A stretch of DNA of 64,000 nucleotides from Lytechinus pictus. Taxonomy: Eukaryota. Under the pieces are notes generated by a model. The model was not told the DNA's origin and did not search any database. It saw nothing but the letters and a program-made list of their open reading frames with translations. Position 1 is the first letter of the stretch; every line of letters starts with the position of its first letter. The translations under genes and the position numbers were made by a program. The stretch spans positions 2,792,001-2,856,000 of the forward strand of contig NC_087245.1 of assembly GCF_037042905.1 (NCBI RefSeq), in the 5' to 3' direction. This document shows, piece by piece, positions 1-64,000 of this stretch.

Positions 1-99
1 ATTTGTGTGTGTAATGTACAGCGGAGCAATTGTCTCCAGAGCAACTGAAACCAGATATTCAAAACAGTATCACATATAATGTCTTTTGCCATGATGTTA

Positions 100-626
100 A
101 TTTATTTTGTTTTTGTTTTGATGTTATCGTGACGTTTTTTTTTTTCTTTTTTTTTCTTTTCTTTTTGGTTTTATGTATTTGTGATACTTTATGTCTTTTT
201 CGTTTGATGCATTTTACCTTTTGTTCTATTATTTGTCCTTGTATGCTACCTGCTTTATGCCATTTTTATATCAATAATTTTCAAAGTCTTTTAAATTGTC
301 AATTTTATAACTTATTTATAAATTTTACTTAGTTTAATTTTAGTCACACGTTTTTAAAGAAATTTCCTTTATTTCTATGATTTTGTTCGTCTTTTAAACT
401 GTCTTGATTTTAATCTAGGTTTTTAATTTTTGTTTTGATTCATTTAATGTGATATCATTGATATGTCATGTAATTTTGATTGTGTATTGTATTTTACTTT
501 ATATTAATTGTATTTCATTTATTTTGTAAATCTTTCTATGTCTACAGGGCTCTTTTGTAAAGCAGGCCTTTGGGCTCTGAAAGGACTACCCTGTTTTTAA
601 ATAAAACTGAATAAAATAAAATAAAT
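100..626 (+). mobile_element. Probable LINE 3'UTR remnant
   Basis: T-rich tract, then cagggc...ccctg stem and (AATAA)n tail. The organisation matches the LINE tail at 22962-23278. Confidence 0.4.
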
Positions 627-776
627 CATTTTTTTAAACACTATGATGTCATGAAGATAACATAACTAGTCTAATTCTAACAAATTGATTGACTCTGTAA
701 CCCATTCACCGCTTTCTCATTTCTGCATTGTTGATGGTCCCTCAGCCTTCACCACCGCTGGCATCCTTACGAAATA

Positions 777-838
777 TGACGTCACTTACACCACATCATG
801 CATGGAACACATGCCTATCGATTGAATTGATGACGTCA
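777..838. promoter_or_regulatory. Two perfect palindromic CRE sites (TGACGTCA)
   Basis: TGACGTCA at 777-784 and 831-838. Function is not demonstrated. Confidence 0.35.
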
Positions 839-1699
839 TCTGACTTTTGTTGAAGCAGAAAGACAAGTACCGCTGAGACATTTTTCTTATTTCTTCCTTG
901 TCTTGTCTTCGATTGTAGAGAGCGCATTTTGCAATTGTGCTCGTTAAATGCTCGATAATCCGATTGTAAAATATAAAAAAAGTAAAAATGTCATTTAATA
1001 CAGAAGATATTCTCTATTTTACTAAACATAACGACATTCATTATTCTTTTTTGATGGACAAGTGAAACGACCATCATAGAAAACAAAAGCTGTGGGTTTT
1101 TGAAGGAAAAAAAATGCGGTATTCCCCCTCATATTATGATTGGAGCGCTCGCTGTCTATAATAATATAATAATTATAATAGCGGTATATTTACCCAGGGT
1201 AGCCGCTTCAGTTCCGAAAACTGTTCTCTTGGTAATACAGTCTAACTTCGACACACTTTCTTGTCTTTTCATGAAAATACTGCCATTCTTATTAAACCCA
1301 CATCATTTTTTTGTTATCTTCTGCGGGAAATTTAACAATGGCGGTTATTGTTCATCACACTTTTCTGCAGGAGGAAACAAACCCGAATAGAAATAGTACA
1401 TTGCCTTTACTTCTATGTCACATCAGTTGGTATCTTTTTAATATCTGATTAAATATTATTATATTATAAAACTATTATATTTTTATCAATTAAGCCTTTA
1501 ATAAACCCGAACAGAACTTTGCAGCGAAGGAATTCATAAGCTAATTTCCTGAATGAAAAGCCCAATTATCTTTGCAATATGAAACAAACAACTTTCTCCA
1601 AATTTCCATGGTATTAACTTGGTAATATGGAATAGACAGGGTAATCATCTGAAAATTGCCACTCGGTGAAACCCCTCTTCTAAGAAATCTAGTAGATAA

Positions 1700-3548
1700 T
1701 TATATTCAAGTATGATCATACTGATTGGAGGGGAACTCTGAATCTATATATCCAGAATAGGAATTAAGCAGGTTTTATGGAGTCTCATCTCAGCATAACA
1801 ATTTCCCCTGTGTTTTCACTTACTGCAAACAATTTGACTTCTGAGATAAACAACGTTATGGTTAATGCGATTACGCCCCAACATCATTTATTTATAATGA
1901 GATATGGAAGAAAATGTATTCCTATAATTGGCTTTCTTACTGTCAAGGCAATGCTATGATTTATCCCCATTAACTTTCTGAAGCGTGGACTAAATTTTAA
2001 TCTCGGGAAGTACTTGTAATATTCATGAATTTGGATTTTTATTGTACAAAGGAATATAAGAAACCACTCATGGAGGTTATTAGTAGCAACATTATTTCAA
2101 TATTCTGATTCACTTTTTAAAACAATAATAATATACAAAAAAGGATTTATATCATAGCAAGTTTCAATTACTCAATTACAGTGAAATATATCTTTTTAAG
2201 AGTTGGATCCGATGTGTTAGCAAGAAAATGTTTTTTCTGTCTGCAGACCAAAGTTTGATAATGAAGTAAATTTGATCGGGTGAGGAATATTCTAGAGTAA
2301 TAGGTTACCTTTTTAGCATCAAACTTAAACTGTCGCTGTTTTTTTAATTTGAAAAAGAAAGACGACAAAGATGTAGGTTTTTCTGAGAACTGGACAGGCA
2401 CAATGACCGTTCAGGAAGCGATTTAAAATGTCCTATCATAATGTGACATAAGATATCACCGATATTATACCTTTACAATTTGTTGTTTGCAGTCGTTGGT
2501 TTTAAATTGAATTTTTTAAGAAAATAAATTGAAATCGCCTGTTTTCGTTACTCCTTTGTATACATTTTTCTTTAAAAGGGCAATGGACTAACTTTAAGAG
2601 TTGCGTTCAGTGTGGTTTATAATTATGCACAGCATATTTTGCATAAAGTTACACGGCGTACACTCTAAATTACAGGGATTTAAAATAAGTCCAGATGGAC
2701 TGTAGCTAGGGACCAATCGATTTCTGAATTTAGTTTTAATCCTAACGACTTAAATTTAAATCTCAAATGATTTAAATTTAAATCTTTCGAGATTTAAAAA
2801 TGAATCTTAAGGATTCAAACTAAATCCAGATTTCGATTGGTCCCTAACTACAGTCCATGTGGACTTGTTTTAAATCCCTGTAATTTAGAGTGTACATTAA
2901 GACCATTCACTTGGAACTGGAGGACAAGAAAAGGAAACAAAATCGCATTTTGCCATTTTCTTCCGGTATTTTGTATATCGTGACAGGAAGATATGCATTC
3001 ACCCCGAGATATATCTCTTAAGCCGTGGAACTTAAGAGGTATTCTGCTGGAATCAACACTTTGTAGATGAATTAGGATGTATATTCCAAGGAAATGACAC
3101 GTTATTCATCTTTTCTCTTTATACCACCGTGTAGGATGTTGAAACCATAAACAGTTCAACAACCTGAACAAAGTTCTTTGTCGTTGACAGGCCAATGACA
3201 GGGACCAGGAGAGCTTATATGGCTTCATTAATGGAAAGTAGGTGGTAATTTTTGAGGATACATCCATGGGCATTATTCTTTTGAAAGTCATGAGGCGGTA
3301 TAGAAAGGGCATCAATATCCATCCAAAAAAAATATCCGGGTTTGGCGCGCATCGTAACGCAAGAATTTCATAAACGATTCCCATGCATCACGTGATCTTC
3401 TGCAGAAAAGTAGGAAGGGTGAAATAAAGATCTCAGCGATGGTGAAAGTGATGAAGATAAGATTATTGGAGGAATGGAGTCATAGAAGACCAAACGAAAT
3501 TGAAAGCACGAACAGAATATCGACAAATAATAAATTTGTTAAAATATT
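1700..3548 (-). pseudogene. Highly decayed rhodopsin-like GPCR pseudogene, interrupted by a MITE
   Basis: Minus-strand fragments occur in GPCR order: TM2-like LHSSNNLIFITFTIAEIFISPFLL, TM3/ICL2-like IFFLDGY* then PFLYRLMTFKR, TM5-like YYSRIFL, TM6-like CWGVIALTITLF and TM7-like FWIYRFRVP. There are many stops and frameshifts. Confidence 0.4.
2661..2892. mobile_element. Palindromic MITE with TA target duplication (Tc1/mariner-type)
   Basis: Long TIRs CACTCTAAATTACAGGGATTTAAAA...TTTTAAATCCCTGTAATTTAGAGTG, flanked by TA at 2659-2660 and 2893-2894. Confidence 0.85.
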
Positions 3549-6500
3549 AATTACAAGGATTTAAGATAAAGGAGAGAACAAAGAGAGGGAGAGAGAGAGA
3601 AGATGAGAGATGGAGAGAGATGGAAAGAGAGAGAGAGAGAGGGGGGGGGGGTATGGGAGGGGGAGTAGATTAGAGAAAGGGGCACACAGAGAGGGGGAGA
3701 GAGAAACAAGTGGGTGTGGGTGGAGAGCATATCATACCGGTTAATAAAGCAAATTATTTGTTCTGGATTCAACCAAATTTCCGGCCACGTCAGACGGAAA
3801 CGAAAGCGCCGCCCAGTTATAATGCTGTCAAAATATACGTCCCTTTAGTCAATTTATTTCCCTCTACGCCTGTACAATTGCAGCTCTCTCGATGACCACC
3901 GACCGGTCCTTTATTTACAAAGGATACGACGGTTTAATGAAACGGTTGGTGACAGAAGTCGAAGAGTCTTGGCGTCTCTAGGCATCCGAACCAGGACTTA
4001 GCCACAAAATGTCCTTTTGTGTCTTTTCAGGGAAATACGAGTTCATTTGACATCTTGGATCTTGAAGAAGCAGACCGGGAATGATTTCGTTATAACTTTA
4101 TGAACAATATTGAAAAAGCCACAGACAGAGTGTTATTTATTTTAATGAATGGTTGGTATCCTTGACGTGATTTGATTAATTTAACACTGATGGTCAAGTG
4201 GTCATTCATAAAACGGACTGAATTCCTTTGTTGTCAACATCTACTGTGCTACAAACAGGAGTAAATCCTCCCCAAGGAAATGGAAAATACTAATATAGCT
4301 CTGTATTAAAAATGTGTTTCAATTCGGTACAAAATATGTAATCGACGATCATTACAGACAAAAAAAAATAAACTGAGGTACATTTGTTTAGTTTTTAAAA
4401 TTTCAGCAAACTATAAATACAGTTTGGAAACCAAGTCAATCTTATGATGAGATGATTGAATCAAGAAGAGTAAAAACTATTGGTATATTGCTAATGCTAT
4501 GTTTTCAAGAATACATATGCTCTATTAAGGAAAAAAAAACCGCTTAGATAAATGTATAAAAAGAGAAAGACAAATATACTGTTGGTATTAATTTACAAGC
4601 ACATGGGATTCTGAATTGGAGCAATCCTGATGAAATTGTCTATGAGCATGATCCTTGTTAGATATGAAATGATTAATGTCGGTCACATTTGCTATAGGTC
4701 CTTAAAGAATGCCATTTCCTTGGTGGAAAACTATTCGACTTTGGTTAATAAAAAAGCTTGATGTTGATTGAGAGTATAACTTTCATATCATTTATAAATT
4801 CTCGGTGACATTCCATAATGCTGATAAACCTAACATCGTTATGAATACTTTACGTGTTTGATAAATGAATTATACCTCGGTAAAGACAGAACACTGACAT
4901 TATCAAACATTGTTCGCCTCCAGTTATTGATTAACAAGTGTCGTAACTAAAACACCCCAATATTCTTTTTTTCTGTAAATATATGCTTTAAAGATTATTC
5001 ATGAAAGGTTGATACCCTAACTACCGAGTAACGTGACCTTTTGTATAATTTTCATTAGGCAAAATATTTATTATGTTTACTCTCAATCGTACCTACCGTG
5101 ATATGTTCTTATGTATGAATGTCTACTTTTTGTGTTGTATTCTGTCCTCTTTTCAACGTTCTTAATAATTTTTGGAAATTGGTTTAGTGTTATTCTCTCC
5201 TCTTCTCGTTACACTGCCCCTCTCTTTAAAGCTCTTGATGTTTTCTGAAATGTAGACGTTAAATGTGTACCTTTACAAACGATGACTTGGTACAATTCGA
5301 CCAAGGTGGTTAACAAAATCAACACGTGTCTTCTCGAGGGGTATAGTATAGACCTGCAGTTTGGTGAAGAAAGTATTACATTACATTGATTTATTAAGAA
5401 GTGACAGTGTGATAGCTGAATGTTTTCTTGTGAAACATCCTTTGGGGGAAAATTATGTTTATTTATTTTTAACATAAAGCGGTTCATTTAATTTCACTCT
5501 TCTTTTCATTTTTTTTCCTCTCCCAAAGCAAGCTTTCTCCCCATTTTTGCATTTCCATTTCTTACCAAAGCGAGCCGGTAAAAAAAAAAAGAATTTGCCC
5601 CTTTTTTTCAAAGGTACTTTTACTTTCTGATGATGCTATTATTGGCAATAAATACGAATTGCGAATAGTACAATCAAAATAGAATTATGAAACTATACTT
5701 GGAGACTTTTGAAAAAACGTTTATTCATTCCTCTTTTTTGTATTCGAGATTCCGCAATTTTTAATGTTAAATTTAACTCCGGGGAAATGATGGTCTTTGC
5801 TGCATGCCATCGAAACTACATGTATGTCACATGATCTCTCGTGTGACGTTGTAGACTCTACTTGACAGCGAATGTCTCTAGTAGCCCAGTTCTCACAGAC
5901 GTTTGTTTCTTGACGTTAGGTTTGAGACCAGATTCAAAATTATCATCAAGCTTAAAGGAGCAAATGGACAAGAATGGGGTGGGAATGAAAAAGGCTTAAG
6001 TTGAATATTTATCCGGTGAAATCAAATTATGACTTTTTAAAACCATCGTTAAATGACAAGTAAAGATATTTAGAGTTTCCATCTTCCTCTCTCCACTTTT
6101 CAACAGTATGCCCACCTACGTCTTTTTAAAGTCTCCATCTTATACGATCTCTTTCATTGTGGGTCTAGCTTCAAATTATATATTATTGTTATCTTGATAT
6201 CGTTTGCACTTGCATCAATTTCAATTTGTGAAGACGGGGTGATTTGGCGCTCCCTGTGAATGGGATAACTAGTCAATTACGAGCCCACACTCACTAACAG
6301 TCTTGTTTACACTGCTATCCACAGCCTTAACAATTTATTTTACCTTCAATAACGAACTCCGTATGGTAGCTTGAGCGCGCCCACACGAAATGAAATTTGT
6401 TCCTAACACACACAAATCCGTCATAAATCATGTCAAACAAGGCATCGTTATGGAGACCCATGAGGACTTATATTGGTACTTGCAGAAGGTGATGAAAGAC

Positions 6501-8317
6501 CATATTTCTCTGCTTTTTATCTTTATTTTTTCTAGGATTCCTGTGTGTGATTGAAGATAAGTCACGATTTGTTTGAGTTCTCTTTTCTCAGGCTGTCAAT
6601 TGGGCTGTCTTGAGGATTGTTCGTATTATTTGGTCAAGCTCATTTTCATTACATTCGAGTGCACCCTTGTCTTAGCTTACTTTCTTGAAGATATCAGTCG
6701 TATATTATTTCTGCTAATCCATACGCTCTTGCTTTTCTCCCAAAACTTTCGTCGATTTATGCAACATTCCGTGTAGAGTTTCATTATCTTGTTTACATCC
6801 GAAGTATGCAATTGCATTATAAAAAAGTTACAATGTAGTTTCTTCTTTCTATTGTGCTCTCATCTGTTTCTACATGTATCAGAAAAGTCGTACTATTATT
6901 TTTTTTTAAAGAAACTAATCAAGTTTTCCCATTGACATGCTTGCTCATTGGTTTACTGTTTACTCAGCAAAAAAAAAAGGGTTTTATATTGTCAAATTCC
7001 ATATAACGAATACATATTTCGTTACAATCGGCGTTTAGGAAATCTCAATATTGAGTTATGTAGCCAGAGGATGATGTAGTGACCCAACACTATTATTATT
7101 TATTAATTTGTTATTAAACGGTTTATTTCAAATTCACACTGAAAATAGCAGCCAAAAGGGTGAATTGTATTCAGTTTACAACATGGTATATACAGACATA
7201 TTAAAAAACATATAACTTACAATAAAATAGGCAAAGAAAAAATGAATTGGTTATATACAATAATTATATGACAAGGAAAGCTCAGAGGTAGAATAAAGTA
7301 GCTAGAACATGGTAAAAAGAAAAACAACGTGAAATAGGGAAAGGAGGGAGACAGGAACAAAGTCAAAGAGGTTGGGAATTTAGCCAAGATGAAAAACAAT
7401 AATCGGAAAAAGTAATTATAGTGTAACAAAATAGACTTGAAATATTAATATATTGCAGTGAAACATTCTAACCACGTGTTAAGCACATCTAATCACCATG
7501 AACATACATTGCTGACTATTTTCTGACCATTTTCTACTGGTTAGTGGCCAGTAACGGTTGTTCTCCTCGCTCTCATTGAGCTTGAACGGCGGTCCAATCA
7601 TGGCCACTTTGCAGAGCTGTTCTTCAAGGACCCTTTCATCCCTCAAAGTGCCACTAGAGAAGTGCCCCCCTTCCCCTAGGGGAAGACCCCCAAATCTTCA
7701 GTCGTTTTTCCCCTAGCCGTAATTTTCCCCCACTCAAGTCTTCGCGGAAATTTATCCCTTGGGCATTTATGGTAGCAAACCTGAGAAAAGTTCACCGATA
7801 AGAAAGAGATACGTGGTATATATTTGGGTGTACTTGTGTTCCATGCATTGGCTTACCTATTCATTTTTACAGAGGCAGACTTCACAGGCAGAGTGTAAGG
7901 AAGGGGATCACGATAGAAAGAACGAGTGAAGAGTTTAAATATGACTAACAAAGATGTAACCAAATTTATCCATGCGATTCTAATTCCATCAATATAAAAA
8001 TCGACTTGGAATGTGACGTGGTGTCACACGAAATCATTGAAATACAAGCCAATGTCACGTAAACTTTGCGACTTAAAAGTCCGTCTACTGGTGTCCAAAC
8101 ACCATGAAACTCATTCTAAAATGTCAAAATTTTGTAATCATGGACTGACATGACAATATGGAGATTATCATTGAATAATAAGTTAGCAATATTTGATTAT
8201 ATTCCATTCTACTTCTCCTTTCTTTCTCTTTCCTCTTTCTCTTCTTATTTCTCATTCTTCTCCTTATTCTTTCCTTCATTCCTCTTTTGTTCTTCTCCTA
8301 TCCGTCTTCAGGTCACT

Positions 8318-8577
8318 ATGGCAAATAGACAACTCGTCGCCATCGCCGTCATCGTGTCCCTCGCCCTCACTGTCGTCGACGCAAGGAACTTCCATGCGAT
8401 CGGTGGTCCTCGACCATGGGCTGCAGGAGGAGCCAAGCAGCAATTAAGCGCCCTTCCCGGTGGTAAAGATGGCAACCCATTCATCAAGAGACTAAGGCAG
8501 CTTGTCTTCCAACCAGAAGCATTCTACGATCCTGGAATGGACCAGTTCGCCTTTGGAGAGGGTTTCAACGCCGATGA
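8318..8577 (+). CDS. Np8: Neuropeptide precursor, main coding exon (87 aa in total; the last base and stop are in the next exon)
   Basis: A long polypyrimidine tract and CAG acceptor (8309-8311) precede ATG 8318. The protein has a hydrophobic signal peptide MANRQLVAIAVIVSLALTVVDA (22 aa), a 34-aa segment, a dibasic KR site, then acidic LRQLVFQPEAFYDPGMDQFAFGEGFNADE. The donor GTATGT is at 8578. From memory it closely resembles S. purpuratus Spnp8; the symbol is unverified. Confidence 0.85.
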
Positions 8578-8857
8578 GTATGTACCTATTTGCCCCTTAA
8601 ACACAATTTAACATTGTTAGCATAATATTATTATGATTAAAAGGATCAAAGTTAATATGATATAATAAGAGATATGGATATCTTGATCGTTACATAGAAA
8701 TATCTGAGAATGTAAATTGAGACTAATTGCAACGGCTAAGGTCGGAAGTAATCAGAAATGTGGAATATATACTCTCGTTTGGAGAACCATTCTTTAAAAG
8801 AAACTTTTTTTGGCAATCATTTCCAAAATTTTTTTAAGATATTACGATCAACAATAC

Positions 8858-9463
8858 TTAAAGGACAAGTCCACCCCAACATAAAGTTGGTTTGAATAAA
8901 AAGATAAATATCAAAGAAGCATAACACTGAAAAATTTCATCTATATCGGATGTAAAATAAGCAAGTTTTAAGTTTTGCTTGATTTCACAAAAAAAAACAT
9001 ATTTACATCCACATCGGTATGCAAATGAGGAGACTGTTGACATAGCATTCACTCACTATTTCTTTTATATTCTATTACATGGAATATCAAATATTATAAT
9101 TTTCCCCTCATTGTCCTGTGAAACGAAGTTTTGTTCCTTCCAGAACATGTGTATATATATCATTGTTTTAACATGTGGTTGAAACTAGGGGATTCTTCTT
9201 GTAAAATCTGTAAAAATTGAAATATTGTATAATTCAAACTATGAAAAACAAACCAAAAAAATATTGAGGGACATCATCGACTCTCTCATCGGCATATCAC
9301 TTAGTTGTGGATATAATTTTCTTTTGAAAAATGAGCGAAATTTTCAAATGTCATAACTTTCTTATTTTACATCCTATTTTGATGAGATTTTCAGTGTTGT
9401 GCTTGTTTAATGTTTCTCTTTTTATTCAAATCAACTTTTATCTGGGGTGGGCTTGAACTTTAA
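8858..9463. mobile_element. TTAA-flanked non-autonomous DNA transposon (Kolobok-type termini) in the neuropeptide intron
   Basis: TTAA-AGGACAAGTCCACCCCA...TGGGGTGGGCTTGAACT-TTAA, with extended imperfect inverted arms. Confidence 0.75.
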
Positions 9464-10653
9464 TATATTACCATAAGAAATATTGTGTTCTGTATTTTTT
9501 AATAATAAAGAAATCATCATATTTTCAATCTATTAACTGGATAAGCAAAGTGAAACCATATTTCATAGTGCTTTGATGATGAATTAATGAGAAGAAAAAG
9601 ACAGAACATTATATGTATTAATAAATATTAGAATCTCTGATCTAATAATCATAAGTGACAACTCTGTGATGAATTTCTCGTTTGTACATGAAAGAAAAGA
9701 CTACGCTCTCCGATTCCTGTCAGAGTTTTGTTAACTTTCTTTTAAAACTCATATTATTAAAAAAAAAAAAAAATATTGCGTAGTTTCACCATGGACACAC
9801 AACTTCCATACTCTAGATCTTCTGTACTATGTTGAGTTATTTGTAATTACTTATCATATCAATGTCAACCAAACATGGCGTGGATGACCGAAAAGATACT
9901 AGATTTGTATTCCAACATTACAAACAACGTATTATGATATGTGCGAATGCATTATCAAACCCATAATATTGTAACGCTATATTTACATTTCACTGATTAT
10001 ATTGTGCGCGCTGTTTTTTTTATTATCAATTTGCAACAAAAGGGCGCTTTATAAAATGAGTATCGGTGAATATGTAGGGACGAAAAGAGTCTATTCTTAA
10101 ATATTAAGTAGCACTTATTCCATAGTGCCAAACGGATAGAGCTCCTATAGTTTCTACTTCCTACTCTCCATTCATTTCCTCTACATAATTATGCTGATGA
10201 CGTGTCACCGTTTCTGTATTTATATGCTTATAAGGTATATCTATAGCATTTACTGCATTCCTCTCTTTCACCTTCAATTTCACATTATCACCTTCTCGCA
10301 TTTATCAATAAACCAAACAGTGTAACAATCCTAAATCCTTTTCTATAGCGTCTTTTAGTGTAATTCACTTTAGATTGTTACTGGTACAACAGGTGTTTAT
10401 ATTTCACCTTATTTTTATCCTTGGGGAAAAGGCACTAAAGTGCAGACATGCTAGATATTCAAATTGTATTGATGGAAGGAGAGAAACGAGAAAATACCCA
10501 AAATAGACATGGTTGAAATGTGCTCCCCTTGGCAATAGGCTACCACATTCGGCAAAGGACGTATTCTTGATTAGTTCTGTTTCTGGTATTGTCCATTGAC
10601 TCTGAGATATGATGACAACTTGCAGCAGAATTTAGAAAAAAAAGTGAATTTAG

Positions 10654-11050
10654 TTAAAGTGATTGGTTAACATTGGTTTGACTTTAAAAAAATCTGAGTT
10701 AGAAGGTCACACTTGTCACCTGTGTCTGTGATATTTTACCAAAATGAAGCCCAGAAAAAATTGCGTTCGAAAATAATTATTTAGTGCTTCAAAAATTGAA
10801 ATATAAAGTGACCGAAAACACCATCTTAATTTCATCCCATACACTTATGTGTACTATTTAGGCGTCTATTAGGCGTCTATAAGACGCCTATTTACAAAAT
10901 CGGGGTTTGCCTTGTAGTTTTAGCTTTTCATTCTCAATAATGGTTGTTTTCAGGGTTTATTAGTTCTAATACATGCACTTGTACACATGTTTCATCTTGG
11001 TTTGACATTTTTTTAAATCGGCTGCTCACAAAGTTAAACAATACCTTTAA
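10654..11050. mobile_element. TTAA-flanked non-autonomous DNA transposon (Kolobok-type)
   Basis: TTAA-AGTGATTGGTTAAC...GTTAAACAATACCT-TTAA with imperfect TIRs. Confidence 0.6.
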
Positions 11051-11265
11051 GCTGTAGCCAGTGAAAATGTTCAAGAGCGGTAAGTTACATATGCTCGCGC
11101 ACGATGATTCTTATCACAGAAGATAGAACATTTCATGCAATTCAACTTACAATAATGATCATAATGATAGAAAACTAAAAACTATTAAGTATAACTTTTT
11201 GCGACGTGTAACTCTTAATCAGTGCAACCATCTTTAATTCATTTTCTTATCTTGATAACTTTCAG

Positions 11266-11319
11266 ATAGAGAACTCATCAACGACACAAACGATACTGAA
11301 TAAACATTTATTTTTTCAG
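11266..11319 (+). CDS. Neuropeptide gene micro-exon that completes the Glu codon (GA|A), carries the TAG stop, then 3'UTR
   Basis: Acceptor ...cttgataactttcag at 11264-11265. The exon starts A-TAG, so the spliced sequence reads GAA TAG. It ends at a consensus donor CAG|GTAAGT at 11320. Confidence 0.7.
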
Positions 11320-11794
11320 GTAAGTATTTTTGCTTGAATAAGGGAAACAAACTAACGAATAAATACATGTCATACCATTTTCAATACCTATAATTGTTGT
11401 ATTCCTCATATTCGTTTGATTTTATGTAAATTCAAGTGTGATTTAGTGTTTAACTTCATGCATGTTGGGGGACATGGGGAGGGGAGTGATAACTCGAAAT
11501 ATGACAAGGACACATTTACATGCTAAAGAAGCATTTAATTCGAAAAAATCAAAGTAATATTTACCTATACTTACTACAAGGATGATACCGTGTTTCTTGC
11601 TTGGTGCTTGGACTACCATTGAGAGGTACCAGATTTCTCCAGATAGGTTCAAATCAAATTAAGAACTTTAGGGTTCAAGGTGAACCAAATACCTCACCAG
11701 GCCATACATTGAACCAATATATACTGCATCATGATTGATAAAACATCTATTTCGTAAATTATTAATCCAACTTCTCTTTCTCACTTTAATACAG

Positions 11795-12226
11795 GAAATT
11801 ACCCCCACCAGCCTAGCATTGCAGATAGAATCCTGCAGACTCTAGCTTATGATGACGCTCTCTGTTGATTACCTCAGCACCGGAATGTGCACCAACCCTA
11901 CCCATGAATCCAGAGTTCTGCTCCCACCCAATCGCCTGTTTTAGTTGCAAACCACTAGTTTGTTTCATCTTATAATATTTTTGTTATGGAGGCCAACTGA
12001 AAAGCACTTTCGTGTGGCAAACCATACTGCTTTCGTATTGAAGCAATACGACAAAATGGTGAACTAATAGCTGTCATCCAAATAAACGAAGATATTTTTA
12101 CAGTAACTCATTCGTGAAAGGGAAATGGTACTTCGACATATAAAAGTAGATGACAACACTGGAATTTTTCTTTTCCAGTGGTAATGTGTATCATGCAAAT
12201 TTCTAGAGGTGGAGGAGAGAAAAAGG

Positions 12227-12257
<31 letters not shown>

Positions 12258-13060
12258 GGAGAGAGAGAGAAATAAAAAAAAAAGAGAGACAGAGATCTCA
12301 AGCATAGTATTTTGCGGTTGGCCACTTCGAATGTGCATAAAACTGCAAACAAATTGGCAAGATACATTGCACTGCTTTCAAATTAGATACTAATCTCATA
12401 GGTAGATGGATTGAAATAATTACACAACCGTGGACCAAATCAAAAGATAAACAACCATAAAACCACTATTCATTTTACGATTCTACGTGCAATCTTTATT
12501 TGTCCTCTAATGTGCAATGTTATTTGAAGTTTAAAATTATTGTTATATTCCTACACAGAGATGATGACTGCAATTTGTCATACCTGTAGATGAAAGTAAT
12601 TTATTTTCTTGTAAATAATAGTTTACCTGTGGCTTATTTTCTACATTCTGTAAAAAAAAATATTAATTTTATGACTTTGCACGCAATCCGCCATGTGTAA
12701 TTATGTTAGCACATAAATTAGATGTGTGTTATTGCTCAAGTTGGTATAGAAAGAGATATAGCGCCAACTGCGGCATTTATTGTTTGGTGAGTAAGTGTAT
12801 TTTAGAAACACCAGCCATTCATATTAGTCCGCATTGACACTAGAGAACCTACATAATATCAGATTGATCAGATGAAATTCATATGAACCCAACAATTTTC
12901 TATCTCACCTAGCCTTGTCTTATCACAATGACAATAACCCAGTGTCATGTATATAAATCGTTATGGAGATTTTATCAAATCATTAATATTGTTGGTCCAA
13001 ATTGTTTTCTCATTGTATTTATTTATTTAGTTATATATGAAATAAATTAGTTCACAGCCC
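11795..13060 (+). other. Probable terminal 3'UTR exon of the neuropeptide gene (3' end uncertain)
   Basis: Acceptor cttctctttctcactttaatacag ends at 11794. Candidate AATAAA signals include 12081 and 13041. Confidence 0.45.
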
Positions 13061-13205
13061 ACACTGTGCTTATACCCGTAAATTCAATGGCAAACTTTCC
13101 TTTTTTTCTCACAGTAAAGAGAGTTGTGTATGGAGAAGTGGGAAGAATGAAGTGTACTCAAATGAAAACAATATCGAAAAAATGATGGTTGAGAAGAATA
13201 TACGT

Positions 13206-13256
<51 letters not shown>

Positions 13257-13292
13257 CGAAGAAGCTCAAAAAGCATTGAAGCTAGATATATA

Positions 13293-13338
<46 letters not shown>

Positions 13339-13524
13339 GCTGGGGGCCCGGGTTCGATTCCCGGCAGATACATTTTTTCGGCATCACCAATTTTTCCAAA
13401 GGGCAGAAAGCTCTGGGGAAATTTGATTTAAGCTACTCCTACCATTGTTCTCTTCATCTATTTCTTTCACAAAATATTTAAATAAAAGAGTTCCCAAAGC
13501 TGTTGTACATGTATAATTTCTCAC
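13339..13524 (+). mobile_element. Partial copy of the tRNA-cassette element between (TA)n tracts
   Basis: Intact T-arm/B-box CCGGGTTCGATTCCCGG followed by TTTTTT. The downstream sequence is homologous to the reverse complement of 46158-46345. Confidence 0.75.
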
Positions 13525-13537
13525 ATATATATATAAA

Positions 13538-14357
13538 TGAAGAGTTTAGTTGCAAAAGGGGTTAGGTCCACTTTGGACCATGCCGAGAAAAACCATGTTT
13601 TTTATTCTCACTTATTGCAATATTCTTATGAGAAACTAAATTGTCATGATGTACTACCCTATCATGTGAACATGAAATTGGGTATAAAAGAAATCTACAT
13701 GTCTTCAATTTTTTTCTATATATTTAAAAGAAATATATCATTGTGGACCTAACCCCTTTTGCAAGTAAACTGAAATGAATCAAATCTCTTTTGATTAAAA
13801 AAATTATTTCTCTTTGCCACTTTCATTCATGTTTTCATTTGAATTTCAAATTGTCTTTGGTATCATCAGAATGACAAAAATTTAGAGGTTTAGAGACAGA
13901 AAACAATAAAATTCATGAAAAATAGACCTAACCCCTTTTGACAAATGATTTCTTCAGAAGAGTTTAGTTGCAAAAGGGGTTAGGTCCACTCCAAGAAAAT
14001 CATTTTTGTAATTCTCCCATATTGCAATATTCTTATGCGAAACTGATTTTTTATGATACCCTACAATCAGAACATAAAATTAGGTATAAGAGAAATCTAC
14101 CTGTCTTCATATTTTTTAAGATATTCTTTTTCAAAAACATTCTGTGTGGACCTAACCCCTTTTGCAATTAAACTGAAATGACCCTAACCCCTTTTGAAAA
14201 AAAAAGGTGAATTTTCATTGCCACTTTAGTTCACTTTTTAATAGGAATTTCAGCTTTTCTTTGGTATCATCTTATAGAGCTACTAAAAATCTATACATTA
14301 AGACATAAAAATCAAATTTGATGAAAAATGGACCTAACCCCTTTTGCAAGTGAGCTC

Positions 14358-14361
<4 letters not shown>
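13538..14361. mobile_element. TIR element with an internal ~420-bp duplication, inserted in (TA)n
   Basis: TGAAGAGTTTAGTTGCAAAAGGGGTTAGGTCCA...TGGACCTAACCCCTTTTGCAAGTGAGCTCTTCA. The left end is repeated at ~13957, and GACCTAACCCCTTTT recurs several times internally. Confidence 0.75.
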
Positions 14362-14397
<36 letters not shown>

Positions 14398-14472
14398 AAT
14401 CAAAGAGTTCTGCGTCGGCGTCATAATGTAAAAACAAAAGAAGACTTAATTAGAACGCCGTGAGGAGACATA

Positions 14473-14783
14473 GGCCCGTATTCTGAAGTCGGGTTTAACT
14501 TAAACTCAGGTTTAAAGTTGTGGTTTAAGTATGGGAAGCCAAAAGTATAAATTTTTTTATCAAGTTGTATGTTTTTTATGTTTACTGTGCTCTTTCCTGA
14601 TTCATCGATGGTGAAGACAATCATCTATTTATACTTCCTAGACAATTATGAATGATTTGAGAGCCAAATGAGCTGAAGTATGATATCTCTACTGTTAGTG
14701 ATTTATGTAACAATTGGCTATCCATACTTAAACCACAACTTTGAACCTGAGTTTAAGTTGGACCCGACTTCAGAATACGGGCC
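14473..14783. mobile_element. MITE with GGCCC termini (PIF/Harbinger-like)
   Basis: ~60-bp TIRs GGCCCGTATTCTGAAGTCGGGT...ACCCGACTTCAGAATACGGGCC. Confidence 0.85.
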
Positions 14784-14786
14784 ATT

Positions 14787-14829
14787 AATCTTCCAAATTT
14801 TCGGTCATAGACCTTCTTCAGGGATGATT
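14787..14829 (-). ncRNA. Minimal type I hammerhead ribozyme motif
   Basis: The minus strand reads AAUCAUCC-CUGAAGA-A-GGUC-UAU-GACC-GAAA-AUUU-GGAAGAUU. It has both core boxes, a 4-bp stem II, a 7/8-bp stem I and a palindromic AAAUUU stem III. Confidence 0.65.
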
Positions 14830-15150
14830 TTATTATCCAAAACAGGTTGCATCATTTGGTGATGATACCAACGTGCAATAAATACAATGCGCAACAACAT
14901 AACGCGACAGGTGCATTGTTAGAAGATATTGTGACGTAATGAGTAAAGTCCAGGCAACTATTATGACGTAGAGTTAAAACGGCAAAAGAGTCTATTGATT
15001 CATCGGTAAGAAAGAAAAGTTTACTTGGTTTCAGGCATTGGGAAGGCGCGGAAAGACACATTCACAATATATATATATGTATATATATATATTTATATTT
15101 ATTGCGCGTTGGTGTCATCACCAAATGATGCAACCTGTTTTGGATAATAA

Positions 15151-15193
15151 AATCATCCCTGAAGAAGGTCTATGACCGAAAATGTTGAAGATT
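15151..15193 (+). ncRNA. Second hammerhead motif, with two substitutions
   Basis: AAUCAUCC-CUGAAGA-AGGUCUAUGACC-GAAA-AUGU-UGAAGAUU. Confidence 0.5.
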
Positions 15194-15809
15194 ATGTCTC
15201 CTAACGGCGTTTCTATTAAGTCTTCTTTTGTTTATATATATATATATATATATATAAATATATGCATATATATATAAACATTTCCCTGAATCAAAATGGC
15301 TTAGTTCTTTAACGACAAGGCTTTGAGCAAAATTATTTGATAAGAGTGTCTCTAACTTTGTTGCACAACATCCTAGTACAAAATGAAATTGAATTGCCCT
15401 TTGAGCAACCACATATGAAGGCGAAATAGTTTTTTTTTTCAAGATTCACAAAGGAAAGAAAAAGGTAAAGTAATGACAGTGATCTCCAACATTTCTAGCA
15501 GTTTATTTCATCACGTTTCATGCTGTACTCACTAATTTGACCAAGCTATTTTCGACTACTTCTTGTGTTTATGCAAAACATTATAGTTATCGGGATAAAT
15601 GTGAATAGGTTTAACGATGGTTGATGATTAATTGTACAAATCAAAATTTTAGCATTCATGAGAAGAAAAATCATAATTAAAAACAACATGAAATTAATGC
15701 GAAAATGGGAATTTTTAATCTAAATGAAGTAGTTATACAAAAAGTGAAGGGTCTTAAAAACCTTTTCTCAAAGCCTTTTTAAGTCAAGGGGACTTACTAT
15801 TGTGAAACA

Positions 15810-16830
15810 GGCGGAAGTCTGGTGTCAGGATTTTGAAATTGTGGGTTAACGTGTGGTGCTTGGTGGTCTGGTGTAAGGTGGTGAAAGAGTGCGTGTGTTG
15901 GTTGGTGTCTGGTGAGGGTGAGTGGATGAGACGGTGCATACGGCGGCGTATCTCGGGTTGCTTTGGGTAATCTGTTATGAATTAGGAGGAAGTGGGTGTT
16001 TATTACATGATGTGGGTGGGTGGATGGGGGTGTATGTAGGATGTGGGTGTGTGAGTAGATGAGGTAGTGTGTATTGGGTGGGTGGATGAGGGTGTGCGTA
16101 TTGCGTGGGTGTCTGGTGTGAGTGAGTATTGAGGGTGTTCATGCATTGTTTATCGGGGAGGGATGGCTGTGGGTTCTTTGTTATAATTTTGATGGGCGTG
16201 GGTGTGTATCGGGTGGGTGTCTCATGTGAGTGGGTGGATGAGGGTGTGTGTATTAAGTGGGTGTCTGGTGTGAGTGGGTTATTGGGTGTGCGTGTGGTGT
16301 TTAGCAGTGGTTGACTGGGGGATGTCTGTTGTGAGCTTGGTGGGTGTGTGTCTTGTGTGTGAGGGTGGGAGTGTATGTGTATTGGGTGGGTGTCAGTTTG
16401 TAAGTGGGTTGATGATAGTGTTTATTGGGTGGCGTCTGGTGTGAGTGCGTGGATGAGGATATGAGTGAGGGTTTTATCTTGAGTTGGTAGGATTAGATGT
16501 AGGTGTGTATCGGGTTAATGTCGGGTGTGAGTTGGAAGATGAGATGCACATTGTGGTTAGTGACTTAGGTTGACCGATGTGAGCTGGGTGGATTTGAGGG
16601 TGTGTGTGTGTATCGTCTGTTGTGAGTTTAATGGGTGTGAGTTAGATGTGGCAGTGCGTGTGATAGTTTTAATGTTTTCACGTATGTTGGGCGATAGGTG
16701 TCTATGAATAAAGTCAATATTTGTGCCCAATTTAAGCATGCAAATTCGGTATCTTTGGACTTGGTGAAAAGTACATGTGTAAGGGTGCGTGGGGGTGTGC
16801 GCGCACGTGTGTGTGTGTGTGTGCGAATGA
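15810..16830 (+). repeat. Degenerate G/T-rich low-complexity array
   Basis: Recurrent GGGTGTCTGGTGTGAGTGGGTGGATGAGGGTGTG-like units; the + strand is strongly depleted in C and A. Confidence 0.7.
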
Positions 16831-17490
16831 TGGAAGAGAAGAGGAAATAGTAAAATAAGTGGATGGTGAGAGGGGAATAATTTGAAAGAGATGGGAGAGG
16901 CTGGAAAACGTAGTAGGAGGAAGTTTGAATGCTGAAGTTGTATCAGACATCCGTATGTCTATTTTTTTTCAAATGAGAATATAACCCAATAAGAAAGCTC
17001 GAAATCGATTTCATATCAAAGGATGGTGGGTTTTTATCTGTATCCCTGATTGATGTAATTTGACACCCATTTTTGCTCCTCCATTTTTTACCACCTGGGG
17101 AGGGGTGTTTCAGAAAAATTTAGGGTTAACCCAAATTGCACGCAATGTAACATATCACTATTTGCCATGTCTTCTCATGGGCAAGCGCTACAGGTAAACA
17201 TCAAGATGTAGCGTGTTTGTGTGCGTTTGCGCTTTAAGTGTACATTAAGACGCTCTCGTCAGTCGCGATCGCTATATTATCAGTGTTTCCCCTGTTGATG
17301 CGAGATCGGTGGAAAATGATCAGAATATATTCATTAAGAGTAAAGTAATTTCCTTGCAGTATCGATTAATCCCAAACTTTAACAAAGGCATTCCACTGTG
17401 TTTTTTAAACGTTAGAGGTCTTGTGAATAAATTTGATGATTTTAAATATGTTTTTTCAAAGGCGCTGTCTGATGTTGGAATAATCGGAAT

Positions 17491-20201
17491 CGGTTTCAAA
17501 CCGCCTCGATCACAAGAATCCCCCTTAAATTACGAGAAAATTTTTAGGCTAATAAATACCCATTAATTATTCCTGCTTTCACACCGCCCCGAAACATGCC
17601 CTTCGGGATAAATTCCTGAAGTTAGGAGCAGGCAAGGCGCGAGATTCAAAACCACTAGCCCAGCTGCCCAGCAGCCACCCAAGGCGCCCGCGCCCAACGA
17701 CACGCTGGGCTAAAAGTTCCCGTAAATTGCTTTCACATTGCCAAAATACCTGCGACCTTGGAAAAATCCCCGCGAAAGTTCTCGTAATTTCCCAAAGTAC
17801 CTACTATTTAGCGGGTATTTTCTTTCGGGGAAATTACGCGTAGTTTGCTTTCACATTACCAAAATACCTGGTATTTTCTGATCGGGGTAAATTTCCCGAT
17901 CAGAGAATACCTGGAACTGACGGACTTCGAGGCGGTCTGAAACCACCAACCGTAGTACATCACTAGGCAGTTTCAAACCGCCTCGATCACAAGAATCCCC
18001 GTTAAATTACGAGAACATTTTTAGGCCAAAAAATTTAGCGGGTATTTTCTTTCGGGAAAATTACGCGTAGTTTGCTTTCACATTACCAAAATACCTGGCA
18101 TTTTCTGATCGGGGTAAATTTCCCGATCAGAGAATACCTGGAACTGGCGAACTTCGAGGCGGTCTGAAACCACCTATTAATACTACTTGTTGATTGCGTC
18201 ACCCTAGTAGGAGTGTCAATCATTTGAACAAATTGGTAGGTTTCATTCAGTGCTTCCAGAGCGCGTGTTTCTGCTAATGATCTATCTTTATCAAAATTGC
18301 AAATCCCCGTTAAATTACGAGAACATTTTTAGGCTAAAAAATACCCATTAATTATTCCTGCATTCACACCGCCCCGAAACATACCCTTCGGGATAAATTC
18401 CTGAAGTTAGGAGCATGCGCAATATGGTCTAATAAGCAGGCAAGGCGCGAGATTCAAAACCACTAGCCCAGCAGCCACCCACGGCGCCCGCGCCCAACGA
18501 CACGCTGGGCTAAAAGTTCCCGTAAATTGCTTTCACATTGCCAAAATACCTGCGACCTTGGAAAAATCCCCGCGAAAGTTCTCGTAATTTCGCCAAGTAC
18601 CTACTATTTAGCGGGTATTTTCTTTCGGGGAAATTACGCGTAGTTTGCTTTCACATGACCAAAATACCTGGTATTTTCTGATCGGGGTAAATTTCCCGAT
18701 CAGAGAATACCTGGAACTGACGAACTTCGAGGCGGTCTGAAACCACCTTTTGGGGAAATTTCTCGAAGTTATGAGCATGTACAGTACTGTCTGGTAGCAG
18801 ACGAAGAAGCGCGCGCTTTTAGCGGTACGATCGGGGGACGGCCGGGGAGCGAGGGAAATCCACCTGCGGCTGGCCTAGCTCTAGCACGTACAAACTATAC
18901 TCGATCGTATGCGCAAATCATTTGTTCCCTTGATCATCTGCAATTGCACTAGATTTCTCTCCACATTGAAATTAAGGCCTTGGTGGCCTCCTCACTCCAG
19001 TGCAATGTCATCTGGTATGAAAATTTAGAATACCGGTAAATATCACCCTTAATTCGTAAAACTATCTTTTTAAGAAGAAGAATCAACCGCCTAGTCAAAG
19101 TCGAACCCCGAGTCACGTCGCATAAAAAGTGTACGTATGTTTATCGCTGCATAGCGCATGCACTGGCGCTGGCTTGCTCGCTCGGTAGGCCTCGCATCAG
19201 ATATAGCCTGCATATCCGGTCCCACGAGCCTAATTACATCAGGAGGGCTAAAGATATTCGTTCGACCCAACCCATTCGAATTTTTGTCAATTTGATATTG
19301 CTGATTGACAAAAATGTATGAATGTGATTCAAAATCTAACACTGATTCTAGAAATGGTAACTACTGAACTTACTTCGCCCAAATTGGGAAGATAAATAAG
19401 TGACTTGGAACTATTTTTTGACTGGCGGAATAATTAGGGCTATTTTACTGTTTCAGTTGATGAATTCGATCGATTCATAGTTATCTTCATAAATGGCGAT
19501 TTATTTTTAAAATGAGCTGGCTACGGTACCCTTTCCTGGTCAGATTTGGAATGTCAGATATATATCCTATCCATTGGTAGTAAACATTCCACCCTCTAAT
19601 TTCACATTTATTTTTTATGAATTTTTCAAAAGTGCCATTTTAACACACAAGTCTATGGGGAATGTTTTACGCGCGTGACACCTTTAAGTAATATGGGAAA
19701 TCTATAGTATGGATGGAATACCTGGCCAAACTCTTCAGTATCAAACAATTTCTCACTGATATCAATATGTTTAGTCATCAAGTGGTGCAAAAAAATGGAT
19801 TTAATGGCTAGCAGGGCTACATCAGGTAAAGTTAGTAAGTATAGGTCTGTGTAGCCTAGGAATGTATGTAGATTGGTCAATGTATAGAGTCAAGGCCTCT
19901 TTATGTTCTGATTTATCATTGTTTTGTGTTAGTGTACATCACCTACTTAGCATTAGAAAGACCTTTAGAAATTGCTCATGTTGAAATTGTTCTTAGGAAG
20001 GGGGTAGGTAGAGAGGAGATAGAACTTTGAGAACTTTACTGAAGAGAACTAGAGTGGTACCTTCAAGAAGGTATATAGAAAAGGGCACAGAGTAAGGTAA
20101 GGTATCTAATAGTGCTCAACTAAGGAGGGAGGGGGGGTGGCTGTGTGCTGCAATCTTAGTATAGCCCCCCCCCCTTTTATTAAGCCATGCCATCTATAAA
20201 A

Positions 20202-20245
<44 letters not shown>

Positions 20246-22088
20246 TTATGTATCTCTACCTTCTTACATCTGAGAGGCAACAGCCCTAGCAAGATTTTGA
20301 ATAGGTCAAATGCAAATATACTAAAGTAGTATCTCATTCTTTTATTGTTTCCTCATCCAATCTCATGTATATTTGGTATTTATGTTTGGGGCAATTCTGT
20401 TATCCTGATATCTACACATAATTTACATACACCTTTATATTACAATTAATAGGGACCTATATTGTCATTGCATTCACTGTTGGGCTATATGCAGGTAGGA
20501 TTTGTATACATCCATATACAGTGAAAATAACATGTATGGGTAACACATTAAAATGGGTGATTGCATAGAAAATTGGCATTTTCAATGCATTTCTTTGTAC
20601 TAGTGTGAGTGTACAGATATAAAAGAATAGCAAAGTAGCTATTCAAAAAAATAAAACACATAGGTCATATAATATAGGTCCCACGAGCCTAATTACATCA
20701 GGAGGGCTAAAGATATTCGTTCGACCCAACCCATTCGAATTTTTGTCAATTTGATATTGCTGATTGACAAAAATGTATGAATGTGATTCAAAATCTAACA
20801 CTGATTCTAGAAATGGTAACTACTGAACTTACTTCGCCCAAATTGGGAAGATAAATAAGTGACTTGGAACTATTTTTTGACTGGCGGAATAATTAGGGCT
20901 ATTTTACTGTTTCAGTTGATGAATTCGATCGATTCATAGTTATCTTCATAAATGGCGATTTATTTTTAAAATGAGCTGGCTACGGTACCCTTTCCTGGTC
21001 AGATTTGGAATGTCAGATATATATCCTATCCATTGGTAGTAAACATTCCACCCTCTAATTTCACATTTATTTTTTATGAATTTTTCAAAAGTGCCATTTT
21101 AACACACAAGTCTATGGGGAATGTTTTACGCGCGTGACACCTTTAATGCATATCGAACAGCGCGGGCTATGAACCGGAAATTCACTTATCGCGGTGATCG
21201 ATGGGATACAAGTTCCCGTAGTTTGCTTTCAGATTGCCAAAATACCTGCGACCCTGGAAAAATGCCCGCGAAAGTTCTCGTAATTTCCCAAAGTACCTTC
21301 TATTTAGCGGGTATTTTCTTTCGGGGATATTACGCGTAGTTTGCTTTCACATTACCAAAATACCTGGTATTTTCTGATCGGGGTAAATTTCCCGATCAGA
21401 GAATACCTGGAACTGACGAACTTCTAGGCGGTCTGAAACCACCTAGTGTACGAAACCAGAATTATTTACGGAATATGGTGTGATAACTTTATCTATCAGT
21501 GATCATTTTATGATTTTTGGAATTTTGTGTGGTAAAAAAATTTAAAAAGAATCCGAATGTATCACTTATAGAGCACAAGAATCCCCGTTAAATTAGGCTA
21601 AAAAATACCCAATAGGCGGTTTCAAACCGCCTCGATCACAAGAATCCCCGTTAAATTACGAGAACATTTTTAGGCTAAAAAATACTCATTAATTATTCCT
21701 GCATTCACACCGCCTAGAAACATATACCCTTCGGGATAAATTCCTGAAGTTAGGAGCATGCGCAGTATGATCTAATAAGCAGGCAAGGCGCGAGATTCAA
21801 AACCACTAGCCCAGCAGCCACCCACGGCGCCCGCGCCCAACGACACGCTGGGCTAAAAGTTCCCGTAAATTGCTTTCACATTGCCAAAATACCTGCGACC
21901 TTGGAAAAATCCCCGCGAAAGTTCTCGTAATTTCCCCAAGTACCTACTATTTAGCGGGTATTTTCTTTCGGGGAAATTACGCGTAGTTTGCCTTCACATT
22001 ACCAAAATACCTGGTATTTTCTGATCGGGGTAAATTTCCCGATCAGAGAATACCTGGAACTGACGAACTTCTAGGCGGTCTGAAACCA
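17491..22088. mobile_element. Cluster of about six copies of one ~450-490-bp TIR element (Harbinger-like)
   Basis: Ends GGCGGTTTCAAACCGCCTCG / CGAGGCGGTCTGAAACCACC. Copies lie at 17491-17947, 17966-18174, 18302-18747, ~18752-21443 (interrupted), 21574-21611 (fragment) and 21615-22088. Confidence 0.8.
19218..21146. mobile_element. Non-coding element with long terminal direct repeats (KolobokP-like), copy 1
   Basis: Direct repeats 19218-19687 and 20677-21146 look identical. Each has imperfect TIRs GGTCCCACGAGCCTAA / TTACGCGCGTGACACC and ends CCT-TTAA. The spacer is ~990 bp. Confidence 0.75.
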
Positions 22089-23317
22089 GTGAGAATAGCT
22101 TTCAGCATGATTTATGCAATGTAGATTGGAGTTTTCTAAATAGTGACGAAGGTATTGACTTTCTATGTCAAAAATGGAAGCAATCTTTATTGAATATTAA
22201 GTCACGGAGAGTTAAAGAAAAACATACACCATGGATAACAAGTGATATACGAGAAAACCGTATGATGATGAATTATGAAAAAACTAAATGTATGATTATT
22301 GGTACACGTGTTCGACTTGCAAACTCTATTCATTCCAATGAATCTCAGTTAAAAATTATTTGTAATGGTCACGAGATTATACAAGTTCAATCCTTTGAAT
22401 GTTTAGGTATACTTATTGATAATGAATTATCATGGAAAGAAGTTAGGTATCCTACGAAGGTTAAAAGGTTGTGTCAATGAAAATACTTTACTCACTTTAT
22501 ATAATGCTATGGTTTTGCCAATTCTAGATTATTGTTGTATTGTCTGGGGGGGGGGTAAATTCAAAGAAGATACCGAAAGATTGAATAAGTAACAGAAAAG
22601 AGCTGCAAGAATAATTTTAAATGCCCATTTCTTGACCCCTTCGGAAAATGTATTTGCCCTCTTAGACTGGAAAAGATTTGAAGATAGAGTTCGCATTTTT
22701 AGATTTATTTTAATGTTCAAATCTATGAAATGTATTGCTCCCACTTGTCTGTCCAAACTATTTACTTTTAGGAAAGAAATTCATTCACACTGTACAAGAA
22801 GTTCCTCACAAAATAAGTTACACTTCCCAAAATGTCATATTGAATCATTCAAACACTCATTTCATTATCAAGCCGTCTCATTATGGAATAGTCTTCAACC
22901 TGAACATCAAAACATAAATTCCCTCTCAATTTTTAAGAAATATTTAAACGATAACCTTTAAATCCAGTTGCAGCTTTTTTTTTATAATAGTAAATATCTC
23001 CGATGTCAATTTCGATTATAATGTTCTATGTATGTATATTCCCTTCTTTCTAATGATGTCCGTAGTTAATAATTATTTATAGTTTCGTTTATATCTTACT
23101 TCAACTGTTATGTTCTATCATAATGTATGTATATTTTCTCATGTTTATTTTACTGTGTATAATAAGATATATTATGATTGTTTTTTAATATGCAGGACCC
23201 CAAGGGATAGCAATCTTTATGTTGAATGGGTATCCTTTTGAAATATTGTTAATAAATAAATAAATAAATAGATAAATCAGTAACCAGTGGTGATCAGTAC
23301 CCGGATCAGTAACATAC

Positions 23318-24888
23318 CGCCCTTTCACACGGTAAAACAATCGTAATTTGAATGATTCCAGTTAAAAAATAAGGCTAATGGCGAATATTTAGCACGTGTG
23401 AAACCAAACTAAAACATGATTAGAATCACGAACACTAATCACAACCACGAATTAAAATTCCATATTTAGTCGGCAAGCCCTCAAAAAGTAGTTTCTTTTA
23501 TCCAAGTGATATTCATGACTAGAGGGTTTTTGCATTGTTTTGCATTGTTAAGTGCGGACGAAAACATCTCTTTCTATTCAGTTATTACTGCTCTAAATTT
23601 TGACCAAATTTCATGTTTTTGGTATCTTTATTAAGAAGAAAAATCATTCTTTTAGGTCATGTGTCTGGATTTTTGAAAAGATTTTGTAATATATATATGT
23701 TAAACTTTTGATCTAAAACATGAAACAAAATAATTATTTTCATGCAACAAAAGTTGTTGTTTTTACACTTAATTTCTGGTTGGGCCCAAATAATTTTTAA
23801 ATTATGATAAAGCTGAAGATCTAAGCTTTAATAGGCCCTATTATATAATTTTTATAAGAAGAGGTATCTTAGATGGGTCAGCAGCCAGCTTTTCATAGAC
23901 CAAGTACATTTAGCAGTTTTAAAACAAGAATACTGCACTCTGATTGGTCATAGAGACCACACACCCACGCAAATTCCAATGTTCCCACACTGGGCCTCTG
24001 TAAGGTCACACTCACTATGTGGAAATCTCTTCAAATTACCAGCGCCTGTTGTTTTGAAAATAACCAATCAGAACTCTGGATTTTATGCTACTCAGAAATT
24101 TCATTAATCTCGTCTTGCATTTTGGTGGAAAAGGCTGGCTGCTGACCCATCTAAAATGTCCCACATATCAAGCGTGACATTGTAAGAAAGTATAGAGTTT
24201 GAATTTTCTGATGATAAAAATAGTATTTGTGCCCAAAACACAAAATTTCGCACAATTTGCAAGAGAAAACAGAGGAAGAAAATTCCGTTTGAGGCATCTT
24301 TTCATGCCTGAAATTCACTTATTTATCAAAATATGTTATTCAAAAGAAATAATTAATATAAAAGTGTAACGTTTACTCTTTCATAATTATGTTACAAAAA
24401 TAATCAATTTTACCCAAGGAGAAAGAAGTTAAATTCTTTGAGAAAGAAAGTCTCACAATTCACGAGATTTGCAGGGACATGAATTCAGCCACGAGAGGAC
24501 TTGGATAAATCTTGCTCATTTGCTCATTAACATAGGGGCTTGCAGACTGACTGTCACTCCGGATGTGAATTCCAGTTAAGTTTCGATCAATTTACGGTAC
24601 GAATTTTGCGGGTGAAAGGCTTGACCTCCAAAACATATTTTGGGGGCGGAGCTTACGTGACCTTTCAAGCACTCCGTAGATAATACATTTGTCATGCACT
24701 CATCGTTTTTTTAATTTGCGAAGCAGTGCTTTGATTGACAAGTCACCAAGGACACATACCGCCTTCGCTCGGGAATTTCAATTCAAATCACAGCTATCGA
24801 GTGAGAAAAGTGAAAGGTCTGATGATTCTAAAGACGAATTGCAATCATTATTACAGTGATCATTCAAGACTCACGTGTGAAAAGGCCC
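23318..24888. mobile_element. MITE (GCCCTTTCACACG...CGTGTGAAAAGGCC) with a nested TIR element at ~23467-24549
   Basis: Outer TIRs as quoted; inner TIRs AGTCGGCAAGCCC...GGGCTTGCAGACT. Confidence 0.6.
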
Positions 24889-25995
24889 ATAAATACATGC
24901 GATCAATTACGGCTGATGTTAGCTACCACGGTCAATCACGGGTGGCATTAACATCAAAATGGGGTAACTCATCCTTAAGTAATTTTGGCAAAACAGAGAG
25001 TTCTTCACGACCTTTTGTTATTCGAGGATAAATTACCGATAAATTTAATACCAAAGTTCTTGATCTTTATTTTTTGACAACTCTACTGCATAGGCGGATC
25101 CAGGCCCCCCCCCCCCCTATTGGCGGAGCAAAAAAAAGGAAAAAAAGGGGGAAAGAAAGAAAAAAAGAAAAAGAAGGGAAAAGAGAGGAGAAAAAAGGAG
25201 AAACATAAGAGGAGGAAGACGAGCTAATAAAATAAGATGAGGGGAAGACTTAGAAAATAATGAAAAAAATCTTTCATGTCGGGATATAAAATTTTCGCTC
25301 GCGCTTCGCGCTCGCATTGCCTTTTAGGTGATTTACATATCTTGCTCAATATGGAACTTAAAATATCAAATTTTGAAGTCAATATACAAAACCAATTTCA
25401 GCTCGGAAATTGAACTTTCATTATTTTGTTTGATTTACAACTTGATTTTTAAAAGTGCTCTGTAAAAATTTCTGTTTTATGGTCTGAATATCAATATTTT
25501 CTGCTTGCGCTGCGCTCGCAAAATTTGATTTGTCAGGTACCTATTATTTCCTGTATTCCATAAAGTTATCAAAATATCCTTATTCAGGTCAGATTGTCAA
25601 AACGTATCAGCTAGCGCTGCAGGCTCGCACTTTGATTGGTGAGTTATGTATATCTCAATATTAATTCTAAAACAAACTACTTAAAATCCCCATTTGATGA
25701 CAGTTTATCATAAATTTCGGCTCGCGATTTCCGCTCGCGTTGATTGTTGAAAGATATTAACTCATGCATCTTATTCATAATTACAAAAGTGCTTTAAAAT
25801 AATGTCCAGTATTCAGGCCATAATATTAACCGATTTTGCGCTCTCATGCTTAGGAAGAGAAATAGGAAGATAGTCATTATTTTCATATGATGACATAATG
25901 TCCTTATAGAATGTCCCGGTCCTATGTCAAAACTCAAAGTAATAATAATGAAACATATCAGCTCTTTTTAAACTGTGATCCATATCCACGGTACC

Positions 25996-28204
25996 TGTCA
26001 GGAAAGAAATTTAATTACAAAATGTTTCAGTTTAAACATGTGTTCAACATATTTACTTGTCCAGGTTAGGGTTGTCTTGTAGACAAGCATATACATATGT
26101 TTTGAATGTTTCAAAAGCAAGCGTTGGAAACGTTTGATACCCCCCCCCTCCTAGAGTCCAAGATCAGATGGATGCCATATTTTGTTCAAGTGTTAGAAAT
26201 ATTTCGTTCTAGCTAAGCATCTTCATACAGGTGTCATAAATAGTTAATACTGTGCTTTAGCATTGATGAATATAGGTGTACAGATACACAGGAAGTGTCT
26301 TTTATTAATAAGAATGTGTTGCTTTATGCACTCATCTGCTATTGAAATTCTTTGGATTACTTTATATAAATTTTTCAGTTAGTCCTAGTAACGGTAGGTT
26401 ATATTAGGAGGTTAATTTCAGCAATTCAGAGAGAACCACCAAAGCTAGAATAGACTACAGATGATATTATAGGCAGTCCAAGTTAAAACTGAGGGACTAC
26501 GTCGGTGACGAGATAACGACCCCAGCTGCCGCGGCACAGTGGGCCGGGGCGAAACAAAAGTGCGCCAAAAGTCATTTTGGGCAATTTCAGATTTTTAATT
26601 TTTGTCATGCCCAGCTGAAAGACAACACTTTGAAGAATGCTTCAGCAAAATATTTCATTCCGGAATTTGCATAAAGGTTGTTAATTTCCTACCTCAAATC
26701 GTAAAATGTGACATTTTGCGAAATGTCGCGTATATGACAACCTAGTTAAAAAATAGGCCATTTCACAGGAGGTTTTTCATGTAGGAATCTGAAATGGCTC
26801 CCACATTACCCTGATATATTCTTTTTTTCGTACGAATGGGTTCAAAGTAGATAAAAGACACCTTTCAGGAGTTTTAAAGGATGAGTATTCCTCGAAATAG
26901 GCTGAAAATCCATGTTTTTTGCATTTACATTAGAAACGTTTAGATTTCCGTGGATTTCCGTCTAAATTCTATAAGCATCATTTTCCCCGATGTCTAAGCT
27001 TTAAGTCAATACCAAATTTAGCTGCCCGTTTTTGCCCGTTTTCATATTAGAGCCGAATTTACTTGACACAATACCCCAAAAACCTGTTAAAAAACGGTCA
27101 TTTTTATATCGCGCAGTCATCGTAGCGCACCGTATGGGTGTACATTGCCGTTCGCTTTGCACGGCGAGGACGATTCCCCTTCCATTCCATGAAAATGACA
27201 TGAATTCCGGGCATAATGTTAACAAAATAATAGTTGCTGACGCAAAAAAGGGCTATACCCACAACTCTTCCAGAGATAAAACTTATGGAATAATTTCAGC
27301 CAAAAACCGTCCTCATAGTAATACATTCGTGGTGTTATATACTCTGCGTTTTACACAAGTCAAGTTAACACAGCTTGATAAAGCACGGTTAATATTTTTC
27401 AGATTTTTTTTTCATAAATCTAATTAATGATCATTTTGATGCTTTAAAATTATTTTCGGCATCTCATACACACTTTTTGGGCATGTGAGAAGCATAAACC
27501 AACATTAACTCTTGTCAGTCTTAAAGTAGCACATAACACAAAGTTTGTATACTACACATTGTTCAGTGTAATTTGTCTTTTTACAGATATGTTTTAAGTA
27601 GCCAATCAAAATTTTGTATCAAGGTGACGTCATATCGGCTTTAAATTATGCTCAGTCGATTCTACACCCAAAATTGCCCATAATCAACATATTAAAGCAA
27701 AAATATAACACGGAATATAATTTTGGCGCACTTTCAACTCATTCTGGCCCACTGTGCGCCGGTTCTCCACCGACATGATTGGTCAAAATTCATGTCATCA
27801 TCGGGGGCTCGATCTCGTCCAATAATTCGTTGAAGCCACATCTCTGATCTGAGGGCTACTCATCAGGGGGCAACTGTCTGCGGAGGCCGAGGCCGAGTGG
27901 AAGAGACATCGCAAGCTGCGGAGGCCAGGAACTGGACCGACCACCAGGGCCGAGTGGGGCATGTCAACCCAGAACAGATGATGTGGGCTCTATTCAACTA
28001 TTGTTTAAGTTAAGTTATATTTTGTTATATCCATGTATATTTCATGTACAATCATTGTAAAAGAATCAAAAGGAAACCACAGAATGACAAAAGAGATTTG
28101 ATTAAATCTTTTTAATAACTGTATTCATCAGTTTTACGTATTCTTTATTTGGTGTCAAGCAGCAGTAGGTAAATAATTGAAAAAAAGTCACTTCCCATGT
28201 GACA
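25996..28204. mobile_element. Solo LTR (~990 bp after removing the nested insert)
   Basis: TGTCA...TGACA termini with an exact 5-bp TSD GTACC at 25991-25995 and 28205-28209. Confidence 0.7.
26535..27756. mobile_element. Non-autonomous Transib-like transposon with RSS-like TIRs
   Basis: Both ends read CACAGTGGGCC-N9-AAAGTGCGCCAAAA. The GC-rich 5-bp flanks are CGCGG and CGCCG (4/5 match). No transposase ORF is present. Confidence 0.75.
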
Positions 28205-28870
28205 GTACCTCACAATTTTCCCACAAAGTGCTTGAAATACAGAGCTTAAATTGATCCTTTTTCAGATCAGAATATAATATATTTTTAGCTCGCGCTTCGC
28301 GCTCGCTTTATTGATTTTCATGATAAGAAAGGTATTTAGAGTACCCAAATTCTAGGTCGAAATCGAAATATGCGTTTATTCAGATACGCAGCTTGTTCTC
28401 TATTTAAATCATTATCCAGTTTCAGATCACAATATAAAAAATTGTCTGCTTGCGCTTTGCGCTCGCATTGTTAATGTAGGAAACTTTCCAATTACTCTTC
28501 CTTTTCATGATTTACAAAACAGGAATAGAGTGTCCAGAATTTTTCCGCTCGCGCCTCGCATCAATTGTTTAGTTATATACTTCTCCTTTTGACGATCACA
28601 AAAAGTGTCTAGAATTTCCATTCTTCAGGTAGAAATGTCAACATTTTTAGCTCGCGCTTCGCGCTCGCACTATTTGATAGTTAAAATATGTAACGTCTTC
28701 ATGGCTAACAAGCAGCCGTTAACAGATCCTTTTTGTGATCAGATCAAAACGTATATTAAAAATAAATAAAAAAAGTTCTGCTCGCGCTTTGCGCTCGCAT
28801 TATTAATATAGGAAGATTTCCAATTACTCATCCTTTTCATGATTTACAAAATATGAATAGAGTGTCCCAT

Positions 28871-29976
28871 TTTTGTCTCTCCTGCATAGCAGAGTGAGAC
28901 TATAGGCGCCGCTTTTCCGACGGCGATGGCGGCGTCAACACCAAATCTTAACCGAAGGTTAAGTATTTGGAATGACAGCATAACTTAGAAAGTATATGGA
29001 CATATTTCATGAAACTTAGCCATAAGGTTAATCAAGTATTACTAAACATCCTGCCTGAGTTTCATGTCACATGATCAAGGTCAAAGGTCATTTAGGGTCA
29101 ATTAACTTAGACCATGTTGGGGGAATCAACATCAAAATCTTAACCTAAGGTTAAGTTTTTGAAATGTCATCATAACTTAGAAAATATATGGACCTAGTTC
29201 ATGAAACTTGGACATAAGGTTAATCAAGGATCACTGAACATCCTGCATGAGTTTCACATCACATGACCAAGGTCAAAGGTCATTTAGGGTCAATGAACTT
29301 TGGCCGAATTGGGGGTATCTATTGAATTACCATCATAACTTTGAAAGTTTATGGATCTGATTCATGAAACTTGGACATAATAGTAATCAAGTATTACTGA
29401 ACATCCTGTGCAAGTTTCAGGTCACATAATCAAGGTCAAAGGTCATTTAGGGTCAATGAACTTTGGCCAAATTGGGGGTATTTGTTGAATTACCATCATA
29501 ACTTTGAAAGTATGTTGGTCTAGTTCATAAAACTTGGACATAAGAGTAATCAAGTATCACTGAACATCCTGTGCGCATTTTAGGTCACATGACCAAGGTC
29601 AAAGGTCAATGAACTTTGGCCATAATGGGGGTATATGTTGAATTACCATCATTACTTTGAAAGTTTATGGATCAGACTCGTGAAACTTGGACATAAGAGT
29701 AATCAAAGTATCACTGAACATCCTGTGCGAGTTTCAGGTCACATGATCAAGGTCAAAGGTCATGTAAGGTCAATGAACTTTGGCCACCTTGGGGGTATTT
29801 GTTGAATTACCATCATATCTCTGTATGTGTATTGGTCTAGTTCATAAAACGTGGTAATAAGAGTAACCAAGTATCACTGAACATCTTGTGCGAGTTATAG
29901 TAGTTTTCAAAGTCAGCACTGCTGCTATATTGAATCGCGTGATGCAGGTGAGACCGCCAGAGGCATTCCACTTGTT
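28871..29976 (+). mobile_element. Helentron-associated (DINE-1/pearl/Tsp-like) element with ~160-bp internal tandem repeats
   Basis: Subterminal inverted repeats GTCTCTCCTGCA (28875) and TGCAGGTGAGAC (29943), a short 3' hairpin GCCAGAGGC, T-rich insertion site and a central tandem array. Confidence 0.7.
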
Positions 29977-31318
29977 AGGTTTAAATCTCGAATTTTTCAG
30001 CTCGCGCTTCGTGCTCGCATCAATTATTTAGTTATATATTTATCGTTTTCCATTCTTCAGGTAAAAATGTCAAAATTTTCAGCTCGCGCTTCGCGCTCGC
30101 ATTATTTGATAGTTGAAATATGTAACGTCTTCATGGCTAACAAGCTGCCGTTAACAGATCCTTTTTTTATCAGATCAAAACACATATTAAAAATTTCTGC
30201 TCGCGCTTCGCGCTCGCACTTTTTAAATAAGGCTTATGATATTATATGAATATATAGCTTAGAAGTGACTATTAGGACTACCCTTCAAAGAAACAAGTAA
30301 AAAGTAACTTCGAGCGGCCAATCGGAGAAAATGTGGCTGAAAAAAAAATTCCGCCCCCCCCTATTGGCGAAGGCTGGATCCGCCCCTGCTACTGTTGAAA
30401 CATTTACTTTCATCAATAAGGGCAGGCCTTTATTTATTTCTTGCCTGCGCTCTGATTACAACATACTGCATTCATCCAAGATAATATAATACCTTGTAAC
30501 ATCGTTTCATTAGTGTTCATATATTTCTTTTCACATTCTATTCTGTTTGTCGTCCCTTTCTAGCTAATAAAACTCGCTAGGCAGCGAAAAAGCTTATTCG
30601 CGAAAATATAATTGTTCATTAAGCTGGAAATTGGTGACTCTTATGAGAGCTGTTTGGTCGTAACAAAAATTGGATGACAGCGTCAGTGTTGGCTTTGCAA
30701 TCAAGCAGTTTTCACCCGAAGCTTTCCTCTTTACACATATAGGATAACCTTTAAACATGTAGCAGTGCATTGTTATTCGACAACGTCGTTGCGAATCAAA
30801 GCCTTTTTTAGAACATCAACACGGTAGTTGATGTGCTTCTGAAAAAAGTGGAAGGATGTAGGCCTACTCGGCATCACATTCACGCGAAGAAGAACTGTGC
30901 TATACACTTAATACAGACGGCATTTAACTTTGATAGTTTTGGTGCAGAGTAATAACAATTTATCATGTGTTTTGAATTCTCACTATTCTTTTTTTTCCAG
31001 GGAACTGCCATGTATACGTAACACCCAAGTTTATTAATCGAATATATTAAACAATTTATGTAATAAGGCGAAAGGCGTGAGGATAGAGAGAGCTCTACAA
31101 CTAACAGTGGGTCAGGACAGTGACATTCAACAACATAAAGGCTTAAGCATAGATTACCTTTTACTATCAATGTAAATTCCATGATATATACTTCATAACC
31201 AGAGGGATACGTCTGTGTGTAACTTTGAATTATCCTCGACCTCTTTGTTAATATTTCATCTTTGTAAATAAAAAATAACTTGTTACCGAACAATTTGTTT
31301 TGATTAATTCTTAGGACA

Positions 31319-32323
31319 ATGGAATCTAACGGCATGGTAACTTTATGCCAAATACTTTTGAGCATATTCAGCGGCTTTAACTTCTGTTCCTATATCTTCA
31401 TCATCGTGTGCATAATACGACATCCTAATCTTCAAACCATCACCAATTACATTCTGTTCTCGACGGGTATGGCTCATGTCTTATTTCAGTTTATGTGTAT
31501 CATCTTCATCTTTAAAACGGAGGACATTTGTTCCATTGGCAATCCTGTGATTTTTGTTGCAGTCATCGTCATCGGCATGATCGCTGTCTTTTATAACACT
31601 GTTCTAGTTACGATAGAAACTTATCTCAAGGTATGTTATCCCTTCTTCTATGCCCGCTTCATAACTGACCGGAAGTGTTTCGTTTCGTTGATATGGATCT
31701 GGATAGTGAGCATTTGCTCGGGAGTTACGGCCGGATATTTCTTAAAAAATGATAACAATAGTACATGCCTCTTTTATTACATCATGAGCAAAAGCGGTGG
31801 CAATGTGGCTTGGACATTGAACGCATCACTTATACCATCTTTGTTAATCATCACTGTCTTAAAGATTCTGGTAATCCATACTGCGAGAAAACAGGCCATG
31901 AGAATAGAACCGATTAAACCAATAGGGATTCAAGATAAGCAACGTAAAGGTTACATTGTCGAACAACTACAACTTAAATTCAAGAACATTCGCAAGAGCA
32001 CATTCAATCTCGCGATCTTTGTAGGGACATACATGTGTGGCTGGGTACCTATTCTTATCACCGTAAATGTCTGTGCGTTTAGACACTGTCAAGTGTCTGA
32101 TGAGGCTACGGTAATCGCTTTCCTAACTGTGGCAAACCTGACATCAGTAGGACCACTGGTATATACTTTAAGACAAACAGAATTCTCTCGCCTGCAAAAG
32201 CTCTATCGCCAACAACTAAAAGATTATGTGTGTCGACACTCAGGAGAAATACGCGAAAGGGACCGAAGGGTTCGGGTTAACGTTGTCATGTCCAAAGAAA
32301 CAAAAAACACTGAGTTTGGCTAA
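31319..32323 (+). CDS. Single-exon class A (rhodopsin-like) GPCR, 334 aa, putative chemoreceptor-type
   Basis: Seven hydrophobic segments; LQTITNY (ICL1/TM2), ETY...YPFFY (DRY region), ARKQA after TM5, GWVP (TM6), GPLVY (NPxxY region). Confidence 0.9.
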   Translation: MESNGMVTLCQILLSIFSGFNFCSYIFIIVCIIRHPNLQTITNYILFSTGMAHVLFQFMCIIFIFKTEDICSIGNPVIFVAVIVIGMIAVFYNTVLVTIETYLKVCYPFFYARFITDRKCFVSLIWIWIVSICSGVTAGYFLKNDNNSTCLFYYIMSKSGGNVAWTLNASLIPSLLIITVLKILVIHTARKQAMRIEPIKPIGIQDKQRKGYIVEQLQLKFKNIRKSTFNLAIFVGTYMCGWVPILITVNVCAFRHCQVSDEATVIAFLTVANLTSVGPLVYTLRQTEFSRLQKLYRQQLKDYVCRHSGEIRERDRRVRVNVVMSKETKNTEFG

Positions 32324-32494
32324 ACTGAAACTCAGTAATACTCACGGAACACGCATCATAGTCAATCAATTAATCAATGAATATGCCAAGTCATTTGTAT
32401 TTCAAAGATCTACGGATAAACTTTTGAATCTATTTTGTCTCTCATTGATCGATGTATTAATAAATTCAGATTTTAATTACGTCTATAGCCCAAT

Positions 32495-35006
32495 AATGTC
32501 TCCAAAACAGACAGTGGTAGCTCAGGCCATCAAAGAGTTACTGGGCAGTGATGACTTTGAAGAAACTCTCTCTAAAACTGCAACGCGGGAAGGAGACCGA
32601 CCAGTTATAATTAAACTCCAGTCATTTGCTACACAACAGAAGAAAGTAAAAAAAGATAATACAGGCATAACCATTCAAGAAGATCTAACAGAAAAGAATA
32701 GGGAATTGCTTCAAAAAGCATACAAACTCTTGAAAAAAATGAAAGTCAGTGGTGCTTGGTTTTCATATGGAAATATATTTGTGTCGATTCCAAATAGAAC
32801 TGGAAACCCAAGGTGGAAGCAAATCACCTGCAAAGAAGATCCGACAAAAATTTATCGAATACTTGATCAATCTGTTTAAAATACTTTAGACAAATCGTAG
32901 GAACATTTTTTTTTCTTCTGATGATTGCTTGATGCATATTTCAAGTCGTTTTATTCTGCACCATGTCTAGACTATATTACATCACTTTATAGGCCTACAT
33001 CAATTTGAATTTCTAATGTTTTTCTGATCACCGTTTTTGTGCTTCTGATAAGACTATATTCAATGTATGTCTTTTATGATGGGTGTGTAGTACCTGGTCA
33101 GTTTGGAATTTCAGAAGATAGTTTAGAACATTGAGTACTCAGTCAACATTTCACGATGATGAAATCATTGATTGAGTGCATGATATTGATTCTTAATTTA
33201 TATTACTCCCCAGACAGTCTCAATGCAATATTCAAAATTCGAGAAACCTCTCATGAACTGCCGTAGCTCGAATAAAAAAATGGAGCTGTATCAAACTTTT
33301 TATACATAGTAATTTGTTAAAAATTTGATGTTATTGCTTTAAGTAAACAAAAATTATGTTATTTCTTTAGGTGAAAAATGGCTCACTGATGGGCTGAATT
33401 CTATATTAACATTACCTATCTGCATTTTATGGGAACAAACGGAAAAACTCGTGGTGGAGGAGTTGGTATTTTTATTAAAAAAATGAAAATACCGTAAAGG
33501 ATCGACAGGATTTAAATGTATGCAATAATAATACAGAGCTTCACTGTGGTGAATTTGTGCAAAAAGGTAAAAACATTTGTTGTAGCTGTTGTGTATAAAC
33601 CAACAAAAAAGGGTAGGGATGCTTTATTTCAGAATGCTATCCAAAATGTGAAATGAAAATAAACGAATATACTTTTAATTTGAATCTACTAACCATGAAT
33701 ATAAAATCGAAATATAAATTTAATAATAAATGCACATTCTTTTTATCCTATTCTTACAAACCTACAAGGATAGTGTAGTCTTGCACCACATTAATTGATT
33801 TTCACAAATGAAAAGGGTTGGATTGAAAAAAGTGGTATATTCTAGCAGATATCAGACCATCTACCTACTTGTATATTTGTTCTAACTTTATGAAAATGTT
33901 CACGTGACTCTGTTTTTCATGTTATGTCTGAAAAAAAAGAAGATTATTCTCAGTTTCGAAATCACATAAGTAAAATATCCCGGGAGAGTGTCATAAAAAG
34001 TGTCACGGCAGAAGTTGCATATGACAGGTTTATGATTATTTTGAATGACATCTTTAATATCTCTTTTCCAATAGTTAAAAGGAAAATTTATAAACACAAA
34101 TGAAAGCCCTGGCTTACGCAATTTGAAATTAAACACACAAATTATAAAAGGTATCAAAATATTCTTATAAAAACCATTCGAATTGCCAAACACGACTATT
34201 ATACAAAGAAAATTTATGATGATAAAACAGATGGAATTTTAGAAAGAACGAAGAAGAAAACCACGCCTCTAAACTTCAATACAAATGACGGTTGAGTTAT
34301 CGATGAACGTACTGTAATAAGAAATAGATTTAATCAATACTTTGTAAATATTGGAACAGAATCTACTGATTCATCAAATATTAATATTTCTCACCGTTTC
34401 AGTTTCTTGAAAAGTCATGTTTCGCAATCTATGTATTTAAAACCAATAGAAGAATATAAGAAATTAAAGGTATTTAACAAGTTAAAGCAGAGGGAAAGTC
34501 CTGGTCATGATCATATAATTACCAGGATTGTAATTAAAAAAAATAATGTTACCACTTCATCATATATTCAACTTGTCATTTGAATCTAGTCTGGTACCAC
34601 AGAGTCTTAAATTAGCAAAAGTATCACCCATATTTAAAAAGTGCAATGAAGATATTTTTGTAAAGTATCACCCATATTTAAAAAGTGCCATGAAGATCTT
34701 TTTGTAAATTACCGCCCAGTTTCAGTGTTACCTGTATTTTCAAAAATTCTTGGATGTATAAACGTTTGCTTTCAATTCTAGAGAAAAATATCATTTTATT
34801 AAATTTTCAATATATAATTAAATCTGGCCATTCAACCATATTGGCAGTCACCGACTTCTTAGATCAGGTTGCCGATGCTATTGACAATACGAAACATACC
34901 ATTAAATTATAACTTGATATTTCAAAGGCCTTCGATTGTATCAATCATCAATTACTAATAAACAAATCAAAATATTATGAAATTCGAGGGATAATGTCTT
35001 ACTGCA
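32495..35006 (+). mobile_element. Decayed CR1/L2-like LINE: ORF1 C-terminus plus endonuclease and N-terminal RT
   Basis: ORF1-like ITIQEDLTEKNRELL...AWFSYGNIFV; ORF2 motifs GGGVGIFIK, SDHLP, KSPGHD, NYRPVSVLPVFSKIL and DISKAFD, with frameshifts. Confidence 0.8.
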
Positions 35007-35595
35007 TTAAAGGGATGGTCCGGGCTGAAAAATATTTATATCTTAATACATAGAGTAGAATTCACTGAGCAAAATGCCGAAAATTTCATCAAAATCGGAT
35101 AACAAACAATAAAGTTATTGAAGTTTAAAGTTTAGCAATATTTTGTGAGAAAAGTCGTCATGAATATTCATTCGGTGGGCTGATGATGTCACATCTCCAC
35201 TTTCCGTCTCCTTATGTTACTACATAAAATCATATTTTTTCATTATTTCATACTTGTGTGAATAATATGTCTTTCTTATAATAAAATAAGTTGCAGCAAT
35301 AAATATCTAATGCACTAAATCAGTTGTCAATCCAATTTTCTAGTTCTTGGAGGACAAAATTTGAATAAACCTAATTTCATATAATAAAATACAAAAGAAC
35401 AAGTGGGGATGTGACATCATCAGCCCAAGTAATGAATATTCATGACGACTGTTTTCACAAAATATTGCTTAACTTTAAGATTCACTAACTTTGTTATTTG
35501 TTATCCGATTTTGATGAAATTTTCGGCATTTCACTTAGTGAATTTTACTATATTTATTAAGTTATAAATACTTTCAGCCTGGACCATCCCCTTAA
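35007..35595. mobile_element. TTAA-flanked palindromic MITE (Kolobok-type)
   Basis: TTAA-AGGGATGGTCCGGGCTGAAA...TTTCAGCCTGGACCATCCCC-TTAA with long inverted arms. Confidence 0.85.
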
Positions 35596-35598
35596 GGA

Positions 35599-36040
35599 TT
35601 ACTTAAAAAACAGAAGACAATCTTGCTTATTAATATCATACATATTAAGTAAGGACAGTTTCTTAAATAAAGGTGCGGATGGTGCTAAGTAATGGGAATT
35701 GGTAATTATTCTTAAACATTTCTTTTGAATTTTGAATATTAAGTCCAATTCATATGAGGTTACATTGGTAGCCCAGACAATATTGCAATATTTTAAATAA
35801 GGGAAAATTACGGAATGGTATAGAGTTATCAAATTTTTATGAAGCAAACTATGCTTAAGTTTGTAAATTAAACCGGTATTCCTACTTCTCTCATGTAATA
35901 CATTTATCATATGGTACTTAAAACTCAAAAGATTATCCAATGTGACACCGAAAAAGTTAATGGAATTACTTAATCCAATACGTTTATTGTCGATATAAAT
36001 ATGAATATGAGCGTTGTCAATAGGATTATAATTATTAGAT
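35599..36040 (-). mobile_element. LINE ORF2 C-terminal fragment in inverted orientation
   Basis: LYHSVIFPYLKYCNIVWA...IQKKCLRIITNSHYLAPSAPLFKKL, typical of the post-RT region. Confidence 0.8.
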
Positions 36041-36438
36041 TTGTCAGTATGGGTTCATGTTAAAGATTTATATTTTTGTGAATATACTTGATTAGTTATT
36101 GCCGTGGTACGATGGTCATTATCATTATCATTATTATCATCATCATTCATATTATTATCATTATGATAGTAATCATATTTCTTAATCGCCACCTGCAGAA
36201 CAGAAAAATAATAATCTGTAAAGTATGAGTACTAAACTAATGACATATATGTCATCATATATCACTATGGTTGTGGAGGTACTCTATCCATTACAACCTA
36301 TTATCTCTAACGGCATGATTTTTCACGGAAAACACCTAATACTGATTGTTTATTAAGTGCAAGAGATGGATGGGTACATGTAAAACGTGCAAATAGAATA
36401 CGACATGTATAACGTATTTGCACTTAGCCTTCAAACTA

Positions 36439-37419
36439 CAGTGCGTATCAAAAAAGTTTACACTTTGAAAAAGCTCTGGGAATTCAAAAATATACAACAT
36501 GTGCGTATTTTTTTCACATATAATCTTGGGTTTGGGTCTCATCTATCCAATGAAAGTAAAAGTTCTGACAGAATGTTACACTTGAGTGAGCACTGTCCAT
36601 TTTTGTAAAGCTCGCAGAAATCTGTTTGCGCAGAAATGCTCTTTTTCACGCTGTGTCAAGGGGAAAGGGCGAAATCAAACTTACCCTGCGAAACATTTCT
36701 CATACATTTCCTTTGCACTTTTAGTCAATTGAAATAAAACGGATACATTCAAGCATTTTGTAACAATTTTGCCACCCAAATTGAAATTTCAACATTTATT
36801 AAGCACAACCTTTATCCTTTTTGTGCCAGCTGGATTTTGATGACATAACTGAACCTGAACAAAAGTTTATATCAGACATCTCCAGCATGTATTCACTGAG
36901 TTTTTATCATTTAAAGTGGGTTTACATTTCATTTTTCATTTAATACTTGTTTCTCCACACTTTTCCCAAGCTTGACAATGATTAACAAAATTAAATTCAA
37001 GCCTAAGCCATTTCATGTAAATCACAGCTCAGTGTAAAGCAAATATCGTCTCGATGGCCTCGGTGTGTGGGGGAGTGGGGTGGGGCGCAATGCACTCTTC
37101 GAAGTGTTTTGGGCAAGGAAACAAGTTTAAAAAGGTAAAAGATATCTTTAAATCAATTTTGCTAGCTAAATTCCATGTTTTCTTCATGATTTAGGTCTAC
37201 TTTTATTTACTACTTCAAAGTTCTACGCAAATAATTTTTCACTAAATTTTCAAAAGTAAGTGGTGCTCACTCAAGCGGAAATATTTTTCGACAGTTATAT
37301 CGTCATTTGCTTAAATAGATCTGTACCAATGTTAAAATGTGGAAAAATCTTCATGATATTAGAAATATATAATTTTACAGGATTTTTTCAAAGTGTAAAC
37401 TTTTTTTTGATACGCTCTG
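36439..37419. mobile_element. Non-autonomous Tc1/mariner element
   Basis: TA-CAGTGCGTATCAAAAAAAGTTTACACTTTGAAAA...TTTTCAAAGTGTAAACTTTTTTTTGATACGCTCTG-TA. Confidence 0.85.
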
Positions 37420-37908
37420 TATAGTTTAACCGAGAATGGAAAATGAGAGAGAGAAATGAAGAATGGAAAAGCAATGAGTAGGAAGATAGAGAAAAAATAT
37501 GCAAAAGGCCTCCCGTTAAAGCCTCTGATGGTAAAACCCACAAAGTTCATGTTGTTATTTCAGTAAATTAATAGATTGTATAAATATATATGTTCTAACC
37601 ATGTATGATAGGGGGATATGAATATAAAACGTGTTTTATTGGATTAATTCTCACATTTTACATAAAATTTTATTTTTTATCGGTCGCACAATCAAACTAC
37701 AATAAATGTGATTTTTTTTATATACAATGTCTTCCCAAGCACGAAAACGGCTTGACATGTTAGGATATATCTTCGTCTGTATCATCTATCTGCTATCCAA
37801 TGCACTACACATGTATAAAATTGAATGCTCAAATTGCCTTTTCTAGGGAAAATAAAAACTTCAGAGGGCGCTAGATATCCCGAAAATTAAATTCTGATTT
37901 CCACAGTG

Positions 37909-39825
37909 GGTCTCACAGGCCTAATTCATTCCCCATAGACTCGTGTGTTAAATTGGCACTTTAAAAAATTCATAAAAAATAAGGATGAAATTCGGGGGTC
38001 GACTGTTTACTACCAGTGGATAGGATATATATCTGGCAATCCATATCTGACCAGAAAAGGGTCCCTCGACCGGCTCATTTTAAAAATAAATTGGCGTGTT
38101 TGAAGACACCGTCGGGGGGAGCAGATTCATCACCTCAAACAGCAAAATAGCCCTAATCCTTCCGCCAGTCAAAATATAGTCCAAAATTGGTGATATTTCT
38201 TCCCAATTTGGGAAAAGCAAGTTCAGTAATTACCAAAAATAGAATCAGTGTTAGATGGACAATCATATGCATACACTTTGTCAATCAGCCATATCAAAAT
38301 AAAAAAAAATAGCAATGGGTTGGCTCGAATGAATATATCTTGCTTTCCCAATGTTAATAGGCCCGTGAGGCCTGTAATGTATGGCACATGAATGTTTCTT
38401 TTTAATTTACCTTCCTGGCTCTTCTTTAACATCTGTACACTCACTTTATCACAAAGAAATGCATGAAATATACAGATGTGTTATGTAATGACCAATTCTA
38501 ATGTTACTCCTAATGTCTAGTGCCCTATGGATTTACACACATCCTACCTGCCTATATGTAGCTCAACAATGGATGCAATGTAGGGCCCAAATCCTATAGT
38601 ACAAATTGTAGATATGAATAGTGTGCATATCTGGATGCAAGATCTGCCCACAATATAAATACCAGATTCACATGAGTTAAATTAGATAACAATAAAAAGA
38701 AATGAGAATCAACATACAAGCATACTATACATTCACATCTTCCTATGACAAGGGCCCAAGGGGTGTAAGAGAGAGAGACAGGGAGAGAGGGGGTTAGATG
38801 GCTTGTATTCTAAATGGATGGGGGCTAGTCTGGCTAGAAGTCAGTAAAAGTTGAACAAGATAGCAGTAGCACTCATTCTCAGCCCCCCCCCACATACTAA
38901 CTATGCTTTTCTCTAACACCCCCCTCCCTCTTGAATCCACCACTCTTCAGTCAAATTCTTAAGTTTTCTCTTCTCCTTCCCTTCCCCATGGACCAATTTC
39001 ACAAGTGCAATTGATGCAAGGCCTATCTAATGTGTACTATATCTTGTGATGGGTGCTATACACGATTTACAGCAGCACTCGTCGGTATACGAAAACACAC
39101 GACAACATGTAACGCAGAGACAAACACCCAGTCTACACAGCCTAGCCTAGGCCCTAGGTACACAAACACAGAGTTACTAATACAAATTTGTTACCTGTTA
39201 TACCCCCTATGTAGCCTTGTATATAGCCATGAAGTTGAGTTTTGGGACCTCTTGATGATTGAAACATGTATACTAGTGAAAGCAATCTGCTACTGAAGAG
39301 TTTGGGCAGGTATTTCATCCACTAGGGAATTCCCCTTGTAATAGGCTATGGTCAAGGTTAGAGGTCTCACAGGCCTAATTCATTCCCCATAGACTCGTGT
39401 GTTAAATTGGCACTTTAAAAAATTCATAAAAAATAAGGATGAAATTCGGGGGTCGACTGTTTACTACCAGTGGATAGGATATATATCTGGCAATCCATAT
39501 CTGACCAGAAAAGGGTCCCTCGACCGGCTCATTTTAAAAATAAATTGGCGTGTTTGAAGACACCGTCGGGGGGAGCAGATTCATCACCTCAAACAGCAAA
39601 ATAGCCCTAATCCTTCCGCCAGTCAAAATATAGTCCAAAATTGGTGATATTTCTTCCCAATTTGGGAAAAGCAAGTTCAGTAATTACCAAAAATAGAATC
39701 AGTGTTAGATGGACAATCATATGCATACACTTTGTCAATCAGCCATATCAAAATAAAAAAAATAGCAATGGGTTGGCTCGAATGAATATATCTTGCTTTC
39801 CCAATGTTAATAGGCCCGTGAGGCC
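37909..39825. mobile_element. Non-coding element with long terminal direct repeats (KolobokP-like), copy 2, opposite orientation to copy 1
   Basis: Direct repeats 37909-38372 and 39363-39825 are near-identical, differing in the length of one A-run. TIRs are GGTCTCACAGGCCTAAT / ATAGGCCCGTGAGGCC. Both the repeat and the spacer are homologous to the reverse complement of copy 1. Confidence 0.75.
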
Positions 39826-41327
39826 CACACAGTATTGACGGAGTCAATGGATAATTGTTTCATCGAATATAATTTGCATTAATTTAGATTTAGGCAGGCT
39901 TTAAAGTGCTCATTTCTCAGGGCCGGCGAAATATTTGTGCCGTGTCTCCCTTATATTAAAAAAATGCGGCGATAACACATAAATTAATTTTCAAACTATT
40001 TTTAATTCTTGAAGGACAAAATTGAATAAAAAAAATTTCAGACAATAAAACACAAAATAGCAAGCGGGGATGTGACATTACTGATTTTATCATCGAATTT
40101 TCAACGAAACAGTGCAAATCTTTAAAATATCATAATTTGTTATTCCTTGTCGGAGTTTGATCACATTTTTTGTCTGATTTTTCGTTATCTGTCTAAATCA
40201 TAATAATACCCCTTAAAGATGAAAAATTATGAAATGTGTTAGAAAGTCGAAAGCGAAAGTAAAGAATTAGAATTAAAAAAAGAATACTTATTAACTATTA
40301 CCCTTCCTCTTTAGTTTAACATTTATTCATTTTTCATTTTACCTTTTTCTTCCATCGTCCTTAAAGTAGGGGAGGGAGCAGCACCTCTCGACATCCTTGA
40401 TTTTGATATGACTTGTTTTTCATGAAATAAAAATAACTAATTAACTCGACTTCAACTATAGTAGTTAGTCCTTGATGTGTGGAGCAATAGAGCAATAATA
40501 GAGCACTTAAGGATAATGAATATGGTATTTACTGCTATTATGCTGCAATTGTGTCCGCTTTCAATCACGGACGATCAACCATAGTCTGTCAATATGCGAT
40601 GTTAATAATAATAGGAAATGAAGTTTCCCATCTCGTCATGTTCATTATGTGATTTTGAAGCACGATCGCGTGATGAATCCGTTGAATAAAATACAATAGC
40701 ACATCCATGGTAACAAAAATCACACTTATAATTATGTATCGTAGGTTTGAGATGATACCATTTCACATGTTAAAGTTAAATCACAAAAAAACTAAAGTTA
40801 AGTCCTGCTTTAAATATTGATGAAGGAAACTTCCTATGTAATGTTTTGCACGGTGAATTATTAGTTAAATCTAAAAATAGATATTAATTATACGAAATTG
40901 ATGATGTAATTCGTTCCTACTAACATGAACATGACACTTGGCAATTAATAGAGATCAAGAAGATTTACCTATTGATTATCAAAGTAGACGGCTGAGATAT
41001 AGCGTAATATTTCCAAATAGATTTCAATTATAAGACATCACGTTTACATCTATTGAAAATATTTATCCAAACAAATTACATAAAAATGACGATCTAGTCG
41101 AGGGAATAATGGATAAGTCTCAGACTTCTTGATGTCTGATGGTCAATGGAGCCATCCATTATCTCAAGGGGAAAATACAGATACAGAGGGACTGAAACTT
41201 TGGGATTCTTCACCACAGTGTAGGCTGCTTTCATATTCACACTGTAGACCCCTTTCTTATACATAACAAAAATCAGTTCTGTCATTATCCCGGTTGGCAA
41301 GAAATGAGAGGTGTTTTAACTCAGTGG

Positions 41328-41550
41328 ATAAGTCTCCGGACTTTGAACCACAAGATCCGGGGTTCAAATCCCAACGCAGCACTAGCGTCCTTTGGCAAGA
41401 AGTTTATCTACATTTGCCACTCTCCACCCACCCGGTAGGAAGCAATTCCTTGAATGTTCGAGCATCCGACCAGGATAGCCGTGCTAAAGTCGGGGTAATA
41501 GTATGCAGCGCTTAGAAACATTTGTATCAAGCGCTATATCAATGTTGCTT
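41328..41550 (+). mobile_element. tRNA-derived SINE
   Basis: A-box-like TAACTCAGTGG, B-box GGTTCAAATCC, central GTCCTTTGGCAAG...CCACTCTCCACCCA and a LINE-like tail GCGCTTAG...AAGCGCTATAT. Confidence 0.75.
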
Positions 41551-43017
41551 AAAAGGAGGAGCGAAAGTTGTCTAAACTACACCACATTATTCGGCTCACT
41601 CATAGTCTCTGCTGATAGGAAATTCCAGTTAAATTATAATATGCCTACTGTTTACCAAAGCCCTTAAGTTTTGACCGTCTTTTGATGATTGTGATACCCT
41701 GACAGGTGACTGAAATTAGTTGATGGAGATGATCACTTTACAATAGATGAGGAGGGGCTTGGTGGCAGTAATAATTTTGACCCCGAAGTCTCACGAACAA
41801 GAACAAAAAAAGAGAAAAGGAAAGAAAATGAAAGGGAAAATGGTGAATGATATTGTTTTCGGAATAGTATGTCAAAATTTATAATAAAACCAGACATTCC
41901 CCATTTTAAAAAGTTTGTTCGTTCCCAAGTTTTTAGAGGTTTTGCCCCATTTGGCCCCTAAATATTTTTGGCTCATAACCCCACCGATGATATTGATATT
42001 GATGATGATGATAGTGGTGATGATGATGACAATGTTGATGATTATCATTACGATGGTGATGCTGGCGATTGTGGTGATCTCTAGGTCTTTTGTGTTGTAA
42101 TGTCTGCTACAAATTTAAAGGCACAAACTTTTGCACATCTTTTTTTTTTTTTTGGGGGGGGGAGGGCTTACCTATTATTCTAATGCAGTTGCTCCACTTA
42201 GATTCTTATACTTTTAAATTTTTCTATTAATTTTTCGTATGTTTTTTCCTAGTTCCTCTCCTTGGAAGGCATGGTGGGACACTTTGGAAACTTTCTGAAA
42301 TGAAATATCTTTTGTAAAATATCATGATGAGTGTGACAAGCCGCTAATTGTTTACTCAATGTATAGTCCCCCTGTGGCCGCCGTGAGAGCGCCTTGCAGC
42401 AACCTTGCGTCTGCCGTAGTATTTTTCCGAAAATCTACGCCCGCCGCAGGGTCGCCTTTTTCGGCGACCGAAAATTTTAGAATCTACGGCGGCCGCAGCA
42501 AGTGTTACTGAGGAGGTATTAATGTGTTCTCATTTTGTTTAAATTACATTTTACATATTAAATCTGACGATGAACTATAAAGTAGCCTGCATGTAATTCT
42601 ATCCTTACCAACATGAAAAGTCCCAAATTACCGAATAAACCATCCAAAGTCAGGGAATGATTGATATGTCTCTGGTCGATCAGTCTTCCAATCATTTCTC
42701 TAATTACACACTAAAAATTATTTTTTGTTGTTTGCCCAAGCCTTGCCCGGAGTTCAAATTACTGTTTACACTGTTGTTATTCATTGAAAGTTTTGTCACG
42801 CGATGGAGCTTCAACCTCCAAACTTCATTTAACTGACAGAAATTCAAGTGAATACTTGACGATCAACTCTGGTATTGCTTGGTATGGCAATTTACCGTAA
42901 ACATTTTTTTCCTCATTTTTTCATTGGGCATGGGTTACTGATGATATACCATTTCTCGAGCAGAGCTGATGAAGAATGAAGCTGAATAACTAAACTACAA
43001 TAACTTTCTAAATAATT

Positions 43018-44160
43018 ATGTTACCGTCAACTCCAAACTTATTTAATAAAAGTGGTATGACTGTATCATCGAATACAGACCTTCTTTGGTCTAGCTTTCA
43101 GGACAATGTTTCAGACGATACAACACAAGTTCCCGAGATCCCTGAAAACCTGCCGATGTGGTTACAGATCATTATTTATATCCTATTTGGCATCCTTTTA
43201 ACCCTCAGTTTCATCGGTTTAACTGCCCTCATCTTCGCCTCGTACAAAATGAAAGACTCATGGACCCCGACACACAGTATAGTTTTATCAGCGGCTTTAA
43301 GCCAGCTTTTCATGGACATTACTGTTCTGGCTTGTCTTCCATTTCTCACTGATGTATGTGAATTCAAAACGCAAATTGGAATCAAGGTATGCATCGTGGT
43401 GATGATATTCAATGCATGTAATACACTTTCTCATACAACAATTTTCTCGACCGACACGTTTCTTAAAATCCGTTGTCCATTCTTATATGGCCGGGTGGCA
43501 CGGTCATGGAAAGCCAATGGCGCATTGGCAGCCACCTGGATCTTAAGTGCTATAATCGGCTGCTGCATGTTGCTCTGGATTACTTTCCCACAAGGTGAGG
43601 ATATGCATTGCCTTCTATACGCCGGCAACTTTATCTTGAATAAAGAAGGTGTCATCATCATTACGAACGTGCCATGTATTGCTATGGTCATCATTGTAGT
43701 GGTGGAAGAGGTGATTATTATGAGGATAGCGAGAAAGCAAGCTTTGCAGATCCAAAACCAAACCCGTTCGTTGGAACGACCTCAAGAAGACACGATAGGA
43801 TCTAATAAAGATGTGAAACAACCTCGTATAGCTTCGCAAATGCGAAGACGTATACAGAAACAAGTGGGGCCATTATCTCGCCAAACTGTCATTTCCTTTC
43901 TCGCATTCTTGTGGTCTTTAATCTTATGTTGGAGTTTCTTAGTCCTTACATTCGATCTATATATACTGAAAGGTCCAGATTACACTTATTATGTAGTCTT
44001 TGCTTTCATACTTACACTCAATATTACCGGATTCGGTTTGATTGCATATTCCTCCAAAATATCGGATTACAGAGTAGTCTTACAAAAGTTGAGGACCGGT
44101 TTTTTGATTGCCATGAACAGTCACCGATTACTTTTTAAGTCAAGTAACGAAATTATGTAA
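43018..44160 (+). CDS. Single-exon class A GPCR, 380 aa
   Basis: N-terminal N-glycosylation sequons (NKS, NVS), seven hydrophobic segments, DTF...CPFLY, ARKQA, CWSF and GLIAY. Confidence 0.9.
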   Translation: MLPSTPNLFNKSGMTVSSNTDLLWSSFQDNVSDDTTQVPEIPENLPMWLQIIIYILFGILLTLSFIGLTALIFASYKMKDSWTPTHSIVLSAALSQLFMDITVLACLPFLTDVCEFKTQIGIKVCIVVMIFNACNTLSHTTIFSTDTFLKIRCPFLYGRVARSWKANGALAATWILSAIIGCCMLLWITFPQGEDMHCLLYAGNFILNKEGVIIITNVPCIAMVIIVVVEEVIIMRIARKQALQIQNQTRSLERPQEDTIGSNKDVKQPRIASQMRRRIQKQVGPLSRQTVISFLAFLWSLILCWSFLVLTFDLYILKGPDYTYYVVFAFILTLNITGFGLIAYSSKISDYRVVLQKLRTGFLIAMNSHRLLFKSSNEIM

Positions 44161-45897
44161 TTGTTTAATTTGGGTTGGTTTGGCAAGTTGGTCATGTTGG
44201 TGGAAATATGGCCTAACGATAATGCCAAACCATTAAAAAAAACATGTCTCATGTGTGTGTCATGCAAATGCACGTCTAATGCTCATTTTAAAATCTGAAA
44301 ACCAACTGAACCACATCTCAAGAATTCGGGCCTTGGCTTGAAACCTGATCTTTTTCAAGTGAACTAAAATAAAAGTTGTGTTAATGTTGACGATGTCAAA
44401 GAGATTCTTTAAAAGAAATGTACGTTGTATTGTTTGAGGCATATGCTGCTTGCATATCTCACTCTTCTTACTTCTTTATCAATTTTCAAATTCTCCTCCC
44501 CTTCTCTTTTTCTTCCTACGTAATTACGGTGTCAAAAATCAAACACCATAATAAATTACAACGCTTGACCAACATTGTAAAACCTGGGTATAACAAATCG
44601 ACGTTTAAACATCGGTCATTCCCGACCTTTCGTTGGAGAATGCGAACGCTTATTTACGACGTTAGTTAATTTTGTAAGAGACTTTTGGGCCCGTCGTCAC
44701 GGTCGTAAAACTCTGTCCTGCAATGCAAATTGTGTGACATGAGATTTTTTTCGTTTCGCATCAGCAACGGAAACATTCAATATGCGTTTCGTGTGCAAAA
44801 TTCTGGTTGCTACTATGGTAACAGCGATATATCCGATCTAGGACGACTTTCCAAAGCCACATTTGGTTCCTCCCAGAGCTCGAGAGGCCGCCCGGCGGGC
44901 CCACTTCCATTGAAGAGTGGATACCAGGCGCGACCACATGTAAAAAACCTGAATCATTTGTTGTAATTGGATGATAATTAATAAATTCAAATTCAAATTG
45001 TTTTATTCTCTCAGTAAAACCTTACATAAAAAACAAATATAATACAAAATTGAAATACAGTATTACAAATAGGTGAACAAGACAGCCTAAAAATTGCATT
45101 ATGGTTCAGAATAAGTGTATAGGCCCACTCACTGTTGGATAAAATGTAAAGATGATCAATATCGAGTATGTTTGTGCTGTCAAATTCCTGCGAATAATAC
45201 TGGTTGATTCTTGTGTTGATGGATTCATTGTAGAGAAGATGATCATAATTTTCGATGTTTTAATAAAATCTTCAAACTTGTAAAATACTCTTATTCCATT
45301 TGTCTTTTCCCCTATCTGAAAGAACAAGAGAAGGAAGAGACTATCACTAATTGTCAGTTGATTTATAGATTAACCATGGAGGGAGAGAGAGAGAGAGCAG
45401 GTAGTATGAGCGGGACGGGAGAGATTCTTTACCTACCACCTATGACGACAAAATAAATGTCGTGACAACAGTTGATGTCCCATGCATGTAACCAAATCTT
45501 TTAAACCATTTTAATAATAACAATAATGCTGATGATACTACTATTACTAAGCGGGGTGCTGAGGGTGGTATGGTATGCAAAGTGGGAAAATATAGGGAGA
45601 ATTATCCACATTTTGTAGTGAACCCCTTTTTTTTCTTGTCAAATTTGTTATTTGTCTGTTTCCTAAGTTGATATTTGTAAGCAGTGCTACATGTGGGGGT
45701 GATATGCTTCCGAGCAACAGCTATTTATTATGCTTTGATCATCCCTGACTAGCATGTAGCGCTGCTCCATTTGTTTTTACCATGTATAATGTCATCTATG
45801 GTTGTATCATGATTTGGTCAAATAAATAATAATAATTTGGGGCTTGTCAAATTTACTTCAGCACCCCCAGCAAAAAAAAATCCTTCACATGGCCCTG

Positions 45898-45929
<32 letters not shown>

Positions 45930-46313
45930 TTAGTACTACTACTACTAATGCTACTACTACTAGTACTACTACTACAATTACTACTCCTCCTAATAACAAT
46001 AATAATTAATATGAATAATGATAATTAATAAATAATATAATATATAAATAATATATATATATATATGTATGTATATATATGTAAATATATATACATGAAT
46101 ATATATGTATATATATCATTTATTTATATATACGTATAAATATATATATATATAAATGTGAGAAATCATACATGTAAAACAGCATTGCAACTCTCGTATT
46201 AATTTAAACATGCTGTGAAAGAAATGAATTAAGAGAACAATGGTAGGCGTAGCTTAAATCAACGTTCCCCAGAGCTATCTACCCTTTGGAAAAAATTGGT
46301 GATGCCGAAAAAA

Positions 46314-46385
46314 TGTCTCTGCCTGGAATCGAGTCCGGACCTCCAGCTTTGAACGCCGGTGGATTAACCACTAGACCACAGAGAC
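46314..46385 (-). other. tRNA-like cassette inside a (TA)n-adjacent repeat (pseudo-tRNA; copies at 50536-50607 and 54748-54819)
   Basis: The minus strand reads GTCTCTG-TGGTCTAGTGGTTAATCCA-CCGGC-GTTCAAA-GCTGG-AGGT-CCGGACTCGATTCCAGG-CAGAGAC-A-TTTTTT. It has a perfect 7-bp acceptor stem, an A-box and a Pol III terminator; the D and T arms are damaged. Confidence 0.7.
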
Positions 46386-46479
46386 GGGTTAGTGGCTAGG
46401 GCGATCCCGATCCGATTGACCGTCAGATAAACAGATTTCGACACCACCAATTAAATTTCCTTCTTCGGGTGTAGGTGAG

Positions 46480-46910
46480 CGAGAAAGCAAGCTATGCAGA
46501 TCCAAAACCAAACCCGTTCGTTGGAACGACCTCAAGAAGACACGATAGGATCTAATAAAGATGTGGAACAACCTCGTATAGCTTCGCAAATGCGAAGACG
46601 TATACAGAAACAAGTGGGGCCATTATCTCGCCAAACCGTCATTTCCTTTCTCGCATTCTTGTGGTCTTTAATCTTATGTTGGAGTTTCTTAGTCCTTACA
46701 TTCGATCTATATATACTGAAAGGTCCAGATTACACTTATTATGTAGTCTTTGCTTTCATACTTACACTCAATATTACCGGATTCGGTTTGATTGCATATT
46801 CCTCCAAAATATCGGATTACAGAGTAGTCTTACAAAAGTTGAGGACCGGTTTTTTGATTGCCATGAACAGTCACCGATTACTTTTTAAGTCAAGTAACGA
46901 AATTATGTAA
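46480..46910 (+). pseudogene. 3'-half duplicate of the 380-aa GPCR (ICL3-TM6-TM7-tail; ORF 46494-46910)
   Basis: Near-identical to 43730-44160. A TTG>ATG change creates a start codon, and there is a K>E substitution. Confidence 0.85.
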
Positions 46911-47641
46911 TTGTTTAATTTGGGTTGGTTTGGCAAGTTGGTCATGTTGGTGGAAATATGGCCTAACGATAATGCCAAACCATTAAAAAAAAACATGTTT
47001 CATGTGTGTGTCATGCAAATGCACGTCTAATGCTCATTTTAAAATCTGAAAACCAACTGAACCACATCTCAAGAATTCGGGCCTTGGCTTGAAACCTGAT
47101 CTTTTTCAAGTGAACTAAAATAAAAGTTGTGTTAATGTTGACGATGTCAAAGAGATTCTTTAAAAGAAATGTACGTTGTATTGTTTGAGGCATATGCTGC
47201 TTGCATATCTCACTCTTCTTACTTCTTTATCAATTTTCAAATTCTCCTCCCCTTCTCTTTTTCTTCCTACGTAATTACGGTGTCAAAAATCAAACACCAT
47301 AATAAATTACAACGCTTGACCAACATTGTAAAACCTGGGTATAACAAATCGACGTTTAAACATCGGTCATTCCCGACCTTTCGTTGGAGAATGCGAACGC
47401 TTATTTACGACGTTAGTTGATTTTGGAAGAGACTTTTGGGCCCGTCGTCATGGTCGTAAAACTCTGTCCTGCAATGCAAATTGTGTGACATGAGATTTTT
47501 TTCGTTTCGCATCAGCAACGGAAACATTCAATATGCGTTTCGTGTGCAAAATTCTGGTTGCTACTATGGTAACAGCGATATATCCGATCTAGGACGACTT
47601 TCCAAAGCCACATTTGGTTCCTCCCAGAGCTCGAGAGGCCG

Positions 47642-47943
47642 CCCGGGGGGCCCACTTCCATTGAAGAGTGGATACCAGGCGCGACCACATGTAAAAAGGG
47701 AAAGAGTGGGCAAGTACGTTACGTATAGGCCTATGTAACGTTATAAGGGTGTCAAAAACGATGTTTAAAGATACTGAAAAGGAGGATATGTTTTCAATAC
47801 TTGTAGGGTTTCACAAGCTAAATACTTGTTAAGAGATGCATTTTCATAATCTAGAAAAGCCTTGCTTCCCTTGTTTAGGGTGCTTTGCGAAACCCCATGG
47901 TCGTGCCTGGTATCCACTCATCAATGGAAGTGGTCCCCCCGGG
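47642..47943. mobile_element. MITE (second copy at 51864-52165; truncated copy from ~44891)
   Basis: ~45-bp TIRs CCCGGGGGGCCCACTTCCATTGAAGAGTGGATACCAGGC...GCCTGGTATCCACTCATCAATGGAAGTGGTCCCCCCGGG. Confidence 0.85.
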
Positions 47944-50011
47944 AATTCGAATCTAATCCCCATTTCTGGGGAAAGTAAAACATAAAGCCCATTACATTAT
48001 TGTGTGCTAGAGGCATATCGTTTGTGTAGGCGTAAACAAAAGAAAAAACGTCAGACGTATACATGCTGTGTACATAATCAACGCATGCGAAATGGTTTCG
48101 GCTGGAGAGGTGATTTGACCCATGGAATCAATTGCCAGAGATCCACCAATAATCCACATTAAATGCAATATCGATTCGATGGACTGTAATGATCTATATC
48201 TAAGCCTTAATTCAGTAACTTTTTCCTCACTCAATATGTACTCGATTTGTTTGAAAAACCACTTTCTTATCCATGTCATAATCTATCGTAGGTCCTGCAT
48301 TTCGAATATCTCCAGCCATCAGTCGTAATGTACATGCATGTATGGTGCGGGTGTCGCGGGAAAGAATTTTGCACACGAAAAGCAGATCTGTAGGGCCTGT
48401 AACCCCCCTGTAACACAAAGCTTAGCATTGATTGTAGAGCAGTTTTCTACGTTTGATTCTATTGACTATAATGTAAAATCAATCTTAAAAATCAAGTGTA
48501 TGATTAGGCGTTAACTTTTGTGTTAGGGGACCCTAATATTAGCGTCCGTGATGATTGCGAAAGGTGGCTATTAACTGACAACGCAATCGTCACATTATAT
48601 TGAAATATCAAGTTGGTTCACATGATACCATCTCTTATTGCTTCAGACAAAATTGCCGTTTTCAACTACAGTTTTGGTTAGTAGATTCATACAATTAGCT
48701 TGCCCAAGAGGGGTTGCTTTGATGAGCTCCATCAATAGCTAAGTCGGAAAGATAGGGGGCCTTTGTAAAGCAGTTTTATCTTGAGAGGAGGCTATTGGTG
48801 CGGTAGTCAAAACGGAATCATTAATAATAACGTTACAGTGTAACTATCTATTATTGCTACTTTAAAAGGTTTTTGAAGCCATGTGCTTATTAATCAACGA
48901 GTATGGTTTCACAACCAAATACAAGACAAAGGTCTTTATATACTGTTTCCAACATTACATGACATGAACTATGCAGTAAAGTGGCCATTAATATTGTCCC
49001 AGTAGGATGAAAACAAATGAATTCTCCTTTTAAGGATGACTGCCTAAAAACCTGAATTATTTGTTGTAATTGGATGATAATTAATAAATTCAAATTCAAA
49101 TTGTTTTATTCTCTCAGTAAAACCTTACATAAAACAAATACAATACAAAATTAAAATACAGTATTACAAATCGGTGAACAAGACAGCCTAAAAATTGCAT
49201 TATGGTTCAGAATAAGTGTATAGAGACTATAGACCCACTCACTGTTGGATAAAATGTAAAGAGGATCAATATCGAGTATGTTTGTGCTGTCAAATTCCTG
49301 CGAATAATACTGGTTGATTCTTGTGTTGATGGATTCATTGTAGAGAAGATGATCATAATTTTCGATGTTTTAATAAAATCTTCAAACTTGTAAAATACTC
49401 TTATTCCATTTGTCTTTTCCCCTATCTGAAAGAACAAGAGAAGGAAGAGACTATCACTAATTGTCAGTTGGTTTATAGATTAACCATGGAGGGAGAGAGA
49501 GAGAGCAGGTAGTATGAGCGGGGCGGGAGAGATTCTTTACCAACCACCTATGACGACAAAATAAATGTCGTGACAACAGTTGATGTCCCATGCATGTAAC
49601 CAAATCTTTTAAACCATTTTTAATAATAACAATAATGCTGATGATACTACAGTACTATTACTAAGCGGGGTGCTGAGGGTGGTATGGTATGCAAAGTGGG
49701 AAAATATAAGGAGAATTATCCACATTTTGTAGTGAACCCCTTTTTTTTCTTGTCAAATTTGTTATTTGTCTGTTTCCTAAGTTGATATTTGTCAGCAGTG
49801 CTACATGTGGGAGTGATATGCTTCCGAGCAACAGCTATTCATTATGCTTTGATCATCCCTGACTAGCATGTAGCGCTGCTCCATTTGTTTTTACCATGTA
49901 TAATGTCATCTATGGTTGTATCATGATTTGGTCAAATAAATAATAATAATTTGGGGCTTGTCAAATTTACTTCAGCACCCCCAGCAAAAAAAAATCCTTC
50001 CCATGGCCCTG

Positions 50012-50049
<38 letters not shown>

Positions 50050-50083
50050 TTAGTACTACTTCTACTAATGCTACTTCTACTAG

Positions 50084-50121
<38 letters not shown>

Positions 50122-50304
50122 GTACTACTACTACTACTACTACTACTACAATTACTACTCCTCCTAATAACAATAATAATTAATATGAATAATGATAATT
50201 AATAAATAATATAATATATAAATAATATATATATATATGTATGTATATATATATATAAATATATATATACATGAATACATATGTATATATATCATTTATT
50301 TATA

Positions 50305-50379
<75 letters not shown>

Positions 50380-50701
50380 GTGAGAAATCATACATGTAAA
50401 ACAGCATTGCAACTCTCGTATTAATTTAAACATGCTGTGAAAGAAATGAATTAAGAGAACAATGGTAGGCGTAGCTTAAATCAACGTTCCCCAGAGCTAT
50501 CTACCCTTTGGAAAAAATTGGTGATGCCGAAAAAATGTCTCTGCCTGGAATCGAGTCCGGACCTCCAGCTTTGAACGCCGGTGGATTAACCACTAGACCA
50601 CAGAGACGGGTTAGTGGCTAGGGCGATCCCGATCCGATTGACCGTCAGATAAACAGATTTCGACACCACCAATTAAATTTCCTTCTTCGGGTGTAGGTGA
50701 G

Positions 50702-51132
50702 CGAGAAAGCAAGCTATGCAGATCCAAAACCAAACCCGTTCGTTGGAACGACCTCAAGAAGACACGATAGGATCTAATAAAGATGTGGAACAACCTCGTA
50801 TAGCTTCGCAAATGCGAAGACGTATACAGAAACAAGTGGGGCCATTATCTCGCCAAACCGTCATTTCCTTTCTCGCATTCTTGTGGTCTTTAATCTTATG
50901 TTGGAGTTTCTTAGTCCTTACATTCGATCTATATATACTGAAAGGTCCAGATTACACTTATTATGTAGTCTTTGCTTTCATACTTACACTCAATATTACC
51001 GGATTCGGTTTGATTGCATATTCCTCCAAAATATCGGATTACAGAGTAGTCTTACAAAAGTTGAGGACCGGTTTTTTGATTGCCATGAACAGTCACCGAT
51101 TACTTTTTAAGTCAAGTAACGAAATTATGTAA
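50702..51132 (+). pseudogene. Second 3'-half GPCR duplicate (ORF 50716-51132)
   Basis: Translation identical to 46494-46910. Confidence 0.85.
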
Positions 51133-54100
51133 TTGTTTAATTTGGGTTGGTTTGGCAAGTTGGTCATGTTGGTGGAAATATGGCCTAACGATAATGCCAA
51201 ACCATTAAAAAAAAACATGTTTCATGTGTGTGTCATGCAAATGCACGTCTAATGCTCATTTTAAAATCTGAAAACCAACTGAACCACATCTCAAGAATTC
51301 GGGCCTTGGCTTGAAACCTGATCTTTTTCAAGTGAACTAAAATAAAAGTTGTGTTAATGTTGACGATGTCAAAGAGATTCTTTAAAAGAAATGTACGTTG
51401 TATTGTTTGAGGCATATGCTGCTTGCATATCTCACTCTTCTTACTTCTTTATCAATTTTCAAATTCTCCTCCCCTTCTCTTTTTCTTCCTACGTAATTAC
51501 GGTGTCAAAAATCAAACACCATAATAAATTACAACGCTTGACCAACATTGTAAAACCTGGGTATAACAAATCGACGTTTAAACATCGGTCATTCCCGACC
51601 TTTCGTTGGAGAATGCGAACGCTTATTTACGACGTTAGTTGATTTTGGAAGAGACTTTTGGGCCCGTCGTCATGGTCGTAAAACTCTGTCCTGCAATGCA
51701 AATTGTGTGACATGAGATTTTTTTCGTTTCGCATCAGCAACGGAAACATTCAATATGCGTTTCGTGTGCAAAATTCTGGTTGCTACTATGGTAACAGCGA
51801 TATATCCGATCTAGGACGACTTTCCAAAGCCACATTTGGTTCCTCCCAGAGCTCGAGAGGCCGCCCGGGGGGCCCACTTCCATTGAAGAGTGGATACCAG
51901 GCGCGACCACATGTAAAAAGGGAAAGAGTGGGCAAGTACGTTACGTATAGGCCTATGTAACGTTATAAGGGTGTCAAAAACGATGTTTAAAGATACTGAA
52001 AAGGAGGATATGTTTTCAATACTTGTAGGGTTTCACAAGCTAAATACTTGTTAAGAGATGCATTTTCATAATCTAGAAAAGCCTTGCTTCCCTTGTTTAG
52101 GGTGCTTTGCGAAACCCCATGGTCGTGCCTGGTATCCACTCATCAATGGAAGTGGTCCCCCCGGGAATTCGAATCTAATCCCCATTTCTGGGGAAAGTAA
52201 AACATAAAGCCCATTACATTATTGTGTGCTAGAGGCATATCGTTTGTGTAGGCGTAAACAAAAGAAAAAACGTCAGACGTATACATGCTGTGTACATAAT
52301 CAACGCATGCGAAATGGTTTCGGCTGGAGAGGTGATTTGACCCATGGAATCAATTGCCAGAGATCCTCCAATAATCCACATTAAATGCAATATCGATTCG
52401 ATGGACTGTAATGATCTATATCTAAGCCTTAATTCAGTAACTTTTTCCTCACTCAATATGTACTCGATTTGTTTGAAAAACCACTTTCTTATCCATGTCA
52501 TAATCTATCGTAGGTCCTGCATTTCGAATATCTCCAGCCATCAGTCGTAATGTACATGCATGTATGGTGCGGGTGTCGCGGGAAAGAATTTTGCACACGA
52601 AAAGCAGATCTGTAGGGCCTGTAACCCCCCTGTAACACAAAGCTTAGCATTGATTGTAGAGCAGTTTTCTACGTTTGATTCTATTGACTATAATGTAAAA
52701 TCAATCTTAAAAATCAAGTGTATGATTAGGCGTTAACTTTTGTGTTAGGGGACCCTAATATTAGCGTCCGTGATGATTGCGAAAGGTGGCTATTAACTGA
52801 CAACGCAATCGTCACATTATATTGAAATATCAAGTTGGTTCACATGATACCATCTCTTATTGCTTCAGACAAAATTGCCGTTTTCAACTACAGTTTTGGT
52901 TAGTAGATTCATACAATTAGCTTGCCCAAGAGGGGTTGCTTTGATGAGCTCCATCAATAGCTAAGTCGGAAAGATAGGGGGCCTTTGTAAAGCAGTTTTA
53001 TCTTGAGAGGAGGCTATTGGTGCGGTAGTCAAAACGGAATCATTAATAATAACGTTACAGTGTAACTATCTATTATTGCTACTTTAAAAGGTTTTTGAAG
53101 CCATGTGCTTATTAATCAACGAGTATGGTTTCACAACCAAATACAAGACAAAGGTCTTTATATACTGTTTCCAACATTACATGACATGAACTATGCAGTA
53201 AAGTGGCCATTAATATTGTCCCAGTAGGATGAAAACAAATGAATTCTCCTTTTAAGGATGACTGCCTAAAAACCTGAATTATTTGTTGTAATTGGATGAT
53301 AATTAATAAATTCAAATTCAAATTGTTTTATTCTCTCAGTAAAACCTTACATAAAACAAATACAATACAAAATTAAAATACAGTATTACAAATCGGTGAA
53401 CAAGACAGCCTAAAAATTGCATTATGGTTCAGAATAAGTGTATAGAGACTATAGACCCACTCACTGTTGGATAAAATGTAAAGAGGATCAATATCGAGTA
53501 TGTTTGTGCTGTCAAATTCCTGCGAATAATACTGGTTGATTCTTGTGTTGATGGATTCATTGTAGAGAAGATGATCATAATTTTCGATGTTTTAATAAAA
53601 TCTTCAAACTTGTAAAATACTCTTATTCCATTTGTCTTTTCCCCTATCTGAAAGAACAAGAGAAGGAAGAGACTATCACTAATTGTCAGTTGGTTTATAG
53701 ATTAACCATGGAGGGAGAGAGAGAGAGCAGGTAGTATGAGCGGGGCGGGAGAGATTCTTTACCAACCACCTATGACGACAAAATAAATGTCGTGACAACA
53801 GTTGATGTCCCATGCATGTAACCAAATCTTTTAAACCATTTTTAATAATAACAATAATGCTGATGATACTACAGTACTATTACTAAGCGGGGTGCTGAGG
53901 GTGGTATGGTATGCAAAGTGGGAAAATATAAGGAGAATTATCCACATTTTGTAGTGAACCCCTTTTTTTTCTTGTCAAATTTGTTATTTGTCTGTTTCCT
54001 AAGTTGATATTTGTCAGCAGTGCTACATGTGGGAGTGATATGCTTCCGAGCAACAGCTATTCATTATGCTTTGATCATCCCTGACTAGCATGTAGCGCTG

Positions 54101-54299
54101 CTCCATTTGTTTTTACCATGTATAATGTCATCTATGGTTGTATCATGATTTGGTCAAATAAATAATAATAATTTGGGGCTTGTCAAATTTACTTCAGCAC
54201 CCCCAGCAAAAAAAAATCCTTCCCATGGCCCTGTACTACTACTACTACTACTACCACTACTACTATTAGTACTACTTCTACTAATGCTACTTCTACTAG

Positions 54300-54337
<38 letters not shown>

Positions 54338-54518
54338 GTACTACTACTACTACTACTACTACTACAATTACTACTCCTCCTAATAACAATAATAATTAAT
54401 ATGAATAATGATAATTAATAAATAATATAATATATAAATAATATATATATATATGTATGTATATATATATAAATATATATATACATGAATACATATGTAT
54501 ATATATCATTTATTTATA

Positions 54519-54591
<73 letters not shown>

Positions 54592-55159
54592 GTGAGAAAT
54601 CATACATGTAAAACAGCATTGCAACTCTCGTATTAATTTAAACATGCTGTGAAAGAAATGAATTAAGAGAACAATGGTAGGCGTAGCTTAAATCAACGTT
54701 CCCCAGAGCTATCTACCCTTTGGAAAAAATTGGTGATGCCGAAAAAATGTCTCTGCCTGGAATCGAGTCCGGACCTCCAGCTTTGAACGCCGGTGGATTA
54801 ACCACTAGACCACAGAGACGGGTTAGTGGCTAGGGCGACCCCGATCTGATTGACCGTTAGATAAACAGATTTCGATACCACCAATTAAATTTCCTTCGTC
54901 GGGTGTAGGTGAGTTTTGAACAATGACAAGCCGACATGTAAAATGTTTCCAAGGTAATTGGTTATATACCAGCTTGGCGTTTACCAGCAAAAAATGCTGT
55001 CCTGCCGAGTTCCTACGGTAGTTACCACAAACAGGAACAGAAACCGGGACAGAAACATGCCTCAGGTGGATCAAGCTATCAAGGTGGATCAAGCTATTGC
55101 TGAGATACAGTACATGTATGGGACAAATTATATGTAAGACGTAGCTTTCGTATTAAATT

Positions 55160-55199
55160 GGCAAGCTTTCGGCCGTTCGTCATCGGGCTTTCATCAGGC
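55160..55199 (-). ncRNA. Degenerate minimal hammerhead ribozyme motif
   Basis: The minus strand reads GGC-CUGAUGA-AAGCC...GGCC-GAAA-GCUU-GCC: both core boxes, palindromic AAGCUU stem III, but only a 3-bp stem I. Confidence 0.4.
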
Positions 55200-56320
55200 C
55201 TATATACATGCACATTGAAACAAACAAAACAGAACAAAAACCATGCAAATAAAGTCGTAATAACAAAATAGTAATTGCAAGGTAACAAAAAATACTAAGT
55301 ACTCAGCTAACAAATATGATGATACAAGTATAGGGTCTACAATAGTCCTATAAATTATTTTTTTGATTCGTTTTAAAAATGCGTTAAATTAGTAAAATAA
55401 TTTCAAAAGTAGTTAATTCATCCTTTCAAAATGTTATGCTCTTTCATAAAAAAAAAGCTTGTGCATCGCCTATCAAATGGGGGGGGGGGGGGGGGGGAGC
55501 TTGGATTAACAAATACAAATGCGAACAGCATCATATCAAGAAGTTCCAGGCAACCGTATTCAAAGATACACACGCGCTAAATACGCGTCATCATCACCGT
55601 GAAAATAATTCTGAAAACCTTATTTTCACCTTTAATTACGATATGTCACTTTGTGACGACGTTTATTTTTAGTGTTTGGTAATCACAAAGTCTAAGCTAT
55701 CAATCATTGGTTAATTATTCATGATCATCATTTCAAAATGAATGTTTCTGATAGTGGAGCTTGAGATCCCAACTGACAGCAATAGGTTTGTCTTCAGTAC
55801 TATAATTGGAATGGTGTTTCAAAATTGTCATCTGTCACGTTGCATATTACTTGTATATGAAATCATTCAATTTTAAAAAGGGGAATATTGTACAACAAAA
55901 ATAGTAGAAAGAATCCTTCTATAAATTGTAATTGAAAATTACGCAATGGGAGGGATAACATAAATTATGTCTCTTGAAAAAGGAGAGATTGCCATTCTTT
56001 TACAGTAAGTCGTTACTTTTCATACCAAATGATATTTATTTTGTTTCATTTCACTGAGTGTTTCTTGAATAAAAAATGTCCTCATTTTGAATGAAAGATC
56101 TGTTTTTCTTACTTTTGAATCTTGAAGCCGCAAAGTTTACTAACTGGACTAAAGGCGTCATTGTGTAGTGGTTCTGTCCCATATCACTTGAGTAATGGGT
56201 TCATATCCTAATGTGGGTGTTAATTTCTTTCAATTACGCTTCACTCATGAAGTAACGGGGAGTGGGACGGGGCAGAAAAGTATTCATTGAAATGCAGGAT
56301 TGCGTCACGGCTGCACTGTA

Positions 56321-56800
56321 TAGACCAGTTCGTAGTTACTCATGGACAATTTTGGTCATATGACCTTTCATTTCTTTCATTATGATAGGCAGATGTCAAA
56401 GCAAGATATTACGTAAGCTTGCCTTACATAGCAGGATGAAGAAATTGAATAGACCAGGTGACTAGAATAGCACACCAATGAACACTTTATGAAGGTATTT
56501 GCTGCATTCCTATTTTGAATGCAAGTCATATCATGTTGCACAATGTACTTGGCAAACTGTGAAATACCAGTCGTTCGTGGACGCATTGTTGTTTTTAGTG
56601 GATGTAAATGAAAAATAAAGAATATATGAATAATCAAGACATCAAAGTTGGTGCTTATCTCATTAGATTTTAAACCACCATGTCACTTTAGTACAAATGA
56701 CCTTCCTCTGATCATGCGTATAATCTTTTGATCATGCGCAGAAAGGAACTACGAACTGGTTTAATAAGCCAGTTCGTAGTTCCTTTCTGCGCATGATCAA
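56321..56800. mobile_element. MITE with an adjacent inverted partial end
   Basis: TAGACCAGTTCGTAGTT...AACTACGAACTGGTTTA, immediately followed by CCAGTTCGTAGTTCCTTTCTGCGCATGATCAA. Confidence 0.65.
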
Positions 56801-57071
56801 GAGAATGCTTCTGATAAAATGAATAATAATTATAGTAAAATTACAGCATTTCTCGAGGCTTTTCTGCAGGTTCTCTTCCGGGAGATTTAAGAGAAAGTTT
56901 TTGTAACAAACTGATATGGGCGCGAAGGCCTAGATATAACCCACGAAGCACCCTCTACATAAGACCATTCATTTTTATAGGTTCGTTGCAATGTAAGTTA
57001 TTCTTATAGCTTAGCACATTCAAATCTTATTTTGGGAATTATTATAATTATATTCATTACATAATCATTAT

Positions 57072-57176
57072 GGCCCGAATTCACAAAGGTGGACTAAAGT
57101 TTATCCGGGGTTAAATTTAGCCCGGGGTTAACTAATACCCGGGTATAACTTTAGTTCACCTTTGTGAATTCGGGCC
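57072..57176. mobile_element. 105-bp palindromic MITE with GGCCC termini
   Basis: GGCCCGAATTCACAAAGGTGGACTAAAGTT...AACTTTAGTTCACCTTTGTGAATTCGGGCC. Confidence 0.8.
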
Positions 57177-58331
57177 TATATCATCGGCTTAAGTCCTGAG
57201 CAGAAAAACGTTGAATTTGAAAGGCACCATCAATAAAATTCAAATCAGACAATGGAGGAGAAAAATCATTTTCACGCCGATCATCTAAAAAACATGATCA
57301 TGAGATAAGTAGGCCGCGTCTTACACCTTTAAATTCAAGTGGTTGATATTAGTTAATGGGACACTTGTATACCAGGCACTTGAGCAGGTCGCTTAGAATA
57401 TTGTCCCGATTTTAACAAGTGGATCACTGTGAAAAAACAAGTTTTTCAATAATTGAATCATTTTGTAAATGTTCATTTTAGGATCCGCTTAAATATTGTG
57501 TATAATCTCTGACTTGGATAATACATTCAATCCTATTTGGACAAGAATGACCTAATTTTCGATATTGATTCCAACAAAATAACTCTGGCATTACAGATTT
57601 CGCTTATGGGAGGGGCGACAAATCTAACCGGACTATGTTCCCTGGAGCATATGGTACCTTCCAAAATCATTTAGATAATGGCAATCATAAGAGGACTCTC
57701 CATCCATTTATATCATGAAATCGATGTAAGGCATGGATTGAAAAGCTTAGCAGCAGCATCTGAGAAGGAGTGAGGAAAATCAAGCATCCGAGCTCTTGAA
57801 AACACAACATAAATAACTCATTCCCATTAGTCTTGTACATAAAGAGAACAAATGCTTGACAACAGCCGCCTTGCTTTGATATAACCTCGAGAGACTGATT
57901 CTGACTGATTCTGGTCTATTTTCATTCTTGTCACGCTCAAGTTCAGATCTTCAAGACTGTTTCCTCTCGACTGGTTTTCTATAAAGTGGATGTTGAGTTC
58001 GTGCTGTTTATGTGTATATTTATGTGATATTCTAGAAATGTATTGATTGAGGATGTCAACGCAAACTTTCTTCTTGACCATGATGACTTGACTTTCAAAG
58101 TTACTGCATCATTGAACAAGAAAATGCACATATATCCTCTGTGGAGGAAATTTAATCGTTTGGGGCCAACATGTATTAGAACGGAATATGATAAATAAAC
58201 TCCTTTTTCTGATGTCCTCTTTAATGGTGATTCTCCAATTTCTTAGACAAAAATGAAATAGGCGTGAAAGAAATTTGTACAGCATTTTGAATCGATATTT
58301 CCTCAAACCTTGATGAATGTTATAAAGCACA

Positions 58332-59402
58332 ATGGGAAGTGTCGGTCCTGTAACACCTGAAGCCTTCCCTTCGGTTTTGTCAACTGAACCGATGCCACAG
58401 CAATTCCCAAAGTGGTGTCTGACCTTGGTTCACTTCTTGATGGGTACCATGACCGCTCTCAATTCCATTGGATTCGGTATAATCGTTTTCGGCAGCATTA
58501 AGTTCAAGATGGAGCTAACACCAAGTCAGATAATTACTTTGTCTCTGGGACTTGGTCAGATCGCCCTCGACGTCATCATGCTGGTATGCCTTCCGTATGT
58601 CCTTGATGTCTGTAGGCTAGAAACGCATGTAGAAATCCTTTGCAGATTGGCATTTCTCATCGGATTCGGCTCCAATGTCTTCCTACACACCATCATCCAT
58701 TCATTGGACCTGTGTTTCAAGATTCGCAATCCGTTCACGTACCTCCGAAAAATGACAGAAAAGCGGGCCTTAATTCTTGTCATATTTTCGTGGGTGATAT
58801 GTCCTTGTACTGGACTTGCCATGGTTCAATTCATTCACTTCAACGACGATCTTACCAAAATTGAGTGCCCTGTAGTGGGCATTGAACTCAAGTATAAGAT
58901 ACCTTTCTTGTTTTTCATGAACAGTATCATCGTCATATTACTTCTTCTGGTGGTTGTCCCTACACTACTGGTCGTCCGTACTGCCAGAAAGCATGCTCGC
59001 AAGATAAAACACCAGGAGGAAATCCTTCACGGAGTGTACGAGAGAAATGTTGCATGCCACGATGACGATGTCCGCAGAATGAATCGTATGATTGCTAAGA
59101 AGAATTGTCTTGCGCGTCCGACTTCAGGAAAGGCCATCACAGACTTCCTCTTCTTTGTTTCGTGTTTCATTACAGCCTGGATAGCCATACTTTTCGGCAT
59201 TGACATCGTCGTCCTAAGCGATGAGGACATTATTCACAAGATAAACGTCCTAACTGGACTGATTATTCTGCTCTACAACCAATGCGCCATTGGCATCTTG
59301 ATTTACACACTTCGGCAACCTCATTGTAGGAAAATCAGACAACTCTTAAAGAAAAGCGTTAGTAAATATTCAATGCGCCTCCGTGGCTATTTCAAAGATT
59401 AG
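58332..59402 (+). CDS. Single-exon class A GPCR, 356 aa, paralogue of the other two
   Basis: Seven hydrophobic segments; DLC...NPFTYLRKMTEKR, ARKHA, AWI and GILIYTLRQP. The start codon is in a favourable ACAATGG context. Confidence 0.9.
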   Translation: MGSVGPVTPEAFPSVLSTEPMPQQFPKWCLTLVHFLMGTMTALNSIGFGIIVFGSIKFKMELTPSQIITLSLGLGQIALDVIMLVCLPYVLDVCRLETHVEILCRLAFLIGFGSNVFLHTIIHSLDLCFKIRNPFTYLRKMTEKRALILVIFSWVICPCTGLAMVQFIHFNDDLTKIECPVVGIELKYKIPFLFFMNSIIVILLLLVVVPTLLVVRTARKHARKIKHQEEILHGVYERNVACHDDDVRRMNRMIAKKNCLARPTSGKAITDFLFFVSCFITAWIAILFGIDIVVLSDEDIIHKINVLTGLIILLYNQCAIGILIYTLRQPHCRKIRQLLKKSVSKYSMRLRGYFKD

Positions 59403-59996
59403 GCACATGCAAAAAAAAGCCAACAAAGTATTCACATCCTCATAGAAAGTTTCATTCATTAATTGTGGGTAATAAAAGAATATGTAAAACATAGTTGTCA
59501 TATTCATATTCACCAGGTAAAAAGTTACAATTATCCTTGAGGTGCCTGCCAATTTCACCGAAAAGGAATTTTGTTTTGTTTTGTATTGTGTATTCGTAAT
59601 ACCACATTATTTCATACATGCTACAAGAAAAAAAAATCGACTACCCGAAACGCAAAGAATGGCATTTCGTTCAACAAATGAAAATTTAAATCTTGATAAC
59701 TTTGTTATTCCTAGTTGCCAAAACTTTCAATAACTGGCTTCTATATATCTCAAATTGTTATCATGAAGTGGTCAGCAGCCATTGAAATTCAAGGGTAAGG
59801 TCATTATCATCAGGGAGAAGTTACCAACTTATGCAATTGGACCATTTCATTATTTTACTCTAGTGTGGAAGAGGCTATATACTATCAGCTCTTTTTGTCA
59901 TCTCGCTTATTGTGTCTCACCTAGTGATAATAATGATGATGTCATGATGATAATAATAATGATAATAATAATAAATAGTAATAATGTAATAATAGA

Positions 59997-60230
59997 ATGA
60001 TGAAGAAGCTAAATCAACCCAGAAAAATTGTAGAACGCTTATTAGGCTTAGACTTACCTTCCCTTGATGACCTCTACCTTGAGAGAGTCGCTTCTAAACT
60101 AAAACAGATTATGCAGGACCTCACCCACCCACTCTACGATAATGTTACTTTCAACTCTTCAGACATTCGTCTATGTACGCCATGCACACTAAAAACCCGT
60201 TTGGGGCAATCATTGACTGTATGTTATAAA
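59997..60230 (+). mobile_element. Non-LTR retrotransposon C-terminal fragment
   Basis: RLLGLDLPSLDDLYLERVASKLKQIMQDLTHPL resembles the LPSL..LY...I..D..HP tail of LINE ORF2 proteins. Confidence 0.6.
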
Positions 60231-61715
60231 TATATAGTCTTAAAATATACGTTTTCAGATGTCTACTTATACTACAGAGAATGAATTGACATATAATTGT
60301 ATTTGTGTAGAGAAACTAAATGTTTTGAGAGGAAAAGTAATTGTTTTGCTACATGGTAACATAATTATTGCGGTATAAATATATTGAGTAGATATTAGCA
60401 TGTTATCATTCAAGTGGGTCTATATTACTACACTAGCATTACGGGTCAGGAAACTGGCCATGTACGAGTAGTTGAGGACTCGTTATAGCGCTTTTAGTTC
60501 GTACCTGCTTTAACACTCAAGTCTGTGTCTCGCCCGTAATTAATTAGTACCCTACTCTTTTGATTATTGATAATCACGATAGATAGCTTTGACTATTCAT
60601 GTATAGATTCTTTAAGAATCAGACATACCACTCTTGCACTTTCCTTACTCTCTATTACAATTACAATTGCACTTGCATCAGCTTCGATCCATTATTTATC
60701 TTACCGATAACTACAGTACATGTACATGTAAAATACCCCTTTTCCACTCGGGCCAGGACAGTGTTAGGACAAGGCCCGGAATATAATAATTGTAATCCGC
60801 GACCCTTCCGCAACCTGACCGGACATTCCTGGGAGTATCCGCACGCTGTCCGCATCCAAATTTTGGTCTCGATCAAAATTTGGACGCGGATATTGAATTC
60901 CTGACACCTTCGGGACCTTCTCCTGACGATGTCCTGATGATGTTCCGCCCTTCCTAAACCTTTCCGCGTCTTCCGGAAACTATCCGCAATCAGGTCAGCT
61001 TCAGGAAGCAAAGAAGAAGCCATGCGGAATGTTTCAGGAACGTGCGGATTGGAATAAGAAGGCAAGCGGACTGTTTCAGGAACGTGCGGACAGGAATAAG
61101 AAGGCAAGCGGAACGTATCAGGAATGTGTGGATCCAATACAAATATGTGTGGAACACAAATAGCAAAAGCCATTCGTGGTCAGTGCGCTAAAGGGGCAAC
61201 GGGACATAATACAAGACAAAAAAAAAAAAAAAAAAGTAACGAAGAACGGGGTCAAGGGGCCTAATTAGTATATCACTAAACAAACCTGAAAACTTAATAT
61301 TTCAAGCAGTGTTTTAAACATATCACGCGAGCGCGAAGCGCGAGTTGATATTTTTTTTTTTTTTTTTGGGGGGGGTTACAGACTTGAAGGAGGAATATTT
61401 CAAGCATTTTCTACTGATCCGAAAGTAGACATTTCAAATATTTATTTCATTAGTTAAGCTGGTATTAAATGATGCGAGCAGATTTGTTCTATACTGAACA
61501 AAAATGACGTTTCGAGCAACGTTTAATTATGAACTAGATTATTTTAATGTACTCGACTGAAATTAGGACCGTTTAGGCAGCACTTGACTTTACGAGTGGG
61601 AAAAATATCTTAACAAAATTAATAGTGCAGGCATACATTTCAAACTGAAATTCAAGATTATATTCTTACTGCATTTTAAGCACTTTATTTGATCGTGATT
61701 GAGATACGTATGTCA

Positions 61716-62079
61716 TTAATAATAATAATAACAATAATGATAGCTAGTTTTTATATATCGCTTTTCTCAGAACGGCCCAAAGCGTTTTACAGCATATTAT
61801 TACCAAAGTCATTGGATTCATTTCAATCCCGCATGAAAAGTGCACAATTTCCACTCCTTAAGAAGCATCTCTTGCATTCATCGCAGCCTCAAAATGGCGC
61901 CGGCAGATTCAAGCATACAATAACTTTTGCATCATGCCGGGTACCCATGTAGCACCTGGGTCGAGAGTGGCAAAGTGTGGATTACGCCTTGCCAAAGGAC
62001 GCTATATAGACCGCGGTGGGATTCGAACACATGACCCTCTGTTTACAAGGCGACAGTCAGAACCACTATACCACGGCTC
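61716..62079 (-). mobile_element. tRNA-derived SINE with (ATT)n tail
   Basis: Minus-strand A-box TGGTATAGTGG and B-box GTTCGAATCC; the core is related to the SINE at 41328. Confidence 0.8.
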
Positions 62080-62699
62080 TTTAACAAAAACGAATAGGCC
62101 TTCGTGAAAAAAACATCTTGCACAGGACATCTTTCTGATAAACATAAAACGTGAGCACGAGCTTATCTCTTTCTATTTTGTCCTGAAAATCTAATATTTT
62201 GAGCAATGTTTGTGATCCTGAAGAAGATGCGTATGTAACAAATAATTACTTCGAGCGCGAAGCACGAGCAGAATATTTGTATATACGCTCAGTGTTAGGA
62301 AAACCAACACTTAACATGACTTGAATTCACATCCTGTATAATACAGATTTAAAATAGTATCGTACGGAACGCAGAAAAAGCGGCTTTTTTGGAAACCTCA
62401 AGTTCGTACTCTAAAGTCTGTGAGTTGGACAGATAATTTTTATAAAATCTGAACTCAAATCGATATTCAATTACCCAAGAACAAACAATTATATGAAAGA
62501 AAGCAAAATAAACATTCATGAATAAATAAAGTAAATCAAAATCTCTAAATTGAAGCCAAACTTTCTTACTTTATGTCTCTTTGACTTCTTCAATCACTTT
62601 ATTTGGCTGATGAATGATAATCCTATCAAACTAAAGACATTCATTACGTTAGAAACCGCTATTGGCTCATATTTCTGTCAATATATCATAAACAAAATA

Positions 62700-63892
62700 C
62701 TGTGTCGTACGGGACACATGTGTGTCGTCGTACGGGACACTTGTGTGTCGTACGGGACACTTGTGTGTTGAACAGGCACTTGCGTGTTGTAATGGACAGC
62801 CTGTATAAAACAATGAACTTTGTTTCAATCAGAAAGGGAGCATTGCCTCTAAATTCTTAAAGTAGTTATTCAGGACAATATAATGAAGTAACCTCATTCT
62901 ATCCGTTATATATACAATTGGGAGCAATATATCATAATTTTTTCATGATGGGAAATGTACAATGGTTCACAGCACTTTTAAGAGCTAAAAAACTTGTGGT
63001 TTTGAAGTTATATTTTAGTGAATAAATTGATGGTTTCCAATACACTATATAAACTGTGTTTGTGTAAATTATGGAGCTAAAATGATAGGATTTTTCATAT
63101 AATATTTTTGTGCATGATATATGTCACAACTGTCACTTATAATTCCACAAAATATTTTTTTCTAAAGAAATGCGATTTTACGTTTTTTAACTTTTCTACA
63201 TTTTATAAAAACCATTTGTTTTGTCTTGTTTTCCAGATTATTTTAATAACATGGTTTGTCTTATTTTCCAGATTTTTTGTGAACAACTTGAGAAAAGTAA
63301 GGAGTTTCAATACTATATTTAAAAAATTAGTGATCATCAAGGGAGGTCCAAATAGATGATTGATATGTAAATATTTTGTTTACATCTTATACTAATTTCA
63401 CAAAAGCATACAAGAGGAAATCATCTTCCATGCAAGAGTGAATTAATCATAAAGGTTTTTTTTCATGCTCAAATTGACAAAGAAATTAACCAGCTCTGAC
63501 CAGTGAAAATCACCAGTTTAGCTGAAGGGATTCACAAAAGTATAGGCATACATGAAAGTTAATTAAAATCACCTATTTCATGTTCTATGGAGACAAAAGA
63601 AATACCTATTCAGTTCACTTAATGTCAAACCAATTACTTACATTAAAATAGGCCTACTGTTTATAGTTTCTGAATCCAAATCCTGCAATGAAATGCAGTA
63701 TATATTATTTGTCGTACGGGACAACTTTTAATAGGACAATTATTGAAAAATGAAGGGCAGTAATTAGATCCTTATAGGATAAATCGATCACCCATGGGTT
63801 AAAGATAGAAAAACTGATATTGTAAGATTGCATCATCAAAAATAAAAGTGTAGGAAAAACTTTTGCATCTTCATGTGTCGTACGGGACATTG
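62700..63892. repeat. Repeat element with recurring GTCGTACGGGACA motif
   Basis: The motif occurs three times at 62703-62760 and again at ~63711 and ~63877. Element boundaries are unclear. Confidence 0.5.
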
Positions 63893-64000
63893 CCAAAAAT
63901 AGGTTCGGAAAAATCAGGGCTGCGCCTATTATGGATCATGAAAATGTTGTAGATATTATGTGGAACAATCGATGATACATTATTACATTGACCTGCAATA

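Follow-up and report, generated by a model that had tools for sequence, protein, structure and literature searches.

Two non-autonomous KolobokP transposons in a Lytechinus pictus genome window, and four extra letters at the edge of one of them

KolobokP DNA transposons were described by Kojima & Bao 2022 (PMC9587614) as elements in which a pair of long terminal direct repeats (LTDRs), near 450 or 660 bp, flank an interior (LTDR-INT-LTDR), with TIRs of 11-18 bp, 5'-RR...YY-3' termini, a target duplication of 3-5 bp (4 bp in the LyPi families of Lytechinus pictus) and homology to a family with a transposase-encoding autonomous form. The LyPi LTDRs in their Table S1 measure 461-467 bp. The same table gives KolobokP-N2_LyPi, a family without genes, as 1904 bp, with LTDRs of 465/464, a target duplication of 4, a TIR of 16, and 313 copies of the LTDR and 156 of the interior. 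The authors state that the KolobokP pathway is unknown; they counted only insertions with recognisable duplications, so that exceptions lacking one stay possible in their dataset. A 2026 review (PMC13565253) says that its own model awaits experimental confirmation.

In the window, by which we mean the whole stretch of 64,000 nucleotides that was analysed, there are two elements of this layout (Table 1), lying in opposite orientation, with periods of 1459 and 1454. The first-pass annotation had seen both of them, with non-coding spacers of about 990 bp (994 and 990 bp), homologous between elements, and with short TIRs in each repeat, which turn out to be imperfect; its assignment to KolobokP was right and can be sharpened to a family for the first element. 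It had put the repeats at about 465-470 bp. The repeats proper measure 463-465 bp, while in element 1 an exact match of 470 bp (19218-19687 against 20677-21146) runs five letters past the repeat. It had also read the ends as AGG...CCT with TTAA. They are not TG...CA, as it said, but the real ends are GG...CC, since the outer A/T is missing at three of the four outer ends and contigs of other copies leave after 21141.

Table 1. Positions in the window of the two elements, their parts and the letters adjoining element 1
Feature	Position	Strand	Description
Element 1, non-autonomous KolobokP monomer, LTDR-INT-LTDR	19218..21141	-	1924 bp; family KolobokP-N2_LyPi (by-eye match to Data S1, PMC9587614)
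Element 1, first LTDR (element orientation)	20677..21141	-	465 bp; GG...CC ends; TIR 12/16; all 7 printed lines are those of KolobokP-N2_LyPi-LTDR
Element 1, INT	19683..20676	-	994 bp, non-coding; in element orientation TATA start, TAAA end
Element 1, second LTDR	19218..19682	-	same sequence as first LTDR
Target 4-mer ATCC adjoining element 1, single copy	19214..19217	.	
Four extra letters, TTTA (+ strand), at the expected place of the second ATCC copy	21142..21145	.	the same as element 1's own junction letters 19683-19686; basis: empty-site contigs, runs X1 and X2
Element 2, non-autonomous KolobokP monomer	37909..39825	+	1917 bp; sister family absent from the 2022 data; no adjoining 2-10 bp target duplication
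Element 2, left LTDR	37909..38372	+	464 bp; GG...CC ends; TIR 13/16
Element 2, interior	38373..39362	+	990 bp, non-coding; TGTA start, TAGA end
Element 2, right LTDR	39363..39825	+	463 bp; one base fewer in A-run

The LTDR of element 1 agrees with KolobokP-N2_LyPi-LTDR at 465 of 465 letters (all comparisons with the sequences of PMC9587614 were made by eye), and its interior is about 97% like the 974-bp KolobokP-N2_LyPi-I, with some 22 substitutions and 11 indels. Over its length it is above 90% identical to the consensus, the rule by which that paper counts copies. On this sequence evidence, element 1 is a copy of KolobokP-N2_LyPi. It is longer than the published 1904 bp mostly by a longer GA tract, its interior ends in TAAA instead of TACA, and it has no 4-bp target duplication where the family is listed with one.

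Element 2 is homologous to element 1 along its whole length. Its two repeats are 99.8% identical, the sole difference being one base in an A-run. Between the elements the repeats agree at 368 of 465 columns (79%; z 38.6 against 100 dinucleotide shuffles), which places element 2 below 90% to the KolobokP-N2_LyPi consensus, as the LTDR of element 1 is that consensus; the interiors agree at 640 of 1082 columns (59%, or 71% with gaps excluded; z 27.7). The start of its LTDR gave no match in Data S1, where a line break could mask one, though LTDR starts begin lines. To judge from these alignments, element 2 represents a sister family to that of element 1, missing from the 2022 data; no autonomous partner of it was seen. 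A repeat motif common to both elements matches four Data S1 sequences, which are all four LyPi LTDRs. KolobokP-N1_LyPi and N2BDR_LyPi, with KolobokP-1_LyPi, have closely similar LTDRs (461-466 bp) and common motifs near both interior ends. The autonomous KolobokP-1_LyPi (4984 bp) has a 466-bp LTDR closely similar to element 1's and shares motifs with it at both interior ends; it is likely to supply its transposase.

Neither element possesses the genes of KolobokP-1_LyPi for a DDE transposase and for a nuclease of the His-Me finger type. Their stop-to-stop frames reach at most 78 and 93 aa, as expected of the non-autonomous families of PMC9587614, and the tblastx blocks contain stops; hence both elements are non-coding, and a coding spacer is ruled out. 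The conservation of the spacers is highest at both ends. They are alike because both retain the two end portions of the interior found in the autonomous element, so that the cis function proposed for them at first is unneeded; some constraint on spacer length is possible. Elsewhere in the window there is neither a further LTDR, solo ones included, nor an interior remnant, and neither insertion site occurs a second time. Neither element reached the gathering score of any Rfam family (the three matches in the window are tRNA-like and located elsewhere). A raw autocorrelation without controls, judged by eye, showed no clear AA/TT periodicity of 10 bp in the repeats, and an 18-base motif of the repeat picked out 11 loci in metagenome contigs, none of them homologous by nhmmer.

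We conclude that both elements are very probably young non-autonomous KolobokP transposons, mobilised in trans through an autonomous relative's transposase. By analogy with the family, they would have arisen from an autonomous element through an internal deletion, retaining both LTDRs and both interior ends, and a DDE transposase such as that of KolobokP-1_LyPi would bind their GG...CC ends. The repeats of one copy would be alike as the copies are recent and as the family would cycle through solo repeats and tandem arrays, all repeats stemming from one. A point against this explanation is that a clean target duplication, with which the family is listed, is missing from both elements, and no duplication of 2-10 bp adjoins either of them. 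This absence is a trait of these insertions and not of the family's sequence.

The edge of element 1 could be compared with contigs from four public runs (X1, X2, X13 and X23; all counts are among the matches listed, in their best-supported rows). The site is empty in other individuals: three contigs from two of the four runs (X1 and X2), among the matches listed, lack the element. Against these contigs the window has gained the element and exactly four letters, TTTA, which match the interior junction of element 1 and not the ATCC of the target. The empty alleles and the window differ in the 17 letters preceding the site, and the window's own pre-insertion allele may differ from them. An 8-bp duplication (19209-19216 and 21147-21154) was ruled out as a long target duplication, both copies being already present in the empty-site contigs. 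Among the matches listed, 13 contigs of X13 and five of X1 have the flanks of other copies beginning after 21141, and seven of X1 have them beginning after 21142; two contigs of X13 are INT-INT junctions with a single 4-mer each, as described in PMC9587614. For the family of element 1, dispersed flanks and these two INT-INT junctions were seen, in contigs too short to recognise solos or multimers. Copies vary at position two of the junction 4-mer, with G in X2 and in some of X1, and A in the greater part of X13 and in all 21 reads of X23; despite this variation the outer 4-mer of element 1 is its own junction version. TTTA makes up 1% of the 4-mers of the window. One RNA run has 901 reads over element 1, 593 of which are only 90-95% alike and were for this reason assigned to other copies; at 19648-19809 the reads show a strand bias (29.4 against 3.25, and 23.7 against 1.81, for first mates) and do not begin at a defined point.

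We tentatively suggest, while holding it somewhat short of probable, that cutting at the ends is staggered by 4 nt and that element 1 kept four letters of its donor, which replaced one copy of the target duplication. The donor would probably be a tandem array, in which, judging from this one site, the outer end of element 1 would have abutted an interior end. Cutting of this kind would also explain the identical repeats. As KolobokP targets are frequently T..A and AT-rich, TAAA could be left over from a previous target instead of coming from an interior end. More doubtful is the general form of the suggestion, in which monomers would leave tandem arrays, or circles of several units, through cuts whose 4-nt overhangs come from the adjacent interior end, the TNTA/TANA of the interior ends would be built-in cleavage flanks, the repeats would start identical, and the interior 4-mer would sometimes replace one copy of the duplication.

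The missing duplications could reflect later events or a polymorphism of the site, TTTA having been present on the haplotype beforehand, or an abortive excision having been repaired from the internal repeat with removal of one duplication copy. The site does vary when the window and the three empty-site contigs are compared, and PMC9587614 reports the loss of 1-5 flanking bases on one side at KolobokP excision; but TTTA is found in none of the three empty-site contigs, and two events netting exactly the duplication length of the family would be required. We regard this as unlikely.

An assembly or polishing artefact, in which reads of the internal junction overwrote a normal ATCC duplication and perhaps produced some of the repeat identity, is less plausible still. 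The swap is exactly four for four and duplicates the internal junction of a multi-copy family, no contig or read bridging the filled outer junctions of element 1 is found among the matches listed, and the repeat equals the family consensus, yet the interior is about 2% off. On the other hand, these sequences do exist: stretches of 233 and 130 letters of element 1's interior are matched without a difference by contigs of X1, and stretches of 125 and 184 letters of the repeat by contigs of X1 and X2. The outer ends of element 2 were not overwritten by its junction letters, and in three of the four runs the commoner junction letters are TGTA or TATA, not TTTA.

It is equally improbable that one long repeat is rebuilt from its partner at each transposition, whether in the manner of LTR retroelements or by way of an LTDR-INT circle, so that new insertions always have identical repeats at the outset. 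The first-pass annotation had inferred such a regeneration. What holds is that something keeps the repeats of one copy alike (99.8-100% within copies against 79% between them, in the alignment of the four repeats, with 0 substitutions inside each of the two pairs and 94 between the families); in element 1 the identical block even extends four letters past the repeat, into letters missing from the empty site, and a circular LTDR-INT unit was raised as a possibility in PMC9587614. Rebuilding at every transposition is not needed for this: young age alone permits the identity (95% upper bound of about 0.65% divergence), young age together with the published multimer and unequal-crossover routes accounts for it equally well, and occasional array formation or gene conversion would homogenise to the same degree. 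With two copies, "always" and "sometimes" are indistinguishable, and there is neither a reverse transcriptase nor a TG...CA end. That the elements are TRIM- or LARD-type LTR retrotransposons, which are defined by TG...CA termini, a primer-binding site and a polypurine tract, is extremely improbable despite the long, within-copy-identical direct repeats around a non-coding core, and is refuted by the match to KolobokP-N2_LyPi, whose autonomous relative has a DDE transposase. The GG...CC ends with 16-bp TIRs also speak against it, and a search by eye saw neither a primer-binding site nor a polypurine tract beside the repeats on either strand.

Both elements belong to a kind already described, and the finding is largely known. 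Its value for annotation is small: the family of element 1 has been published, and with element 2 a lineage of 228 gains one further non-autonomous family. The 4-for-4 swap may be a pointer to how the ends are cut and to whether arrays are donors. If excision from arrays were true, the duplication-less insertions set aside by the original study would carry a readable genomic footprint of the family's pathway. Being young and having both filled and empty alleles in living populations, the family also suits a transposition assay as its base.

Among other systems, piggyBac offers a precedent for 4-nt overhangs: Chen et al. 2020 (PMC7351741) describe a 4-bp duplication, donor-derived 4-nt overhangs on the excised ends, and an excision leaving one 4-mer, which resembles the INT-INT junctions of KolobokP. 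It differs by its superfamily and termini, its strict TTAA target and the lack of long direct repeats. Kolobok transposases cluster with hAT, P and MuDR and not with piggyBac, so that this overhang chemistry would apply to Kolobok by analogy only. Bacterial composite transposons and the circle intermediates of IS26/IS3 type, discussed in PMC9587614, differ in that the KolobokP modules encode nothing, the genes sitting in the interior of the autonomous form; they likewise have an interior flanked by two modules in direct repeat, each of which can be excised separately, and, as suggested for the edge of element 1, few-base spacers brought from the donor.

The first-pass annotation had claimed two direct-repeat elements, and their existence is borne out by the coordinates of the long terminal direct repeats (LTDRs) and by the identity of these repeats within copies. 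The two elements lie in opposite orientations. As had also been claimed, the repeats are alike within a copy (0 or 1 base of difference) and diverged between elements, where 368 of 465 aligned columns are identical (79%; z 38.6 relative to 100 shuffles); 94 columns are substitutions and only 3 are gaps. The interiors are indeed homologous (640 of 1082 columns, z 27.7), most alike at both ends and least in the middle, and they are non-coding, no frame in either element being longer than 93 codons. All LTDRs run from GG to CC and carry imperfect 16-bp inverted repeats; the ends AGG...CCT(TTAA) proposed earlier had taken in letters of the internal junction.

Features of the two elements and of the surrounding sequence
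Feature	Position	Description
Element 1 LTDRs	19218-19682, 20677-21141	465 bp, mutually identical
Element 1 interior	between these repeats	994 bp
Element 2 LTDRs	37909-38372, 39363-39825	464 and 463 bp, one-base A-run difference
Element 2 interior	between these repeats	990 bp
Unrelated repeat	17491-18748, 21199-22088	~450 bp, whole and partial copies
Short frames	17249-17566, 22064-22961, 35599-36054	no Pfam match
Receptor ORFs	31304-32323, 43012-44160, 58326-59402	single-frame, rhodopsin family; 7tm_1 E 8e-18, 1e-8, 1e-6 (third slightly below curated cut-off)
Tandem duplication	43723-54913	period ~4.2 kb, 97-99% identical
GPCR gene 3' end	46479-46910, 50701-51132	repeated in this duplication
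tRNA-like stretch	46314, 50536, 54748	in the duplicated unit; Rfam 35.7 bits, no ARAGORN call
Exon-like frame	8319-8580	hydrophobic leader and basic pair; no Pfam match
Tandem array	28927-29900	units of 163-192 bp, 83-88% matches
Long inverted repeats	2658-2895, 14786-15194, 35007-35595	arms 119, 102 and 174 bp; probably MITEs

The ~450-bp repeat lies on both sides of element 1, with three left ends and five right ends in copies 90-97% alike; it has inverted ends of ~18-20 bp, is deeply covered in all four sequencing runs compared, and looks like a MITE. The short frames presumably resemble a decayed non-LTR retrotransposon protein, and the first two of them flank both element 1 and the MITE cluster, which suggests a nest of insertions. 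Further away, the receptor ORFs form a small cluster, the exon-like frame resembles a secreted peptide precursor, and the tandem duplication, whose unit also contains TAC and AT tracts, could be recent or an assembly effect.

The assignment to KolobokP, made in the first pass, was correct: on the minus strand, the LTDR of element 1 matches by eye the published KolobokP-N2_LyPi-LTDR across all 7 of its printed lines in Data S1 (PMC9587614). Between the interior of element 1 and KolobokP-N2_LyPi-I there are ~22 substitutions and ~11 indels, also counted by eye. That family is listed at 1904 bp, with LTDRs of 465/464, a 4-bp duplication and a TIR of 16; in Lytechinus pictus its repeat has 313 copies and its interior 156 (PMC9587614, Table S1). 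A motif that element 2 shares with element 1 matches four sequences in Data S1, all of them LyPi repeats, and the start of its LTDR has no match there by motif search. Element 1 is a member of an already published family; element 2 is an addition to the known KolobokP kind, a sister family without an entry in the 2022 data. As families were clustered at 75% identity in PMC9587614, its family may sit inside another cluster.

The interior of the autonomous KolobokP-1_LyPi, compared by eye, has motifs common to both spacers near its start and in its last 60 bases, and a similar GA-rich tract. The spacers thus consist mainly of the termini of an autonomous interior that has lost its genes by deletion. 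The 97-bp block shared in mid-spacer (71%, E 1.6e-6) was not spotted there by eye, so that both spacers may go back to a single old deletion derivative or to a different autonomous lineage. Near-equal sizes also occur among different non-autonomous families, such as four of Owenia at 1705-1797 bp (PMC9587614, Table S1); a putative cis role of spacer length is possible. RNA reads from related copies over 19648-19809, where the last repeat of the element meets its interior, have about ten-fold strand bias. If the library convention is the usual one, this RNA runs inward from the last repeat, as the nuclease gene does in autonomous copies; the reads may come from one host transcript.

No abutting duplication of 2-10 bp is found at either element. 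Among other readings, the flanks of element 2 would fit a CACA duplication if three additional letters are allowed on the left. At element 1, TTTA stands at 21142-21145 where a second ATCC (19214-19217) would be expected. We compared reads and contigs from 4 of 24 listed public runs (X1, X2, X13, X23) with 19000-21400. Three contigs, one from X2 and two from X1, omit element 1: from 19200 they continue for 14-16 letters like 19201-19217, with the same final seven letters, and resume at 21146 or 21148. TTTA is in none of the three. This shows that the window allele is the empty site plus element 1 plus four letters, and the site is a presence/absence polymorphism. In contigs from other copies the sequence departs from the element after 21141 or 21142; this pins down the element's end and shows that copies are dispersed; the filled outer junctions of element 1 are bridged by none of the best-supported contigs and reads listed. 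The gain equals the duplication length of the family, and its letters, TTTA and not ATCC, are identical to the internal junction of element 1 at 19683-19686 (TTTA makes up 1% of window 4-mers). The second letter of that junction is G in all the X2 depth and in about a third of X1, as in the KolobokP-N2_LyPi consensus of Data S1 (PMC9587614); about 70% of X13 and all 21 X23 reads have A there. In two X13 contigs the end of an interior meets the start of an interior with a single 4-mer remaining, a junction ascribed to repeat excision in PMC9587614.

Since the families differ by 21% and the pairs by nothing, we infer that the repeats within one copy must occasionally undergo homogenisation. If the LTDRs differed from the consensus at the rate seen in the interior, ~10 changes would be expected in each, and zero has a chance of ~3e-5 (by-eye count). 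X1 contigs match the interior of element 1 exactly, although X1 carries empty alleles at its site; hence element 1 is part of a young subfamily in which the interior, and not the repeat, has drifted from the consensus, which fits selection on the repeat or repeat exchange among subfamilies. According to PMC9587614, a DDE transposase acting in trans moves the elements, which cycle among solo repeats, monomers and arrays, a His-Me nuclease being proposed to induce unequal crossover; this model still awaits confirmation according to a 2026 review (PMC13565253).

The simplest single event at the element 1 junction would be a cut with a 4-nt overhang taken from the donor flank and retained on one side after repair. 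Were the donor inside an array, this flank would be an interior end and the two repeats would be identical from the outset; the same chemistry, if it took a single repeat-plus-interior unit out of a dimer, would yield the same product. That the junction letters are the footprint of such cutting is a tentative reading, and rather an unlikely one; it is based on one site, with empty alleles from other individuals that differ near it. TAAA, the same letters on the element's strand, may derive from an earlier target, since KolobokP targets are often T..A in Figure S3 (PMC9587614). In a few rows of that figure, noted by eye and uncounted, one side has an interior-like TATA and the other a different 4-mer, which fits the donor overhang but is confounded by the target preference. 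The four letters could also have been overwritten by polishing in a multi-copy family. We saw such swaps discussed nowhere in the main text of PMC9587614 ("overhang" appears once, for I-PpoI, and "hairpin" never), and we found no study of them among the papers listed on KolobokP, or on Kolobok mechanism since 2022. The junction footprint is the single lead worth follow-up. A precedent by analogy for the cutting proposed at element 1 would be piggyBac, where a 4-nt overhang comes from the donor flank (PMC7351741).
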